Shown here piece by piece: positions 1 through 64,000 of a stretch of DNA of 64,000 bases (position 1 is the first letter of the stretch; each line of letters starts with the position of its first letter). Source of the stretch: Alphaproteobacteria bacterium (lineage in GTDB: Bacteria > Pseudomonadota > Alphaproteobacteria > UBA7887). Where the stretch lies: NCBI GenBank assembly GCA_965216755.1, contig CBDCGL010000011.1, forward strand, positions 1,184,001 to 1,248,000, read 5' to 3'. The position numbers were made by a program, and so were the translations under genes. The notes beneath the pieces are model-generated. The model saw only the letters and a list, made by a program, of their open reading frames with translations. It was not told the DNA's origin and did no database searches.

Positions 1-1128
1 ATCGTCGCCAAAGGGTTTGCCGCCGACGATACGGCGCGTGCCCAAACACGGGCGCGCGCGCTTACCGATAAGCTTCAGGACACAAGACTGTCTTTCCCCG
101 CGCTATACGGCCAATGTGTTTTTCATACGGTGCGTTCGGAACATCGGCGCGGCCAAGACGTCGCGCGCGAGTTCTTGGACTTGGCGAACGCAAAAGGCGA
201 AGCTGGATCTAGGCTTGTCGGCCATCGCATCATGGGCTTGACGGACATTTACCTTGGTGCGCCGGCGTCCGCCGTGCGCCACCTTGAGAAAGCGCTGTCC
301 CTCCACGATCCGGACGCGCATGGCGGCATGGCGTTTCACTATGCGCAGGATCCGAAAGTCGCGACACTCGCTCTGTTGTCGTGGGCCTACTGGCTCGTTG
401 GTCGTTTTTCAGACTCGATTGGCGCATCGACCGAGGCCCTGGCCGGTGCACGTGCCATGGGTCATAGCCACACTCTCGCCTATGCCTTGTTTCACGCCGG
501 TATTCTGCCGAACTACTTACGGCGCGACGTGGACTCGGTCGAGAAATGCGCCCGAGAGCTCGTAGATGTTTGCGATCAAGACGATATCGTTACGTGGCGC
601 CCATTTGGTCAAGCCGCCCTGGGTTGGATCGACATTCTTCGCGGGGAGGCGAACGAGGGTATCGCACAAGTACAGCAAGTGCTGACCGCGCGGCAGGTAA
701 CGACCGCAACATTCAATAGCACGTTCTTGCACGCGTTGATCGCCGAGGGTTACACACAAACTGATCGTCCCGACCGCGCTTTGAAAACGCTGGACGCGGC
801 GCGCGCCTTCACTGCCGATACCGCGGAAGGTTGGCTTCGGTCCGAGCTCGCCCGTATGACCGCCGATGCGCTGAGACTCTTGCCCGACACAACGCTGTCT
901 GATGTCGAGCAAAAGCTTTGCCATGCCGTGGACACCGCATACAAACAAGACGCGTACGCATTTGCGCTGCGTGCCGTCGCCGCGCTGGCGGAACATTGGC
1001 ATGATCGGGATGACGACCAAAGAGCCGCCGACTTGCTTCGGCCCATTGTCGCCCGGTTCGGCGAAGAAAGGACCTTGACCGAAGACCTCCGCCACGCAAG
1101 ATCTTTGCTCGATCAACTGCGCCGCTAG
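1..1128 (+). CDS. C-terminal part (TPR-like region) of an adenylate/guanylate cyclase-AAA ATPase-type protein; 5' end lies outside the window
   Basis: Frame open from base 1 (IVAKGFAADDTARAQTRARAL...FPALYG) into ORF 130-1128; YAQDPKVA...GHSHTLAYALF and AEGWLRSELAR...FALRA patterns typical of this family. Confidence 0.75.
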   Translation: MVAKGFAADDTARAQTRARALTDKLQDTRLSFPALYGQCVFHTVRSEHRRGQDVAREFLDLANAKGEAGSRLVGHRIMGLTDIYLGAPASAVRHLEKALSLHDPDAHGGMAFHYAQDPKVATLALLSWAYWLVGRFSDSIGASTEALAGARAMGHSHTLAYALFHAGILPNYLRRDVDSVEKCARELVDVCDQDDIVTWRPFGQAALGWIDILRGEANEGIAQVQQVLTARQVTTATFNSTFLHALIAEGYTQTDRPDRALKTLDAARAFTADTAEGWLRSELARMTADALRLLPDTTLSDVEQKLCHAVDTAYKQDAYAFALRAVAALAEHWHDRDDDQRAADLLRPIVARFGEERTLTEDLRHARSLLDQLRR

Positions 1129-1213
1129 GGTTGCGTGTTGCGCGTCGTGTGGCAACCGCGGTCGGCGCTTGGTGAACGCTGTCGAGTCTGTCACACGTCA
1201 GGAAGGCCATTTG

Positions 1214-1843
1214 ATGCCGCGTATTCTGGTTCTGGTCGCACATCCCACGTTGGAAACATCTGTTGTCAACCGATCATTGACGGACACCATAGGGAACATG
1301 CGCGATGTGACCATTTGCGACCTGTATGAACACTATCCCGACTTCGAAATCGACGTCGAGCGCGAGCAAGAGAACCTCCGCAACCATGACATCATCGTAC
1401 TGCAGCATCCTTTCTATTGGTATTCGGCCCCGGCCCTGATCAAAGAATGGCAGGATCTGGTTTTGGAGCATGGCTTCGCCTATGGCAGTGCCGGCACTGC
1501 ACTGGTGGGCAAAGCCCTTATGAACGTGATTTCGACGGGAGGCGGCAAAGCTGCCTATAGCGCCGCCGGTTACAATCACTTCACGATACGTCAGTTCCTT
1601 GTGCCATTCGAACAGACGGCCAGGCTCTGCGGCATGAACTATTTGGCGCCATTCATCGTTCACCAAGGGCGTGCCCTGGCGGCAACTGAACGACAGGTCT
1701 TGGCGAAGTCCTACCGCGGTCTTCTGGAAAAGCTGCGCGACGGACAAATCGACTCGGCGCAATTGACCGAATGGGACGACGCCAACACCCTTTTGTCGTC
1801 ATTCGGTCAAGAAACACCGCCAAATTCGCGCTCTGTTACATAG
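1214..1843 (+). CDS. Glutathione-regulated K+ efflux ancillary NAD(P)H oxidoreductase (KefF/KefG family)
   Basis: LVLVAHP, DLYEHYPDFEIDV, QHPFYWYSAPALIKEWQD motifs; ATG 1214 after CAGGAAGG; 3 bp upstream of kefC. Confidence 0.9.
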   Translation: MPRILVLVAHPTLETSVVNRSLTDTIGNMRDVTICDLYEHYPDFEIDVEREQENLRNHDIIVLQHPFYWYSAPALIKEWQDLVLEHGFAYGSAGTALVGKALMNVISTGGGKAAYSAAGYNHFTIRQFLVPFEQTARLCGMNYLAPFIVHQGRALAATERQVLAKSYRGLLEKLRDGQIDSAQLTEWDDANTLLSSFGQETPPNSRSVT

Positions 1844-1846
1844 GCC

Positions 1847-3739
1847 ATGGGACTCGAGAGCTTTCTTTACCAGGCCTTCGTTTACCTCTTGGCCGCCGTC
1901 GTCTCTGTGCCGATCGCAAAGCGTTTGGGCCTGGGATCCGTTCTCGGATACCTCATTGCCGGCGCCATGATTGGGCCATTCGTGTTCGGCCTAGTCGGTG
2001 ACGAAGGGACCGACATCATGCATTTCGCGGAGTTCGGCGTCGTCATGATGTTGTTTATTGTTGGCCTTGAACTTCGTCCCACATTGCTGTGGTCAATGCG
2101 TAAACCCATTGTGGGACTTGGTGGCCTACAAGTTGTTTTAACAACGTTCGTTTTAACAGTTATCGCCCTGGCAATTGGGTTGGATTGGCGCGCTGGTTTG
2201 GCGATCGGCATGACGCTGGCATTGTCATCCACCGCGATCGTCTTGCAAAGCCTGACTGAAAAGGGCCTTATCAAGACCGAGGCAGGACAATCAGCGTTCG
2301 CGGTCTTGTTGTTTCAAGACATCGCGGTGATCCCCATCCTCGCTGTTCTGCCGTTGCTCGCTGTGCCAGAGCTCGCGGACACCACCACGCATGCGCGCCA
2401 TGATACACATGGATCGAGCCTGGCACCGGACGGGCCCCCGTGGCTTCGCGCGTTGATGGTGTTTGGCGCGGTCGCGATCATCGTACTGGCCGGGCGCTTC
2501 GTCATGCGCCCGATATTTCGTTTCATCGCCGAGACCAGGTTGCGCGAATTGTTTACAGCCACGGCCCTGCTTTTGGTGATTGGCACCGCCCTGCTCATGC
2601 AGTCGGTCGGATTGTCGCCGGCGCTTGGTACGTTCTTGGCAGGTGTCGTGCTCGCCGAAAGTGAATACCGACACGAACTTGAAACCGACATCGAGCCCTT
2701 CAAAGGCTTGCTCTTGGGGCTGTTTTTCATTTCGGTGGGGGCCAGCATTGACTTCGCGTTGGTGGCGGCCCAGCCATGGACCTTGGCAGCGGTAACACTC
2801 GGATTGATGGCGATCAAACTGACGCTATTGCTCGGCGTCGGCTCCCTATTCGGCCTGTCGCTGCCGGTCAACACCTTATTCGCGTTTGCCCTAGCACAAG
2901 GCGGGGAGTTTGCTTTTGTTCTTTTCTCGTTTGCACTCAGCAACGGCGTATTGGCGGCCGATGTTGTCGGCCCACTGGTTGCCGCCGTCGCATTGAGCAT
3001 GGCGATCACACCGCTGCTACTATTAATCAATGAGCGCCTTATTCAGCCGCGTTTGACGACGCGCGGGGCTACGCGCGAGGCGGACACGATAGACGATCTT
3101 GAGTCGTCGGTTGTCATCGCCGGATTTGGCCGTTTCGGCATGACCGTGGGCCGGCTGTTGCTGGCCGCAGGCATACGCCCAACGGTCTTGGATCACGACG
3201 CCCGTCAAATCGAGTCGCTACGGCGATTTGGCTACAAGGTCTACTATGGCGACGCGACGCGGTCCGATCTGCTTGAAGCCGCGGGTTGCAAGACCGCCAA
3301 AGTCCTTGTAATCGCGGTTGACGACCAAGAGGCAGTCTTGGCAATCAGCGAGACAGCCCGTCGACATTTTCCCCATTTGCATATTTTGGCGCGTGCCCGG
3401 GACCGCCGCGACGCATACGACTTGCTTGATATGGGCATCACCGATGTGTACCGCGAGACCCTCGGCTCCGCCCTAAGCATGGGTGTCGCGGCGCTGCGCG
3501 CGGCAGGAATGCGGGCTCACCGCGCCCACCGTATGGCGCGAGCCTTTCAACACCATGATAGCGCCATGCTCAGAGACCTGGCGGCCGTACGCAAGGACTC
3601 GCGCACCTATCTGGCGCACTCGCGCGCCCGCGCCGAAGAAATATCGCGCGTGCTCGGCGCGGATCGTCAAGATCGCTACGACAGCGTTGACCATGCTTGG
3701 GGCGCGCCGCCCGTGCGCCCCGACGCCGACGAGGATTAA
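1847..3739 (+). CDS. kefC: Glutathione-gated K+ efflux antiporter KefB/KefC (CPA2)
   Basis: RLGLGSVLGYL, HFAEFGVV, ESEYRHELETDIEPFKGLLLGLFF, KTN domain IAGFGRFG. Confidence 0.92.
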   Translation: MGLESFLYQAFVYLLAAVVSVPIAKRLGLGSVLGYLIAGAMIGPFVFGLVGDEGTDIMHFAEFGVVMMLFIVGLELRPTLLWSMRKPIVGLGGLQVVLTTFVLTVIALAIGLDWRAGLAIGMTLALSSTAIVLQSLTEKGLIKTEAGQSAFAVLLFQDIAVIPILAVLPLLAVPELADTTTHARHDTHGSSLAPDGPPWLRALMVFGAVAIIVLAGRFVMRPIFRFIAETRLRELFTATALLLVIGTALLMQSVGLSPALGTFLAGVVLAESEYRHELETDIEPFKGLLLGLFFISVGASIDFALVAAQPWTLAAVTLGLMAIKLTLLLGVGSLFGLSLPVNTLFAFALAQGGEFAFVLFSFALSNGVLAADVVGPLVAAVALSMAITPLLLLINERLIQPRLTTRGATREADTIDDLESSVVIAGFGRFGMTVGRLLLAAGIRPTVLDHDARQIESLRRFGYKVYYGDATRSDLLEAAGCKTAKVLVIAVDDQEAVLAISETARRHFPHLHILARARDRRDAYDLLDMGITDVYRETLGSALSMGVAALRAAGMRAHRAHRMARAFQHHDSAMLRDLAAVRKDSRTYLAHSRARAEEISRVLGADRQDRYDSVDHAWGAPPVRPDADED

Positions 3740-3869
3740 TACAATTTATCAATAATTTACAAAATAGATCGCGGCTATTTCCTGGGTCATTTCGAGGCCA
3801 CCTCCCAGGCCCACAAAAGCCACATTAATTCGCGCCGCCGGATCGATTTTCAGAGAATGTTAAGCGAAA

Positions 3870-4487
3870 TTGGAAATTGTGAGAGGCACCGTCCATTTCC
3901 ATTGTTTGCATCTGATTTGCCGGCAACCGCTGACCAGGAGCCAATCTGTGAAAACGCGAAGTCAAGTCGTTGCTCAGGGACAGGCCCACGATTGCGAAGT
4001 CACGCAATTGTCCAATGGCGCCGCGCGCGTCCGTTTGCCGGCGGACATCGCGGAATCCGACGACCTTTATCTTCGGTTGCCTGGGCCAAATGACATCAAA
4101 TGCGAGCTCTTGTGGCGAAACGGCCAGGAAATGGCCCTCCGCCTGCTCGACGACCCTGGTTCAGAAGACCAGACCCCAGCCATCGAGCAGGACGAACAGC
4201 GCCGGTACAGCCGTACCGCGGTCATGTGGGTCGGGACGATCAGCTCGATCAACGGCACCAGCTCTTGCGACGTCATCGATGTGTCCGCGTTCGGTGCCGG
4301 TCTGTCCATTCCCGAGGGCGTCGAATGCGGCAAATGGGTGATCCTGGCCACAAAGCGGCTGGAAGAAACGCCGGGGCGTGTCGCCTGGATTGACGGCGAC
4401 CGCATGGGCATCGAATTTCTGGAGGATCCCGACGTCGTCGCGCGCCGCCTGGCACAAGCGATTCCGCCACCCGCGAAAAAGTCGTAA
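3870..4487 (+). CDS. PilZ domain protein (probably two PilZ-like domains)
   Basis: QRRYSR (RxxxR) and DVSAFG (DxSxxG) in C-terminal half; degenerate QLSNGAA N-terminal half; start uncertain. Confidence 0.75.
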   Translation: MEIVRGTVHFHCLHLICRQPLTRSQSVKTRSQVVAQGQAHDCEVTQLSNGAARVRLPADIAESDDLYLRLPGPNDIKCELLWRNGQEMALRLLDDPGSEDQTPAIEQDEQRRYSRTAVMWVGTISSINGTSSCDVIDVSAFGAGLSIPEGVECGKWVILATKRLEETPGRVAWIDGDRMGIEFLEDPDVVARRLAQAIPPPAKKS

Positions 4488-4493
4488 TGGGGC

Positions 4494-5378
4494 CTATTGG
4501 CCTGTGAGCTGACGCGACGGCGCACGAGACAGAAACTCAAGGATCGCGCTGTTGCGATTTGGCCATTTCGTGTGTGGACCCTCTCCCTCACAATAGAGCG
4601 TCTCCACGCCACCCTCGCAGTTTTCGTAAGCGACACAACTTTCCGCGTTACGCGGGCGCGGTTCGCCATCGCATTTGTTGCAGGCGGCCCACCATGCCGC
4701 CGTTTCCGCGCCCAAGCCGGGAAACAAACGATCGTCGCGACTGTGCAGGACCATCACTGATGTAGGGTCCGGGCAAGACTGATTAGCAAGATCGTCGCCG
4801 CCCAGCCCGGCCGCGCTGGGCGCGATTGCCGCCGCCGCGATCGGCGACTCCTCGAGAAACGTGAGAGCATTGGAGACCAGGCCGCCATTCGAATGGCCGG
4901 TCATGAAAACACGGGTTCGATCGATACACCAATCGTCGGCCACGAGATTCGGAATTCGGCCGAGCGCTAGGATACTCTCGACCGACATTTCCGCATCGTC
5001 AGCAAACGCCACGATAAATCCGGCCGCCGTCGCTTGCCGGGTAATTCCAAGCAACCTTTCAGACGCGGCGCGGCTGCGACCACCCGGTGCATAGACCATC
5101 AACAACGGATGCGCTACATCCGCACGATAGTTGCCGGGCGCACGCACGCTGTATCCAAACCCACTCGGCGACTGAAGATCATTGGTCGCACCACCCCGCC
5201 CCACGCGCCCAGCAGAGTCACAAACACCAATTGATGTTTCGGCAGGGTAGTCGTGTTCCGCCGGCTGATCGCGGCGGCGCGCGTCTTCGACCGCAAGCCG
5301 TTGCCAGGCCAAATAAATCACGACGGCCGCGACGAAACCCGCCATCCAAACAACGTTTGACGACACCCTAAGTTTCAT
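4494..5378 (-). CDS. Membrane-anchored alpha/beta esterase, PHB-depolymerase/LpqC-like family
   Basis: N-terminal TM helix; GHSNGG nucleophile elbow; LHSRDD and GPHTKWP Asp/His motifs; WWAACNKC. Confidence 0.75.
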   Translation of the reverse strand: MKLRVSSNVVWMAGFVAAVVIYLAWQRLAVEDARRRDQPAEHDYPAETSIGVCDSAGRVGRGGATNDLQSPSGFGYSVRAPGNYRADVAHPLLMVYAPGGRSRAASERLLGITRQATAAGFIVAFADDAEMSVESILALGRIPNLVADDWCIDRTRVFMTGHSNGGLVSNALTFLEESPIAAAAIAPSAAGLGGDDLANQSCPDPTSVMVLHSRDDRLFPGLGAETAAWWAACNKCDGEPRPRNAESCVAYENCEGGVETLYCEGEGPHTKWPNRNSAILEFLSRAPSRQLTGQ

Positions 5379-5498
5379 CGGCCGACGATGGCGCCACTAT
5401 TGCGCGCAAGAGAATTCGCGCGAATCACACCGCCACGACCGCGCGCGCCGCGCAGGTCCGCCCCGCCTAGCCAAAGCCATGCAGAATTCTGTGGGTCT

Positions 5499-5588
5499 TG
5501 CAGCCGCACATTGCAACGCAGCATTACGTCGTGAACATCCTCAGACATCGGCTAAATCAATGAAGATTGTCGATATTGCAGTGCAGAA
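5499..5588. promoter_or_regulatory. Cluster of PhaR/AniA-like boxes
   Basis: TGCAACGCAGCA 5512-5523 and TGCAGTGCAGAA 5577-5588 fit TGCRNYGCASMA (recalled rhizobial PhaR pattern); TGC-N4-GCA variant 5499-5510. Confidence 0.5.
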
Positions 5589-5648
5589 TGACGCGATTTA
5601 GCAAGATTAAAGCGCGTCTGCTATCGGACATAACAAGGGCCAAGACGC

Positions 5649-5662
5649 TTGAACAGGATCAA
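5649..5662 (+). promoter_or_regulatory. FNR/FixK-like binding box
   Basis: TTGAA-CAGG-ATCAA, one mismatch to TTGAT-N4-ATCAA, 113 bp upstream of xmoC. Confidence 0.55.
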
Positions 5663-5775
5663 AATCTTGTGACAACATGACCTGAAAGCCAACATGGTTA
5701 TGAATAATAAGAACAAGTCGCAATTGGCGAGGACGCCAACTTCGGACAAATGGTTGAAAGATTCATGGGGACAAA

Positions 5776-6576
5776 GTGATGGCCGTAACAGCAGAACTTA
5801 GAACGGCAGAACAGGTACGCGCCGAATCCGCCTCGTCGGATGACAGCATGTCGGTGAGTGGATTGATTCCATGGCAACCCATTCTTCTTTTTGTCGCCAT
5901 CGTGACAACCGCCATGATCGGCGTGCGCATTTACCAGCAGATATTTGGCTGGACCGCGGGCCTCGACTACTTCGAACCCGAGTTTCAGACCTACTGGATG
6001 AATTTCTTGTATGGCGAATGGATCTTGGAAGCGGTCTTGGCAACCACGATTTGGGGCTACATTTGGATGACCCGCGATCGTGACCTAGCCAACCTATCGC
6101 CACGCGAGGAGCTGCGTCGCTATTTCAGGGCAGTCGCGATGATCTTTGCGTACGTCTTTATCATCTATTGGACCGGCAGTTTCTTCGCCGAACAAGACGC
6201 ATCATGGCACCAAGTGGCGATCCGCGATACCGATTTCACGCCGAGCCACATCCCGCTGTTCTACCTAACGATGCCCCTTTACGTCATCTTTGGCGTGGCG
6301 GCGTTTTTATATGCGCGGACGCGTCTGCCGGAATTTGCCAACAGAATCTCCGTGCCCTTCGTCATTGGAGTTGCCGGGCCGTTCCTCATTCTGCCAAATC
6401 TGGGCTACAACGAGTGGGGGCACACATTCTTTTTCATGGAAGAGCTGTTTGCTGCGCCAATTCATTGGGGATTTGTCGTCCTCGGCTGGTCGGCGCTGGC
6501 ATTGGGCGGGTTACTTCTGCAGTTGCTTCGGCGCATGGTCGAGTTGACAAACATCAACGCCACTGAGCAACCATAG
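5776..6576 (+). CDS. xmoC: Copper membrane monooxygenase subunit C (PmoC/AmoC family)
   Basis: GLDYFEPEFQTYW, EQDASWHQVAIRDTDFTPSH (CuC D/H/H), LPNLGYNEWGHTFFFMEELFAAPIHWGF (CuD N/H/H). Confidence 0.97.
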   Translation: MMAVTAELRTAEQVRAESASSDDSMSVSGLIPWQPILLFVAIVTTAMIGVRIYQQIFGWTAGLDYFEPEFQTYWMNFLYGEWILEAVLATTIWGYIWMTRDRDLANLSPREELRRYFRAVAMIFAYVFIIYWTGSFFAEQDASWHQVAIRDTDFTPSHIPLFYLTMPLYVIFGVAAFLYARTRLPEFANRISVPFVIGVAGPFLILPNLGYNEWGHTFFFMEELFAAPIHWGFVVLGWSALALGGLLLQLLRRMVELTNINATEQP

Positions 6577-6605
6577 ACGTCAAACTTATCCAGCAGGATT
6601 GGTGG

Positions 6606-6651
6606 GAATCATGACGGAGGCGGTCGATGGTGGCGCGCCTCCATTTGATTC
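6606..6651 (+). other. Intergenic stem-loop between xmoC and xmoA
   Basis: GAATCA..GGAGGCG (6606-6622) pairs with CGCCTCC..TGATTC (6636-6651); no U-tract. Confidence 0.55.
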
Positions 6652-6727
6652 TGAAACGCCGGCCGGCGCCAATTCCGCCGAGAAAAAGATAACAGGCACG
6701 ACTGAAGACAAGGGGTAGGATTAGACC

Positions 6728-7483
6728 ATGGCTGTCACGGAATCCACGCCAACGTCGGCCATTCGGAACGCCGACGAGCAGCACAGAACTGAGGTTGCTT
6801 TTGATGTGTTGGCCATCCCAACGATCGCGATCGTTCTCCTGGCCGCGTTTCATCTGCATTTCATGCTAACCGCCGGCGACTGGGATTTTTGGACCGATTG
6901 GAAAGATCGCCGCTGGTGGCCCCTGATCACGCCAATCACCCTGATCACATTTCCGGCGGCGGTACAATATCTTCTATGGTCCAAGTTCCGCATCCCATTC
7001 GGCGCCACGGTCTGCATTGTGCTGATCACGATCGGCATGTGGATCAGTCGTAGCGTGCAGTTCGTCGGTTGGGCATATTACCCGATGAGTTTCGTTTGGC
7101 CGGCCATGTTTATACCGATGGCGCTCGTGCTCGATTCCGTGTTGGTGCTGACAAGAAGTTACCTGCTCACCGGCATCTTCGGCGGTTTCATATGGGCTGT
7201 GGTCTTCTATCCAGCGAACTGGGCGATATTAGCCCCCTATCATTTGCCCATTGAGTTGCACGGCGTGCTGATGACCCTGGCGGACCTGCAGGGTTACATG
7301 TATGTGCGAGCGGGCACACCTGAGTACATTCGGATCATCGAAGAAGGAACCCTGCGCACATTTGGCGAACATGTCACACCGATCACGGTATTCTTTGCCG
7401 CCTTCGTGTGCATTCTTATGTATTTCTTGTGGAATCGTATCGGCGCGTTCTTGGCTCGAACGACCTGGGTGAAGAGGGTATAG
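6728..7483 (+). CDS. xmoA: Copper membrane monooxygenase subunit A (PmoA/AmoA family)
   Basis: HFMLTAGDWDFWTDWKDRRWWP, FYPANW, YVRAGTPEYIRIIEEGTLRTFG. Confidence 0.97.
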   Translation: MAVTESTPTSAIRNADEQHRTEVAFDVLAIPTIAIVLLAAFHLHFMLTAGDWDFWTDWKDRRWWPLITPITLITFPAAVQYLLWSKFRIPFGATVCIVLITIGMWISRSVQFVGWAYYPMSFVWPAMFIPMALVLDSVLVLTRSYLLTGIFGGFIWAVVFYPANWAILAPYHLPIELHGVLMTLADLQGYMYVRAGTPEYIRIIEEGTLRTFGEHVTPITVFFAAFVCILMYFLWNRIGAFLARTTWVKRV

Positions 7484-7487
7484 AGCC

Positions 7488-8747
7488 ATGAAACATCCAC
7501 AGGTAAGCCCAGCGGGCCGCTTCGGACTGTTCACATTGGCGGCCATCGTGGCTGTTCTGAGTATCGCTTGGAGCGCGCCGGTCGGCGCGCATGGTGAAAA
7601 AGCGCAAGAAGCGTTTCTGCGCATGCGTAGCTTGCATTGGTTCGATACGGAGATTTCGCCGCGCCAGGGCTCTATCAACGACATAGTCACGGTAACAGGC
7701 AAATTCCGGACCTCAAAGGCATGGCCCATGGCCATTGCCCAGCCCGACGTGGCGTTTCTCAACATTGGGGTCCCGGGTCCAATGTTTGTGCGCTTGGAGT
7801 CGTTCATCAACGACGTCAATATGGTGAATTCGACCAAATTCGAATTGGGCGCCACATACGAATACAAAGTGGTGTTGAAAGCACGGCGCCCCGGACGCTT
7901 TCACATCCACCCCCTGATGAACATTCAGGACGCCGGCCCGTTGGTCGGACCCGGCGTGTGGGTTGACATCGCTGGCGATCCCGCACACTTCAAGCATGAA
8001 GTGACGGCCCTTACGGGCGACGTCGTCGATTTGGAAACCTATGGCCTCGCCAACGTTGTTCGTTGGCACGCGCTGTGGTTCGTTATCGGCGCGGCATGGC
8101 TCGTGTATTGGCTGTTCTTTAAAGGTCGCTTGTTGTTGCCGCGCTATCGGAAAGTTGCGATGTTGGGCGATGATGCCGATAGCATGATCACGCCGATGGA
8201 CCGCCGATTTGCGCTCGGGCTATTGGCGGCGACGTTGACAATCACTGCGTTCGGCTTCTATTGGGCGGACGCAAAGTATCCCGTGACCGTGCCACTGCAA
8301 ACCGGCCGCGTCATCGTTCCGCCGTTGCCGGAACCGGATGCAACCGTCGATCTCAAATTGAAAGAGGCGAAATACGAGATCCCCGGCCGGCGGCTAACAA
8401 TCCAAACGACGATCACCAACGACACCGACAACGGCGTGCAGGTTGGAGAGTTTGCCACGGCGAACGTGCGTTTTATCAACGACGCAGTGCTCGATATACA
8501 ACCGATCGATTCACATGATTTGGTTGCGCCCAGTGGGTTGCGCATTGAGGGTGGCCCAATTCCGGCAGGTGAAAGCCGGGCGATTACATTGATCGCTGAG
8601 GATGCTTTGTGGGAGACGCATCGTCTGTCGCGGCTGATCTATGACCCAGATAGCCGCTTTGCGGGTCTCGTGTTCTTGTACGACGATCAAGGCAATCGCT
8701 CGGTTGTTGAGGTCGAAGGACCGATGCTGCCCACTTTTTCGATGTAA
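7488..8747 (+). CDS. xmoB: Copper membrane monooxygenase subunit B (PmoB/AmoB family)
   Basis: Signal peptide then HGEKAQEAFLRMR; LKARRPGRFHIHP (CuB HxH); two TM helices; RLSRLIYDPDSRFAGL. Confidence 0.97.
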   Translation: MKHPQVSPAGRFGLFTLAAIVAVLSIAWSAPVGAHGEKAQEAFLRMRSLHWFDTEISPRQGSINDIVTVTGKFRTSKAWPMAIAQPDVAFLNIGVPGPMFVRLESFINDVNMVNSTKFELGATYEYKVVLKARRPGRFHIHPLMNIQDAGPLVGPGVWVDIAGDPAHFKHEVTALTGDVVDLETYGLANVVRWHALWFVIGAAWLVYWLFFKGRLLLPRYRKVAMLGDDADSMITPMDRRFALGLLAATLTITAFGFYWADAKYPVTVPLQTGRVIVPPLPEPDATVDLKLKEAKYEIPGRRLTIQTTITNDTDNGVQVGEFATANVRFINDAVLDIQPIDSHDLVAPSGLRIEGGPIPAGESRAITLIAEDALWETHRLSRLIYDPDSRFAGLVFLYDDQGNRSVVEVEGPMLPTFSM

Positions 8748-8786
8748 CGTGACCGGTCGCACCGGCGACACAAGGAGGAACGGCCT

Positions 8787-9398
8787 GTGGCAAGATTCCT
8801 GACTGCCGCCCTTGTTGTTTTGTTTTGCTTAAATTGGCACACTGAGGCGGTGCGCGCGCATGGTGGTGTGTCGATCGAAGATGACATGTGTGTGCTTACG
8901 GCTGGGATTTATCGCGCGCATTTTACTGGTTATCAGCCGAGCAAGCGCGGCGCCCAAGAATTTTGCGAAGATATCCCAGAGGTAAGCCGAGCAATTATTG
9001 TCTTGGACTATATCGACCGGAAAATGCGCGAGTTGTCGGTTGACTTCCGAATCATTGTTGACGCGCAAAGTATTGGCAACACCGCAACATATGCGGATTT
9101 GGGGACCGAAGACGATATTCAAAAAAACACGATTTTCTATAAGGAAGCGGAGGTCTACAAAGCTGGTACGATCACCGTTGAATACGACTTTGATACGGCA
9201 GGCCAGTATATTGGCATCTTGACGGGGATCGATGACGATTTAGGCGAAACCTATATATCCGTGTTTCCGTTCTCGGTCGGTGTCACGTCTTATGCCACAT
9301 ATGTCCCCGTGGCGCTGGGCATTGTGGCGTTCATCGGCTTAATCTACTACTTCTCCGAACGAAAAAAGCGGCAGGACGCGCAGCGAAAGACGGCCTGA
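8787..9398 (+). CDS. PmoD/AmoD-family periplasmic copper protein with C-terminal membrane anchor
   Basis: AAGGAGG RBS; signal peptide then AHGGVSIEDDMC...HFTGYQP...EFCEDIP; C-terminal TM; directly after xmoB. Confidence 0.85.
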   Translation: MARFLTAALVVLFCLNWHTEAVRAHGGVSIEDDMCVLTAGIYRAHFTGYQPSKRGAQEFCEDIPEVSRAIIVLDYIDRKMRELSVDFRIIVDAQSIGNTATYADLGTEDDIQKNTIFYKEAEVYKAGTITVEYDFDTAGQYIGILTGIDDDLGETYISVFPFSVGVTSYATYVPVALGIVAFIGLIYYFSERKKRQDAQRKTA

Positions 9399-9474
9399 TG
9401 TTGCGAGCCGCCGGTTCAAGTCGTGTGCACAATGCTGGTCGTGCTGCCGCCTGTTATGGGGTGAAGGGTCATTC

Positions 9475-11169
9475 GTGAGACTCCTAGTCCTCTTTCTGAC
9501 CGCACTCTTTCTGGGGGCAGTAGCCATTTTGCTCTCCCCGCCAAGCTTGTGGCCTGAAGGTTTCCGGTCATTTTACCACGCGACATTTGGTGAATTTGCT
9601 TATCGCGCGCCACCACCAAGCTTAGCCAGCAGCACCGATGAACCAGAAGCGCCTTGTGACGGTCACGATGCGTCTTGGCGCAAATCCCAGACCATCGACG
9701 GTGTTGAGATTGAGGCGTCTCTGGCCTGTAACCCAGATAATCCCGCCGCGGTGGCGTCTTTCGTGAGGGGTACGAACAACGTCTCGCACATGACGTTGAT
9801 GGAAACGCAGCTGGCACCGGACGCAGTGATCAAAGACAACGACCGCGACGGCGATGGTGACCCGGACGAAATCCACATACGCCTGGAAGTCGTCGAATTG
9901 AATGGCGGGTCACCGGATCACAACCAGCTCGTACCGGCCTATGCCATCGCGCCGGGTGTACAACCGGGGTTTTGGGTCTTCGCGCCGAAAACACGTGGCA
10001 TGGCAACGGATAACCTTGAGGACCTGATCGCGAACCGCCTATTGCGCGTGCCATCACCGGTCATTCGCATCGAGAAAGGCGACGATGTCCATATCACGCT
10101 GGAAAATACCCACTACATGCCGCACACGATCCACTTTCACGGTGTCGATCACCCGTATATCGATGCGAATGGCGAAGGCAATGATGGAGTCCCACAAACC
10201 AGCGAAAAGCCAGTTATGCCCGGTGAAAGCCGCACCTATGACATGAGCCCCCGACAGACCGGTTCAATGTTCTATCACTGCCACGTTCAGCCCGACGTCC
10301 ATATCCTGATGGGATTGCAGGGCATGTTTGTGATCGAAGACGCGCGCGCCAACAATTGGGTGCAAACCCTGAACGTCGGCGCGGGTCAAGTTCGACAACG
10401 GTCTGTCGCTAGCCATCAATCGTATGATCGCGAGTATGACCTGCACTATCAGGATATTGACCGAGAGCTGCATGAGCTTATCCAAGTTTCGAACGATCCG
10501 CGCCTGATCATCAAAGACGCGCACCGCGCTTACGATGTTACGGAGCGCACGGCCGACTACTTCATGCTCAATGGTCGCTCGTTTCCGTACACCTTTCGCG
10601 AATCTCTGGTGGTCGTACGGCCCAATGAGGACGTCAAACTACGCGTCGCCAATGGCGCGGCCGAGGGCATCGCCTTACATACCCACGGTCACAAAGTCAC
10701 GATCACGCATTATGACGGTGTCGAACATAATCCCGCGGCACAAATCACGCGCGATGTGGTCAGCATTAGCCCCGCCCAACGAGTCGATCTGTTGCTGGAC
10801 ACGACCGATGACGGCCTGCACAGCTATGGTGAAGGTGTTTGGCTGATGCACGACCATCGGGAAGTTGGCATCACAACGGACGGGATCAGTCCGGGCGGCA
10901 ATGTCGCAGCCATCGTTTATGAAAGCTTTCTGGACGAGAACGCCTGGCCAAGAACACAGGGCGTCGATTGGTCGTCGTTCTTCACGCCAGAATATTACGC
11001 ACGGCAATTGCCAGTTTGGCTTTCGTATGATCTGCGCGGCGTCCTTGGCGACACGGCGGCAGGCCCCCTTCTCACAGTTCGCATTATTCTGTTTGCGATC
11101 GCCATTGGCCTGCTCGTCGGTGTCATCATCTTGATCCTGCGCGATGTTCGGACGCGCAGTGGACAGTAA
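9475..11169 (+). CDS. Membrane-anchored two-domain multicopper oxidase
   Basis: HTIHFHG and YHCHVQPDVHILMG (T1 Cu in domain 1); LHTHGH and MHDH (no Cys) in domain 2; hydrophobic N- and C-terminal segments. Confidence 0.85.
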   Translation: MRLLVLFLTALFLGAVAILLSPPSLWPEGFRSFYHATFGEFAYRAPPPSLASSTDEPEAPCDGHDASWRKSQTIDGVEIEASLACNPDNPAAVASFVRGTNNVSHMTLMETQLAPDAVIKDNDRDGDGDPDEIHIRLEVVELNGGSPDHNQLVPAYAIAPGVQPGFWVFAPKTRGMATDNLEDLIANRLLRVPSPVIRIEKGDDVHITLENTHYMPHTIHFHGVDHPYIDANGEGNDGVPQTSEKPVMPGESRTYDMSPRQTGSMFYHCHVQPDVHILMGLQGMFVIEDARANNWVQTLNVGAGQVRQRSVASHQSYDREYDLHYQDIDRELHELIQVSNDPRLIIKDAHRAYDVTERTADYFMLNGRSFPYTFRESLVVVRPNEDVKLRVANGAAEGIALHTHGHKVTITHYDGVEHNPAAQITRDVVSISPAQRVDLLLDTTDDGLHSYGEGVWLMHDHREVGITTDGISPGGNVAAIVYESFLDENAWPRTQGVDWSSFFTPEYYARQLPVWLSYDLRGVLGDTAAGPLLTVRIILFAIAIGLLVGVIILILRDVRTRSGQ

Positions 11170-11171
11170 CA

Positions 11172-12182
11172 ATGTTGCGACAAATAATCGTTGTCGGACT
11201 TGCTTTGTTGCCGTGCATCACCGCACCGGTCGAAGCACAACAAGAGACCGGCGCCGACGCGCAGAGTGACGATGGCGGCGTGACCGTGCCCGCCATGCTC
11301 AATGCGATTTCGCCGGACGGGGATAACGTCAACGTAACACATGGTCCCATTCCGGATATCGGTTGGCCGGCCATGACCATGGATCTGGGCCTGGGGCCAG
11401 ACGCCGAGATCGGCACTTTGGGACCCGACGATCCGGTCATGATGACGTTGGACCGCGATGAACAAGGCATGTACCGGATTCGGGAACTTCGCGCGGGCGA
11501 CGACCTCGAAGCCTCGACGGTCGAGGCGCTCCAGGCCGCGCGCGCGCGGACGGGCGGCGACGGCGGCGGCGACCATAGCGATCACCATGATCACGCCATG
11601 ACTATGGATATGGAAGGCATGGTCATGAACGAAAATGCCAACGAATTGCCCCAAGATTGCGCCGAAATCTCTGGAGACCACGAATTTGCGGTCCATGCTG
11701 GACACAAATACGCCCTGGCCCACGCCGGAACGATGTTCGGCTACGACCAAAACGTTTTTCGCGTGCCGGCATGTGCGCGCATCACGGTCACGCTCGTGAA
11801 CGACGACCAGATCCGACATCAGTGGATGGTGCACGGTCTGCCGCGCTACCTATATCAGCAAGGCATGTTCCACCTGGAGGCCGTCGGCGGCGCCCAAAAG
11901 ACAGGCACTTTCATCGTGCCAAGCACGCCACGTACGTATTTGATCCACTGCGATATCGCCCAGCACATGGAAATGGGCATGAAAGGGCAGCTCGTGGTCG
12001 CGGGTGGCGACGGCGATCTTCCTAGTATTCCCGGCGTATCGGGTGCGCGTCGACCGGACAATTACCGGCCGGGCGGATCGTCGTGGCGCATTGTCCTTGC
12101 GTGCGGCATCGCCGCCTGTGTCGCGGCGGCAATATTGGCCGTCGGTACGACTGTGACGAAGTCGCATCGGCGCGGTGGCTGA
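11172..12182 (+). CDS. CusF-like copper chaperone fused to a cupredoxin domain
   Basis: THGPIPDIGWPAMTM (CusF H/W/M/M); His/Met-rich linker DHSDHHDHAMTMDM; HQWMVHG and HCDIAQHMEMGM T1 Cu motif; C-terminal TM. Confidence 0.8.
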   Translation: MLRQIIVVGLALLPCITAPVEAQQETGADAQSDDGGVTVPAMLNAISPDGDNVNVTHGPIPDIGWPAMTMDLGLGPDAEIGTLGPDDPVMMTLDRDEQGMYRIRELRAGDDLEASTVEALQAARARTGGDGGGDHSDHHDHAMTMDMEGMVMNENANELPQDCAEISGDHEFAVHAGHKYALAHAGTMFGYDQNVFRVPACARITVTLVNDDQIRHQWMVHGLPRYLYQQGMFHLEAVGGAQKTGTFIVPSTPRTYLIHCDIAQHMEMGMKGQLVVAGGDGDLPSIPGVSGARRPDNYRPGGSSWRIVLACGIAACVAAAILAVGTTVTKSHRRGG

Positions 12183-12260
12183 TAAGCGACCGACGCGCTT
12201 GTTCTGAAGTCCCGCGCGCGGCAACCTTAACCGACGCATGCGTAGGAGGTATTGGGACCC

Positions 12261-13130
12261 ATGATCCGATTTGAGGCCTTGACACCCCGGTTCGGTGTCG
12301 CCGCTTTTGGCGTCGACCTGGCCAAAGGAGTTTCGGATGAAGATTTTCGCAAGCTTGTCGACGCGCTCTATGAAAACCGCGTGCTGGTGATCAAAAATCA
12401 GAGCTGTGACAAACAGACCTATCTTGATTTTGGTCGGCGCTGGGGCAGGCCAATCCCACATGTGCTGGATCACCTGCGTATGGCTGGATTTCCCGAAATG
12501 CTGGAGATCGGCAATACGCCATCGCATTCGGTCGCGCCCGAAGTCCGCAACGGTGCCGCGTTTTGGCATACGGACCAGTCTTACGACACAGAGCCTGCCA
12601 TGGTCACGATGCTCTATGCGCAAAAGGTCCCGGCGGTCGGTGGTGAAACACGTATCGCGGACATGTGTGCCGCCTATGACGATCTCGATGACTCGATGAA
12701 GGCACGCCTGAACGGCATGGAAGCGAACCATTTCTACGGTGCCGGAGAGTTGAAAGAAGGCGAACATCGTGCCGCGCCATTGATCAACCCGCGACAGGCT
12801 GCCGAGGTCCCGCCGATCTGTCATCCCATCGTTCGACCGCATTCGGTGACCGGCCGCAAGGCGCTGTACGCGGTCGCCGGGACAGCGTATGACATCGAGG
12901 GTCTGGATAGCGACGCCGCGACCGAGCTGCTGATCACCCTGCGTGACCACGCCACCCAACAGAGATATGTGTATGAGCACAAGTACGAGGTTGGCGACAT
13001 CGCCATCTGGGATACGCAGCTGACCTTGCATGCCGCCAAACCCATCGATCTGCCCGAAAAACCTGAACAGGAAAGGCTGTTGTGGCGAATCAGCGTTCGC
13101 GGCACGCCCGGCGTCTACGCCCACGCCTAA
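12261..13130 (+). CDS. TauD/TfdA family Fe(II)/2-oxoglutarate dioxygenase
   Basis: WHTDQS (HxD), GGETRIAD, HPIVRPHSVTGRKALY, IWDTQLTLHAA; AGGAGG upstream. Confidence 0.9.
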   Translation: MIRFEALTPRFGVAAFGVDLAKGVSDEDFRKLVDALYENRVLVIKNQSCDKQTYLDFGRRWGRPIPHVLDHLRMAGFPEMLEIGNTPSHSVAPEVRNGAAFWHTDQSYDTEPAMVTMLYAQKVPAVGGETRIADMCAAYDDLDDSMKARLNGMEANHFYGAGELKEGEHRAAPLINPRQAAEVPPICHPIVRPHSVTGRKALYAVAGTAYDIEGLDSDAATELLITLRDHATQQRYVYEHKYEVGDIAIWDTQLTLHAAKPIDLPEKPEQERLLWRISVRGTPGVYAHA

Positions 13131-13148
13131 TCACAGGGATCTTTAGAA

Positions 13149-14231
13149 ATGCGGATTGACCAGCTTCGCGCGGATCGATTTCGGCTGCCGCTTCCGGTGA
13201 CCCTATCTGACGCGACCCACGGCACCATGGCCGCGTTCGAAATCATCACCGCGCGGGTGCGTGATGCCGACGGCGCCAAGGGCATGGGCTACACCTATTC
13301 GATGGCCGGTGCCGGCGCCATTCACGCCGTCGTCGAGCAGGATCTGGCGCCGTTGATCGTCGGCGAAGACGGCGATCAAATCGAAAAACTATGGCAGCGC
13401 ATGTGGTGGCACACGCACTATGTCGGCCGGGGCGGCATTGCCGGATGCGGTATCGCCGCGATCGACATTGCGCTCTGGGACTTGAAGGCGCGTCGCGCGA
13501 AGATGCCCCTATGGCGCCTCCTTGGTGGACACGATGCCAAAGTCGCGGCGTATGCCGGTGGCATTGATCTGCAATTCCCTTTGGAACAGTTGCTCGATCA
13601 GACGCGGTCCAACCTCGAAAAAGGATTTCGCGCCATTAAGATGAAAGTTGGTCGCACACGGTTGAGCGAGGATGTCGCCCGCGTGCGTGCCATGCGTGAG
13701 CTATTGGGTGATGATTTTCCCTTGATGGTCGACGCCAATATGGGCTGGACCGTCGACCAGGCGATCCGTGCCTCGCGTCCGCTCGCGGAGCTGGATGTTT
13801 TTTGGCTCGAGGAGCCGACAATCCCTGATGATGTCGCCGGTCACGCGCGGATCCTACGTGATGGCATGATGCCCATCGCCGCCGGGGAAAACTTGCGCAC
13901 GATTCACGCGTTTCAAGAACTGATCCGCGCCGACGGTGTTTCGTTTCCCGAACCCGATGTGGCCGGCTGCGGCGGTATTACGCCGTGGATGAAGATCGCC
14001 CATTTGGCGGAGGCGGCGAACCTTCCCGTCACCTCGCACGGCGTGCACGACTTGCACGTCCATTTACTGGCCGCGGTTCCGAATAAATCCTATCTTGAGG
14101 TGCACGGCTTTGGCCTCGAGACCTATATCGAAGAACCCCTGGTTGTGGTTGATGGATTCGCCACGGCACCGGAAACAGACGGACACGGGATTGTTTTCGA
14201 TTGGGACGGATTGGAAAAGTTCCGCGCGTGA
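13149..14231 (+). CDS. Mandelate racemase/muconate lactonizing enzyme family protein
   Basis: AAIDIALWDL, KMKVG, VDAN, LEEP, AGEN, TSHG. Confidence 0.9.
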   Translation: MRIDQLRADRFRLPLPVTLSDATHGTMAAFEIITARVRDADGAKGMGYTYSMAGAGAIHAVVEQDLAPLIVGEDGDQIEKLWQRMWWHTHYVGRGGIAGCGIAAIDIALWDLKARRAKMPLWRLLGGHDAKVAAYAGGIDLQFPLEQLLDQTRSNLEKGFRAIKMKVGRTRLSEDVARVRAMRELLGDDFPLMVDANMGWTVDQAIRASRPLAELDVFWLEEPTIPDDVAGHARILRDGMMPIAAGENLRTIHAFQELIRADGVSFPEPDVAGCGGITPWMKIAHLAEAANLPVTSHGVHDLHVHLLAAVPNKSYLEVHGFGLETYIEEPLVVVDGFATAPETDGHGIVFDWDGLEKFRA

Positions 14232-14258
14232 CGCTTTCGCAAACCAACATTTGACCAA

Positions 14259-15152
14259 ATGACAACAATTCAAGCGGCCGCCGCGCCTGGTCCCGCCTCA
14301 CACAGTTTTTTCTCGCACCGTCTGCGCCTTCACTATGTCGACTGGGGCAACGAGTCGGCGCCGCCGATGATTATGGTCCATGGCGGCCGCGACCATTGCC
14401 GCAATTGGGATTGGGTGGCAGCCCGACTGCGCGACGACTACCACATCATCGCGCCGGATTTGCGGGGACACGGCGATTCACAGTGGGCGATCGGCGGTAG
14501 CTATACGCTGACCGAATATGTCTATGACTTGGCCCAACTGATCCACCAGACCTGCGTCGCTCCTGTCACGATCGTCAGCCACTCATTGGGTGGTATGATT
14601 TCGTTGCGTTATGCCGGACTGTATCCGGATAACGTGACCAAAGTCGTGTCCATCGAGGGGCTTGGCTTTTCGCCCGAGAAGATCGCGGAAGCCGAAGCCA
14701 AACCCGCTGATCAAAGGTTGACCGCGTGGATCACGCGCCTTCGAGGTCTGTCGGCACGCATGCCGCGGCGCTATCCTTCGATCGAAGAAGCTTTCCAACG
14801 CATGCAGGCGGAAAACCCACATTTGACGCCGCAGCAGGCGCGCCATCTAACCGTACACGGCGCCAACCAGAACGAGGATGGCACCTATAGCTGGAAGTTC
14901 GACAATTATGTGCGGACTTTTCCCGCCTACGACATTCCACAAGACCATCTGCATGCGATTTGGGGGCGTATCACCTGCCCCACCCTGCTCGTCAGGGGCA
15001 CCGAAAGCTGGGCCAGCGATCCGCTTGAGGACGGCCGAGCGGCGTTTTTCCAGAATGGCAAGGCTGTCAACATCGACGGCGCCGGCCACTGGGTCCACCA
15101 CGACAAGCTTGATGTCTTTATGGATTTGCTTGGCGATTTTTTAGCTGACTAA
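14259..15152 (+). CDS. Alpha/beta hydrolase
   Basis: VHGGRDHCRNWD, DLRGHGDS, SHSLGG, AGHWVHHD. Confidence 0.88.
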   Translation: MTTIQAAAAPGPASHSFFSHRLRLHYVDWGNESAPPMIMVHGGRDHCRNWDWVAARLRDDYHIIAPDLRGHGDSQWAIGGSYTLTEYVYDLAQLIHQTCVAPVTIVSHSLGGMISLRYAGLYPDNVTKVVSIEGLGFSPEKIAEAEAKPADQRLTAWITRLRGLSARMPRRYPSIEEAFQRMQAENPHLTPQQARHLTVHGANQNEDGTYSWKFDNYVRTFPAYDIPQDHLHAIWGRITCPTLLVRGTESWASDPLEDGRAAFFQNGKAVNIDGAGHWVHHDKLDVFMDLLGDFLAD

Positions 15153-15161
15153 GCAACAGAC

Positions 15162-15800
15162 TTACGACTGACCGCCGAATTTCGCAAGGCCATTCGGTAC
15201 GATTGCGGACTGCATCCAATGCCGCTCCGATCGGATGTGAGCTTCTCGGACCCATTTGGCCACACAACGGTGAAATTCACCAAAGCCGAAAGCGCTGACG
15301 CGACACACCACATAGCCCTCACTGGTCGCGGAATCGACAGCAATCGCCTTGATCCGCCGTTCATCCCATGGGCCAAGATAAAAAACGTCAGGCGGGATCA
15401 GGTCTAAAATCTTGAACCATTGGAGGGACTCGCGCCACGACAAACAAGTATTTTCATCATTCCATATCGAAAACGGAATGAAGTAACTTGGCAAGTTGTC
15501 GTATGCAACACTATGGCGGGCATAGAGGTTTTCGCCACAGACTCGCCAGCCTTCGGGTATGCGATGGCCGATTGTTGCCTGCAACTGTTTGACCCATGAC
15601 CGTGATGAATGGTGCCCACTATCCAAGGACCTTGCATGCAAGCCGTCCCTGTACAACGTGGTATTCTCGCCATCCATCTTTTCAGTGACGACGACCTCCT
15701 GGTCCGCAAACTCCGAAAGGTCTTCAATCACGACATCATCTGAGCTCCACCCCGGTGACCACGGTAAATGCGGGGTTCGTGGATACTTGTAACGTTTCAT
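15162..15800 (-). CDS. RNA ligase family nucleotidyltransferase (Rnl2-like core)
   Basis: KYPRTPHLPWSPG, motif I EKMDGEN, CGENLYARHS, EGYVV, AKWVR. Confidence 0.85.
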   Translation of the reverse strand: MKRYKYPRTPHLPWSPGWSSDDVVIEDLSEFADQEVVVTEKMDGENTTLYRDGLHARSLDSGHHSSRSWVKQLQATIGHRIPEGWRVCGENLYARHSVAYDNLPSYFIPFSIWNDENTCLSWRESLQWFKILDLIPPDVFYLGPWDERRIKAIAVDSATSEGYVVCRVSAFGFGEFHRCVAKWVREAHIRSERHWMQSAIVPNGLAKFGGQS

Positions 15801-15902
15801 TGCAAAATATTCTGTGCGCGTTCAGTCCTATGCAGCCTGCGCGATCGAGATTCAAGTCCATACCATCGCATCAGTTGTGCATTCCAACAACAGGCGCCCG
15901 CT

Positions 15903-16010
15903 CCTATTACGGTGTATTACGGTGACAGTTTACTAAATATACTATATATAGTTGGCTCTTATTACGTTTCCGGACATATAGTGTATTTAGTAAACTGTCA
16001 CCGTAATAGG
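15903..16010. repeat. Long AT-rich inverted repeat with internal tandem duplication
   Basis: Arms 15915-15947 and 15976-16008 are reverse complements at 32/33 positions, 28-nt loop; TATTACGGTG duplicated at 15905-15924. Confidence 0.9.
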
Positions 16011-16029
16011 GACCGACCAAGCATTGAAC

Positions 16030-16058
16030 TTGACATTCTGATATACCATTGATATACG
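16030..16058 (+). promoter_or_regulatory. Sigma70-like promoter overlapped by TGATATAC direct repeats (candidate repressor operator)
   Basis: TTGACA-N17-TATACG; TGATATAC at 16039-16046 and 16050-16057. Confidence 0.55.
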
Positions 16059-16100
16059 ATAAATATATTTCTGATGGTCGATGGTGTGAGGATCACTGCC

Positions 16101-17114
16101 ATGTCCCAACTGTCTCACCCAAATTTCGCGTTCCTCCAAAGCGAGGGTTTGATCTCCCTTGATGATGAGATCTTTGCCACCCCCCTCTCGGGCGGCGTGT
16201 CGTCTGAGATCTGGCATGTCCGCGGCAGCGAACGGCCCTATTGTGTAAAGCAGGCAAAGGCCAAGCTCGATGTTGCCGCAGACTGGTTTGCCCCTGTTGA
16301 ACGAAACGCGGCGGAGGCAGCCTGGCTGCGTGCGGTTGCAGGAATCTCGCGCGATGCGGTGCCCCAAGTCATCGCGGAAGATCAAACCAGCAACACGTTG
16401 GTGATGAGCTTTCTCGACCCCGCGGATTATCCGGTTTGGAAAGCGCAATTGGCCAGCGGCCATGTCAATCCTGCAACGGCGTTTCAGGTTGGGGCAACGC
16501 TCGGTACGATCCATGCTGGAACCGCGGACAGTCCGTCATTGGCGGCGGAGTTCGCCAACGACGACATGTTCATTTCGTTGCGCCTGTCGCCTTATTTCGA
16601 AGAATCCGGGCGCCGCAATTCAGATGTCGCGACGATACTTCATTACCTGTGCCAGCAAACATTGGCGACAAAACGGGTGCTTCTCCACGGCGACGTCAGT
16701 CCGAAAAACATCTTGGTGGGGCCACGCGGGCCAGTTTTTATCGACGCCGAATGCGCGTGTTTTGGGGATCCCGCGTTCGATGTCGCGTTTTGTCTCGCGC
16801 ATATGTTGCTGAAATGCGTGTTGCGGCGCGATTGTACTGATGCGCTCGACGCGTCCTACGGAGCGTTGCGGGAGGGATATTTTGGCGGTGTCTGTTGGGA
16901 GCCGCCGTCAGATCTCGAGTCCCGCGCGGCCCGGTTGGTCGCGGCCTTGTTGCTTGCGCGCGTCGACGGAAAATCGCCCGTCGAATATGTCAACACAGAC
17001 ACGCAGAAAGCGACCATACGCAGATTTGCCAAGCAGTGCTTGATCGCACCCAACTTAAGCCTCGGCGACATTCGTGCCGCTTGGCGGACAACAATTCGTA
17101 CAATGGATCAATGA
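16101..17114 (+). CDS. Aminoglycoside phosphotransferase/methylthioribose kinase-like protein
   Basis: LSGGVSSEIW, CVKQA, LLHGDVSPKNIL, IDAECACFGDPAFD; start could be 16074. Confidence 0.85.
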   Translation: MSQLSHPNFAFLQSEGLISLDDEIFATPLSGGVSSEIWHVRGSERPYCVKQAKAKLDVAADWFAPVERNAAEAAWLRAVAGISRDAVPQVIAEDQTSNTLVMSFLDPADYPVWKAQLASGHVNPATAFQVGATLGTIHAGTADSPSLAAEFANDDMFISLRLSPYFEESGRRNSDVATILHYLCQQTLATKRVLLHGDVSPKNILVGPRGPVFIDAECACFGDPAFDVAFCLAHMLLKCVLRRDCTDALDASYGALREGYFGGVCWEPPSDLESRAARLVAALLLARVDGKSPVEYVNTDTQKATIRRFAKQCLIAPNLSLGDIRAAWRTTIRTMDQ

Positions 17115-18484
17115 TGACTGGATCGGAAATCACAAAGGTCGCCGGCCGGCAAGTCTGGGACTCGCGTGGCCGCCCAACGATTGAGGCAGAAGTTCAGCTT
17201 AAAGATGGTTCCGTCGGACGCGCAATCGCACCCGCGGGTGCTTCGCGCGGGCGCCATGAGGCCGTCGACTTGCGCGACGGTGGTCCCGCGTTTGACGGCC
17301 TTGGGGTGCAAACCGCGCTCGGTCGCCTGGACGAGATTATCACCCCCACTCTTGTCGGAATGGACGCGTTGGACCAAGAGGCGATCGATGGTCTGCTCAA
17401 CCAGCTCGACGGCACGCACAACAAGGCGCATCTGGGCGGCAACACAACGATCGCCGTTTCCATGGCCGCACTGCACGCCGGGGCAAGATCATCTGGGCGA
17501 CCGCTGTATGAGCACTTGCACGGTGCTGTGCCAAATCAAATGCCAATGCCGGAGATTCAAATCCTCGGCGGCGGTGCGCATGCGGGCCGACGGGTAGATA
17601 TTCAGGACTTCATGATCGTTTGCCCGGGCGCCAAGACATTTGGCGATGCTCTGTCAATGACGGCCGCGGTCTATGCCAAAGCTGGCGCCCTATTGGAAAG
17701 CCGGGGCCAACGCTATGGCGTTGCCGATGAAGGCGGTTATTGGCCGGCATTTGATCGCAACGAGCATGCGCTAGCATTTGTAACCGAGGCCATCGAAGCC
17801 GCAGGCTTCGTGCCCGGTAAGGATGTCGGGATGGCCTTGGACATTGCCGCATTGGAATTCTACGACGATGGTCACTATCATTTGGCGCTTGATGGCGAGG
17901 CCTTCAGTACCGATGCGTTTATTGGCAAGGTCATCAACTGGATCGAGAGATTTCCGATTCTGTCCGTCGAGGATCCGGTTGCCGAGGACGACCACGACGG
18001 CATGCGCCAATTCACGGCGGCGGTCGGTGACAAGGTACGAATCGTCGCTGATGACTATGTGGTCACCAATGCTCAGCGCATTGCGGCCGCCGCAAGTGCC
18101 GGAGCCTGCAATGCGGCGCTGATCAAGCCAAATCAGGCTGGCACGGTTACCGAGACCTATGCCGCCGTCTGCACCGCCCAACAAGCAGGTTGGGGCACCG
18201 TCGTTTCGGCCCGATCCGGGGAGACGGAGGACACCACCATCGTTCATTTGGCCGTCGGCTGGGGCGCGGATCAGCTGAAGGTTGGCTCGTTCAGTCGCTC
18301 AGAGAGGATGGCCAAATGGAACGAAGGGATTAGGATAGAGGAAGAGTTGCGCGCAACCCATAATACCTGGCCCCTCCTGGCGGCGGTTTCTTGGGGAGGA
18401 GAAGTAAGATGCGCATCGTCTTCCACTATGCCGCGAGCCGTGGTCTCCGCAAGCGACTTGCCGGGCTTGAAGAAAGCGGTCTGA
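17111..18484 (+). CDS. Enolase paralogue with altered active-site residues
   Basis: DSRGRPTIEAEV, ADEGG, VEDP, LIKPNQ, RSGETED, SRSERMAKWN; ATGA overlap with the kinase gene. Confidence 0.85.
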   Translation: MMTGSEITKVAGRQVWDSRGRPTIEAEVQLKDGSVGRAIAPAGASRGRHEAVDLRDGGPAFDGLGVQTALGRLDEIITPTLVGMDALDQEAIDGLLNQLDGTHNKAHLGGNTTIAVSMAALHAGARSSGRPLYEHLHGAVPNQMPMPEIQILGGGAHAGRRVDIQDFMIVCPGAKTFGDALSMTAAVYAKAGALLESRGQRYGVADEGGYWPAFDRNEHALAFVTEAIEAAGFVPGKDVGMALDIAALEFYDDGHYHLALDGEAFSTDAFIGKVINWIERFPILSVEDPVAEDDHDGMRQFTAAVGDKVRIVADDYVVTNAQRIAAAASAGACNAALIKPNQAGTVTETYAAVCTAQQAGWGTVVSARSGETEDTTIVHLAVGWGADQLKVGSFSRSERMAKWNEGIRIEEELRATHNTWPLLAAVSWGGEVRCASSSTMPRAVVSASDLPGLKKAV

Positions 18485-19359
18485 AAGTCACAGTCGTTGA
18501 GCCGGATGACAATGCGGGACTGAAAGCACGGCTCGAAACTTGTGACGTGCTGTGGCACGTTTTGGAGCCCGTCACCGCGGACGACATTGCACACGCACCC
18601 CAACTACGCCTGATCCACAAAGTGGGCGTCGGACTCGACACGATCGATTTGGAAGCGGCCGCAACACGCAACATCGCCGTTTGCAACACACCTGGGGTCA
18701 ACAGCCGCGCCGTGGCCGAGCTTACCCTCGGCCTCATGCTTGCCACGCTCCGGCGCATTGTCACGTTTGACGGCGAAACGCGACGTGGTGACGGTTGGAC
18801 ATGGCCGGTTCAACGACAAGACGAACTTGGCGAGATTCACGGCCGTACAGTTGGCATCGTGGGTTACGGCGCCGTCGCCCGCTGCCTTGCGCCAACGCTC
18901 AAAGCCATGGGAGCACACGTCGTCTATACCGACGTGGCCGCAGTCGACGGTGTTGATGTTCCGTTCGTGGATCTGCCCGAACTTTTGAGGCGGGCCGACA
19001 TCGTGACCTTGCATGTGCCGCTCTTGCCCGCGACGCGCCATTTGATCGACACGCCGGCACTGGCGTTAATGAAACCCGGCGCCGTTCTTATCAACTGCGC
19101 GCGCGGCGGATTGGTCGATGAAGAGGCCTTGGTCGTGGCGCTTCAAAGCGGTCAGCTCTCGGCGGCCGGCCTGGACACGTTCTTGCAGGAGCCGGCCGAA
19201 ACAAGCAATCCGCTTTTCGCGTTGCCCAACGTGGTTGTCACACCCCACATTGCCTGGCTAACGCAGGAGACGCTCAACAGGACATTAGACATCTTGGTCG
19301 ACAATTGTCGCCGCCTCGAGGCCGGTGCGCCGCTGCTGCACCAAGTCGCACCGCGTTGA
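18409..19359 (+). CDS. D-isomer-specific 2-hydroxyacid dehydrogenase
   Basis: GVGLDTID, AVAE, GIVGYGAV, LINCARGGLVDE, TPHIAW; GGAGGAG RBS. Confidence 0.92.
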   Translation: MRIVFHYAASRGLRKRLAGLEESGLKVTVVEPDDNAGLKARLETCDVLWHVLEPVTADDIAHAPQLRLIHKVGVGLDTIDLEAAATRNIAVCNTPGVNSRAVAELTLGLMLATLRRIVTFDGETRRGDGWTWPVQRQDELGEIHGRTVGIVGYGAVARCLAPTLKAMGAHVVYTDVAAVDGVDVPFVDLPELLRRADIVTLHVPLLPATRHLIDTPALALMKPGAVLINCARGGLVDEEALVVALQSGQLSAAGLDTFLQEPAETSNPLFALPNVVVTPHIAWLTQETLNRTLDILVDNCRRLEAGAPLLHQVAPR

Positions 19360-19451
19360 TCTGGAAACGGTTCACCAGCACACCGTCCGGCAAAAGCTGT
19401 GTTTGCTTGTGGCCCGATCATGGCCCACTGCTTTGCGTTGCCGCGCCTCGT

Positions 19452-21116
19452 CTAACCCTCTTTTTCCGCGTCCACAAAAGGCGGCGGTGCGAAATAGGGC
19501 GGATAGGGTCCAATCGCGCCCATATCCACCTCAACGAGAGCGGGCCCGGATACATTTAGGCCAGCCTTAACGGCATCGCCAAGCTGGTCGGCACGCGATA
19601 CGCACTGGAACGGCATGCCGGCAACTTCGGCGAGCCGCGCGAAGTCCGGCCCGGCGACGTCGCCGTAAATATGGCGGCCGTCATACATCTTGGTTTGGAT
19701 GTGTTTGATCACCCCATAGCCATTGTCATTCATGACCAAAAACACGACATCGACATTCTCTTGCACCGCGGTCCACAGCTCGGCCAGGCTAAGAAAGAAT
19801 CCGCCGTCCCCGCACATGCACACGACCTTCCGGCCGGGCGCACCGAGGGCCGCGCCGATCCCCAACGGCAAGCCGGGGCCGATACCCGCACCGACCGGAT
19901 AAATGCTATCGCGCGGGTCATAGACCGGAAAGGTCCGATTTCCCCACGTGCTGTTGTTCAAGGTGATGTCACGAACCCACAAAGCATCGCGCGGCATTGC
20001 CGCCCGCAGATCGTCCGGAAACGACTGATACGGTCTGAGCCCGGCGTGATAGTTGCGGATGGCCTTGGCCTTCAAAGCCGCGATCTCCTCACCATATCCC
20101 TCTGCGATTGTGATTTGCCCATCGAGCCGGTTCAGCAAGGCCGCCAGCGTCGCGTGCGCCTCGCCACACACAAATAGATCGCTGGTGTAGGTGCGCCCAT
20201 TTGCGGCCGGATCGATATCGATTTGTATCCGTCGCGTCGGAAGACGTAACGTTTGGTCACGGGTTTCGTGACCACGCAGGCGTCCGCCGACAACCACCAT
20301 CAAATCGACACTGTCGTAGAATGCCTCGACCTCGGGCACATTGTTTAATCCACCCAGAGCAAGGGGATGGTCTTCGGGCAGCACGCCGCGGCCATTCCAG
20401 CTGGTCACGATCGGGATACCCAGTTTGGCCAAGGCGGCAGCCTCCACTTTGGCCCGGCGCGCTCCGGTGCCCAACCAAAACATTGGCCGCCGCGCGGCAC
20501 GGATCATGGATACGATGGCAGCCAGCTGATCGTCGCTGGGCTCCGCCGGCGCCGGAATCGGCAGCGCGAAATGATCGAGCTCGGCGGGTGCGGCGATGCG
20601 GGTTCGCTGAATATCAATGGGAATCTCGACGCTGACCGGCCCCATTGGCGGAGTCAGCGCCTCCGCCGCCGCGTGCATGAGCGTTCCTAATGCAGTCTCC
20701 GCCGCGCGCACGCGGTATGCCGCCTTTGATACCGCCGCCAACATGTCCAACTGGGCCGGCACATCGTGGACCGGTCCCTGCTTGCGATCGACATTCGGCG
20801 TCGCGGTTTGGCCGGTTATGTGCAGCAGGGGCGTGCCAGCGAAGCCTGCTTCGACAAGTGCGCCGGTCGCGTTGGCCGCGCCGGGACCGGTACTGGTGAC
20901 CAATGCGCCCAGGCGCCCACTCGCCCGCGCATAGGCATCGGCCATGTGACCCGCGCCCGCCTCGCCGCGCGCGGTGACAAAGCGAACGGCGTTTCTACGG
21001 CTGATGGCATCCAGGATTGGTATGTTATGAATGGAAATGACCCCAAACGCGGTATCAACACCGCATTGTTGTAAAAATGCGGCGACAACATCGCCAACAG
21101 CCATTTGTTCGGTCAT
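19452..21116 (-). CDS. Thiamine diphosphate-dependent enzyme (acetolactate synthase-like)
   Basis: RGEAGAGHMADAYAR, TSTGPG, GDGG...NDNGYG ThDP motif. Confidence 0.9.
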   Translation of the reverse strand: MTEQMAVGDVVAAFLQQCGVDTAFGVISIHNIPILDAISRRNAVRFVTARGEAGAGHMADAYARASGRLGALVTSTGPGAANATGALVEAGFAGTPLLHITGQTATPNVDRKQGPVHDVPAQLDMLAAVSKAAYRVRAAETALGTLMHAAAEALTPPMGPVSVEIPIDIQRTRIAAPAELDHFALPIPAPAEPSDDQLAAIVSMIRAARRPMFWLGTGARRAKVEAAALAKLGIPIVTSWNGRGVLPEDHPLALGGLNNVPEVEAFYDSVDLMVVVGGRLRGHETRDQTLRLPTRRIQIDIDPAANGRTYTSDLFVCGEAHATLAALLNRLDGQITIAEGYGEEIAALKAKAIRNYHAGLRPYQSFPDDLRAAMPRDALWVRDITLNNSTWGNRTFPVYDPRDSIYPVGAGIGPGLPLGIGAALGAPGRKVVCMCGDGGFFLSLAELWTAVQENVDVVFLVMNDNGYGVIKHIQTKMYDGRHIYGDVAGPDFARLAEVAGMPFQCVSRADQLGDAVKAGLNVSGPALVEVDMGAIGPYPPYFAPPPFVDAEKEG

Positions 21117-21216
21117 GGGCGTCTCTCTCGGTCCGATCGGTTGGGCGCAAGGCGGACAACCTTTCTAATGCACGCGCCCGAAGGTTGTCACGCGAGGGTC
21201 AAGCATGGGAGGTAGT

Positions 21217-22446
21217 ATGCGTTGTGAAGTAATCGCTATCGGCACCGAGCTCTTACTGGGCCAAATCGTCGACACCAACTCGTCCTGGATCGGTGGCCAG
21301 CTCGCACAGGCCGGAATCGATTCCTACTATCAAACAAAAGTTGGCGATAACCATGGCCGGATGGTTACGTGCCTGCGTTTGGCTTTGGAGCGCAGCGACG
21401 CCGTCATTACCTGCGGCGGCCTTGGTCCGACCCAAGACGACATCACACGCGAGGCCATCGCCGAGGTGATGGGCGTCAAATTGGTGCGCGATCACGAAAT
21501 GGGCGAGAAGATCCGGGCGTTATTCGCGTCACGCGGCCGTACGATGACCGAAAACAACCTGCGCCAGGCCGACCTGCCCGAAGGCGCCTACACGATCTCG
21601 GAAATGCCCGGCACCGCGCCGGGATTGGTCTGCCCCGTCGGTGACAAAGTGATCTATGCGGTGCCCGGCGTGCCGCACGAAATGCGGACCATGATGTTTG
21701 GCACGATCCTGCCCGATTTGCAGCGCCGCGCCGGCGTCACCGCGGTGATCAAGAGCCGGGTCGTCAAAACTTGGGGGCACACTGAATCAGGCCTAGCCGA
21801 ACTGCTGGCGGACCGCATTGATGAACTGGATCGTCTCGGAAATCCGACGCTCGCCTTTCAGGCCAGCGGCATCGAGGGACTGAAAGTGCGAATCACGGCC
21901 AAGGAGGCCGATGAGGCGACGATCAACAAGACCCTGGATGCCGAGGAACGGCTGGTCCGCGGCATACTCGGTGACATCGTGTTTGGCGTCGACGACCAGA
22001 CGATGGAGTCGGTCGTTCTGGACCAGTTGCGCGCACGTCGTCAGACCTTCGCCGTCGTGGAAACGCTGACCGGGGGTCTGATCGCACAACGCATGAGCGC
22101 CATCACCCACGCGCGCGACGTGTTTCGCGGCGCGCTGGTTTCGCCGGCCGGCGACGTGCGCCACCGTCTGCTCGGCGTCTCCAACGGGCCATTGGTCGCG
22201 CCGGAAACGGCGGCGGCCATGGCTGACGGGGTGCGCCGAGCGCTTGGGGCGGACGTGGGCATCGCCACCGTCGGGGTCGCCGACACTGACGAAGAAAATG
22301 GATTTCCGCGCGGCACCGTGTTTCTGGGATTGGCGTTGGACGACGCACCACGGGCCGAGCGTGTCAATTTGCCCGGCCGTGGTGACCGTTTGCGGGGCTA
22401 TGCGGTGATTAGCCTGCTGAACGCGTTGCGCAGAAAGCTTGCTTAG
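21217..22446 (+). CDS. cinA: Competence/damage-inducible protein A (NMN deamidase-related)
   Basis: IGTELLLGQIVDTNS, VGDN, GGLGPTQDDITRE, PGVPHEM, ETLTGG. Confidence 0.9.
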   Translation: MRCEVIAIGTELLLGQIVDTNSSWIGGQLAQAGIDSYYQTKVGDNHGRMVTCLRLALERSDAVITCGGLGPTQDDITREAIAEVMGVKLVRDHEMGEKIRALFASRGRTMTENNLRQADLPEGAYTISEMPGTAPGLVCPVGDKVIYAVPGVPHEMRTMMFGTILPDLQRRAGVTAVIKSRVVKTWGHTESGLAELLADRIDELDRLGNPTLAFQASGIEGLKVRITAKEADEATINKTLDAEERLVRGILGDIVFGVDDQTMESVVLDQLRARRQTFAVVETLTGGLIAQRMSAITHARDVFRGALVSPAGDVRHRLLGVSNGPLVAPETAAAMADGVRRALGADVGIATVGVADTDEENGFPRGTVFLGLALDDAPRAERVNLPGRGDRLRGYAVISLLNALRRKLA

Positions 22447-22458
22447 GCAGGCTTGAGC

Positions 22459-22971
22459 CTATCGGGGACCATAATTGATGTAGTCTGACCAGAATCGTTC
22501 CAAGGATCGCAGGCTGCTGATCATACGGTTCATGCCTTCACCGCCCAGCCCTTGACGACCCAAAGCGCCGACATTCTGTTCGAACATCGAATTGATGGCG
22601 GCGGTCAACTGCAAACCTTTTTCAGACAGACGAACGCGCGTCGTCCGCCGATCGTGGGTCGATCGTTCCTGCACCAGATAGCTGTTTTCGACCAGCTTCT
22701 TAACGTTGTAAGAGACGTTTGAACCCAGGTAGTAGCCGCGGTTGGTCAACTCACCAATGGTCAGCGTCTCGTTTTCGATATTGCTCAGCAAGACCGCTTG
22801 GACGTTGTTGATATCCTCGATTCCGAGCCGGTCCAGCTCGGATTTCACAACATCCAGAAAACGCCGATGCAGGCGTTCAATCAGTCGAATGACGTCTAAG
22901 TACACCTCGCGCGTCGCTGAGTCGTTGGTCTCAGCGGCAACAGGCGGGGTCTCGGTGAAGGCGTCAGCCAT
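22459..22971 (-). CDS. ldtR: MarR-family regulator, LdtR type
   Basis: IERLHRRFLDVVK, DINNVQA, RGYYLGSNVSYNVKKL. Confidence 0.8.
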   Translation of the reverse strand: MADAFTETPPVAAETNDSATREVYLDVIRLIERLHRRFLDVVKSELDRLGIEDINNVQAVLLSNIENETLTIGELTNRGYYLGSNVSYNVKKLVENSYLVQERSTHDRRTTRVRLSEKGLQLTAAINSMFEQNVGALGRQGLGGEGMNRMISSLRSLERFWSDYINYGPR

Positions 22972-23081
22972 CGCACTTTGCTCCTAACGAATCGATCGAG
23001 TCTCACGACGTGGGTAGATAGGACAGCGCGAAGGTTAAAATTCACTAAATTTCCTTAAATTTCCAACAAACGTTGCGCAAT

Positions 23082-23966
23082 TTATTGCCCTTCAATCAAT
23101 TTAATGATCGCGGAGTAGTCTAAACCCCCGTTTCCTGCCGCACTGAAGAGGCCATAAAGCGCGGCAACCTGCGCGCCAACCGGGGTCGGACAGCCGGTTG
23201 CCTGTGCCGCTTGCTGGGCCAATCGAAGATCTTTTAGCATCATATCGGTGGCAAAACCCGGTTTGAAGTCGCGATTCGCCGCCGAGGTTTCGACAATACC
23301 CGCAACAGGTAGGTGGTGAAGCATTGCCCAACAACTTCCGGATGAAGCGGAAGCGATTTCGAATAGGGTTTTCGGCTCCAGGCCTAGCCGGGCCCCAAGG
23401 GTGAATGATTCGGACAATGCGATCATTGAAATGCCCAGAATCATGTTATTGCAAATCTTGGCCGCCTGACCGTTACCACTGGGACCCGCGTGCACGATAT
23501 TCTTGCCCATCAAGTCAAGAATCGGGCGAGCCCGCGCGAACGCGTCGCCTTCGCCGCCGACCATGAACGTTAGTGTGCCGGCCTGTGCCCCTGCGACGCC
23601 GCCCGAAACCGGCGCGTCGAGCATTGCCAACCCGCGCTCGGCCGCGGCTCCGGCAACAGCGCGCGCGCTATCAACGTCGATTGTGGAACTGTCGACCAAT
23701 AGCGTGCCACTTTTGGTTGAATCGATTATTCCACCCGGATCCATATAAACCGCGCGCACATGTGTGCCGGCCGGCAGCATAGTGATCACAGCGTCAGCAT
23801 CTTCCACGCAATCCGCAATATCCTTCGCCGCCCGACCACCCGCGTCGCAAACGATCTCAACGGCATCTGTATCGAGGTCGAAGGCAGCTACCCTGTGCTC
23901 GCCCTTGATCAAGTTGCAGGCCATCGGCGCGCCCATGTTGCCGACGCCAACAAATCCGATTTTCAT
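23082..23966 (-). CDS. mmsB: 3-hydroxyisobutyrate dehydrogenase
   Basis: GFVGVGNMG, DAPVSGG, AKICNNMILG; AGGAG RBS before ATG 23966. Confidence 0.92.
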   Translation of the reverse strand: MKIGFVGVGNMGAPMACNLIKGEHRVAAFDLDTDAVEIVCDAGGRAAKDIADCVEDADAVITMLPAGTHVRAVYMDPGGIIDSTKSGTLLVDSSTIDVDSARAVAGAAAERGLAMLDAPVSGGVAGAQAGTLTFMVGGEGDAFARARPILDLMGKNIVHAGPSGNGQAAKICNNMILGISMIALSESFTLGARLGLEPKTLFEIASASSGSCWAMLHHLPVAGIVETSAANRDFKPGFATDMMLKDLRLAQQAAQATGCPTPVGAQVAALYGLFSAAGNGGLDYSAIIKLIEGQ

Positions 23967-23994
23967 ATTTGGTCTCCTTAGTAACCTCGGCCGC

Positions 23995-25074
23995 TTATCC
24001 CGGTTCGGAAGCGTCGGGTTCAAAACGCAGTTCGCCCCCTTCGAGTGGCGCAAAATAGGCGTCGATCATCGCATCCTCGACGCCATCCAACGTTGCCGGC
24101 TGCCATTTCGGCGCATTGTCTTTGTCAACCAGAATAGCGCGGACGCCCTCGTTGAAATCATGGGCCCGCGTCATGCGCTGGCTCAGCCGATACTCCATGA
24201 CCATGCAATCCTCGAATGACAAAGCAGCACCGGCGCGTATCAACCGAAACGACGCGCGCAGACTGCTCGGCGACCGCTCGCTCAGCGCATGACGCGTGGC
24301 GTCCGCCCAGGCGGTCCCATCGTTCTCAAGCGCGGTCAGGATTTCGACCACCGAGTTCTGTGCGAAACACCGGCCGATTGCGGTGTGTTGGTCTGCCAAC
24401 GGTGCCGGTCCAGGATCGGCGTCGAATTGAGCCAAATTTGCTTCCAGATCGCCTGGATCCAGCCCGTCACGCAACGTCGATTCCAACTGTGCGAGCCTTT
24501 CCGATGGCACGTAATGGGTCGCGACGCCCGCGTAAACGCAATCCGCCGCCTTTAGCCGCGCGCCTGTCAGCGCCAAATACATGCCAATTTCGCCCGGGCA
24601 CCTGGGCAAAAAATAACTGCCGCCAACGTCCGGAAAAAAGCCGATGCCGGTTTCCGGCATAGCAAATGTCGTGCGCTCGGTGGCAACACGGTAGCCGCCA
24701 TGAACGGATATACCAACCCCGCCACCCATTGTTATGCCATTCAAGAGGCAAGCATAGGGCGTCGTAAGGCGCTTGATCGCCGTATTGAGCCGATACTCGT
24801 CAAAAAAGAATTGACGGATCAGGCTGCCGTTCGACTTGTGAGACCTTGAAATCGCGCGAATATCGCCACCCGCGCAAAATGCCCGGTCGCCCGTCGCCTT
24901 GACAAGAACGGCATGAACATCGGATGCAGCTTCCCATTCATCCAATTTCTGATGAAATGCACGCACCATGTTGTGCGTAAGGGTATTGAGCGCCTTTGGT
25001 CGATTGAGCGTGATCCACCCGCAACCATCGGTTCGCTCGAACAGGATTTCATCGTCATCGGTGGTCGCGCTCAT
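23995..25074 (-). CDS. 3-hydroxyisobutyryl-CoA hydrolase (enoyl-CoA hydratase superfamily)
   Basis: [46 protein letters not shown]. Confidence 0.88.
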
Positions 25075-26213
25075 GCTTGCCCCAAAACTGAACGTGCGAT
25101 GATCAAGCGCATGATTTCGTTGGTTCCTTCTAGGATTTGGTGAACGCGAAGGTCGCGTAGGATTCGCTCGACGGGATACTCGCGAATATAGCCATAGCCA
25201 CCATGAAGCTGCAGCGCCTCATTGCAAATATCAAATCCAGCATCTGTGGCAAATCGCTTGGCCATGGCGCAGTGCGCGGTCGCATTTGGGCGTCGCTGGT
25301 CAAGATCGGAGGCGGCGCGACGGACCATGAGGCGTGCGGCCTCAAGCCCCGTGGCCATGTCCGCCAGCTTGAACTGTACCGACTGCAAGGCGGCCAGCAC
25401 GTGACCAAACTGCTGCCGCACGGCAACGTGCTCCGTGGCGGCTTCCAGACACGCGCGCGCACCGCCGATTGAGCAAGCGGCGATATTGATCCGCCCACCA
25501 TCCAATCCCCGCATGGCGATCTTGAAACCCTCGCCTTCGTCGCCGATGCGATTGGCAACCGGCACCCGACAGTTGTCAAATGACACCATCGCGGTCGGTT
25601 GTGAATGCCAACCGAGTTTTCGTTCTTTCTTGCCAAAACCCAGCCCGGTCGCGCCCGCCTCAACCACCAAGCACGAGATGCCGCGCGGACCAGCCTCGCC
25701 GGTGCGCACCATGCAGACATAGACATCGGACGTGCCACCACCCGAAACAAACGCCTTGCTGCCGTTCAGCACATAGCAATCGCCATCCCGGTCGGCACGC
25801 GTCTGCAGCGAAGCCGCGTCGGAGCCCGCGCCCGGTTCGGTCAGACAATAACTAGCCATCAGATCCATTGACGCCAATCCGGGAATCCAACGGGCCCGCT
25901 GAGCTTGGTCGCCAAACTGATCAATCATCCATGCCGCCATATTGTGGATCGAAATGTAGGCCGCCGTAGACGGGCAAGCGGCCGCCAGTTCCTCGAAGAT
26001 GATGGTCGCATCCAAACGACTCAGCCCCGAACCGCCATGGTCCGGATCGCAATAGAGCGCGGCGAACCCAAGCGCCGCCGCCGCCCGTAGTGTCTCGACG
26101 GGAAATATCTCTTGCTCGTCCCAGGTCGCCGCATGGGGCGCCATTTGTTCACGCGCAAAGGCCTGTGATGTATCACGAAAAGCCCGCTGCTCGTCCGTCA
26201 GCTCAAAATCCAT
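25071..26213 (-). CDS. Isobutyryl-CoA dehydrogenase (acyl-CoA dehydrogenase)
   Basis: [35 protein letters not shown]; valine catabolic context. Confidence 0.88.
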
Positions 26214-26361
26214 CGGCTTGACCAGTGTGAAGGTAAAGGGCGCCAGATGGTATCGGCTCGCCGGCCACTGTCAACGCGCCGAAATGTTGGCGCGGGCATT
26301 GTGATTGTCAGTCCATCCCGTTGTTTCGCGGCGCGCGCGCTCGTATGATCTCGCCAATTAA

Positions 26362-27396
<1,035 letters not shown>

Positions 27397-27414
27397 CCCA
27401 CGGAGCCCCCCCTC

Positions 27415-28212
27415 ATGACAGACAATGTTGAAATCACGCGCCGCCGGGTGGTGGCCGGCGTTGCGACGACACCGTTTGCATCAATGTCGCTCGCTGGCGT
27501 TTTGGCCGATCCAAAACTGGTCCGCGCAGCTGCTGGCACGTTGGAGTCAATCACGCTGGAAACCGACGGCGGTCTGACCGTGAGCGCGGCCCTCGCCCTG
27601 CCCGACCGAACACCAGCCGCATCGGTACTACTAATCCACGAATGGTGGGGGCTGAATGATCAGATCAAGGCCGTCGCGGCGGAGTTGGCGCGCGAAGGCT
27701 ATTTCGCGCTGGCGATCGACTTATATGGCGGCGCGGTGACCGACGATCGTCAGGAAGCGAGCACGCTGATGGGCCAAGTCGATCCCCTCGCAGCCTTGGA
27801 TACGATAGGCTCTTGGTTGCGCTGGTTGAAGGCCGAAGAACGAGTCAATGGCAAAATCGGCACTATCGGCTGGTGCTTCGGTGGCGGTTGGTCGCTGACC
27901 GGGTCGACGGTCGAACCGGTCGACGCGACCGTTGTCTACTATGGTCGGGTCACCGTGGCGCCCGAGAGCCTGGAAACTCTGCAGGGTCCGGTGCTCGGTC
28001 ATTTCGCGACCGAGGACAAGTTCATCAACGCCGACATGGTCTCCGGCTTCGAGGCCAATATGGATACCATCGGCCATCCCTACACAACCCATTGGTACGA
28101 GGCGAACCACGCTTTCGCCAACCCGACCAGCGCCCGTTACGACTCGGACGATGCCGCGACCGCCTGGCGACGCACCCTCGAATTTTTTGAGACCCACTTG
28201 AAGAGAGCTTAA
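27415..28212 (+). CDS. Dienelactone hydrolase family protein
   Basis: IHEWWGLN, GWCFGG, HAFANP; Tat-like TRRRVV. Confidence 0.88.
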   Translation: MTDNVEITRRRVVAGVATTPFASMSLAGVLADPKLVRAAAGTLESITLETDGGLTVSAALALPDRTPAASVLLIHEWWGLNDQIKAVAAELAREGYFALAIDLYGGAVTDDRQEASTLMGQVDPLAALDTIGSWLRWLKAEERVNGKIGTIGWCFGGGWSLTGSTVEPVDATVVYYGRVTVAPESLETLQGPVLGHFATEDKFINADMVSGFEANMDTIGHPYTTHWYEANHAFANPTSARYDSDDAATAWRRTLEFFETHLKRA

Positions 28213-28234
28213 CGATGGGCTCGGGTGCGCGAAT

Positions 28235-29653
28235 ATGGTGAAACATACACTCAGCGACACCGAACTTGCCTTTTTGCCGGCGTCCGAATTGGCACGGCGG
28301 ATCCATGACAGGGAACTTCAGGCCCGTGAGGTGGTCGAGGCGTTCCTGGCCCGTATCACGCGTCACGACGCGAAGCTGCACGCCTATATTGCACTCTATT
28401 CCGACGACATCCGCATGGCCGCCGACAGCGCCGATTTGGCCATTAAATCCGGCCACGTCGTTGGTCCGTACCACGGTGTGCCGATCGCGCTAAAAGACAT
28501 CGTCGAACTTGAGGGGCGCGTGACCACCGGCGGCAGCAAGGCATGGTCGGATCGCAAATCAGCGACGACCGCAAGCTTGGCCCAGCGCTTGATGTCAGCC
28601 GGCATGCTCATCCTCGGCAAGACCCATACGGTCGAGTTCGCGATGGGCGGCTGGGGCACCAACAAGCATATGGGAACACCCTGGAATCCGTGGGACTTGG
28701 CAACGCACCGCACGCCGGGTGGCTCCAGCGCCGGCTCCGGCGTGTCTGTCGCGGCCGGTATGGCACCATGGGCAATCGGCACGGACACAGGCGGATCAGT
28801 GCGGTTGCCGTCGGCGTGGTGCGGACTGGTTGGCCTGAAGACAACGATCGGACGGATCAGCACGCATGGCGTGATGCCGTTGGCGCCGACCTTGGACACG
28901 CCCGGACCCATGTGCCGCACGGTCGAGGACACGGCGCACCTCTATCGCCTGCTCGCCGGTCCCGATGCCAGGGACCCATTGACACAGCGTAGGCCGGTCG
29001 ATGACCCGCTACCGGATTTGAAACGTGGTATCGCGGGCCTGCGCGTCGCGCGCCTGCCGAGCCGCGAACGCGATATGGTCGCTGCGGATATTTTGGCGGC
29101 CTACGACAGATCGCTGACCGTGTTGGCCGAGCTGGGCGCCGATATCGTTGACGTGACTTTACCATTCGGCTTTGCGGACTTTGCCACCATGACAGGACGC
29201 ATCATTGGTGCCGAAGGCTATCTACATGTCGGTCACATGGTTGATGACATGAGTTTGCCGTTGGATCCGGCGGTCCGGCCCCGAATCTGGGTCGGCAAGG
29301 ATCTCAGCGCACGAGACTACTTAACGACCTTGCGCGAGCAGCAGGACGTGAAGACCCGTTTTTTGGATGCCCTTGACGGCATCGACGCCATGTTGACACC
29401 GACAGTGCCAACCGCCGCCATTCCCCTTGACCAGGTCGATGAGTCCGCCACGCCGGCCTATTTCACCCGCGCCTTCAATTTGCTGGAAATGTGTGCCGTC
29501 ACCCTACCCAACGGCTTCACGCCAGAGGGCTTGCCTAGCGGCCTGCAGATCGCTTGTCGGGGCTACGACGAAGCGAAGGCACTGCGCATCGCGTGGGCAT
29601 TTGAGCAGACCACGGACTATGGGTGCCATGTGCCGCCGGGTCTGGACGGGTGA
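28235..29653 (+). CDS. Amidase signature family protein
   Basis: HGVPIALKD, PGGSSAGS, GTDTGGSVRLP. Confidence 0.92.
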   Translation: MVKHTLSDTELAFLPASELARRIHDRELQAREVVEAFLARITRHDAKLHAYIALYSDDIRMAADSADLAIKSGHVVGPYHGVPIALKDIVELEGRVTTGGSKAWSDRKSATTASLAQRLMSAGMLILGKTHTVEFAMGGWGTNKHMGTPWNPWDLATHRTPGGSSAGSGVSVAAGMAPWAIGTDTGGSVRLPSAWCGLVGLKTTIGRISTHGVMPLAPTLDTPGPMCRTVEDTAHLYRLLAGPDARDPLTQRRPVDDPLPDLKRGIAGLRVARLPSRERDMVAADILAAYDRSLTVLAELGADIVDVTLPFGFADFATMTGRIIGAEGYLHVGHMVDDMSLPLDPAVRPRIWVGKDLSARDYLTTLREQQDVKTRFLDALDGIDAMLTPTVPTAAIPLDQVDESATPAYFTRAFNLLEMCAVTLPNGFTPEGLPSGLQIACRGYDEAKALRIAWAFEQTTDYGCHVPPGLDG

Positions 29654-29797
29654 CTGCAGCCCGGCATTGCCAATTGGTGCCCTGCTGGTCAGGATCTAGA
29701 TAGGCGGCCCATCGCAACCATATGCCTATGTTGAGCATTGGTGGACAACGTCACGTCCGGCGCGCAGGATTTGACAGCAAATCTAAGGAGGACCGGT

Positions 29798-31603
29798 GTG
29801 TCCAGCATTACGCGGGCGGTGGCGAGCGTGGCCTGCTTCGCGGCACTTTTTGTAGGTGCTGAGGGTTCCGCGGAGCCGATCGACGACGCGCGTCTACGGG
29901 CAGCGTCAAAAGCGTCGATTGATTGGCTCAACTATGGTCTGAGCTATGATAATCAACGTTTCTCCAACCTAGACCAGATCAACACGGAAACAGTGTCGAC
30001 TCTGACGCCGCGTTGGATCTATCAGACCGGCATCAGCGCAACTTTCCAAGCCAACCCTCTGGTGGCCGACGGAGTCATGTATTTGACGACGCCGCGAAAC
30101 GACGTGGTTGCCATCAACGCCGAAGACGGCGCGGAAATCTGGCGCTACCGGCACGAAATGGCGACGGAGACGCTGTGCTGCGGACCAGCCAATCGCGGCG
30201 CGGCCGTTGGCTACGGGGCGATATACATGGCCACTGCGGACGGCCGCTTGATCGCGCTCGACCGCGCTAGCGGAATGGTCAAATGGGATGTTTGGATTGC
30301 TGTTCCGGATACCACCCCAACCGAAACGCTTGCCGAATTGGCACCCGATGATCCCTTACGCAATGCACGGGTTTCCGGTGCCAGCGGTTTGGGTGCGAAC
30401 ATGGCGCCATTGGTGTTCGAGGGCATGGTCGTCGCCGGCGTCACGGGCGCGGGCTACGGCTTGCATATCGACGATGATCGGCGCGGCGAGCTCGGCGCGG
30501 TCGTAGGCTTTGAGGGCCGGTTCGGACGACGTGGCTATCTGGCGGCGTTCGACGCCGAAAGTGGCGCCGAGATCTGGCGCTGGTACACGACCAAGTCTGA
30601 CGGCTGGGAAGGCGCGTGGCGTACCGAGACACCTGATGGCGCGCCGCTACATCGGGATATAGCCGCAGAACAAGCACGATCCGACACGTACCACGATGCC
30701 TGGAAAGTGGGCGGTGGCTCACTATGGTCGACACCCGCGCTGGATCCGGAGCTTGGCTTGATATACCTCGGCACCGGCAATCCAGCGCCGCAAATGGACG
30801 ACAAATCCCGGCCCGGAGACAATCTTTACACGGTTTCGGTGGTGGCACTGGACGTGCGCACCGGCGCGTTGCGCTGGCATTACCAGCAGGTGCCTCACGA
30901 TCTTTGGGGTTACGATGCGGGCAGTCCGCCTGTGCTGTTTGACCTCGTCCAAGACGGTGAAACCATCAAAGCCGTCGGCGAAGCATCAAAGACCGGATGG
31001 TTCTATGTGAATAATCGGGAAACCGGGACCCTCATATTCAAGTCGGAAGCTTTCGTTCCACAGCACAATATCTTTCAGCCGCCGACCCAAGAAGGAACCA
31101 CAATATTGCCCGGTGCCGCCGGTGGCGCCTCTTGGTCGCCCGTGTCCTACGATCCGCGGACCGGCCTCGTTTATGTTGCCGCTATAGACATGCCGACGAC
31201 TTATTCAGTCCGTGAGCGCCCGGCGGAAGGCGATAAACCGGCGTTGCGTTATTCCGTCCTCGAGCCCGCCGGCGATGACCGGGCGGGTATCCTGAGCGCC
31301 ATAGATACCCGCGACGCAGGCCGCATCGTTTGGCAGACCCGGACCGACGACATCTTGATAGGGGGCGTCTTGGCAACCGCAGGTGACCTGGTGTTCATGG
31401 GCGAAGGCACCGGCCTGTTCAGTGCGTTCCACGCGGCAACAGGCGAACGCCTTTGGTCGTTCCGTTGTGGCGCCGGAGTCAATGCGCCACCCATCACCTA
31501 CCAACTCGGCAACACCCAATATGTCACGGTCGCCGCCGGCGGCCATTCATTGTTCGGGTTTCCCAGGGGTGATGCCGTAATTACTTTTGCTCTGCCCGAC
31601 TAG
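29798..31603 (+). CDS. Periplasmic PQQ-binding beta-propeller dehydrogenase (methanol/ethanol family-like, non-canonical)
   Basis: Signal peptide after AGGAGG; LCCGPANRG vicinal Cys; GTGNPAP; PHDLWGYD; QYVTVAAGG. Confidence 0.85.
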   Translation: MSSITRAVASVACFAALFVGAEGSAEPIDDARLRAASKASIDWLNYGLSYDNQRFSNLDQINTETVSTLTPRWIYQTGISATFQANPLVADGVMYLTTPRNDVVAINAEDGAEIWRYRHEMATETLCCGPANRGAAVGYGAIYMATADGRLIALDRASGMVKWDVWIAVPDTTPTETLAELAPDDPLRNARVSGASGLGANMAPLVFEGMVVAGVTGAGYGLHIDDDRRGELGAVVGFEGRFGRRGYLAAFDAESGAEIWRWYTTKSDGWEGAWRTETPDGAPLHRDIAAEQARSDTYHDAWKVGGGSLWSTPALDPELGLIYLGTGNPAPQMDDKSRPGDNLYTVSVVALDVRTGALRWHYQQVPHDLWGYDAGSPPVLFDLVQDGETIKAVGEASKTGWFYVNNRETGTLIFKSEAFVPQHNIFQPPTQEGTTILPGAAGGASWSPVSYDPRTGLVYVAAIDMPTTYSVRERPAEGDKPALRYSVLEPAGDDRAGILSAIDTRDAGRIVWQTRTDDILIGGVLATAGDLVFMGEGTGLFSAFHAATGERLWSFRCGAGVNAPPITYQLGNTQYVTVAAGGHSLFGFPRGDAVITFALPD

Positions 31604-31699
31604 AATGCCCGCGCCCGCATGGTGCTAACCCGATCGGAACGCGCCGTCGGCAAACGGGTCTCGGCCGCCGGTGCCCCAACCGGCCGAGACCCGAACACG

Positions 31700-32128
31700 T
31701 CACGCAACGGCCTGCCGGAAATCCGCCAAATGCAGATCCCAACCGCGGTCCAACGCCATCAGCAAGGTCATTGCCTCTGCGCCCGCGGCTTCTGCAATCC
31801 CCTCATGCTTCAACGATAAACGTGTCCCGCCGGCGACCTCTTCCAACCGCCAGGTCACGGTCGTCTCCGCGCCGTTAAATGGCCCGACAACAAACGTATA
31901 AGATAACAGACTGGGTGGGTCCGTTTTCAGCACTTTGCCCCATATCTGGCGCACATGCGTGCCGTCGTCACCGATCCGCGACAGCGTATAGTCTTGCCCC
32001 TCCGTGAGGTCTGATTCCGCCGTATGGAACCATGTCGCGAGCTTGTTTTTGTTGGTCAGAAAAGACCACACTGTTTCACGCGTCGCATTGAAGAACACAG
32101 TTTTCGAAATTGTCGTCGCGTCAGCCAT
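31700..32128 (-). CDS. SRPBCC/AHSA1-like ligand-binding protein
   Basis: ATRETVWSFLT...LATWF, TTVTWRLEEVAGGTRLSLKH, GWDLHL; overlaps arsR stop. Confidence 0.85.
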   Translation of the reverse strand: MADATTISKTVFFNATRETVWSFLTNKNKLATWFHTAESDLTEGQDYTLSRIGDDGTHVRQIWGKVLKTDPPSLLSYTFVVGPFNGAETTVTWRLEEVAGGTRLSLKHEGIAEAAGAEAMTLLMALDRGWDLHLADFRQAVA

Positions 32129-32468
32129 TTTTCGACCTCTCCTCATCCTCAATTGCATCTTGCAAGGCGGCCAAACGTGCATCCCAGAATTGGTCGAAAT
32201 AGCTGAGCCAGTCGGCAACAGTCTTCAAGCCGAGTGGCTCAAGTCGGTTGATACGTTCACGACCTCTGGGCTGGACGGAAATCAACGCGCCCTTTTCCAG
32301 GACTGTCAGATGCTTTTTGACAGCAGCGCGTGTCATATCGAAACAGGCGGCGACCTCGCCAACCGTCATGTCCCGTTCACTAAGAAAAACCAGGATGTCA
32401 CGCCGCGTCGGATCGGCGAGCGCGCGAAATGCGCCCTGAACCGCCGTCTTGTCAGTCATCGTATTCAT
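32121..32468 (-). CDS. ArsR/SmtB-family transcriptional regulator
   Basis: FRALADPTRRDIL, AVKKHLTVLE, GRER, FWDARL. Confidence 0.9.
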   Translation of the reverse strand: MNTMTDKTAVQGAFRALADPTRRDILVFLSERDMTVGEVAACFDMTRAAVKKHLTVLEKGALISVQPRGRERINRLEPLGLKTVADWLSYFDQFWDARLAALQDAIEDEERSKNG

Positions 32469-32562
32469 TTCAACTCGGATGCTGGGGTCAGCCTGCCGCC
32501 TTGATCGACAAAACCCTGCTGCGTCCAGTTCGACCTTGATGGCGTAAACATCGCGACCTCAT

Positions 32563-32608
32563 ATGAAACCGGTTGGTATCATTTTTATAAGATACCATTT
32601 AGTATCAT
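32563..32608. promoter_or_regulatory. Tandem palindromic operators, probably for the ArsR regulator
   Basis: ATGAAACC-GGTT-GGTATCAT 32563-32582 and AAGATACC-ATTT-AGTATCAT 32589-32608. Confidence 0.55.
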
Positions 32609-32802
32609 GTCAAGGTCGGAATTTCACCATCCGTCACGGCGCTGCTTGCGTTGACAATCGCACCGCGCGGAAGGCCGGATCATGTTGCGACGGTATCTAA
32701 ACGATTATTGTGACAATATTTCTCACAATAACTACCCGAAGGCACGACGCCAAAACATCATTTTGTCGCACGTGAACGTCGCGAGCGGGCGCCCCCCAAG
32801 TG

Positions 32803-33681
32803 CTATCCAGTTTCCATCGGTAACGATAAGTCGTTGGCCCATTCCGACATCGACGCGTCATACACCGTGACGTTGTCGTGGCCCAACATGGTCAATATAA
32901 AAGCGTCGTTGGTTGCAGCAATGCCACCGCCGCAGTACAGAACGATACGGTCGCTGGCCAGCGCCCCGGATTCCGCAAACAGGTTTCTGAGTTCGGTCAA
33001 AGGTCGATAAGTTTTGCTATCCGGATCAATCAGGTGGATCCCCGGCACGTTGACACTGCCCGGGATCCGGCCGGGACGGCCATAATTTACCGAGTCCGAA
33101 CCATCATGGAGACTCGGCCGCAAGGCGTTTACGATACATGCACCGGCATCGTCCATGGCCTGGCGAACATCGTCTTTGGTACAGAAGAGACCGTCGCGAG
33201 GACGTGCGGTCAGCTCACCCGGTGGGTAGGTTGTCGGCGTCGTAGAGATCTCTCGACCTTCCGCTTGCCATTTATCGAAGCCGCCATTGAGGACAGCAGC
33301 TGAATCGAAACCGATCGCGCGTAGCATCCACCAAACCCGGGTCGCCCACTGGATATTGTCGCGGCTGTACAGCACGACACGCGCGTTGTTGTTGATGCCG
33401 TTTTCTGCTAAAGCCGACGCCAGCCAGTTTGGCGCGGGCATCATGAAATTGAAACTGGAGTCGGGATCGGACAGCGCACCCGGCAGATCCAGAAAAGCGG
33501 AGTTGGGAATATGTCCGGCTTCATGGTCAGCGCGCCCGCTCTCCACGCGATAAATTCGCGGCGGATCCGGCCTTAACCAAACGGTACAGTCATAGAGGCG
33601 TAGGTCAGGATCAGATAGGTGTGCCGCGAGCCAGTCGGTCTCCACCAACATTCGCTCGATTGCCGCTCGATCGCCTGCCAT
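32803..33681 (-). CDS. Tandem-rhodanese sulfurtransferase (SseA-like)
   Basis: GHIPNSAF, ATRVWW, GRIPGS, YCGGGIAA, YDASMSEW. Confidence 0.9.
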   Translation of the reverse strand: MAGDRAAIERMLVETDWLAAHLSDPDLRLYDCTVWLRPDPPRIYRVESGRADHEAGHIPNSAFLDLPGALSDPDSSFNFMMPAPNWLASALAENGINNNARVVLYSRDNIQWATRVWWMLRAIGFDSAAVLNGGFDKWQAEGREISTTPTTYPPGELTARPRDGLFCTKDDVRQAMDDAGACIVNALRPSLHDGSDSVNYGRPGRIPGSVNVPGIHLIDPDSKTYRPLTELRNLFAESGALASDRIVLYCGGGIAATNDAFILTMLGHDNVTVYDASMSEWANDLSLPMETG

Positions 33682-33824
33682 GTCGAATACCCTTTACCGA
33701 CTTTGTCGTATCTGTCCTACCTTCGTGTAACACGGTCGCGCACCGAAAACAAAGTGGTAGCTGACGGATCGGGCTAGACGGTGTCGATATTACCGGAGCA
33801 CGATTTGCCGTGGCTAGGGATGAG

Positions 33825-34745
33825 ATGTTTAAAGGTTTCGACGGCCGACGTATCGCGACGAGCGACACGGAAATCAACCTTGTTGTCGGTGGTACCGGTC
33901 CCCCGTTGCTGCTGCTCCATGGCTACCCACAAACCCACATCATGTGGCACAAGATGGCACCGGAGCTGGCGAAAAAGTATACGGTCGTCGCGCCGGACTT
34001 GCGCGGTTATGGCGACAGCGGCAAGCCGCCATCTGGAACCGATCACGCGGGCTACACCCACCGCGCAATGGCCGAAGATCAGCGACAAATCATGGCGACA
34101 CTCGGTTTCGAGCGATTTCATCTGGTGGGTCACGACCGCGGCGCGCGCGTCGGCTATCGGCTTGCCTACGACACGCCGGACGTTCTTCGCAGTTTATCCA
34201 TCTTGGACGTGGTGGCCACGGCGGATGTATTTGCCAATGTCGACGCGGCCATGGCGAAAGCATATTTCCATTGGTTTTTGATGTTGCAGCCCGCGCCGCT
34301 TGCCGAAACTCTTATGGGGGCGGCACCTGAGTTCTATTTGCGCTGGTTGCTCGACCGGTGGTGCAGCACGCCTGACGCCATCACGGACGCCGCGTTCGCC
34401 GAATATCTGCGGTGTTTTAGGGATCCGGAAACGTTGCATGCGATGTGCGAGGACTACCGCGCCGCCGGCTTGGATATCACCCATGACGATGCCGATGGCA
34501 GTGCAAAAATCCGTTGTCCGCTGCTTGTATTGTGGGGCCAGAAACAGCAGCAGCATCCGGGTTGGCCAAGTTTGCGCCTGGACATTATGGCGACGTGGCA
34601 GGCGCGCGCCGAAAACGTCAGCGGGGGGCCCATTGATTGCGGTCATTTCTTGCCCGAGGAGGCCCCCGACGCCACCACGGACGCCATCGTCGCGTTTCTG
34701 GAGGCGCAAACGTCGTCCGAACAGATCAATACTCGCGAGTCATAG
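33825..34745 (+). CDS. Fluoroacetate/haloacetate dehalogenase-like alpha/beta hydrolase
   Basis: LHGYPQTH, GHDRGARV (Asp nucleophile plus two Arg), YFHWF, CEDYRA, CGHFLPEE. Confidence 0.8.
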   Translation: MFKGFDGRRIATSDTEINLVVGGTGPPLLLLHGYPQTHIMWHKMAPELAKKYTVVAPDLRGYGDSGKPPSGTDHAGYTHRAMAEDQRQIMATLGFERFHLVGHDRGARVGYRLAYDTPDVLRSLSILDVVATADVFANVDAAMAKAYFHWFLMLQPAPLAETLMGAAPEFYLRWLLDRWCSTPDAITDAAFAEYLRCFRDPETLHAMCEDYRAAGLDITHDDADGSAKIRCPLLVLWGQKQQQHPGWPSLRLDIMATWQARAENVSGGPIDCGHFLPEEAPDATTDAIVAFLEAQTSSEQINTRES

Positions 34746-35552
34746 GGCTTGTTGCCCAAGCCCACGCAGTGAATCGTCCGAGACCAGGGCCATCGGCGCC
34801 CAATTCTGCGATCTGACATAGTCCGGTCGGGCATTGGGCACGTCCCTCGGACGGTTTTCAGTACGATTAAAGCAGAAGTAAGCTTGCCATCGGTCCAAAG
34901 CGGAAAGGTTATGTCCTGACGCATGAATGATGTTGCAGTCAAACACCACGACGTCGCCGGGTTGACCAGTTATGGCAACCGGCTTAGTTGCACCGTTCAG
35001 AACTTCGCGCACGGTCGCGTGCGGCACCGTCCACAATTTGTAGGGTGTTGACTCATCCCACACCGGATCGACTCGGCCACGCGTGTGGCTGCCAGGCACG
35101 AAATAGAGGCAGCCATTGAACTCGGTCGCCTCGTTGAGCATGACCATCACAGTGAGCATGTCGGGGGCCACGATGCCATCCAAATGCCAGGAGCCGAAAT
35201 CCTGGTGCCATGGCCAAACTGTGCCATCGATTGCGCCCTTCATGTTGACCTTTGTGTGATGAATGTAGACCTCGCTGTCGCCAAGCAGTTGCTGTGCCAT
35301 GCCCAACACGCGCGGCAGCCGCGACGCAGCGCCAAATGCCGCCGATGCCGTCGGCCCGTCACCCTCATGCATGCGAAACATGGTTTTTGCCGTGCCCGCC
35401 GCACCTTCCCGAAACACGCAGGGATCGCTAACCTGCGCGAGTCGGGCGACTTCAGCGCGTAGGCACGCCACTTCTGTTTCATCAAACAGCGACGGCAACA
35501 CGAGATAGCCGTCTTTGGCATATTGCGCACATTGTGATTGGCTAAGCGGCAT
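34740..35552 (-). CDS. PhyH-family Fe(II)/2OG dioxygenase (ectoine/proline hydroxylase-like)
   Basis: WPWHQDF, NGCLYFVPGSH, IIHASGHN. Confidence 0.85.
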   Translation of the reverse strand: MPLSQSQCAQYAKDGYLVLPSLFDETEVACLRAEVARLAQVSDPCVFREGAAGTAKTMFRMHEGDGPTASAAFGAASRLPRVLGMAQQLLGDSEVYIHHTKVNMKGAIDGTVWPWHQDFGSWHLDGIVAPDMLTVMVMLNEATEFNGCLYFVPGSHTRGRVDPVWDESTPYKLWTVPHATVREVLNGATKPVAITGQPGDVVVFDCNIIHASGHNLSALDRWQAYFCFNRTENRPRDVPNARPDYVRSQNWAPMALVSDDSLRGLGQQAL

Positions 35553-35578
35553 CGCAGTACTTCCTTCTCGCGTTCGGT

Positions 35579-36364
35579 TTACGCGAACCGGACCGTGACA
35601 TCACCCAGCGCACCAAATGTCGCGGTCACCGAGTCACCCTGCTTGGCAAAGATCGGCGCATTGGCCGTATTGCCTGTTGTGACGATCTCACCAGCAATCA
35701 AGCTATGCCCCCGGCCAGTACAACGATTGGCAAGCCAAACCAAAGCATTGATCGGATCGTCCAGGGCATTGCCCCCGATGCCGTCCGTGCTGAAAGCGCC
35801 GTTGACCTCTGCCCGGACAGGTATCCGTGGGCGATCGGTAGCACGCCAATCAGGCACCTCAGAGCCGAGCACAAAAGCGCCATGCACGCCGTTGTCGGCG
35901 ATTGTCGGCAGTATCGTGATCGGCCAACCACCTTCGTAACGGCAATCGACGATCTCGATCGCCGGGTACATGGCATCGACTGCATCCAAGATTGTATCGA
36001 TGTCGAAGGGCGCATTCTCCGGCGTAATATCGCGACCCAATCGGAAAGCGATTTCGGGTTCAACGATCGGTGCGAAGAAAACTTGCGAGTCAAGGTCCGC
36101 CGGGCTGGCGAAACTCGTCAACATCAACATGCGACCATAGAACGGTTCGTCGGTCTTCGACATTTCCTGCGCCATTTTGCTGGTGCAGCCGACCTTCCAG
36201 CCATAGCTGGAGTCGCCAAGGGCCGCGATCAGTCTTTCTTGCACAGCGTATGCGTCGTCAACTGACTGCGGTTCCGCGCCGACCGAAAATGACTCAAGGG
36301 CCTTTCGCCCGCGTCTGACCCGTAGGAGTTGCGATGCCGCAGTCTCGATTGCACCCTTGTCCAT
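35579..36364 (-). CDS. 2-keto-4-pentenoate hydratase-like FAH superfamily protein
   Basis: DDAYAVQ, GWKVGCTS, VEPEIAF, AIEIVD, ADNG, IVTTG; GGAGG RBS. Confidence 0.85.
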   Translation of the reverse strand: MDKGAIETAASQLLRVRRGRKALESFSVGAEPQSVDDAYAVQERLIAALGDSSYGWKVGCTSKMAQEMSKTDEPFYGRMLMLTSFASPADLDSQVFFAPIVEPEIAFRLGRDITPENAPFDIDTILDAVDAMYPAIEIVDCRYEGGWPITILPTIADNGVHGAFVLGSEVPDWRATDRPRIPVRAEVNGAFSTDGIGGNALDDPINALVWLANRCTGRGHSLIAGEIVTTGNTANAPIFAKQGDSVTATFGALGDVTVRFA

Positions 36365-36500
36365 GCCCTGTTTCCTCCCGCGCCCCTTGCCCAAATCCGG
36401 ATCTATTTTGGCGCTCAGGCGCAGAATAAGGCTCGCGTTTTCCGGGATACAGACGCGCCCAGAGTGTGAACGTTGGCGACGGCGGAAACCACAAGGGCGT

Positions 36501-36824
36501 TCAATAGCACGTGGTTCTGGTTCCCCACTGTATACGCCCGTCTGGCAAATAACGATAAACGCGATCTTGCACGCAATAGCGTGGCCGTGGCGGCACATAG
36601 GCGACTGGCGGTGGCGGGGGATAGTAAGGACGTGTCAACAAGCTACCTAAGAGAATGGCACCCCCAATGATTCCGGCGCCAATGAGAATATCGCCTCCGA
36701 TATTGCCGTAGTGGCCATGATGATGCCCGCGGTGATGGCTGTGGTACCGACCGCCGGCTTCCGCCGACACGGGCCCCAGCAGGATACCCGTGGCAACGAC
36801 GACAAGAGTCATGCATTTCATCAT
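36501..36824 (-). CDS. Small secreted His/Gly/Pro-rich hypothetical protein
   Basis: Signal peptide ending AEA; HSHHRGHHHGH; GAGIIGG zipper; PPPPP; two Cys. Confidence 0.6.
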   Translation of the reverse strand: MMKCMTLVVVATGILLGPVSAEAGGRYHSHHRGHHHGHYGNIGGDILIGAGIIGGAILLGSLLTRPYYPPPPPVAYVPPRPRYCVQDRVYRYLPDGRIQWGTRTTCY

Positions 36825-36966
36825 TCTGGCGCTCCCGCTTCTTGTTTTTGCCTATGATAGCAGAAACGCACGGGCCGGCCGAGCGGCGCGGAAACGGCCC
36901 CATCGTCGGTCATACCGGTGTCAGCGGGTCAAGATGTTCGTATCGGCGTGGGGCGGGAGACCCGCG

Positions 36967-38007
36967 CTAATCGGATTCCATGATCCGTCGATGCGCGGCT
37001 ATAAGGCTCGAAACGCGGGCGGGGTCTGTACGGCCCCATCCGCATTCTGTCGAAACGCCAAATCGCCGGGTAACTTTTTCGGCTGCCGCGATACGCGCGC
37101 GGTCGCCGTCGCCATCGTTACAGTGGACAAGCCCGAGATAGAGATCGGTGGCATCATTCAGATCGAGCGATCCGAGCCTGGCGAAATAGGCGCGATCCGT
37201 GCGATCCTTTGGCACTGGTACGTGAACATAATCGAGGGGGCGATTCAGCACTTTGCCTAGGCCATTGATCATTTCCACAGCAATGGAAAGATCTTTCGGC
37301 ATGACGAGGTGCTCGTCCTTGGGCGTGCCGTAGCAAAAATGGTAGCCAAGCTCAACAGGCTCGGGCACTGCGTTACCAAGTCGCCCCATCTCAGTAAAGA
37401 TCTGCGCCGTGTAATCCGCCGGACGTTGTGGAAAGTAATCTGCGAATATCAAGACTTCTTGGCAAATATCCCACTGAATTGACAAGTCTGAAGCAGGAAT
37501 TGCCCGAACGATTTCTAACAGAGCTTGAAGCAACGCCCGTTCATAGGTGGCCAAGTAATCGTCGAGCGCCGCCGGCGACACATATATGTAACCCGATGCC
37601 ATCGGCGACGGCAATGCGACTTGGAACCGCATCCCTTGAGGAATGATCGCAGCGTCCCGCAGCGCGCGGAAAATCTTATACGAGCCCTGCGCGGCATCCG
37701 CATGACCGGTTTCGAACACGACATCGGTCGGATCCACGCCCGGCCTGAAGCGAACCAACTCCGTGTTGCGTATCAGTGTGCCGTCCCATTGTTCCAATCG
37801 CAATGGCGCGGCACTGGGGTCAAGTTCCATGTCGGGGATGGTTCAGCAACATTTCCCGTTGCCAATAGATCCAGCGATGGCGTTCACCGGTTTCCCCGTC
37901 GGGAATACGTTTCAACCATCGCCCGAGTTCGCCCGCCAGAGTCCGAAACACGCTTTCCGCGTCGGCCATGGCGACACTGCCGAGGAGGTGAACGCCGACG
38001 CTCTCAT
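36967..38007 (-). pseudogene. Cobalamin-independent methionine synthase-like (MetE fold) gene with two frameshifts
   Basis: HLLGSV...KRIPDGETGERHRWIYWQREMLLNHP in one frame joins DMELDP... (ORF 36967-37830, GYHFCYG, STECGWGR) after removing one base at GGGG 37834-37837; ATG 38007 is out of frame by 2. Confidence 0.75.
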
Positions 38008-38056
38008 GAATCTGGAACCCCCGCGCATAACCGGGAGACGGCTAAATAGACGCCAA

Positions 38057-40708
38057 CTAACCCGTTTTGTCGTCCAAGGCGGCATGCGCTGCGGCCAGAC
38101 GCGCAATCGGCACACGAAATGGCGAGCAAGACACATAGTCCAATCCGTTTTCGTGACAGAAGTAGATTGAATCGGGATCGCCGCCATGTTCACCGCAGAT
38201 CCCCAGTTTGATTTCCGGACGCGTGGCGCGGCCACGCTCGACCGCGATACGGATGAGCTCGCCGACACCGTCGCGGTCGATCGTCACAAAAGGATCGCGT
38301 GGAACCAATTTCAAATCTTCATATGTACCCAAGAATTGACCAGAATCATCGCGGCTGATGCCAAACGTTGTTTGCGTCAGATCGTTGGTACCAAAACTAA
38401 AGAATTCTGCGATTTCCGCAATATCGCCGGCACGCAAACACGCCCGCGGCAGTTCGATCATCGTACCCAGCAAATAGCGGACTGTCTTACCGGTCTCGCT
38501 TGCGATCTCAGACTCGACGGCGACGACTCGCTCCTGCAATCGCGCAAGCTCGCCGCGCGAAAAAGCCAAGGGGATCATGATTTCAGGCTCAGCATCGGTC
38601 TCAAGCGCCGCCTCAAAAATTGCGCGCACTTGCATTTCGTAAATCTCAGGATGGGTGATACCCAACCGACAACCCCGATGGCCAAGCATCGGATTAAGTT
38701 CATGCAGCTGAGCCGCGCGGTGCCGCACCGTTGCCTCGGGCGCACCCGTGGCCTCCGCAAGCTCCGCAAACTCCGCATCTGTCTTGGGCAAAAACTCGTG
38801 CAGCGGCGGATCCAACAGCCGAATTGTAACTGGCAATCCCTTCATGACTTCAAAGATTTCGATGAAATCCCGCCGTTGCATTGGTAGAATCCTAGCCATG
38901 GCACCGCGCCGTAGGTCCTCGCTCTCGGCCATGACCATTTCTCGCATGGCAACGATCCGATCGTCCTGAAAGAACATGTGCTCGGTACGGCACAGACCGA
39001 TGCCTTCGGCGCCGAAATCGCGCGCGGCGCGCACATCCGGGCCGGTTTCTGCATTGGTGCGCACCCTGAGACGACGATGCGCATCCGCCCAACCCATCAA
39101 CGTCTCAAAATCCGAACCCAGTTCCGGCATGATCGTCGGCACCTCGCCGACCATGACCTCGCCCGTCGATCCGTCGATGGTCACCGTGTCGCCGACCTTC
39201 AAGGTTCGGCCATTTGCAGATAAAGTCTGCGCCTTGTAGTCAATTCTGATCGAACCGGCGCCGGATACACAGGGCCGTCCCATGCCCCGTGCTACGACCG
39301 CGGCGTGGCTGGTCATCCCGCCGCGGGCCGTCAGTATCCCGCGTGCCGCATGCATGCCGTGAATGTCATCGGGGCTGGTTTCGACCCGCGCGAGGATGAC
39401 ATCTTGGCCGCGCTGCGCGCGCATTTCGGCGTCCGCCGCGTCCAACGACAAGACCCCGGATGCAGCGCCCGGCGAAGCTGCCAGACCACGCGCCAAAACC
39501 ACACGCTCCGCTTTCGGATCCAACATCGGGTGCAACAGTTGCTCCAACGACGCCGGATCGATCCGTCGCACAGCAGTGGCCGCATCGATCAGGCCTTCGT
39601 TGGCCATGTCGACGGCAATCTTCAACGCCGCGCGCGCTGTGCGTTTTCCCGAACGTGTTTGCAACATCCACAAACGGCCCTGCTGGACCGTAAACTCGAT
39701 ATCTTGCAAGTCGCGATAGTGGTTTTCGAGTTTGTCGAAAACGCCCAGCAACTGTTGAAAGACTTCCGGCATGACTTCTTCCATGGCCGGAAGATCAGAG
39801 TCGATGCTCGTACGACCATCTATTGACAGCGGCTGTGGTGTCCGGATCCCCGCGACGACGTCTTCGCCCTGGGCATTGACCAGATATTCGCCGTAAACGG
39901 ATTTCTCTCCGGTCGCTGGATTGCGGGTAAAAGCGACTCCCGTCGCACAGTTATCACCCATATTTCCAAAGACCATGCTTTGCACATTGACGGCAGTCCC
40001 CCATTCCGCCGGAATGTTATGGAGCTTTCTGTACGTGATCGCTCGCTGGTTCATCCAGCTGTTGAACACCGCGCCAATTGCCCCCCACAATTGTTCCTGC
40101 GGATCCTGTGGAAAGGGCCGGCCGAGCTCCTGTTGGACCTTGTCTTTATATTGCTCGACTAATTTTTTCCAATCGCCTTCGTCCAGTTCGGTATCAAGGG
40201 TCCTACCGCTATCTTCCTTATAGTTTGCTAACAGGTCTTCAAAATGATGATGGTCAACACCAAGCACCACATCGCCGTACATCTGAATGAAACGTCGGTA
40301 GCTGTCGAATGCGAACCGCGGATCATTACTGCCGGCGGCCAGACCTGCCACGGTTTCGTCGTTCAAGCCAAGATTCAGTACGGTATCCATCATGCCGGGC
40401 ATCGACGCTCGCGCCCCTGAGCGAACCGAAACCAGGAGCGGTTTGGCAGGATTGCCAAGTTCGCCGTCGACGGCAGATTCGATCTCGGCCAAAGCGGCAT
40501 GGAGTTGCTCGCGGAGTCCCTCCGGATAGCATCGATCATTTGCGTAAAACGACGTGCATACGTCCGTTGTGATTGTAAATCCGGGCGGAACGGGCAAACC
40601 CAAATTGCTCATTTCGGCGAGATTTGCCCCCTTGCCGCCCAGAAGCTCGCGCATTTCCGCGTTCCCGTCCGCGCTGCCGTTGCCAAACCTATACACCCAT
40701 TTGCTCAT
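38057..40708 (-). CDS. ppdK: Pyruvate phosphate dikinase
   Basis: LGGKGANLAEM, GGMTSHAAVVARG, GLCRTEHMF, FSFGTNDL, GICGEHGG. Confidence 0.97.
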   Translation of the reverse strand: MSKWVYRFGNGSADGNAEMRELLGGKGANLAEMSNLGLPVPPGFTITTDVCTSFYANDRCYPEGLREQLHAALAEIESAVDGELGNPAKPLLVSVRSGARASMPGMMDTVLNLGLNDETVAGLAAGSNDPRFAFDSYRRFIQMYGDVVLGVDHHHFEDLLANYKEDSGRTLDTELDEGDWKKLVEQYKDKVQQELGRPFPQDPQEQLWGAIGAVFNSWMNQRAITYRKLHNIPAEWGTAVNVQSMVFGNMGDNCATGVAFTRNPATGEKSVYGEYLVNAQGEDVVAGIRTPQPLSIDGRTSIDSDLPAMEEVMPEVFQQLLGVFDKLENHYRDLQDIEFTVQQGRLWMLQTRSGKRTARAALKIAVDMANEGLIDAATAVRRIDPASLEQLLHPMLDPKAERVVLARGLAASPGAASGVLSLDAADAEMRAQRGQDVILARVETSPDDIHGMHAARGILTARGGMTSHAAVVARGMGRPCVSGAGSIRIDYKAQTLSANGRTLKVGDTVTIDGSTGEVMVGEVPTIMPELGSDFETLMGWADAHRRLRVRTNAETGPDVRAARDFGAEGIGLCRTEHMFFQDDRIVAMREMVMAESEDLRRGAMARILPMQRRDFIEIFEVMKGLPVTIRLLDPPLHEFLPKTDAEFAELAEATGAPEATVRHRAAQLHELNPMLGHRGCRLGITHPEIYEMQVRAIFEAALETDAEPEIMIPLAFSRGELARLQERVVAVESEIASETGKTVRYLLGTMIELPRACLRAGDIAEIAEFFSFGTNDLTQTTFGISRDDSGQFLGTYEDLKLVPRDPFVTIDRDGVGELIRIAVERGRATRPEIKLGICGEHGGDPDSIYFCHENGLDYVSCSPFRVPIARLAAAHAALDDKTG

Positions 40709-40716
40709 GTCGTGAG

Positions 40717-42816
40717 CTACCCCTCTACCAAAGAGAAATCGGCGACCGCGCTCAACGCCCGCGGAATCTGCGACAGCAAACGCAGTCGATTGCGGCGAAC
40801 CTCGGGATCCTCGCAATTCACCGTGACATGGTCGAAGAACGCATCGACAGGTGCACGTAATTGCGCCAAGGCAGTCATTGCATCGCTATAGTTTTCCGTC
40901 GATAAAGCCGCAGCGATTGTTTCGCCAACCCGCGCCAGGTCACGGCTTAGTTGTCGCTCCTCGGCCTGTTCAAGCAGGCCTTCGTCGACCGGGTCACGAT
41001 AGCTGGTCTTGTCTTTTTTGGTCTCGATACGGACGATATTGCTGGCGCGTTTGTGAGCCGCCAACAAATTGCGGCCATCGTCAGTATCCAAGAAGTCCTT
41101 CAAGGCATTGGCGCGATCAACGACACGGACCAAATCATCGTCGCGGCCCGCCCCCAAAACCGCCGTCACCAAATCGTGGCGCAACCCCGATTCACGCATA
41201 TGAACCTTCAGGCGATCGGCAAAAAACGCCAGCAAATCGTCCGCCCGCGCCGAAATGACGTCATCGGCGAGCGCGGTCTTCGATCCATCTTGGGCCACCA
41301 CTTCGATCCCCCCGAGCGCCTTGTGAAACAGACCAAGCAAACCGATACGTAACCGGTTCTCCAGCATCAAACGGACTATGCCCAAGGCGGCCCGGCGCAA
41401 GGCAAATGGATCTTTTGAACCGGTTGGTTTCTCTTCAACAGCCCAAAAACCGGCAAGGGTATCGACCTTGTCGGCCAACGCGACGGCGACAGAAGCCGGT
41501 GCGCGCGGGCAATCGTCGTTGGGCCCCAGCGGCGAATAGTGCTCCGCGATCGCATCCGCGACCGCCGCCGGCTCGCCATCATGTCGTGCATAATACCTAC
41601 CCATGATCCCTTGCAGTTCAGGGAATTCATAAACCATGTCGGTCAGCAGATCGGCCTTACACAGCTGGGCGGCGCGTTGCGCGGCAGCGATATCTGTTCC
41701 GGGCACCAATTCCGCAATTTTGGTCGAAAGCGCAATCATGCGTCGCGCTTTGTCGGCGATGGTCCCGAGACGAGCGTGAAACACGATCTCGGACAGGCGT
41801 CCCGCACGCGCCGCCAATGTGGTCTTGCGGTCTTGATCCCAAAAGAACTTGGCATCGTGCAATCTTGCGCGCAGCACGCGCTCATTGCCGGCGACGATGG
41901 CCTCGCCGCCGTCTGGCGCCGCCAAGTTTGCGACAAGCACGAAACGCGGCGCCAGCTTGCCCGTGCTGTCGCGCAAGGCGATGAATTTCTGGTGGCTGCG
42001 CATTGCCGTGGTCAAAACCTCGGGCGGCAGCTCCATGAACGCGGTGTCCATGCTGCCGATCAAAGGCTCCGGCCATTCGACGAGCCCAGCCAGCTCGTCA
42101 AGGAGCGCGGGATCGTCCACCAACGCGAGCGCCGAACGTGCCGCCAATTCCGTGGCCCGCGCCACAATCTGCGCGCGCCTTTCCGCACCGTCGAGCACTA
42201 CGTAGTTGTCACGCAACTTCCGTTCATAGTCGGCGAAATCCACAATGTCGATTACATCGGGAGCCATAAAGCGGTGACCCTGAGTGGTCACGTTCGATGT
42301 GATGCCGTCACCAAGGTCGAGCCCGACCGGCGCGCCGTCAAAGGCGCATAAGACATTGTGAAGAGGTCGCACCCAACGCAGTTTGCCCGTGCCCCAACGC
42401 ATGGATTTTGGCCAGGGAAAGCGCGCGATCACGTCTGGCACAATCTCGCCAAGCAAATCGGCCGTCGGACGACCGTCCTGCGCAACAATTGCGACATGAA
42501 ACCGGCCCTTGCCGAGTTCGCGCTCCTCCAACTGAGCACGAGTCTGGCCGACCGAACGCAGAAAGCCGTCGATCGCCTGGTCTGGCGCGCCCACGCGCGG
42601 CCCGCGGCGCTCCTCGCGGATATCCGGTTGTGCCGCGTGAAGATCGTCGATAACCAGGGCCAGGCGTCGTGGCGTCGCAAAGCTACGCGCCGTACCATAG
42701 TCGAGACCGGCATCATCAAGACGTCCACAGATCAATCGCGTCAGATCCGCCGCCGCGCGCCCCTGCATGCGCGCGGGAATTTCCTCACTTAGAAGCTCAA
42801 TGAGCAGTTCGGGCAT
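40717..42816 (-). CDS. glyS: Glycyl-tRNA synthetase beta subunit
   Basis: ELLSEEIPARMQ, TPRRL, FPWPKSMRWG, EFPELQG, TGSKDPFALRR. Confidence 0.97.
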   Translation of the reverse strand: MPELLIELLSEEIPARMQGRAAADLTRLICGRLDDAGLDYGTARSFATPRRLALVIDDLHAAQPDIREERRGPRVGAPDQAIDGFLRSVGQTRAQLEERELGKGRFHVAIVAQDGRPTADLLGEIVPDVIARFPWPKSMRWGTGKLRWVRPLHNVLCAFDGAPVGLDLGDGITSNVTTQGHRFMAPDVIDIVDFADYERKLRDNYVVLDGAERRAQIVARATELAARSALALVDDPALLDELAGLVEWPEPLIGSMDTAFMELPPEVLTTAMRSHQKFIALRDSTGKLAPRFVLVANLAAPDGGEAIVAGNERVLRARLHDAKFFWDQDRKTTLAARAGRLSEIVFHARLGTIADKARRMIALSTKIAELVPGTDIAAAQRAAQLCKADLLTDMVYEFPELQGIMGRYYARHDGEPAAVADAIAEHYSPLGPNDDCPRAPASVAVALADKVDTLAGFWAVEEKPTGSKDPFALRRAALGIVRLMLENRLRIGLLGLFHKALGGIEVVAQDGSKTALADDVISARADDLLAFFADRLKVHMRESGLRHDLVTAVLGAGRDDDLVRVVDRANALKDFLDTDDGRNLLAAHKRASNIVRIETKKDKTSYRDPVDEGLLEQAEERQLSRDLARVGETIAAALSTENYSDAMTALAQLRAPVDAFFDHVTVNCEDPEVRRNRLRLLSQIPRALSAVADFSLVEG

Positions 42817-42819
42817 GAC

Positions 42820-43119
42820 CTAGAGCAGTGTCCGACAATATTGAATCAATTCTGTTTGCGGCCCGGCGTGGCGATCCACGCGCAGGCCGGCGCAGCGCAA
42901 TGTTGTTTCATCGGGCAAGCCATTCGGCAATGTGGTCGTCCACATGGATTCCCATTGGCGTCGCCCGCCAGTCGCAAACCCGCAGGGCCGGGCGCTCTTG
43001 TGTCAAATCCAGCGCGGCGGCCCTTGGCCGTATGCTCGATACGACCGGCACGTCGCCGCTCGGCCTTGACACAAAATCGCTCCGGCAGAATGGATCAATG
43101 TTGTCGGACACTGCTCTAG
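42820..43119. mobile_element. 300-bp MITE-like element with terminal inverted repeats and CTAG ends
   Basis: TIRs CTAGAGCAGTGTCCGACAA(T/C)ATTGA match 24/25; internal IR TTGTGTCAA/TTGACACAA; partial second copy at 61177. Confidence 0.85.
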
Positions 43120-43127
43120 ACCCAGGC

Positions 43128-44003
43128 TTATGCTGTGCTCTCAATTGCCAGCCAGGCTTCACAGCAACGCTTGGCCAGCGCGCGCACGCGGCCGATATAG
43201 GCGGCGCGCTCCGCAACGCTGATCACCCCACGCGCATCCAACAAATTGAACAAATGACTTGCCGCAATGCACTGGTCGTACGCCGGCAACGGCAGCTTCT
43301 CGTCGACGAGCGTATTGCATTCGGTTTCCGCATCGACGAAGTGACGACGCAACATGTCGACATCAGCGACCGTGAAGTTGTGGTGGGAATATTCACGCTC
43401 TGCTTGCAGGAATACGTCACCATAGGATACACCGGCTCCATTCCAATCCAGATCGTAAACGTTTTCAACACCTTGGATATACATGGCCAATCTTTCGAGA
43501 CCATATGTCAATTCGCCTGAAACCGGGTCGCAGTCAAAGCCACCAACCTGCTGAAAATAGGTGAATTGCGATACTTCCATGCCGTCGCACCAGACCTCCC
43601 ACCCCAGCCCCCAGGCACCCAAGGTTGGACTTTCCCAATCGTCTTCGACAAATCGAATATCGTGAACTGCCGAATCGATCCCCAGCGTGCTTAGGCTTTC
43701 CAGATATAGATCTTGGATGTTGGCGGGCGACGGCTTCAGGATGACCTGGAACTGATAGTAATGTTGTAACCGGTTGGGATTTTCACCGTAGCGTCCGTCG
43801 GTCGGCCGGCGTGACGGCTGAACATATGCGACGTTCCATGGCTTTGGCCCCAGACTCCGCAACAATGTGGCCGGATGAAACGTGCCGGCGCCAACCATCA
43901 TGTCGTAGGGCTGAAGGATCACACAGCCCTTCTCCGCCCAATAGGTTTGTAGCCTGATAATCAGCGCTTGGAACGTCGGCACGCCGGGCTTGCCTGCGGC
44001 CAT
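43128..44003 (-). CDS. glyQ: Glycyl-tRNA synthetase alpha subunit
   Basis: [49 protein letters not shown]. Confidence 0.97.
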
Positions 44004-44109
44004 GGCTCAATGTCCTGGGGCAGAGTTGGGTAAGCGGGCGCAACATACGGGTGGCCCCACATTGGGTCAAGCGGCACGCGGGCCGGCACACGGCAAGGCA
44101 ACACGGTCC

Positions 44110-44373
44110 TCATCCGGGATACGGGCAATCATCTCGACCACAGGCCCGGGCACCGCCGACACTTACATAGGTACCGCAGCTGGGACATGCGACCATGTCC
44201 TCTGTGTCGTTTGACGCGGCTTCGGATCGGCGGCTCTTGGGTGTCTTGCGCGCCGCCGCCTTAACGCGCTGCTTGCGCTCAGCGTCGAGGCGCCCAACCA
44301 TCTTGAAGCCATACCAGACGATCAGCACGATGGCGATCGTGAACAACAGCTTAGTTAGGCTAAAGCCGAACAT
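44110..44373 (-). CDS. Small membrane protein with C-terminal Cys4 knuckle
   Basis: MFGFSLTKLL TM; EDMVACPSCGTYV...CGRDDCPY. Confidence 0.7.
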   Translation of the reverse strand: MFGFSLTKLLFTIAIVLIVWYGFKMVGRLDAERKQRVKAAARKTPKSRRSEAASNDTEDMVACPSCGTYVSVGGARACGRDDCPYPG

Positions 44374-44408
44374 CGCCCCTCACCCAAAGCAGTTCCTCGT
44401 ATTCCTGG

Positions 44409-45245
44409 CTAGAGACCGAAACGCGCCCAGACGGCGCGCGCCTCAAGCGCCGCGACAACGCCTGATATCAGATCCGGCGTCCCACCCGCGAAATCGTCCG
44501 GTGCGGTCATGCGCAGCCGACGTCGTATCCAACCTCGGCTTGCTTGCACCAATTTTAGCTTTACCTTATCGCCGAACCGCTCACGCAAAATCGTGCGCAT
44601 ATCTCCAATGCCGTCAACCAGACCCAATTGCTGCGCCTGTGTGCCGGTCCAAATATCGCCGTTGAACAACGCGTCGTCATCCGCTTTCAACCGCCGCCCA
44701 CGTCGGTCGCGCACGTGCTGCTTAAACGATTCAAATATGTCTTTTTGAATGGATTCGAGACGCGCCACGTCCTCATCCTTGGCCGGGCTGAACGGGTCCA
44801 ACAGGGCCTTGTGTGCTCCCTGCGCATAAATGCGACGCTCGACGCCTACCTTTTTCAATGCCTCGGTGAAGCCAAAACTTGCCGATATGACGCCGATCGA
44901 TCCGACAATCGAAGTCGACTCCGCAAAAATCTCATCACCAGCGCAAGCCAACCAATAACCACCTGACGCGGCCACGTCTTCAACGAACGCGAAAACCGGC
45001 AAGTCCTTCTCGCGCGCCAAGGCGCGGATGCGTTTGCCAATCAATGTCGATTGCACCGGCGACCCACCAGGCGAGTTGATCGCCAGGGCGACCGCGCGGG
45101 CGCCACGCAGGGCAAAGGCATGTTGGATCGGGCCAGCCAAGTCGGCCAGATTCAGCGCGCCGCGAAACGGTTGCGCCGTCGGCGAGATTACGCCTGACAG
45201 CCGCAGAACAGGTACGATCGGTGCCGAAGACCGAAACGGCCACAT
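44409..45245 (-). CDS. S49 family peptidase (SppA/SohB-like)
   Basis: INSPGGSPVQS, VAASGGYWLA, SIVGSIGV. Confidence 0.9.
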   Translation of the reverse strand: MWPFRSSAPIVPVLRLSGVISPTAQPFRGALNLADLAGPIQHAFALRGARAVALAINSPGGSPVQSTLIGKRIRALAREKDLPVFAFVEDVAASGGYWLACAGDEIFAESTSIVGSIGVISASFGFTEALKKVGVERRIYAQGAHKALLDPFSPAKDEDVARLESIQKDIFESFKQHVRDRRGRRLKADDDALFNGDIWTGTQAQQLGLVDGIGDMRTILRERFGDKVKLKLVQASRGWIRRRLRMTAPDDFAGGTPDLISGVVAALEARAVWARFGL

Positions 45246-45331
45246 TTTACTTGTTACTTGCCATTGCCTATAGACCGACACCGAGCGCAAGTCGACGACG
45301 ATCGGGGGTTCGTGGTTTAGCACGCGCCATG

Positions 45332-46084
45332 TCATAGAACCAGAGCTTGTGCGTCTCGCAAGACCGCGCGCGCCGCCGATGTATATTCGCCGCCGTCTTG
45401 GTGCAAGACAAGGCCGGGGGCGATCCGGCTTGGTGTCGCAACATCGCGTCGTCCTTGCACCAGCACCCGCTTGGCCGCCCGCCCCGCACGCGGCCATAAC
45501 GGATAGATCACAAGCCCGCCGAAAATACCGTTCATAGCCTGCAGCAAGTCGTCTACTCGATCGGCCCGGTGAATAAACGTGACAGTCCCTTTCGCTCGGA
45601 CCTGTTTTGCGGCGCATTGGATCCAATCATCCAAGCTGCCACGAACTTCGACACGACTGGCGTCCCTACGGCAACTCGGCGGCGCGCGATCTAAAGTCAT
45701 ATAAGGCGGGTTGGCCAACACATGATCATAGTCCCCAGTTAGCGACGCGTGCGGCGCCACAATATCGCCAACGTAAACGTCGATCTGGCGCTGGAAACCG
45801 TTTGCATACGCGTTGCGGGCCGCCAGGGCAGCACGGTCAGCGTCCAGTTCCAGACCATCCAGCGTGCAACCAGGCACGCGCGCGATCAGGCATAGCGCAG
45901 CCGCACCACAGCCGACGCCGAGTTCGAGCACCCGCTGGCCACGCTTGACCGGGACCGCCGCGGCCAACAAGACCGGGTCGATGGCGACTCGATAGCCGAG
46001 CGTTGGCTGCGATAATGTGACCCGCCCGTCAAGTAGGGTATCGGTCGTCGACAGCTCATCACGACCAACCATGACGCTACTCAT
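45332..46084 (-). CDS. tRNA1(Val) A37 N6-methyltransferase-like
   Basis: GYRVAIDPVLLAA, LELGVGCGAA, ANPPY; start uncertain (46105/46084/46072). Confidence 0.85.
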   Translation of the reverse strand: MSSVMVGRDELSTTDTLLDGRVTLSQPTLGYRVAIDPVLLAAAVPVKRGQRVLELGVGCGAAALCLIARVPGCTLDGLELDADRAALAARNAYANGFQRQIDVYVGDIVAPHASLTGDYDHVLANPPYMTLDRAPPSCRRDASRVEVRGSLDDWIQCAAKQVRAKGTVTFIHRADRVDDLLQAMNGIFGGLVIYPLWPRAGRAAKRVLVQGRRDVATPSRIAPGLVLHQDGGEYTSAARAVLRDAQALVL

Positions 46085-46295
46085 TGGTATATTCGATATC
46101 TGCATCCGTCAGCACCCGCCGCGCCTGGCTGAGGTCGTCGTCAGCCACCATGATGCGGCGCGGAAGGACGCCAATCGAACCTTCCAGAATGCTCATATTG
46201 GTGTCGAGCACGACCGGATCGATATGCGCATCACGCAGCAACGCGCAAACCCACGAAATCTTGACCGGGTCGCTGGTTTTCAAGATTAGCTTCAA
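46077..46295 (-). CDS. DUF2007-like small protein
   Basis: KTSDPVKIS, DTNMSILEGSIGVLPRRIMV; usual position beside ispB. Confidence 0.8.
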   Translation of the reverse strand: MKLILKTSDPVKISWVCALLRDAHIDPVVLDTNMSILEGSIGVLPRRIMVADDDLSQARRVLTDADIEYTNE

Positions 46296-46456
46296 AGACC
46301 AATATCCATCTATCGAGTCGGATTTCGTTGGGCGGTACAGGCGCTTGACCGCCCGCGCACCGCGCTTCTATGCTCGGCGGCGCTGGGCGGCCCGTCAAGT
46401 CGTCGAACAGTCGACAGCCTGAGCCCCGACCCTGTCATCGAAGGAGGACCAGCATT

Positions 46457-47479
46457 GTGGCGATAGCCACCGACCCCAATGCCGTGCCGTTGCGGGCGAC
46501 GAGAGCTTCGCTCGACGATGTTCAAGCGCCGATCCGCGGCGATCTGCTCGCCGTCAACCGGTTGATATTGGACCGCATGCAGAGTTCGGTGGGCCTGATC
46601 CCGCAGCTTGCCGGGCATATTGTGTCGTCGGGTGGTAAACGCATTCGTCCGACATTGACACTCTTGGCCGCACGCCTGTGCGAATATGCCGGGCGCCGGC
46701 AAATTGCCTTGGCTGCCTGCGTAGAATTCATCCATACCGCAACGCTATTACACGACGACGTGGTCGATGTGAGTGCGCTGCGCCGCGGTCAGGCAACCGC
46801 AAATGCCGTGTGGGGCAACCAGGCGAGTGTTTTGGTCGGCGATTTTCTGTTCAGTCGAGCATTTCAGCTGATGGTTAAAGACGGCTCGCTGCGCGTGTTG
46901 GACATACTCTCGAACGCATCGGCGGTGATTGCGGAAGGCGAAGTGATGCAGCTGGTCACGTCCAACGACGTTGGCACCAGCGAGGCCGACTATTTAGCCG
47001 TCATCACCGCAAAGACAGCGACACTGTTTGCGGCAGCTTGCGAAATTGGTGGGGTTGTCGCCGAAAGACCAGCGCGCGAGTGCGAGGCCCTGGCGGAATT
47101 TGGCCTGAATCTTGGTATCGCGTTTCAACTGATCGATGATTGGTTGGACTATGCGGCTAACGACAGCGCGCTCGGGAAATCCGTGGGCGACGATTTTCGC
47201 GAAGGCAAGATCACGTTGCCTGTGGTCTTGGCATATGCGCGCGGCAGTGAGGCAGAAAGGAGCTTTTGGCGGCGCACCGTTGTCGAGTGCGAGCAGGCCG
47301 AAGGTGACTTCGCACGCGCGGCTCAGTATATGGCAGCCCATGGCGCTTTCGAAGCGACTTTAGAAAAGGCGCAGAGCTATGCTAATGCTGCGCGTGCGGC
47401 CTTACGCGGGTTTGCGGACAGCACGCCCAAACGCGCACTCCTGGCAGCGGTCGATGTCTGTGTCGAGCGAACATGTTGA
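46457..47479 (+). CDS. ispB: Polyprenyl (octa/decaprenyl) diphosphate synthase
   Basis: GGKRIRP, LLHDDVVD, FQLIDD, GDDFREGK; GGAGG RBS before GTG. Confidence 0.92.
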   Translation: MAIATDPNAVPLRATRASLDDVQAPIRGDLLAVNRLILDRMQSSVGLIPQLAGHIVSSGGKRIRPTLTLLAARLCEYAGRRQIALAACVEFIHTATLLHDDVVDVSALRRGQATANAVWGNQASVLVGDFLFSRAFQLMVKDGSLRVLDILSNASAVIAEGEVMQLVTSNDVGTSEADYLAVITAKTATLFAAACEIGGVVAERPARECEALAEFGLNLGIAFQLIDDWLDYAANDSALGKSVGDDFREGKITLPVVLAYARGSEAERSFWRRTVVECEQAEGDFARAAQYMAAHGAFEATLEKAQSYANAARAALRGFADSTPKRALLAAVDVCVERTC

Positions 47480-47560
47480 CCGTTGGCTGAGATGGCGGGT
47501 CGGACCGGCCCGCACGGCCGCACAGAGCAGCCCTGATCGTCAATTCAACGGAAATCAACC

Positions 47561-48040
47561 TCAGGCATCGGACGATTCAGATTGCGCCTGGATATAGTTC
47601 TGCAGCCCCATCCGTTCGATTAATCCCAGCTGTGTCTCCAGCCAATCGACGTGCCCTTCTTCGCTCGCGAGAATCTCCCGAAAGAGCTTCCGGCTCACAA
47701 AGTCCTCGACTTGCTCACAATGCACAATCGCTTCGCGCAAAGCGGGCATCGCCGCATTCTCAAGTCGTAAATCGCATGCCAGAATTTCGGCGACGTCCTC
47801 GCCGATCGTGAGCTTGCCGAGATCTTGAAGATTGGGCAAACCTTCCAGGAAGAGGATTCGCTCGATCAAGTGGTCCGCATGACGCATTTCGTCCATCGAC
47901 TCGGCATATTCGTGGACCGCCAGTTTTGCGACACCCCAATCCTTGAGCATTCGCGAATGCAGGAAATATTGGTTGATTGCGGTCAACTCGTTCTTCAGCA
48001 CCGCATTCAAATGCTTGATGACGCCTTTATCACCCTTCAT
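47561..48040 (-). CDS. bfr: Bacterioferritin
   Basis: [41 protein letters not shown]. Confidence 0.96.
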
Positions 48041-48239
48041 GGCAAACGAATTTGTCTCCTCCAACGGGTGCTACGATCGGCAAATGGCACACCAAACTGC
48101 CTAGCGCCGCACCACCGACCGACCCGCGTTTAGGGCCGCACAATCCGATTGGCAAGCACTTTCGCCACCGCGCAAACGCGAAATCCGAAAATGGGCACGC
48201 GTCGCCCCCTCAACGCCGTGCCTACAGCCGCCCCACTTC

Positions 48240-48437
48240 CTAATCGGCAGGCGTCGACTGCGTTTCCGTCTGATCTAGCCAATCCGCGACTGTCTGGAAC
48301 GCATCAAGTCGGCGTTGCTCGGGATGGTAATGCCGGTAAACCCGAACGGCGGCGTCAAACGCACGCGCCTCGTCGTGATTGGCTTTCCGAAGCTCCACAT
48401 AAGTGTTGGTGACGGCTTTTTGGCACTGACACGCCAT
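48240..48437 (-). CDS. Small hypothetical protein upstream of bfr
   Basis: 65-aa ORF MACQCQKAV...YRHYHPE...VADWLD, co-oriented with bfr. Confidence 0.6.
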   Translation of the reverse strand: MACQCQKAVTNTYVELRKANHDEARAFDAAVRVYRHYHPEQRRLDAFQTVADWLDQTETQSTPAD

Positions 48438-48452
48438 GACTGAGCCCCATAC

Positions 48453-48467
48453 TGAGATCGATTATCA
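48453..48467. promoter_or_regulatory. Fur/iron-box-like palindrome
   Basis: Minus strand TGATAAT-C-GATCTCA; perfect left half of the 7-1-7 Fur motif, also TGA-N9-TCA. Confidence 0.45.
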
Positions 48468-48562
48468 CTTGCGATTTTGACCCTAAATTTCCCATGGGTA
48501 AACCGCTTTTTTCTTATACAAGGAATCTGATCATAAACGGATGATTTTAGGCTGCGGTGCGA

Positions 48563-49021
48563 TCAATTCTTGCCCTGGCGCGGAACCGTCCGGGTTTCAT
48601 CATCGGCGTCGCGTTGGCGATATTGCGTCAATGCGACTTCATCCAACGTTCGCTGCGCACGTCGAGCCGCTGCCGCCTGCTCCGCCGCAACTCGTCTCTG
48701 CTGGGCAATCTCATAGCGCTTTAACACCGTGAAACTCTCGGCAACAGCTTCGCGGGCGACGTCAATTTCCGGTTCGAGGGCCGCGATCATGTCCTCCAGC
48801 GCACCCTCTTCCAGAAGAACACGACGCACATAGTCGCCGTAGCTCGCGGCCAAGGCGGGCTCCATGTGTACCAGCGCGTGCTCGGCCGCCATAGCGCCGC
48901 GCAGTGCCGCCTTTCTTTCAATCAGGGCGTCCTGTCGCGCGATGATCCCAGCCAACGCACGGCGCTTCTCGTCCACCTCTTCCTTTTGCAGACGGATGAG
49001 GCTTTTCAGAGTCTTGGTCAA
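48563..49021 (-). CDS. fliJ: Flagellar export protein FliJ
   Basis: LKSLIRL...[17 protein letters not shown]; overlaps fliI stop. Confidence 0.85.
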
Positions 49022-50343
49022 TTCGCGGGCTCAAGGATGCCGGCCAAGGATGCGTAGCCCTGGTCGAGGGTCGACCGTTCGGCGATGCCCTGGCGCAGAA
49101 AGTCTTCAAGCGACTCATGGTAATGGATGGCCTCGTCAACCTCGGGGTCGCTACCACGTCGGTACGCGCCCAACCGGATCATTTCTTCCATATTGGCGTA
49201 GGCTGCCATCAAGCGGCGGGCCCGATTGACCAACGCAGTCTCCGCCTCGCTGTTGCAGCCGGGCATGGTCCGCGAAATGCTGCGCAAGATGTTAACGGCT
49301 GGAAACCGACCGCGCTCTGCAATAGCTCTCTCCATGACGATGTGGCCATCCAAAATGCCACGCACGGCATCCGCGATCGGCTCATCATGATCATCGCCCT
49401 CGACCAAGACCGTAAATAGACCGGTGATGCTGCCCGCATCGATGCCGGGGCCGGCACGTTCCAATACGCGGGGCAGTTCGCCGAAAACAGACGGCGGATA
49501 GCCCTTGGTCGCGGGTGGCTCACCAGCGGTCAGCCCGATCTCGCGTTGCGCCATGGCGAAGCGTGTCACGCTGTCGATGAGACACAAAACATCGCTTCCT
49601 TGATCCCGGAAATATTCGGCGCACGTCATGGTCAAATAGGCGGCTTGCCGGCGCATGAGCGCTGATTCGTCGGAAGTGGCGACCACCACGACAGAGCGCG
49701 CCAAACCCTCCGCGCCCAAATCATCCTGGATGAACTCTTGCACTTCGCGGCCACGTTCACCGATCAGCCCAATGATGTTGACATCGGATGAGGTGTAACG
49801 CGCCATCATCGAAAGCAATACGGACTTGCCCACGCCCGAAGCCGCAAAGATACCCATACGCTGGCCGCGACAGCAGGTTGCAAATGTGTTGAGCGCGCGT
49901 ACACCGAGGTCAACCTTGCCCTCCACACGTTGGCGGGCATGCGCCGGTGGCGGGCGCCCACGGAGCAATCGACCGTGGCGGCCGCGGGGCAATGGTCCGA
50001 GTTCATCGAGGGGTTCGCCGACCGCGTTGACGACCCGACCAAGCCAAGCACGATCCGGATACACCATTGGCTCGGTGTTGCCCAAGCGGACGCGGGCCCC
50101 GAGTGACACGCCCTCTAATGTGTCATAGGGCATGAGTAGCGCCCGATCGGCGCGGAAGCCAACGACTTCACAGCTCACGATATGGCCAAAATTGGTATGG
50201 ATCTGACAACGACTGCCGATCCCCGCGACCCCTTGCAGACCACTGCACTCGACCAGCAGGCCCTGCACCGCACCGACGCGCCCGGTGATTTCATAGGGGC
50301 GCAAATGCTCGATTTCATGGACCAAGTCGGCAACGGTTGACAT
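49018..50343 (-). CDS. fliI: Flagellar export ATPase FliI
   Basis: [41 protein letters not shown]. Confidence 0.96.
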
Positions 50344-50433
50344 GGTGATATTTGCCTCACACGGCGCCACAACGACAGACGATATGTACATCGGATTGAA
50401 TTTTTGGCGCTCCCGAATATCCCGCGGCGGACC

Positions 50434-50572
50434 TTAAGGAACGGTAAATCACGACCATTGGTACCGCTCTCGGTGGGCAACAAAAACAAAGTTTCTGAAA
50501 CACATAATAATGTGATTTCGTTGTTTACCTTTTCGATTCCGCGTCCTATATCTATGGTTAACACTGGTTAAC
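50434..50572. promoter_or_regulatory. Candidate CtrA sites in the divergent fliI/ctrA promoter
   Basis: TTAA-N7-TAAA 50434-50448; ATGGTTAA (reverse TTAACCAT) 50554-50561; TGGTTAAC repeated with 10-bp period. Confidence 0.5.
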
Positions 50573-50597
50573 GTAGAAAAAAGGGGGTTTGATCGGG

Positions 50598-51323
50598 ATG
50601 CGGGCCCTGGTTGTCGAAGATGACGCTTATACCTCAAAAATGATCGAGGATGAGCTGTGTTCAGAAGGCTTTGTATGTGAGGTCACCGATTTAGGGGAAG
50701 ACGCCGTAGAACTGGCAAAGTTGTATGATTTTGACATAATTTTGCTTGACTTGATCCTCCCGGATATTGATGGCTACGAGGTCGTTCAGCATCTGCGCTT
50801 GGCCAAAGTCCAGACGCCGATATTGATCTTGTCCAGCCTGGGTGAAACCGACAAGAAAATCCGAGGCCTGAGTTTCGGTGCTGATGATTATTTGACGAAG
50901 CCTTTCGACCGTGGCGAACTGTTAGCGCGTATTCAAGCGATTGTCCGACGGTCAAAAGGTCACTCCCAATCAACCATCACGACGGGAAAGATCTGCGTCA
51001 ACTTGGATGCGCGCACCGTCGAAGTGGGTAGTTCCCCTGTGCACCTAACGGGCAAAGAATACAGCATATTGGAACTACTGTCGTTGCGTAAGGGCACAAC
51101 CCTGACCAAAGAGATGTTTCTCAATCACCTCTATGGCGGAATGGACGAGCCTGAGCTCAAGATTATTGACGTGTTCGTGTGCAAATTGCGGAAGAAACTC
51201 GCGGCAGCAACCGGTGGTGAAAACTATATCGAAACGGTTTGGGGCCGCGGGTACGTTCTGAAGGATCCGCCGGCCGACCCTGTTGTCACTGAGACCCGTA
51301 TGCCCGCCACAGTGCCTGCTTAG
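50598..51323 (+). CDS. ctrA: Cell-cycle response regulator CtrA
   Basis: [62 protein letters not shown]. Confidence 0.95.
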
Positions 51324-51348
51324 CCTACAAACCGGTCAATCGGCAAAC

Positions 51349-51386
51349 CAATAGGGGCCATCGTCAGCGGACGATGGCCCCTATTG
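51349..51386. terminator. Hairpin between convergent ctrA and cheR, likely bidirectional terminator
   Basis: Perfect 17-bp stem CAATAGGGGCCATCGTC / GACGATGGCCCCTATTG, 4-nt loop. Confidence 0.75.
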
Positions 51387-51426
51387 CGATTTGGTCATTG
51401 TGGCGCTTGATACCACGCGGTGGAAG

Positions 51427-52239
51427 TTACAAGGGCCGATAAAGACCGCGCTGGTTGTCGACGGCGCCAAATTTTTCAGTCACGCCAAGCACCGTTTCGG
51501 ATCCGCCAAGCAGCAGATAGCCGTCGTCCGGTAGCAATTTATGCGCCCGTTCCAAAATATCCTTCTTTGTTTCCGGGTCGAAATAGATCAGGACATTTCG
51601 GCAAAACACGATGTCGACAGGGCCAATTTTCGAGAAATCCTTGAGCAGATTTAGCTCTTCATAGCGCACCATCGCGCGAATCTCGCTGTTCACCTGCCAG
51701 GCGTCATTCTGCTGCTGGAAATACTTTACCAACATGCTCACGGGCAGCCCGCGCTGGACCTCGAACTGCGAGTAGATGCCGGCTTTGGCCTTCGCTAGCG
51801 CCTCGGTCGAAAGGTCGGTCGCAATGAATTCGATGCGGTATCCGGCGAGTTTGGCACCAAGTTCCTTGATAACCATTGCCAAGGAGTATGGCTCCTGCCC
51901 GGTCGAACAAGCCGCGCACCAAACGCGGATTTTTTTCTGGCTCGCGCGTGCTTCCGTTAAGGCGGGAACCATAACATCGCGGAACTGATCGAACGGCCGG
52001 ATATCACGAAAGAACAGAGTCTCGTTGGTTGTCATCGCATCAGTGATCTCGCGCAAAAGCGGTTCATCACCACCTTTGCGGACCGACGCGACCAGCGCAT
52101 CCATGCTATCAAGACCGCGCGTACGAACCAGAGGCATTAGCCGGGATTCGAGCAGGTAGGTCTTGTCTTCCGCCAAAACGATTCCCGATCGTTTTCGGAT
52201 TACGCCGGCAAGCAATGTAAAGTCTTCGGGTCGGATCAT
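51427..52239 (-). CDS. cheR: Chemotaxis methyltransferase
   Basis: TTNETLFFRD, WCAACSTGQEPYS, FCRNVLIYF. Confidence 0.95.
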   Translation of the reverse strand: MIRPEDFTLLAGVIRKRSGIVLAEDKTYLLESRLMPLVRTRGLDSMDALVASVRKGGDEPLLREITDAMTTNETLFFRDIRPFDQFRDVMVPALTEARASQKKIRVWCAACSTGQEPYSLAMVIKELGAKLAGYRIEFIATDLSTEALAKAKAGIYSQFEVQRGLPVSMLVKYFQQQNDAWQVNSEIRAMVRYEELNLLKDFSKIGPVDIVFCRNVLIYFDPETKKDILERAHKLLPDDGYLLLGGSETVLGVTEKFGAVDNQRGLYRPL

Positions 52240-53378
52240 TAGCCTGCCCTGAACGTGCGCACCAGATGCGGCGCGATATCTGATACTTGCAGGACTTTGC
52301 TGCACAAACCGGCGGTCGCCGCTGAACCTGGCATGCCCCACACCACACTTGTCGCCTCGTCCTGCGCGATCACGGTTCCATTGGCCTCGACGATATGTTT
52401 CGCACCCTTGGTTCCATCCGATCCCATCCCGGTTAGAACGACACCCAAGACGCGTCCTTTGTATACCGCGGCGAGACTGCGAAACATGGGGTCGACCGCC
52501 GGCCGACAGAAGTTCTCTGGCGGATCTTTGGTCAGCTTAATCTTAGCGTCTGTCGCACCGCCAACCACCATCATGTGGTGGTCGCCGGGCGCAACATAAA
52601 TGCGCCGTGATGTAACGCGCTCGCCATCCTCAGCTTCCGCAGCCTTGATCCCCGACACGTTCTCCAGATTTTCCGCCAGAATTTTGGTGAATGTCGGCGG
52701 CATGTGCTGGGTAATGAAGATCGGACAGGTGATTTGGCCCTTGAGCAAGCCAAAGATTGTAAACAGCGCCTGCGGGCCACCTGTCGAACTACCGATCGCC
52801 AGCACGCCGGGGATGTTCGTGGATTGCGGCCGCAGAGTGACCTTGGCACCGCTATAGAGGCCCTTGGCGGGGGCCGGGGGGGCCGCGGCGCGCGCGCGCT
52901 TGGGCAAAAGGCCGCCTTTTCGCGCTGTTGCGCCAAGGGCACGCACCTTGTCGATGAGCTCGCGTTTGAAGTCAGTTGCCTTGTGCAATGACCCTGACGA
53001 GCTTGGCTTTGTCACATATTCGGATGCGCCGATCGACAAGGCTTTGAGACTGATCGCCGCATTGCGTGCGGTCAGCGTAGACGCCATCAATACTTTCAAG
53101 TCGGGCTTTTTCTGGAGTAGCAGCGGCAACGCGGTCATGCCGTCCATGACCGGCATTTCGATATCGAGGATGACCAGCTCTACGTCATGCCGATCGAGCG
53201 CTTGGACCGCCAACTGGCCGTTGCCCACCGACGCCACGACAGCGACATCCGATTCGGCTTCCAGGTAGCGCGCGAACAACCCCCTCACGACCGCCGAATC
53301 ATCGGCGATCATCACTCGGTAGGGCCCGTCAGCACCTTCCGCGCTGGCGGTACCTCGCGCCCGTGCCGCAACGCTCAC
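52239..53378 (-). CDS. cheB: Chemotaxis methylesterase
   Basis: Receiver LDIEMP; GSSTGGP, QHMP, LTGMGSDG. Confidence 0.95.
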   Translation of the reverse strand: MSVAARARGTASAEGADGPYRVMIADDSAVVRGLFARYLEAESDVAVVASVGNGQLAVQALDRHDVELVILDIEMPVMDGMTALPLLLQKKPDLKVLMASTLTARNAAISLKALSIGASEYVTKPSSSGSLHKATDFKRELIDKVRALGATARKGGLLPKRARAAAPPAPAKGLYSGAKVTLRPQSTNIPGVLAIGSSTGGPQALFTIFGLLKGQITCPIFITQHMPPTFTKILAENLENVSGIKAAEAEDGERVTSRRIYVAPGDHHMMVVGGATDAKIKLTKDPPENFCRPAVDPMFRSLAAVYKGRVLGVVLTGMGSDGTKGAKHIVEANGTVIAQDEATSVVWGMPGSAATAGLCSKVLQVSDIAPHLVRTFRAG

Positions 53379-53743
53379 GTAAACAGTCCTACTTGCGCGA
53401 ACTTGGACTTAATAATCTCGCTGTCGAACGGCTTCATGATGTATTCGTCAGCCCCGGTCGTTATCGCTTCTTGAATCTGTGCCATGTCGTTAATGGTTGT
53501 GCAAAAAATAACCTTTGGCTCATTGCCACCGGGTGACTTGCGAAGGTTACGCAAAAACTCAATGCCATCCATGTTCGGCATATTCCAGTCCAACAGAACA
53601 ACGTCGGGCATGCTATTCTTGCAGGCGTCCAAAGCCTTCGCGCCGTCCTCTGCTTCATCGACCAAAAACTCGAGATCCTCAAGTATGCGACGCGCGACGG
53701 TGCGAATGACCTTTGAGTCATCAACGACGAGGCAAGATTTCAT
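53375..53743 (-). CDS. cheY: Chemotaxis response regulator
   Basis: LVVDDS, LDWNMP, YIMKPF. Confidence 0.93.
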   Translation of the reverse strand: MKSCLVVDDSKVIRTVARRILEDLEFLVDEAEDGAKALDACKNSMPDVVLLDWNMPNMDGIEFLRNLRKSPGGNEPKVIFCTTINDMAQIQEAITTGADEYIMKPFDSEIIKSKFAQVGLFT

Positions 53744-53808
53744 GTCCCTATCCCGCCTTGTTGTACAATGCTATCCACGACTATTAACCCCTCAGCCCCG
53801 ATCGCGTT

Positions 53809-54288
53809 CTATGCGGCCGCGGCGTGATTGATATTGAGTACGCAATCGATCTCCAAAACGACCAGGAGGCTTTCGTCGAGGCGAAAGACTCCAGCCGAGA
53901 CATCACGCCATCGCGAGTCCAGATTTGCGGGAGTGGCCTCGAATCTTTCCGATGGCAGATTCAGAACCTCTCCAACCTGGTCGATCACCAGGCTGTACAG
54001 CTCACCCTGGTGTTCCACAACGATGCTCATGTTGTTTTCATCGTCGTCTCGCCGTTCAAGATGCAGGCGCTTGCGCATGTCGACCGCTGTCACGATACGC
54101 CCACGCAGGTTGAGCGACCCAGCAATCTCCGGCGGTGCCAACGGAATTTTGGCTATCTTCTGAGGTCCAAGAACATCTTGCACCGACAACACGGGCAATC
54201 CAAACAGTTGCCCTGCGATGGTCATCGTAATGTAGTCGACGCCGCCGAGGCTGGAGCCCAGCGGCCTATGCGAGTCCGGGGCGCTCAT
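53809..54288 (-). CDS. cheW: Chemotaxis coupling protein
   Basis: IPLAPPEIAGSLNLRGRIVT. Confidence 0.93.
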   Translation of the reverse strand: MSAPDSHRPLGSSLGGVDYITMTIAGQLFGLPVLSVQDVLGPQKIAKIPLAPPEIAGSLNLRGRIVTAVDMRKRLHLERRDDDENNMSIVVEHQGELYSLVIDQVGEVLNLPSERFEATPANLDSRWRDVSAGVFRLDESLLVVLEIDCVLNINHAAAA

Positions 54289-57026
54289 GCGGCTTCTCCC
54301 AGCATTGACAGTGTCTGATCCAGAGAGTGCATGAGGGCGTCGCGATCGAATTTTGCGACATAGTCGGCATAGCCGGCCGCCCGCCCCCGATTCACATCCT
54401 GCGGCGCGGTCCGCGCCGTCAACGCCACCATTGGCGTATCGCTCCAACGCGGATCCTTTCTACACGCGTCAGCAAATTCGAAGCCATCCATGCCGCGCAA
54501 TTCGACGTCGGTCAGGATCAGATGGAAAGTCATTCCCTCTTCCCGCAGCATCAGTGCGTCGTTCGCCGACTCAACGGCCACAACCGTATACCCCTCGGCT
54601 TCCAATAGCGGCACAAGCATGCTACGGAAAAATGGGCTTTGATCGACGACCAGCACCCGGCGCTCGGCGGCGTCTTCGACTCTCTCGCCCTGGCCCTGGT
54701 TAAACCAGTCCGGACACACGTCGGCAACGTAGTAGCCCACGTCAATAACATCAGTAGCATTACCGGCGATTAGGGCGCTGCCGATGAGTCCTTGCCGCGA
54801 ACTGTTAAGTTCGACGTCGAGGCGCGCCTCGACAATGTCGAGGATCTCATCAACAACCAATCCCATCTTGCGATGGCCTTCTGCGAAGACAAGCACGGGA
54901 CGCTTGTCGCTATCACCAAGGTCCGCGCTCTGGTCGATGGTCCCCAAAGGCATCAATTCACCGCGATATTGGACAATCGGCATTCCGCCCGAATATTCGA
55001 TGTCGCCGAGATTGACTTCCTCCAGCCGGGCAACGAGCGACAAGGGCACCGCCTTGGGTTCGTTTTGTCCCCCAGCCTTGAACAACAAGATCGAAATCAA
55101 TTCCGCCGCCGCTGCGCTGCCGCCCGGTTCGTCGGTTTCCTCAACCTGATCGGCCGAGACGCTGCTTCCGGACACGGCCGACAGACCATTCGGATCCAAT
55201 ATCATCACGACGTTTCCGTCGCCCAGGATCGTATTCCCGGAAAAGATATTGATGTCACGGAGGATTGGTGCCACGGGCTTGACCACAATCTCCTCGGTAT
55301 CGAAGACACGATCAACGATGACACCAAAGGTTTGTGCACCGACCTGAACCACGACGATGAATCGTTCGCCGCTTGACTCTTCTTGGTCTTCGCTCTTCAA
55401 CGCGAGCGCGTCGCTCAAAGACACCAGTGGCAGCAAACGATCACGAAGCCGTAGCACGGGCGTGGACTTGATTGTCTCGATCCGGTGCTCGCTGGTCTGC
55501 GAAGCACGCACAAGTTCCACAACATTAATCTGCGGAATGCAGAACCTTTCCCCGCCTGCCTCGACGATCAATGCAGACACAATGGCCAAGGTGAGCGGGA
55601 TCTTGATGACAAACTTCGACCCCTGGCCCCATGTTGATTTCATCTCAACAGTGCCACCGATCTTCTCGATATTGGTCCGGACGACATCCATGCCGACGCC
55701 ACGACCCGAAACATTGGTGACTTTCTGCGCGGTTGAAAACCCAGCCTTGAAAACGAACTGCTGAATTTGTTCATCAGACATGGCCTCGAGTTCGGACTCG
55801 GTGGCCAAACCATTTTGTACGGCCTTGTTTTTGACTTTCTCGATATTGATGCCGCGGCCGTCGTCAGCGATTTCGATGATGATATGGCCGCCTTCGTGGA
55901 AGGCGTTGAGCGTAATCGTTCCGGTTTCGGCCTTGCCGGCCTCACGACGTTCCTCGGGCCCCTCGATACCGTGGTCGCCGGAGTTCCGGACCATGTGGGT
56001 CAAGGGGTCGCGGATCAGCTCGAGCACTTGACGATCGAGCTCGGTTTCAGCCCCGATCATCTTGAGGTCGATCTTCTTGTCCAGCTCATGGGCCAGGTCG
56101 CGGACGATCCGTGGCAGCTTGGCCCACGCGTTGCCGATTGGCTGCATCCGCGTTTTCATCACGTACTCCTGGAGTTCGGTCGTGATGTGGCTAAGCCGCT
56201 GCAAGGGCGCCGTAAACTCGCTGTCCTCCAGGGTCCGAAGCATCTGGAGCAATTGATTTCGGGTCAGCACCAACTCGCTAACCGTGGTCATAAGGTCTTC
56301 CAAGAGATCGACCGTGACCCGGATGGACTGGTTGGCGACCGGCGCGCTGGCGGCATCTTTGTCGCGCACCGCCGGCGGCGTATCCGGCTTCTTTGGCGCT
56401 GGCAGATTGGAGCTTTGCGCTGTGGGCTCAGCGCTTTCCGATGGCGTTTCGGCGGTCGCGCTTTCGCTTTCGACTTCGGCCTCCTTTTGCTGAGCCATCA
56501 AGGAGTCCATGTCCTGGCCGGTCATTGCGGCGGGAACCGGAACAAATCCGAATTCATCGGGTTCCTCCAGCCCGATCCCAGCCGCGGGTTCGGCCGCCGA
56601 TGTTTGCGGCTCCGCCGCTGTCGGCGCGGCCTCGGTGGTCGGCGCCTGATCACCTTCAGCAAAGCGATCCAATCGCGAAATCAGATCCTTATCATCGCCG
56701 TCGGGTTCAGCTTCGGTTCTGCTCAGCTCGCCAAGCAACTCCTTAATTCGGTCGAGTGCCTCAAGAATCAGGCTGACGGCCTCAGGCGTGACCATCAGGG
56801 TTCGGTCACGGAATTTGCCGAGCACGTTCTCGCCCGAATGTGCCACCGCCTCAAGACGCGGTAAGCCCAGAAACCCGCAGGTTCCCTTGATCGTATGGAC
56901 CAACCTAAAAATGTTTGAGATCAGATCGGGATCATTTGGATCTTGCTCAAGCTTCACAAGCTCGACATCAAGCTGGTCAAGACTTTCCGTTGTTTCAGTT
57001 AGAAATTCGCTCAGCAGGTCGTCCAC
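54285..57026 (-). CDS. cheA: Hybrid chemotaxis kinase CheA with two CheW domains and C-terminal receiver
   Basis: FRLVHTIKG, HMVRNSGDHG, DDGRG, SGRGVGMDVV, LTDVEL receiver. Confidence 0.95.
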   Translation of the reverse strand: MDDLLSEFLTETTESLDQLDVELVKLEQDPNDPDLISNIFRLVHTIKGTCGFLGLPRLEAVAHSGENVLGKFRDRTLMVTPEAVSLILEALDRIKELLGELSRTEAEPDGDDKDLISRLDRFAEGDQAPTTEAAPTAAEPQTSAAEPAAGIGLEEPDEFGFVPVPAAMTGQDMDSLMAQQKEAEVESESATAETPSESAEPTAQSSNLPAPKKPDTPPAVRDKDAASAPVANQSIRVTVDLLEDLMTTVSELVLTRNQLLQMLRTLEDSEFTAPLQRLSHITTELQEYVMKTRMQPIGNAWAKLPRIVRDLAHELDKKIDLKMIGAETELDRQVLELIRDPLTHMVRNSGDHGIEGPEERREAGKAETGTITLNAFHEGGHIIIEIADDGRGINIEKVKNKAVQNGLATESELEAMSDEQIQQFVFKAGFSTAQKVTNVSGRGVGMDVVRTNIEKIGGTVEMKSTWGQGSKFVIKIPLTLAIVSALIVEAGGERFCIPQINVVELVRASQTSEHRIETIKSTPVLRLRDRLLPLVSLSDALALKSEDQEESSGERFIVVVQVGAQTFGVIVDRVFDTEEIVVKPVAPILRDINIFSGNTILGDGNVVMILDPNGLSAVSGSSVSADQVEETDEPGGSAAAAELISILLFKAGGQNEPKAVPLSLVARLEEVNLGDIEYSGGMPIVQYRGELMPLGTIDQSADLGDSDKRPVLVFAEGHRKMGLVVDEILDIVEARLDVELNSSRQGLIGSALIAGNATDVIDVGYYVADVCPDWFNQGQGERVEDAAERRVLVVDQSPFFRSMLVPLLEAEGYTVVAVESANDALMLREEGMTFHLILTDVELRGMDGFEFADACRKDPRWSDTPMVALTARTAPQDVNRGRAAGYADYVAKFDRDALMHSLDQTLSMLGEAA

Positions 57027-57231
57027 TTGGCCCTCCAACCGGCACCTATTCGTACCGGGTTACCACCTATCTTGCCCGGCGTAATCGCATGCACCGGCAA
57101 AGCCCGGGCACGGAGCACGGAGCTCAAGATTTATGTAGAACTGTCGATCGGATCGGGTAGAACCGTTCATTCGAGAATCGTTCTGCGGCTTCATCGCCAA
57201 AGACTCCGCAGTTTCTTGTCATGGCCACCGA

Positions 57232-57420
57232 ATGAACCCTGAAAATTTCACGCCGGGAGCCTTTGTGCGTCACCCGAAAGAGCCGGACTGGGGTCTTGGA
57301 CAGGTTCAGTCGGTCATCGGCCGCCGCGTCACTGTGAACTTTGAGAATGCCGGGAAAGTCTTAATAAATATTGGCGAGGTCACACTGATAACCGTCGATC
57401 CAGAGGACCTGGATTTTTGA
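57232..57420 (+). CDS. DUF3553-like small protein
   Basis: VRHPKEPDWGLGQVQS, TVNFENAGKV. Confidence 0.8.
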   Translation: MNPENFTPGAFVRHPKEPDWGLGQVQSVIGRRVTVNFENAGKVLINIGEVTLITVDPEDLDF

Positions 57421-57533
57421 TCGCGCAACTTGGCGCCGTGCACCTTCCGACATTGCCTTAAGGTGGTACGTATCCGCGTACAGCCGCGGCCGTGATGCCC
57501 TCTAGCGCCGATCTTATTATCCAGTATACTGAG

Positions 57534-57558
57534 CGGTATATTTGGCGGTATATAACCG
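57534..57558. promoter_or_regulatory. ModE/Mo-box-like site upstream of moaA
   Basis: CGG-TATAT-N7-TATAT-AACCG fits TATAT-N7-TAYAT. Confidence 0.6.
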
Positions 57559-57650
57559 TTCAACGGCACCGTTGGGCCGTGGTATCGGCGCCGCAAGGCT
57601 CAGGTTATGCAAATAGCGCTAGAACGCGACAAGACCCACAAGGGTGCAAG

Positions 57651-58664
57651 ATGGGCCACCAGGGAACGACGACAATGATTGATCCATTCGGCCGAAAAAT
57701 CAGTTACTTACGCGTCTCAGTAACGGATCGGTGTGATTTCCGGTGTGCCTATTGCATGGCCGAGAACATGACCTTTCTGCCCAAGTCCGAGGTCTTGTCT
57801 CTGGAAGAGCTGGATCGCTTGTGCAGCACTTTTGTTGATCTAGGCGTACGAAAGCTGCGTCTCACCGGTGGTGAACCGCTGGTGCGAAAAAATATCCTTA
57901 CCCTAATACAAAGCCTTGGCCGGCATTTGCACAGCGGCGCATTGGACGAGCTGACATTGACGACAAATGGCAGCCAATTGGCGCGATACGCCGATGATTT
58001 GGTCGCTGCGGGCGTGCGTCGGATCAATGTATCGGTCGATACGCTGGTGCCGGAAAAATTCGCGGCCATTACGCGCTGGGGCCGATTGGATAAAGTATTG
58101 CAAGGCCTTGAGGTGGCCAAAAAGGCCGGGCTGTCGATAAAGATCAATGCGGTCGCTTTGAAAGGGATCAATGAAGACGAGATCGACGATATGGTTGGCT
58201 GGTGCGGCAATCAGGGCTTTGATTTGACGCTTATCGAAACCATGCCGATGGGCGACATCTCGGACGACCGAACTGATCAGTACCTTCCCTTGTCGCTGGT
58301 CAGAAGTCGCCTCAAGCGGCGCTGGACATTGACAGATATCGACTACCGCACCGGCGGACCCGCGCGCTATATGCGCATCGAAGAAACCGGTGGCAAATTG
58401 GGCTTTATTACACCATTGACACACAATTTCTGTGAATCGTGCAATCGCGTACGCCTGACCTGCACGGGTACACTTTATATGTGCTTGGGCCAAGACGACG
58501 CGGCTGACTTGCGCGCACCTTTGCGGGCTAGTGAAAGTAACGATCTACTTGTCGGGGCCATTCGGGCCGCAATCGATCGGAAGCCAAAAGGCCACGATTT
58601 TGTCATCGATCGCCGCGGCCGCGGGCCGGCAGTACAACGACACATGAGTGTCACGGGTGGCTAG
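57651..58664 (+). CDS. moaA: GTP 3',8-cyclase
   Basis: [25 protein letters not shown]...LYMCL, MSVTGG C-terminus; start 57651 or 57675. Confidence 0.96.
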
Positions 58665-58717
58665 TCGCGAGAGTGGATCACGAGTTTTTCCCCTCGGTTG
58701 AGCGGCTGGTGCAATAA

Positions 58718-59485
58718 ATGCCGAGAATGCAAATTCGATTTGTCGCCTCGGACCAGGGGCCGGCCGTTGAAGCGTCGGCCAAGCTTATCGCGCGCTACGG
58801 CAATGCCGCATCCGACCGGGCCGACGTCATCGTCGCGCTCGGTGGCGACGGCCTCATGCTGCACACCCTGCATGACTTCATGGATCGAAATCTACCGATA
58901 TACGGCATGAATCAGGGCACGGTGGGCTTCCTCATGAACAGCTATCGTGAGGACGACTTGGTCGAGCGAATCCAGGCGGCCCGCGAAACGACTTTGTGCC
59001 CATTGCGGATGACGGCCATCGCTGTCGACGGCTCGCGCGCGCAGGGGTTGGCGATCAATGAGGTGTCGTTGCTGCGACAAACCCGCTATGCGGCAAAAAT
59101 CCGTATTTCGATTGACGGCCGTGTCCGATTGCACGAATTGATTTGCGATGGCGCCATGGTGGCAACGCCGGCCGGAAGCACTGCGTACAACCTGTCGGCA
59201 CATGGACCGATCCTTCCATTGGAATCCAAATTGCTGGCACTAACACCCATCTGCGCGTTTCGCCCGCGTCGTTGGCGCGGCGCTCTGCTGCCAGAATCCG
59301 CTGTCATTCGGTTTGAAGTCTTGGAACCGGAAATCAGGCAAGTCAGCGCAACGGCCGATTATACTGAAGCACGCCACGTTCGTTCGGTGGACATAGAGCA
59401 AGACAGAGGGAAGACACTTCGGCTCTTGTTCGATCCAGAGCATGATTTGGAAGAGCGGATCGTGGCCGAGCAATTCATTCCTTAG
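58718..59485 (+). CDS. ppnK: NAD kinase
   Basis: [29 protein letters not shown]. Confidence 0.93.
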
Positions 59486-59570
59486 ACTGCGCGGGCTGCA
59501 CGGTTGCTAGCGCATTCGCGCCTGGACGTGGCGCACATATCATCCTTGATTATCGAGAAAGGAACTGCCG

Positions 59571-60338
59571 ATGGATCTCAAGACTTGCCATGCCGTCGTA
59601 ACGGGCGGCGCGTCTGGCTTAGGTGCCGCGACGGGAGCCGCAATCGTCGCGGCCGGCGGCAGAGCGACATTGCTTGACCGCGATGCCGAACATGGTCAGG
59701 CGGTGGCGGCGGAGCTTGGCGACGGAGCGCGTTTTCGACAGGCCGACGTCACTGACGAAGCCGATATCACACGGGCCATCGCTGAATCAATCGGGGCCTT
59801 TGGACCGCTGACCTTGGCCGTGAATTGCGCGGGGGTGGCGACGCCGGGACGGATCGTTGGCCGCGATGGACCGCTCGCTCTGGATACCTACAAAACGGTG
59901 ATCATGATCAATTTGATCGGAACATTCAACGTGCTCAAGGCGGCAGCGACCGTCATGCAGGGCAACGAGCCGGATCAGGAGGGCGGCCGGGGCGTGATTG
60001 TCAACACGGCTTCGGTCGCGGCCTACGAAGGTCAAATCGGCCAAGCAGCCTACGCATCTTCCAAGGGCGGCGTGGTCGGCCTAACTTTGCCGGCAGCACG
60101 GGAACTAGCCCGGTTCGGAATCCGCGTCGTCACCATTGCACCCGGCTTGTTCCTGACGCCGATGATGCGTGGCCTTCCGGAAGATGTGCAACAGTCTCTA
60201 GCGGCGGGAACGCCATTTCCGAAACGTTTGGGGACGTCGGAGGAGTATGCCGCGCTTGTCGAGACGATCTACACAAACGCTATGCTCAATGGCACCACCA
60301 TTCGCCTTGACGGCGCGGTCAGATTGGCTGAACGTTAG
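59571..60338 (+). CDS. SDR oxidoreductase, 3-hydroxyacyl-CoA dehydrogenase type II-like
   Basis: TGGASGLG, NTASVAAYEGQIGQAAYASSK, IRLDGAVR. Confidence 0.9.
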   Translation: MDLKTCHAVVTGGASGLGAATGAAIVAAGGRATLLDRDAEHGQAVAAELGDGARFRQADVTDEADITRAIAESIGAFGPLTLAVNCAGVATPGRIVGRDGPLALDTYKTVIMINLIGTFNVLKAAATVMQGNEPDQEGGRGVIVNTASVAAYEGQIGQAAYASSKGGVVGLTLPAARELARFGIRVVTIAPGLFLTPMMRGLPEDVQQSLAAGTPFPKRLGTSEEYAALVETIYTNAMLNGTTIRLDGAVRLAER

Positions 60339-60385
60339 CCGCCGTGGATGACATGGACGACTTAAGTTAGGCGGCGCCAGGGGAG

Positions 60386-61180
60386 TTGCGGGTTGCAGAC
60401 TCGGTTCTTTGCGAAACAAACGATGGCATCGCATACGTAACTTTTAACAAGCCAGACCGCATTAATGCATTCGATGCGGATATGGCGCGTGCGCTCCGTG
60501 AAGTCATGATGACAATCGAGTATGACTCGGAGGCACGCGCCGTCGTGCTGCGCGGATCCGGCGATGGTTTCATGGCCGGCGGCGATGTAAGCTCGTTTCA
60601 CGCACACCTTTCCCGCGATATCGAACGCTACATTGTAGAAATCACGCACGAACTTCACGCCGCGGTTATTTCACTACGGCGGATGCCAAAACCTGTTGTC
60701 GCCAGCGTCCATGGCGCGTGCGCCGGCGCTGGTTTTTCAATTGCAATGGCAAGCGATTTGGTCATTGCCGCCGATAATGCCGCTTTTACCGTCGCATACG
60801 CGCGCATCGGCGCCAGCCCTGACGGTTCATCGACTTTTTTCTTGCCGCGTCTCGTCGGCTTCCACAGGGCGATGGAATTGATCATGTTGAGCGATCGCTA
60901 TGATGCGGAGTTCATGCAATCGATAGGATTGATCAATTGGGTCGTTCCAATCGCAGAACTCGAAGCAGAGACGGAGAACATCGCATCGCGTCTCGCGAAT
61001 GGACCGACGGCCGCATTCGCAAGGTCGAAAGAGTTGATCGGCCGATCGTTGGCATCCAGTCTGGAATCGCAGCTTGACGCGGAGGCCCAGAGCATTTCGG
61101 CCAGCGGTACGTCGCAAGATTTTTCTGAGGGTGTTCGCGCATTTCTTGAGAAACGCCGACCTAACTTTGTCGGGCGCTAG
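60386..61180 (+). CDS. Enoyl-CoA hydratase/isomerase family protein
   Basis: FMAGGD, PKPVVASVHGACAGAG, IGASPDG, DFSEGVRAFLEKR. Confidence 0.9.
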   Translation: MRVADSVLCETNDGIAYVTFNKPDRINAFDADMARALREVMMTIEYDSEARAVVLRGSGDGFMAGGDVSSFHAHLSRDIERYIVEITHELHAAVISLRRMPKPVVASVHGACAGAGFSIAMASDLVIAADNAAFTVAYARIGASPDGSSTFFLPRLVGFHRAMELIMLSDRYDAEFMQSIGLINWVVPIAELEAETENIASRLANGPTAAFARSKELIGRSLASSLESQLDAEAQSISASGTSQDFSEGVRAFLEKRRPNFVGR

Positions 61181-61224
61181 AACCGTGTCCGACAATATTG
61201 AATCAATTCTGTTCGCGGCCCGGC
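61177..61224 (+). repeat. Truncated copy of the left end of the 42820-43119 MITE
   Basis: 45/48 identity to 42820-42867. Confidence 0.85.
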
Positions 61225-61261
61225 TTTTCAATCCAATTTTGGTGATGCGTGCGCAATGTGG

Positions 61262-61849
61262 TCACTCAGCGATTGGTTGGCGGATTGTGAAAGCGCCGCG
61301 TATATCCCCGACTGCGAACCCCCGGGCCAGATCGTTGGGATACAGTTCATCGATCGCCGCAGCCAAGTCGGGGGCGAGCTGTTGACCATGGCATGTTAGG
61401 CAAACAGACTGAGTTGGAATTGGTTTCATGTATCGAAATTCGGACTTGCCATCAACGTGAACGATTTCCGCTTTTTCTAGCGCCGAGATCTCGGCGCCGG
61501 CCGCAACTTGATCTTCGAAAGCCGTTAGCACCGACGTCTCCCACGCATCCGGCGCGTTGTCGGGATTGCGATATTTCAAACTCGTACGGCCCACCTGCCA
61601 TCCATGCGTGAGCGATATGTCGTTGGCAACGGCTGGTGCCGCCGTGTTGCAAACGCGAATAGCGTTGATAGGTCCGCCCTTGCCCATTGCGGACACAAGG
61701 TGTTCTTTCAGAGTTTCCGCGAACGCGCGTGCAACCGTTCGACTGGCCGCGATGCGTGATTCCAACTCGTCGCCCGCGTCGTCCGCCGCGGCGGCGGTGG
61801 CTCCAAGGGCCAGCCGAAACACCACAAAAAGACACAACAGATATTTCAT
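61262..61849 (-). CDS. Periplasmic c-type heme protein (DUF3365/Tll0287-like)
   Basis: Signal peptide; RTSLKYRNPDNAPD; CLTCHG; YPNDLARGF...RGAFT. Confidence 0.85.
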   Translation of the reverse strand: MKYLLCLFVVFRLALGATAAAADDAGDELESRIAASRTVARAFAETLKEHLVSAMGKGGPINAIRVCNTAAPAVANDISLTHGWQVGRTSLKYRNPDNAPDAWETSVLTAFEDQVAAGAEISALEKAEIVHVDGKSEFRYMKPIPTQSVCLTCHGQQLAPDLAAAIDELYPNDLARGFAVGDIRGAFTIRQPIAE

Positions 61850-61899
61850 ATCTTTTTCGCCCCCGCAGTCTTGGAAACAGACCTATCCAACGCTCCACT

Positions 61900-62964
61900 C
61901 TATGCCAAGCCGCGCGACACGACCAAATCCCACGCACATTCAGCATACGGTTTCGCTTTCAGACCGACCCTTCCTGCATCTTCGCTGCTGGCATTCCCTT
62001 GCACATACCGTGCATAGACGCCTTCGAGAATGGCTGCAATTCGGAACATTGAAAACACAATATAGAACGTCATGTCCATGACCGGTCGATTGGTCCGCCT
62101 GCAATAATCAGCAACATAACGATCTTGCTCGGGAATACCCATCGTCGCCAAATCCAGTCCTGCGATACCGTCGAAATCTTCCGGTTCCATATGATATGGC
62201 ATACAATTATATGCAAGATCGGCAAGCGGATGCCCAAGTGTGGAAAGCTCCCAATCGAATACGGCGATAACTCGCATTTCATTTGGCGCGAACATCATGT
62301 TACCAAGTCGATAATCGCCGTGCACGATCGTGGTTTCATCATCATCAGGAATGTGCGGCGGCAGCCATTCGATCAAGCGATCCATCGGCGCACTTTCGCT
62401 TTGCTTGGATGCCAAATACTGCTTGGTCCACCGGCCAACTTGCCGCGCGAAGTAATTACCCGGCCGGCCAAAATCCGCTAGACCGCAACCACGCCAATCG
62501 ACAAGATGCAGCCGCGCCAAAACGTCGTTCATGGCGTCATAGGCGGCGGTGCGCTCAGACCGCGACAGCCCGGGCAGGCCATTGTTGTGAAATACCCGCC
62601 CCTGCATCCGTTCCATGACATAAAACGGCGTACCAATGACCCCGGGATCGTCACAGAACAGCAACATGCGGGCAACGGGAACCCCGCTCTCACGAAGAGC
62701 GTGTTGCACGCGGTATTCTCTGTCGACGGCGTGCGCCGACGGCAACAACGCGCCCGGCGGCTTTTTACGCATGACAAATTCTTGGCCACCGGAATCGAGC
62801 TGAAAAGTGGGGTTCGACTGCCCTCCGCTCATCTGTCGTACGCGCAACGGCCCCCGAAAGTCGTCCAAACGGCTGGCCAAGTACTTTTCGAGCTGCGCCT
62901 CGTCAAAACGATGGGCGTCGCGAACGGGAATCAGTTCTTCAGAGTTGTCGGCGCGGTCGGCCAT
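61900..62964 (-). CDS. Phosphotransferase family protein (ACAD10/11 APH-like)
   Basis: GGQSNPT, LLPSAHAVDRE, VHGDYRLGN, DWELSTLGHPLAD. Confidence 0.9.
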   Translation of the reverse strand: MADRADNSEELIPVRDAHRFDEAQLEKYLASRLDDFRGPLRVRQMSGGQSNPTFQLDSGGQEFVMRKKPPGALLPSAHAVDREYRVQHALRESGVPVARMLLFCDDPGVIGTPFYVMERMQGRVFHNNGLPGLSRSERTAAYDAMNDVLARLHLVDWRGCGLADFGRPGNYFARQVGRWTKQYLASKQSESAPMDRLIEWLPPHIPDDDETTIVHGDYRLGNMMFAPNEMRVIAVFDWELSTLGHPLADLAYNCMPYHMEPEDFDGIAGLDLATMGIPEQDRYVADYCRRTNRPVMDMTFYIVFSMFRIAAILEGVYARYVQGNASSEDAGRVGLKAKPYAECAWDLVVSRGLA

Positions 62965-63072
62965 AGCCCGTTTTATACAACCACGCCGCACCTAGGCAAT
63001 ACCATGAGATTGAAAGTGTCGAACGGCGTCCCGTAAACGACGCCCGGGGGCCGTTATCTGACCTCGGCATAC

Positions 63073-63795
63073 CTAATTCGGCCATTGTGGCGGCGGCGGC
63101 CAATCTCCCACGATGACAAGAAGCATGGCCAAGTAGCGTTTCTTATCGACTCGGCCATTAACCCACAGACCATTGTCGGCCAAGAAGGCGCGCATTGCCG
63201 CTTCGGTGCGGGGGCCAAAAACGCCATCGACGAAACCGGGTTCGTATCCCAGGACTTGCAAGGCGCGCTGACCTTTCTCGACATCCGCGTCGGACAGGTC
63301 CGCCCACGGCCTAGTTCTTTTCGCGCGTCTGACCACTGGTTCGTTGGGACGCGGCGCCACCGCCGCGGGCGGGCGCACGGACTGCGGTTGCAAGGCCGCG
63401 ACAACCGTGCTTTTCGGCGCCAAGGTAGGCTCGGGTTTTTTCGTCGCGGGCGCCAACGTGGCCAGTGGCCCCGGTGTATCTAAGCGGTAGGCGGCACCTT
63501 GGATTCCGTTTGCAACCGCGCGCCGGTACCAGTTGAGGGCGCGCCTGTGGTCGCGTTTCACACCACGCCCCGCATGATAAAGAACGGCAAGGCTGTATTG
63601 GGCTGCCGGGTGTCCTTCCTCGGCGGCAGCTGAAAATGCGGCAAACGCCTCTTGATAGTCACCTCGGCCATATGCCTTTAGGCCGATTTCAAAAGGATCC
63701 GCATGCGCCGGCGACAGTGCCATTGAACTGAAGGTCGCCGCAAAGATAATGATTCCGGCAACGGCATAGCGCCCAACTCTTGCGACGCCGATCAT
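63073..63795 (-). CDS. Secreted Sel1-repeat and peptidoglycan-binding domain protein
   Basis: GHPAAQYSLAVLYHAGRGV; QRALQVLGYEPGFVDGVFGPRT; ATGA overlap with upstream gene. Confidence 0.8.
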   Translation of the reverse strand: MIGVARVGRYAVAGIIIFAATFSSMALSPAHADPFEIGLKAYGRGDYQEAFAAFSAAAEEGHPAAQYSLAVLYHAGRGVKRDHRRALNWYRRAVANGIQGAAYRLDTPGPLATLAPATKKPEPTLAPKSTVVAALQPQSVRPPAAVAPRPNEPVVRRAKRTRPWADLSDADVEKGQRALQVLGYEPGFVDGVFGPRTEAAMRAFLADNGLWVNGRVDKKRYLAMLLVIVGDWPPPPQWPN

Positions 63796-64000
63796 GGCAA
63801 TTCTGGCGCACGGGCGGCTGACACGGCGGCGTGAAAGCATGCCAGGAATTGCTCCGCCGTCGCGGGAATTCGCACCAGCCCAGCAACACCATACTGGGCA
63901 AGCACGTCGTTGATGGCCGCGTCGGGAAATGCACCGACAAGAACAATCGGAAGTGCGCCAATTGTGGGAAGCGCGCGCAAGCATTTCAAAGCGTCGGCAA
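63792..64000 (-). CDS. 3' end of a gene entering from beyond the window, possibly a receiver-like domain
   Basis: Open frame ...ALKCLRALPTIGALPIVLVG...GLVRIPATAEQF, stop overlapping next ATG. Confidence 0.45.
   Translation of the reverse strand, partial: ADALKCLRALPTIGALPIVLVGAFPDAAINDVLAQYGVAGLVRIPATAEQFLACFHAAVSAARAPELP

What the first reader, a model, noticed from the sequence alone, without database searches (positions are those of the whole stretch)
5776..8747. Complete divergent CuMMO (xmoCAB) operon in an alphaproteobacterial, heterotroph-looking chromosome
Seen: three intact genes in C-A-B order with CuB, CuC and CuD ligand motifs, in a contig carrying ctrA and alphaproteobacterial core synteny. 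Knowledge: CuMMOs oxidise methane, ammonia or short alkanes/alkenes; alphaproteobacterial methanotroph PmoA reads about DWKDRRMWPT and betaproteobacterial AmoA about DWKDRQWWPV. Here it is DWKDRRWWPL, and XmoB has a PIDSHDLVA segment I associate with the PxmB/hydrocarbon-type branch, although pxm operons are ordered ABC. No hao, mxaF or xoxF occurs in the window. Inference: an unclassified CuMMO lineage in a host not obviously a methanotroph or nitrifier; possibly a new gas (methane, C2-C4 alkane/alkene) oxidiser.
Basis: partly seen in the sequence, partly recalled or inferred. Interest (0 to 1): 0.92.

Follow-up and report, generated by a model that had tools for sequence, protein, structure and literature searches.

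The report
Uncharacterised copper monooxygenase operon, alphaproteobacterium
A marine-type alphaproteobacterium carries an intact copper membrane monooxygenase gene cluster from a little-studied branch whose nearest named relatives sit in hydrocarbon-eating Cycloclasticus, so it probably oxidises small hydrocarbon gases, although ammonia or methane cannot yet be ruled out.

Summary
In detail: xmoC (5776-6576), xmoA (6728-7483) and xmoB (7488-8747) are intact, match the three CuMMO Pfam families, and keep all copper ligands. The unit is longer than reported. It runs on through a PmoD homologue (8787-9398), a two-domain multicopper oxidase (9475-11169) and a CusF-cupredoxin (11172-12182).

In a concatenated XmoCAB tree the window falls in a clade with five genomes of its own small alphaproteobacterial order (support 100/100). 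That clade is sister to one Cycloclasticus copy (100/99) and lies outside Methylococcales pMMO. Solved AMO and alphaproteobacterial pMMO chains score lower than gammaproteobacterial pMMO.

The 99.8%-complete genome gave no match to RuBisCO, Fae or hexulose-phosphate synthase. NirK-model matches stayed below cut-off, and no PQQ dehydrogenase is more than 40% identical to methanotroph methanol dehydrogenases. It does have at least eight ethanol-type PQQ dehydrogenases and a soluble di-iron monooxygenase. It also has a nitrifier-type HAO (688 bits to solved HAO chains) about 95 kb away, in a cytochrome b-linked operon.

- **Best reading (about 0.5):** short-chain hydrocarbon oxidation.
- **Rivals:** ammonia 0.2, methane 0.12.
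- **Assembly:** I found no sign of chimerism.
- **Novelty:** a new variant of a known kind.

The parts
5776..6576 (+). xmoC, CuMMO subunit C (266 aa; possible ATG start at 5779)
   Evidence: Pfam AmoC 323 bits. Scores 292 bits to the M. capsulatus PmoC chain, with Asp141/His145/His158 and Asn212/His216/His230 aligned to the CuC and CuD positions. Single copy in the genome.
6728..7483 (+). xmoA, CuMMO subunit A (251 aa)
   Evidence: Pfam AMO 342 bits. Nearest sequences are unnamed metagenome proteins at 78-79%, a same-family MAG at 74% and Cycloclasticus at 58-63%. Sits in a 10-row clade with 98% SH-aLRT in the 149-row tree.
7488..8747 (+). xmoB, CuMMO subunit B (419 aa, signal peptide)
   Evidence: Pfam Monooxygenase_B 461 bits. 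Scores 403 bits to the M. capsulatus PmoB chain, with His35/His139/His141 aligned to the CuB ligands. The P[IVLA]DSHD segment is shared with the order's own loci and Cycloclasticus copy 1.
8787..9398 (+). xmoD, PmoD/AmoD-family copper protein: signal peptide, periplasmic beta-sandwich, C-terminal membrane helix
   Evidence: No Pfam or NCBIfam hit. AlphaFold2 model has mean pLDDT 80.9. Best Foldseek PDB hit is the PmoD soluble domain 6cpd: E 7.7e-13, TM 0.87 by target, 28-30% identity. Two invariant Cys (C35, C60) and an invariant His-Gly-Gly after the signal peptide in 7 of 7 aligned homologues.
9475..11169 (+). Two-domain-type multicopper oxidase, membrane-anchored (564 aa as listed; true start uncertain)
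   Evidence: Pfam Cu-oxidase_3, Cu-oxidase_2 and Cu-oxidase. Best solved relatives are the two-domain MCOs 2zwn (116 bits) and 3g5w (104 bits). Homologues of 51-66% identity lie beside xmoCAB/pmoCAB in 13 of 87 loci.
11172..12182 (+). CusF-domain plus cupredoxin protein with His/Met-rich linker and C-terminal membrane helix (336 aa)
   Evidence: Pfam CusF_Ec (residues 39-107) and Cu-oxidase_2/Cupredoxin_1 (residues 185-277). No solved relative at E 0.001. Always found paired with the MCO, in the same 13 of 87 loci.

Best explanation
Shown: the window carries one co-directional six-gene unit on the chromosome, xmoC-xmoA-xmoB-xmoD-MCO-(CusF-cupredoxin), at 5776-12182. It encodes a complete copper membrane monooxygenase with all known copper ligands, plus a periplasmic copper-handling or electron-transfer set. 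The host belongs to a small, mostly uncultured alphaproteobacterial order. The enzyme belongs to a clade held by 6 of that order's 23 species genomes, sister to one CuMMO copy of Cycloclasticus.

Inferred: the enzyme hydroxylates small hydrocarbons (C2 to about C5 alkanes, possibly alkenes) to alcohols. The genome's many ethanol-type PQQ dehydrogenases would oxidise those alcohols, and the products would enter ordinary heterotrophic metabolism. XmoD, the MCO and the cupredoxin would load or re-oxidise copper, or pass electrons, for the enzyme. The separate HAO would remove or exploit hydroxylamine made when the enzyme co-oxidises ammonia.
For: Identity of the genes.

Clade: in the concatenated XmoCAB tree (27 rows, 907 columns) the window groups with five loci of its own order at 100/100. 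That clade joins Cycloclasticus copy 1 at 100/99, and Methylococcales pMMO forms a separate 100/100 group. The 149-row XmoA tree agrees, with weaker deep support.

Link to hydrocarbons:
- The Cycloclasticus sponge-symbiont genome has only this copy type (1 match).
- Passages of PMC12510462 say such symbionts 'likely metabolize short-chain alkanes'. They also say that peptides of an 'unknown' pHMO clade near pMMO were detected under n-pentane.

Genome content, at 99.82% completeness:
- No match to RuBisCO large subunit, Fae or hexulose-phosphate synthase.
- No PQQ dehydrogenase more than 40% identical to five dehydrogenases from two methanotrophs and one Cycloclasticus.
- 8 PQQ dehydrogenases over the TIGR03075 cut-off. 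The best-scoring one is nearest to the solved quinoprotein ethanol dehydrogenase 6zcv.
- A soluble di-iron monooxygenase pair is present.

Native to the chromosome:
- The tetranucleotide distance is ordinary: 56% of 300 random windows of the same size are as far from the genome average, or farther. GC3 matches the neighbouring genes.
- No tRNA genes and no flanking repeats beyond short chance-level matches.
- A 13,914-base contig of run X1 spans window 2021-15934 with no differences. X1 may be the source sample, so this is not independent support.
Against: - No member of the clade has a measured substrate.
- I could not tell whether my 'Cycloclasticus copy 1' clade is the 'unknown' clade of PMC12510462 or one of its 'group X' clades. 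The figure and supplements were not available.
- The MCO-cupredoxin pair also lies upstream of pmoCAB in 6 Methylococcales-type loci, so it says nothing about substrate.
- A nitrifier-type HAO is present in 5 of the 6 CuMMO-bearing genomes of the order, which fits ammonia as well.
- I found no alkane-specific downstream genes beside the operon.
- Named AMO, Nitrosococcus and alphaproteobacterial pMMO sequences could not be fetched for the trees.
Confidence: 0.5

Rival explanations
1. It is an ammonia monooxygenase. Ammonia would be oxidised to hydroxylamine by XmoCAB. The nitrifier-type HAO would oxidise the hydroxylamine, and the cytochrome b and haem-c proteins encoded just upstream of haoA would pass the electrons to the quinone pool. 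The organism would then be a heterotrophic or mixotrophic ammonia oxidiser.
For: - The HAO is 604 aa with eight CxxCH motifs. It scores 683-688 bits, end to end, against solved 'hydroxylamine oxidoreductase' chains. The PGGW-x-Y-x-EGW stretch is kept, which by recall holds the cross-linking tyrosine.
- The operon cytb-226 aa haem protein-haoA-haoB is conserved in the relatives' loci: the 226-aa protein in 7 of 7, cytb in 6 of 7 and haoB in 6 of 7, the misses being at locus ends.
- HAO is present in 5 of the 6 CuMMO-bearing genomes of the order.
- All three subunits pass the NCBIfam AmoA/B/C_BACT cut-offs.
Against: - The NCBIfam label is not discriminating. The same name is given to Methylogaea and Methylococcales proteins.
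- Solved AMO chains score below gammaproteobacterial pMMO for all three subunits: A 270 against 300 bits, C 249 against 292, B 333 against 403.
- HAO was found in 0 of the 5 genomes carrying the nearest CuMMOs outside the order, four Cycloclasticus and one 'delta proteobacterium' MAG.
- 6 HAO-bearing genomes of the order lack CuMMO, and four of these are 98-99% complete.
- HAOs of 52-57% identity occur in bacteria not known to me as nitrifiers, such as Thioalbus, Hyphomicrobium and Methylocella.
- hao lies about 95 kb from xmoCAB.
- No NirK above cut-off and no RuBisCO.
Confidence: 0.2
2. It is a particulate methane monooxygenase, and the organism is an unconventional methane oxidiser. It would use non-canonical alcohol dehydrogenases and a formaldehyde route that I did not test.
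For: - The best solved relatives of all three subunits are gammaproteobacterial pMMO chains, and all copper ligands are kept.
- The genome has many PQQ dehydrogenases.
- The same MCO-cupredoxin pair lies beside pmoCAB in 6 Methylococcales-type loci.
- Passages of PMC9999580 and PMC8941161 attribute methane oxidation to sponge 'Deltaproteobacteria'/Binatota with divergent pmoCAB.
Against: - The clade lies outside the Methylococcales pMMO group, which has 100/100 support.
- No Fae, no hexulose-phosphate synthase and no RuBisCO.
- No PQQ dehydrogenase more than 40% identical to methanotroph methanol dehydrogenases, which are 49% identical between their own two types.
- The serine cycle and glutathione- or folate-linked formaldehyde routes were not tested.
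Confidence: 0.12
3. The operon is a foreign or misassembled insert, from recent horizontal transfer, chimeric assembly or a binning error, rather than a native trait of this chromosome.
For: - The cluster GC is 0.562 against a genome mean of 0.592 for windows of the same size, which puts it in the lowest 10%.
- CuMMO is patchy in the order, 6 of 23 genomes, and rare in the class: 3 of 401 sampled genomes, counting the window's own.
Against: - The operon lies 1.19 Mb inside a 4.85-Mb contig.
- Its tetranucleotide distance is ordinary, and GC3 (0.58-0.70) matches its neighbours (0.67-0.69).
- No tRNA genes and no flanking repeats.
- I saw no transposase or integrase among the flanking ORFs annotated.
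- One contig of run X1 bridges both borders with no differences, and fragments from a second sample (X3) are identical. Both runs belong to one study, and X1 may be the source sample.
- Within the CuMMO tree the order's sequences form one clade, as expected for inheritance or exchange within the order.
Confidence: 0.04

Closest known systems
Cycloclasticus particulate hydrocarbon monooxygenase (pHMO), the copy found in sponge and mussel symbionts and free-living MAGs
   Same: - Sister clade in the concatenated XmoCAB tree, support 100/99.
- Identity is XmoA 58-63%, XmoC 59-67% and XmoB 49-51%.
- The gene order is the same, CAB-D-MCO-cupredoxin.
- The P-x-DSHD segment in XmoB is shared.
   Different: - The host is a gammaproteobacterium with a 1.7-2.2 Mb genome and no HAO match (0 of 4).
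- Its XmoD carries C-x7-M-M where the window has C-x9-H.
- Its substrate is also only inferred (alkanes), from passages of PMC12510462. Rubin-Blum et al. 2017 was not held, so I cite it from recall and from others' reference lists.
Gammaproteobacterial pMMO (Methylococcus capsulatus and other Methylococcales)
   Same: - It is the best solved relative of all three subunits: 300, 292 and 403 bits.
- The CuB, CuC and CuD ligand positions are identical.
- The gene order is CAB.
- Some Methylococcales-type loci carry the same MCO-cupredoxin pair.
   Different: - It forms a separate clade at 100/100.
- Identity is only 50-54% (A), 43-45% (B) and 50-57% (C) in the five such loci printed.
- The window's genome gave no match to Fae or hexulose-phosphate synthase and has no close homologue of methanotroph methanol dehydrogenase.
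Bacterial ammonia monooxygenase with HAO (Nitrosomonas-type)
   Same: - It is a three-subunit CuMMO with a PmoD/AmoD-family gene after subunit B.
- An HAO scoring 683-688 bits against the solved 'hydroxylamine oxidoreductase' chains, with a haoB-like gene after it.
- A two-domain MCO related to chain 3g5w. I recall that chain as coming from Nitrosomonas europaea; the call gave no organism.
   Different: - Solved AMO chains score lower than pMMO.
- hao is unlinked to xmoCAB and sits in a cytochrome b operon, not (by recall) with c554/cM552.
- No NirK and no RuBisCO.
PmoD (Methylocystis sp. Rockwell, PDB 6cpd; Fisher et al. 2018, PMC6189053)
   Same: The fold matches (TM 0.87 by target). The protein has a signal peptide, two invariant cysteines and a C-terminal membrane helix, which are the family features named in passages of PMC6189053.
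   Different: It lacks the C-x7-M-x-H ligand set that forms the CuA site and has C-x9-H. That paper says this class binds copper without CuA spectra. It was invisible to Pfam and NCBIfam.
Pxm (pxmABC) and actinobacterial HMO/BMO (Mycolicibacterium chubuense NBB4)
   Same: They are CuMMO family members used here as outgroups. They come from the plasmid records L107 (Methylomagnum, gene order ABC) and L106 (NBB4, gene order CAB).
   Different: - Pxm: the order is ABC, not CAB, and identity is 49/41/50% for A/B/C.
- HMO: identity is 44/31/35% for A/B/C.
- Neither shares the XmoB P-x-DSHD segment.

Membership tests
Copper membrane monooxygenase (CuMMO, xmoCAB) | Three subunits matching AmoC, AMO (A) and Monooxygenase_B | tested here: met
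   Pfam scores of 323, 342 and 461 bits, far over the cut-offs. TIGR03078/80/79 are also over their cut-offs.
Copper membrane monooxygenase (CuMMO, xmoCAB) | Copper ligands of the CuB site (subunit B) and the CuC and CuD sites (subunit C) | tested here: met
   XmoB H35/H139/H141 and XmoC D141/H145/H158 and N212/H216/H230 align with identical residues of the M. capsulatus chains. Which residues are ligands is recalled from the literature.
Methanotroph pMMO | Sequence nests within a clade of pMMOs from known methanotrophs | tested here: not met
   12 Methylococcales-type loci form their own 100/100 clade that excludes the window. Alphaproteobacterial pMMO chains score lowest of the solved chains. 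No named alphaproteobacterial pMMO was in the tree.
Methanotroph pMMO | Host has methanol dehydrogenase (MxaF/XoxF) and a formaldehyde pathway | tested here: not met
   The best identity of 11 own PQQ dehydrogenases to methanotroph MDHs is 39% (a twelfth was mis-extracted). No Fae and no hexulose-phosphate synthase. Serine-cycle and glutathione routes were not tested.
Nitrifier AMO | Sequence nests within a known AMO clade | tested here: inconclusive
   Solved AMO chains score 260-270 (A), 242-249 (C) and 316-333 (B) bits, below pMMO.
Nitrifier AMO | Host has octahaem HAO with the cross-link tyrosine | tested here: met
   604-aa protein with 8 CxxCH motifs, scoring 688 bits to a solved HAO, with PGGWAYSEGW aligned to PGGWTYTEGW. 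It lies about 95 kb from xmoCAB.
Nitrifier AMO | Autotrophic nitrifier kit: RuBisCO, NirK, c554/cM552 | tested here: not met
   No RuBisCO large subunit. NirK-model matches reach 54 bits or less against a cut-off of 296. c554/cM552 were not searched. The genes upstream of hao are a cytochrome b and a one-haem membrane protein.
Cycloclasticus-type pHMO clade | Monophyly with the Cycloclasticus copy, and a shared gene order | tested here: met
   Support of 100/99 for the joint clade. CAB-D-MCO-cupredoxin is present in the window, L002-L007 and L077.
Cycloclasticus-type pHMO clade | Activity on short-chain alkanes | not testable with these tools
   Literature inference only, for Cycloclasticus. 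No RNA run was listed for the window.
Pxm | Gene order pxmABC | tested here: not met
   The order in the window is C-A-B. The Pxm reference L107 is A-B-C.
PmoD/AmoD | Cupredoxin-like periplasmic domain, two invariant Cys, C-terminal membrane helix, gene next to a CuMMO operon | tested here: met
   Foldseek hit to 6cpd at E 7.7e-13. C35 and C60 are invariant in 7 of 7 sequences. The model has a helix at residues 169-202. The gene starts 40 bases after xmoB ends.
PmoD/AmoD | CuA-forming C-x7-M-x-H motif | tested here: not met
   The window has C35-x9-H45. The motif classes are taken from passages of PMC6189053.

The most novel reading that the evidence does not exclude
The organism, and the CuMMO-bearing members of its order, could be a new kind of ammonia oxidiser in the Alphaproteobacteria: heterotrophic or mixotrophic, without the Calvin cycle or NirK. 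XmoCAB would make hydroxylamine. A nitrifier-type HAO would feed the electrons straight into the quinone pool through its own cytochrome b and haem-c partners, in place of c554/cM552. The xmo-linked two-domain MCO and cupredoxin might then handle NO or hydroxylamine rather than copper.
Probability: 0.15. Interest if true: 0.95.

Novelty: new variant of a known kind. Interest (0 to 1): 0.6.

Why it matters
CuMMOs drive biological methane, ammonia and short-alkane oxidation, yet several branches of the family have no known substrate. This window places one such branch in a nearly closed 5-Mb alphaproteobacterial genome (one 4.85-Mb contig). It has one copy of each subunit and a defined accessory set. 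The rest of the genome argues against conventional methanotrophy and autotrophic nitrification.

If the organism or its order can be grown or labelled, the substrate of this branch could be measured directly. By extension, so could the substrate of the Cycloclasticus copy that blooms at seeps and spills.

The recurrent MCO-cupredoxin pair beside CuMMO operons of several clades is a candidate for the still-unknown copper-loading or electron-donor partners of these enzymes. The cytochrome b-linked HAO operon is a separate lead on hydroxylamine oxidation outside the known nitrifiers.

Tried and rejected
- **Wrong accession.** One search used TIGR01703, which is the hybrid-cluster protein and not HAO. 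That was my slip and the result is ignored. PF13447 was used in its place.
- **Threshold too strict.** One search set E 1e-100 and returned nothing for one PQQ dehydrogenase. It shows only that no solved chain is that close.
- **Reference labels that failed.** Searches tested whether the 275-aa and 251-aa proteins P0109 and P0107 were Nitrosomonas-type AmoA or alphaproteobacterial PmoA. They were not (about 290 bits to everything), so they could not label clades.
- **Promoter and terminator scans** gave 3 promoter-like sites against 4.1 expected and 11 terminator-like sites against 7.4 expected, so nothing usable.
- **Rfam** found no family in the window.
- **Flanks of the Cycloclasticus and 'delta' loci** hold unrelated genes: SLT/solute-binding protein, DegP-like protease, VTT-domain protein, methyltransferase. 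No alkane-pathway neighbour was found there or beside the window's operon.
- **Large regulator upstream.** A SAM-cyclase-AAA-TPR regulator ends at window 1-1128, and a paralogue lies near hao. The family has at least nine near-full-length paralogues in the genome, so I rejected it as a link between the two loci.
- **A claim I dropped.** I first took the MCO-cupredoxin pair as a signature of the clade. Counting all 87 loci showed it also lies upstream of pmoCAB in 6 Methylococcales-type loci.
- **Sequencing runs**. No RNA holder is listed. Five rows from two studies hold the stretch or part of it. Names are coded, so no habitat can be given. Run X5 holds only a small share, about 250 bases within xmoB when laid, and I draw nothing from it. 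Parts of the stretch without cover in X3 and X4 are not interpreted.
- **Literature.** Eight searches found no paper describing this alphaproteobacterial CuMMO clade, its host order or a cytochrome b-linked hao operon. The library lacks most subscription journals, and supplements were closed, so this is not proof of absence. The supplementary CuMMO trees and tables of PMC12510462 and PMC6189053 may bear on clade names and on PmoD neighbourhoods.
- **Host placement.** It rests on one protein (GlyS), on CtrA and on the unnamed group codes. No 16S or multi-marker placement was possible.

Full report
**1. What is there**

They match Pfam AmoC (323 bits), AMO (342 bits) and Monooxygenase_B (461 bits) over nearly the full models. 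They also pass the NCBIfam cut-offs for CuMMO subunits C, A and B. A possible ATG start lies one codon after the GTG at 5776.

Both quoted motifs are present: DWKDRRWWPL at XmoA 57-66 and PIDSHDLVA at XmoB 339-347.

I aligned XmoB and XmoC to solved Methylococcus capsulatus chains (numbering). The following residues fall on identical residues of those chains, at the positions I recall as the CuB, CuC and CuD ligands:
- XmoB His35, His139 and His141
- XmoC Asp141, His145 and His158
- XmoC Asn212, His216 and His230

**2. The unit is six genes, not three**

Three further genes follow on the same strand with short gaps.
- **8787-9398 (203 aa).** It has no Pfam or NCBIfam match. Its AlphaFold2 model, built from seven homologues, has mean pLDDT 80.9. 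The best solved match is the PmoD soluble domain 6cpd: Foldseek E 7.7e-13, TM 0.87 by target. It has the family's signal peptide, two invariant cysteines and a C-terminal helix. Its motif is C-x9-H and not the CuA-forming C-x7-M-x-H (motif classes from passages of PMC6189053). I call it xmoD.
- **9475-11169.** This is a multicopper oxidase. Its best solved relatives are two-domain MCOs, 2zwn and 3g5w.
- **11172-12182.** This combines a CusF domain, a His/Met-rich linker, a cupredoxin domain and a membrane helix. No solved relative was found.

Each of xmoC, A, B and D occurs once in the genome.

**3. Is the accessory set special to this branch?**

I compared all 87 related loci I held: 80 from named genome records, 5 from the host's order and 2 from plasmids. 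Thirteen carry homologues of both the MCO (51-66% identity) and the cupredoxin.
- In L002-L007 and L077 the order is the window's own, CAB-D-MCO-cupredoxin.
- In six Methylococcales-type loci (L018, L046, L047, L050, L053, L061) the pair lies directly upstream of pmoCAB.

The pair is therefore a recurrent CuMMO-linked module found in several clades. It is not a marker of substrate. I had first thought otherwise and dropped that claim.

**4. Which CuMMO is it?**

By sequence search:
- The nearest proteins are unnamed metagenome sequences at 78-79%.
- The nearest named ones are Cycloclasticus at 59-63%.
- Methylococcales proteins are about 50-54% identical.

Among one genome per species (536 confirmed matches, best 80 kept):
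- The nearest is an 'Alphaproteobacteria bacterium' MAG at 74%.
- Four Cycloclasticus genomes follow at 58-63%.
- Two 'delta proteobacterium' MAGs are at 55-58%.

In a 149-row XmoA tree the window sits in a 10-row clade (98% SH-aLRT). The other rows are five loci of its own order and four unnamed proteins. Cycloclasticus is two steps further out, at 90%.

In a concatenated XmoC+A+B tree (27 rows, 907 columns, ultrafast bootstrap/SH-aLRT):
- The order's six loci form a clade at 100/100.
- That clade joins Cycloclasticus copy 1 at 100/99.
- Twelve Methylococcales-type loci form a separate 100/100 clade.
- Second copies in two Cycloclasticus genomes, the Pxm reference and the actinobacterial HMO reference all lie elsewhere.

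Solved AMO and alphaproteobacterial pMMO chains score below gammaproteobacterial pMMO for all three subunits.

One limit applies here. Exclusion from those clades therefore rests on scores against solved chains and not on a tree.

The XmoB segment P-[IVLA]-DSHD is shared by the order and Cycloclasticus copy 1. The Pxm and HMO references lack it.

**5. The host**

CtrA is present at 50589-51323. GlyS (40717-42816, - strand) is at most 62% identical to any public protein. The named hits, at 57-60%, are Rhodospirillaceae and Hyphomicrobiales MAGs, Sneathiella, Iodidimonas and Azospirillum.

The held species set gives the host's order 23 genomes, in one family and eight genera.
- CuMMO occurs in 6 of the 23 genomes, in four genera.
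- In an even sample of the class, 3 of 401 genomes have a CuMMO. They are the window's own genome, one of its order, and one from another family with a different enzyme (45% XmoA identity).

**6. Native or foreign?**

- The operon lies 1.19 Mb inside a 4.85-Mb contig of a 99.82%-complete genome.
- Its tetranucleotide make-up is ordinary: 56% of 300 random windows of the same size are as far from the genome average, or farther.
- Its GC3 matches the neighbouring genes. Its GC (0.562) is in the lowest tenth of such windows.
- There are no tRNA genes and no meaningful flanking repeats.
- I saw no mobile-element genes among the flanking ORFs annotated.
- A 13,914-base contig from run X1 covers 2021-15934 without a difference. 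Fragments from another sample of the same study are identical. X1 may be the source sample, so this is weak support.

I see no sign of chimerism.

**7. The rest of the genome**

Not found:
- RuBisCO large subunit
- Fae
- Hexulose-phosphate synthase
- NirK above cut-off

Present:
- Eight PQQ dehydrogenases over the methanol/ethanol-family cut-off, plus four weaker ones. None is more than 40% identical to the dehydrogenases of two methanotrophs. Those methanotroph enzymes are 49% identical between their own two types. The best-scoring one is nearest to a solved quinoprotein ethanol dehydrogenase.
- A soluble di-iron monooxygenase alpha/beta pair at C11:250653-252551.

**8. The HAO**

The genome's only match to the multihaem HAO family lies about 95 kb from xmoCAB and 38 kb beyond the window's end. 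The protein is 604 aa with eight CxxCH motifs. It scores 683-688 bits end to end against solved hydroxylamine oxidoreductases. The tyrosine-bearing PGGW-x-Y-x-EGW stretch is kept.

It sits in a four-gene operon: a cytochrome b (PF00033), a 226-aa membrane protein with one CxxCH, haoA, and a 367-aa haoB-like gene. The operon is conserved in the seven relatives' loci I examined.

Distribution:
- In the order, HAO occurs in 11 of 23 genomes, counting the window's own.
- 5 of the 6 CuMMO-bearing genomes have it. The sixth is a 92%-complete MAG.
- Six genomes have HAO without CuMMO, and four of those are 98-99% complete.
- None of the five genomes with the nearest CuMMOs outside the order has it.
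- HAOs of 52-57% identity occur in many bacteria not known to me as nitrifiers.

**9. Reading**

The phylogenetic neighbour, Cycloclasticus, is linked in the literature to short-chain alkanes.
- Passages of PMC12510462 say the symbionts 'likely metabolize short-chain alkanes'.
- The same paper says pHMO is the only hydrocarbon monooxygenase detected in one n-pentane-blooming MAG.
- It also says peptides of an 'unknown' pHMO clade near pMMO were detected under pentane.

The sponge-symbiont genome I searched has only the copy type that is sister to the window's enzyme. The window's genome also has many ethanol-type dehydrogenases and lacks C1 and autotrophy modules. I therefore favour small-hydrocarbon oxidation at about 0.5.

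Ammonia oxidation (0.2) is kept alive by the HAO. Methane (0.12) is kept alive by the closeness to pMMO and by the formaldehyde routes I did not test. No member of the clade has a measured substrate.

**10. Novelty and score**

Divergent CuMMOs in unexpected hosts are reported regularly. Examples seen in passages are Methylophagaceae and unbinned clades in bioRxiv 10.1101/2025.02.04.636526, Binatota in PMC9999580, and Skermanella and Bradyrhizobium in PMC6215863. One genome of this very clade is public as an unnamed MAG. My eight literature searches found no description of this clade, its host order, the CAB-D-MCO-cupredoxin arrangement or the cytochrome b-linked hao operon. The library is partial and supplements were closed.

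I rate it a new variant of a known kind, with interest 0.6. It is worth following because the genome is nearly closed and the question of substrate is directly testable.

Noticed in passing
outside the window: G000:C11:1284932-1289180 (- strand), = L096:14932-19180: A four-gene operon: cytochrome b (233 aa, PF00033), a 226-aa membrane protein with one CxxCH, a nitrifier-type octahaem HAO (604 aa, 688 bits to solved HAO), and a 367-aa haoB-like protein. It is conserved in the seven relatives' loci examined, and HAO occurs in 11 of the order's 23 genomes, counting this one. It may be a hydroxylamine:quinone module that replaces c554/cM552.
   Followed up: partly
87 related loci, e.g. L018, L046, L047, L050, L053, L061, L077: A homologous two-domain MCO plus CusF/cupredoxin pair (51-66% identical to the window's MCO) lies beside CuMMO operons in 13 of 87 loci. 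It is downstream after xmoD in seven loci and directly upstream of pmoCAB in six Methylococcales-type loci. It is a candidate general CuMMO accessory module.
   Followed up: partly
genome-wide; window 29738-31603; L098:12324-14150 (7.6 kb upstream of the window): Twelve PQQ-dependent dehydrogenase genes. Eight are over the TIGR03075 cut-off, and most carry a D-[YFW]-D motif that I recall as a lanthanide-type signature. None is close to methanotroph methanol dehydrogenases.
   Followed up: partly
outside the window: G000:C11:250653-252551: A soluble di-iron monooxygenase: a beta-like subunit (340-aa frame) followed by an alpha subunit (510-aa frame). By recall this order is typical of phenol/toluene-type enzymes. 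It is a second oxygenase for hydrocarbons or aromatics in the same genome.
   Followed up: no
window 1-1128 (end of a gene at C11:1181691-1185122) and L096:2261-5626: A family of about 1,100-aa SAM-domain/nucleotide-cyclase/AAA/TPR proteins with at least nine near-full-length paralogues in the genome. One ends at the start of the window and one lies about 10 kb from hao.
   Followed up: partly
L132 (G291:C97:3633-7340): A genome of another alphaproteobacterial family carries a different CuMMO (XmoA 45%, XmoB 48%, XmoC 49% identical) followed by an xmoD-like gene. It was the only CuMMO outside the host's order in the 401-genome sample of the class.
   Followed up: no
L113 (G042:C6) and L114 (G041:C14): Two of the four Cycloclasticus genomes carry a second, divergent xmoCAB (about 45% XmoA identity to the window). 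In the XmoA tree it groups with unnamed 275-aa proteins and not with copy 1.
   Followed up: partly
window 49018-57038: A chemotaxis and flagellar block beside ctrA (50589-51323): FliI-type ATPase (49018-50391), CheR (51427-52341), CheB (52239-53378) and CheA (54285-57038). The glyQ/glyS pair and pyruvate phosphate dikinase lie at 38057-44003.
   Followed up: no
L096:11536-14856 (beside the hao operon): A 2Fe-2S subunit, a molybdopterin-binding subunit (749 aa) and a cytochrome c. Together they resemble a membrane-linked molybdenum hydroxylase or aldehyde dehydrogenase. They are convergent with haoB.
   Followed up: no
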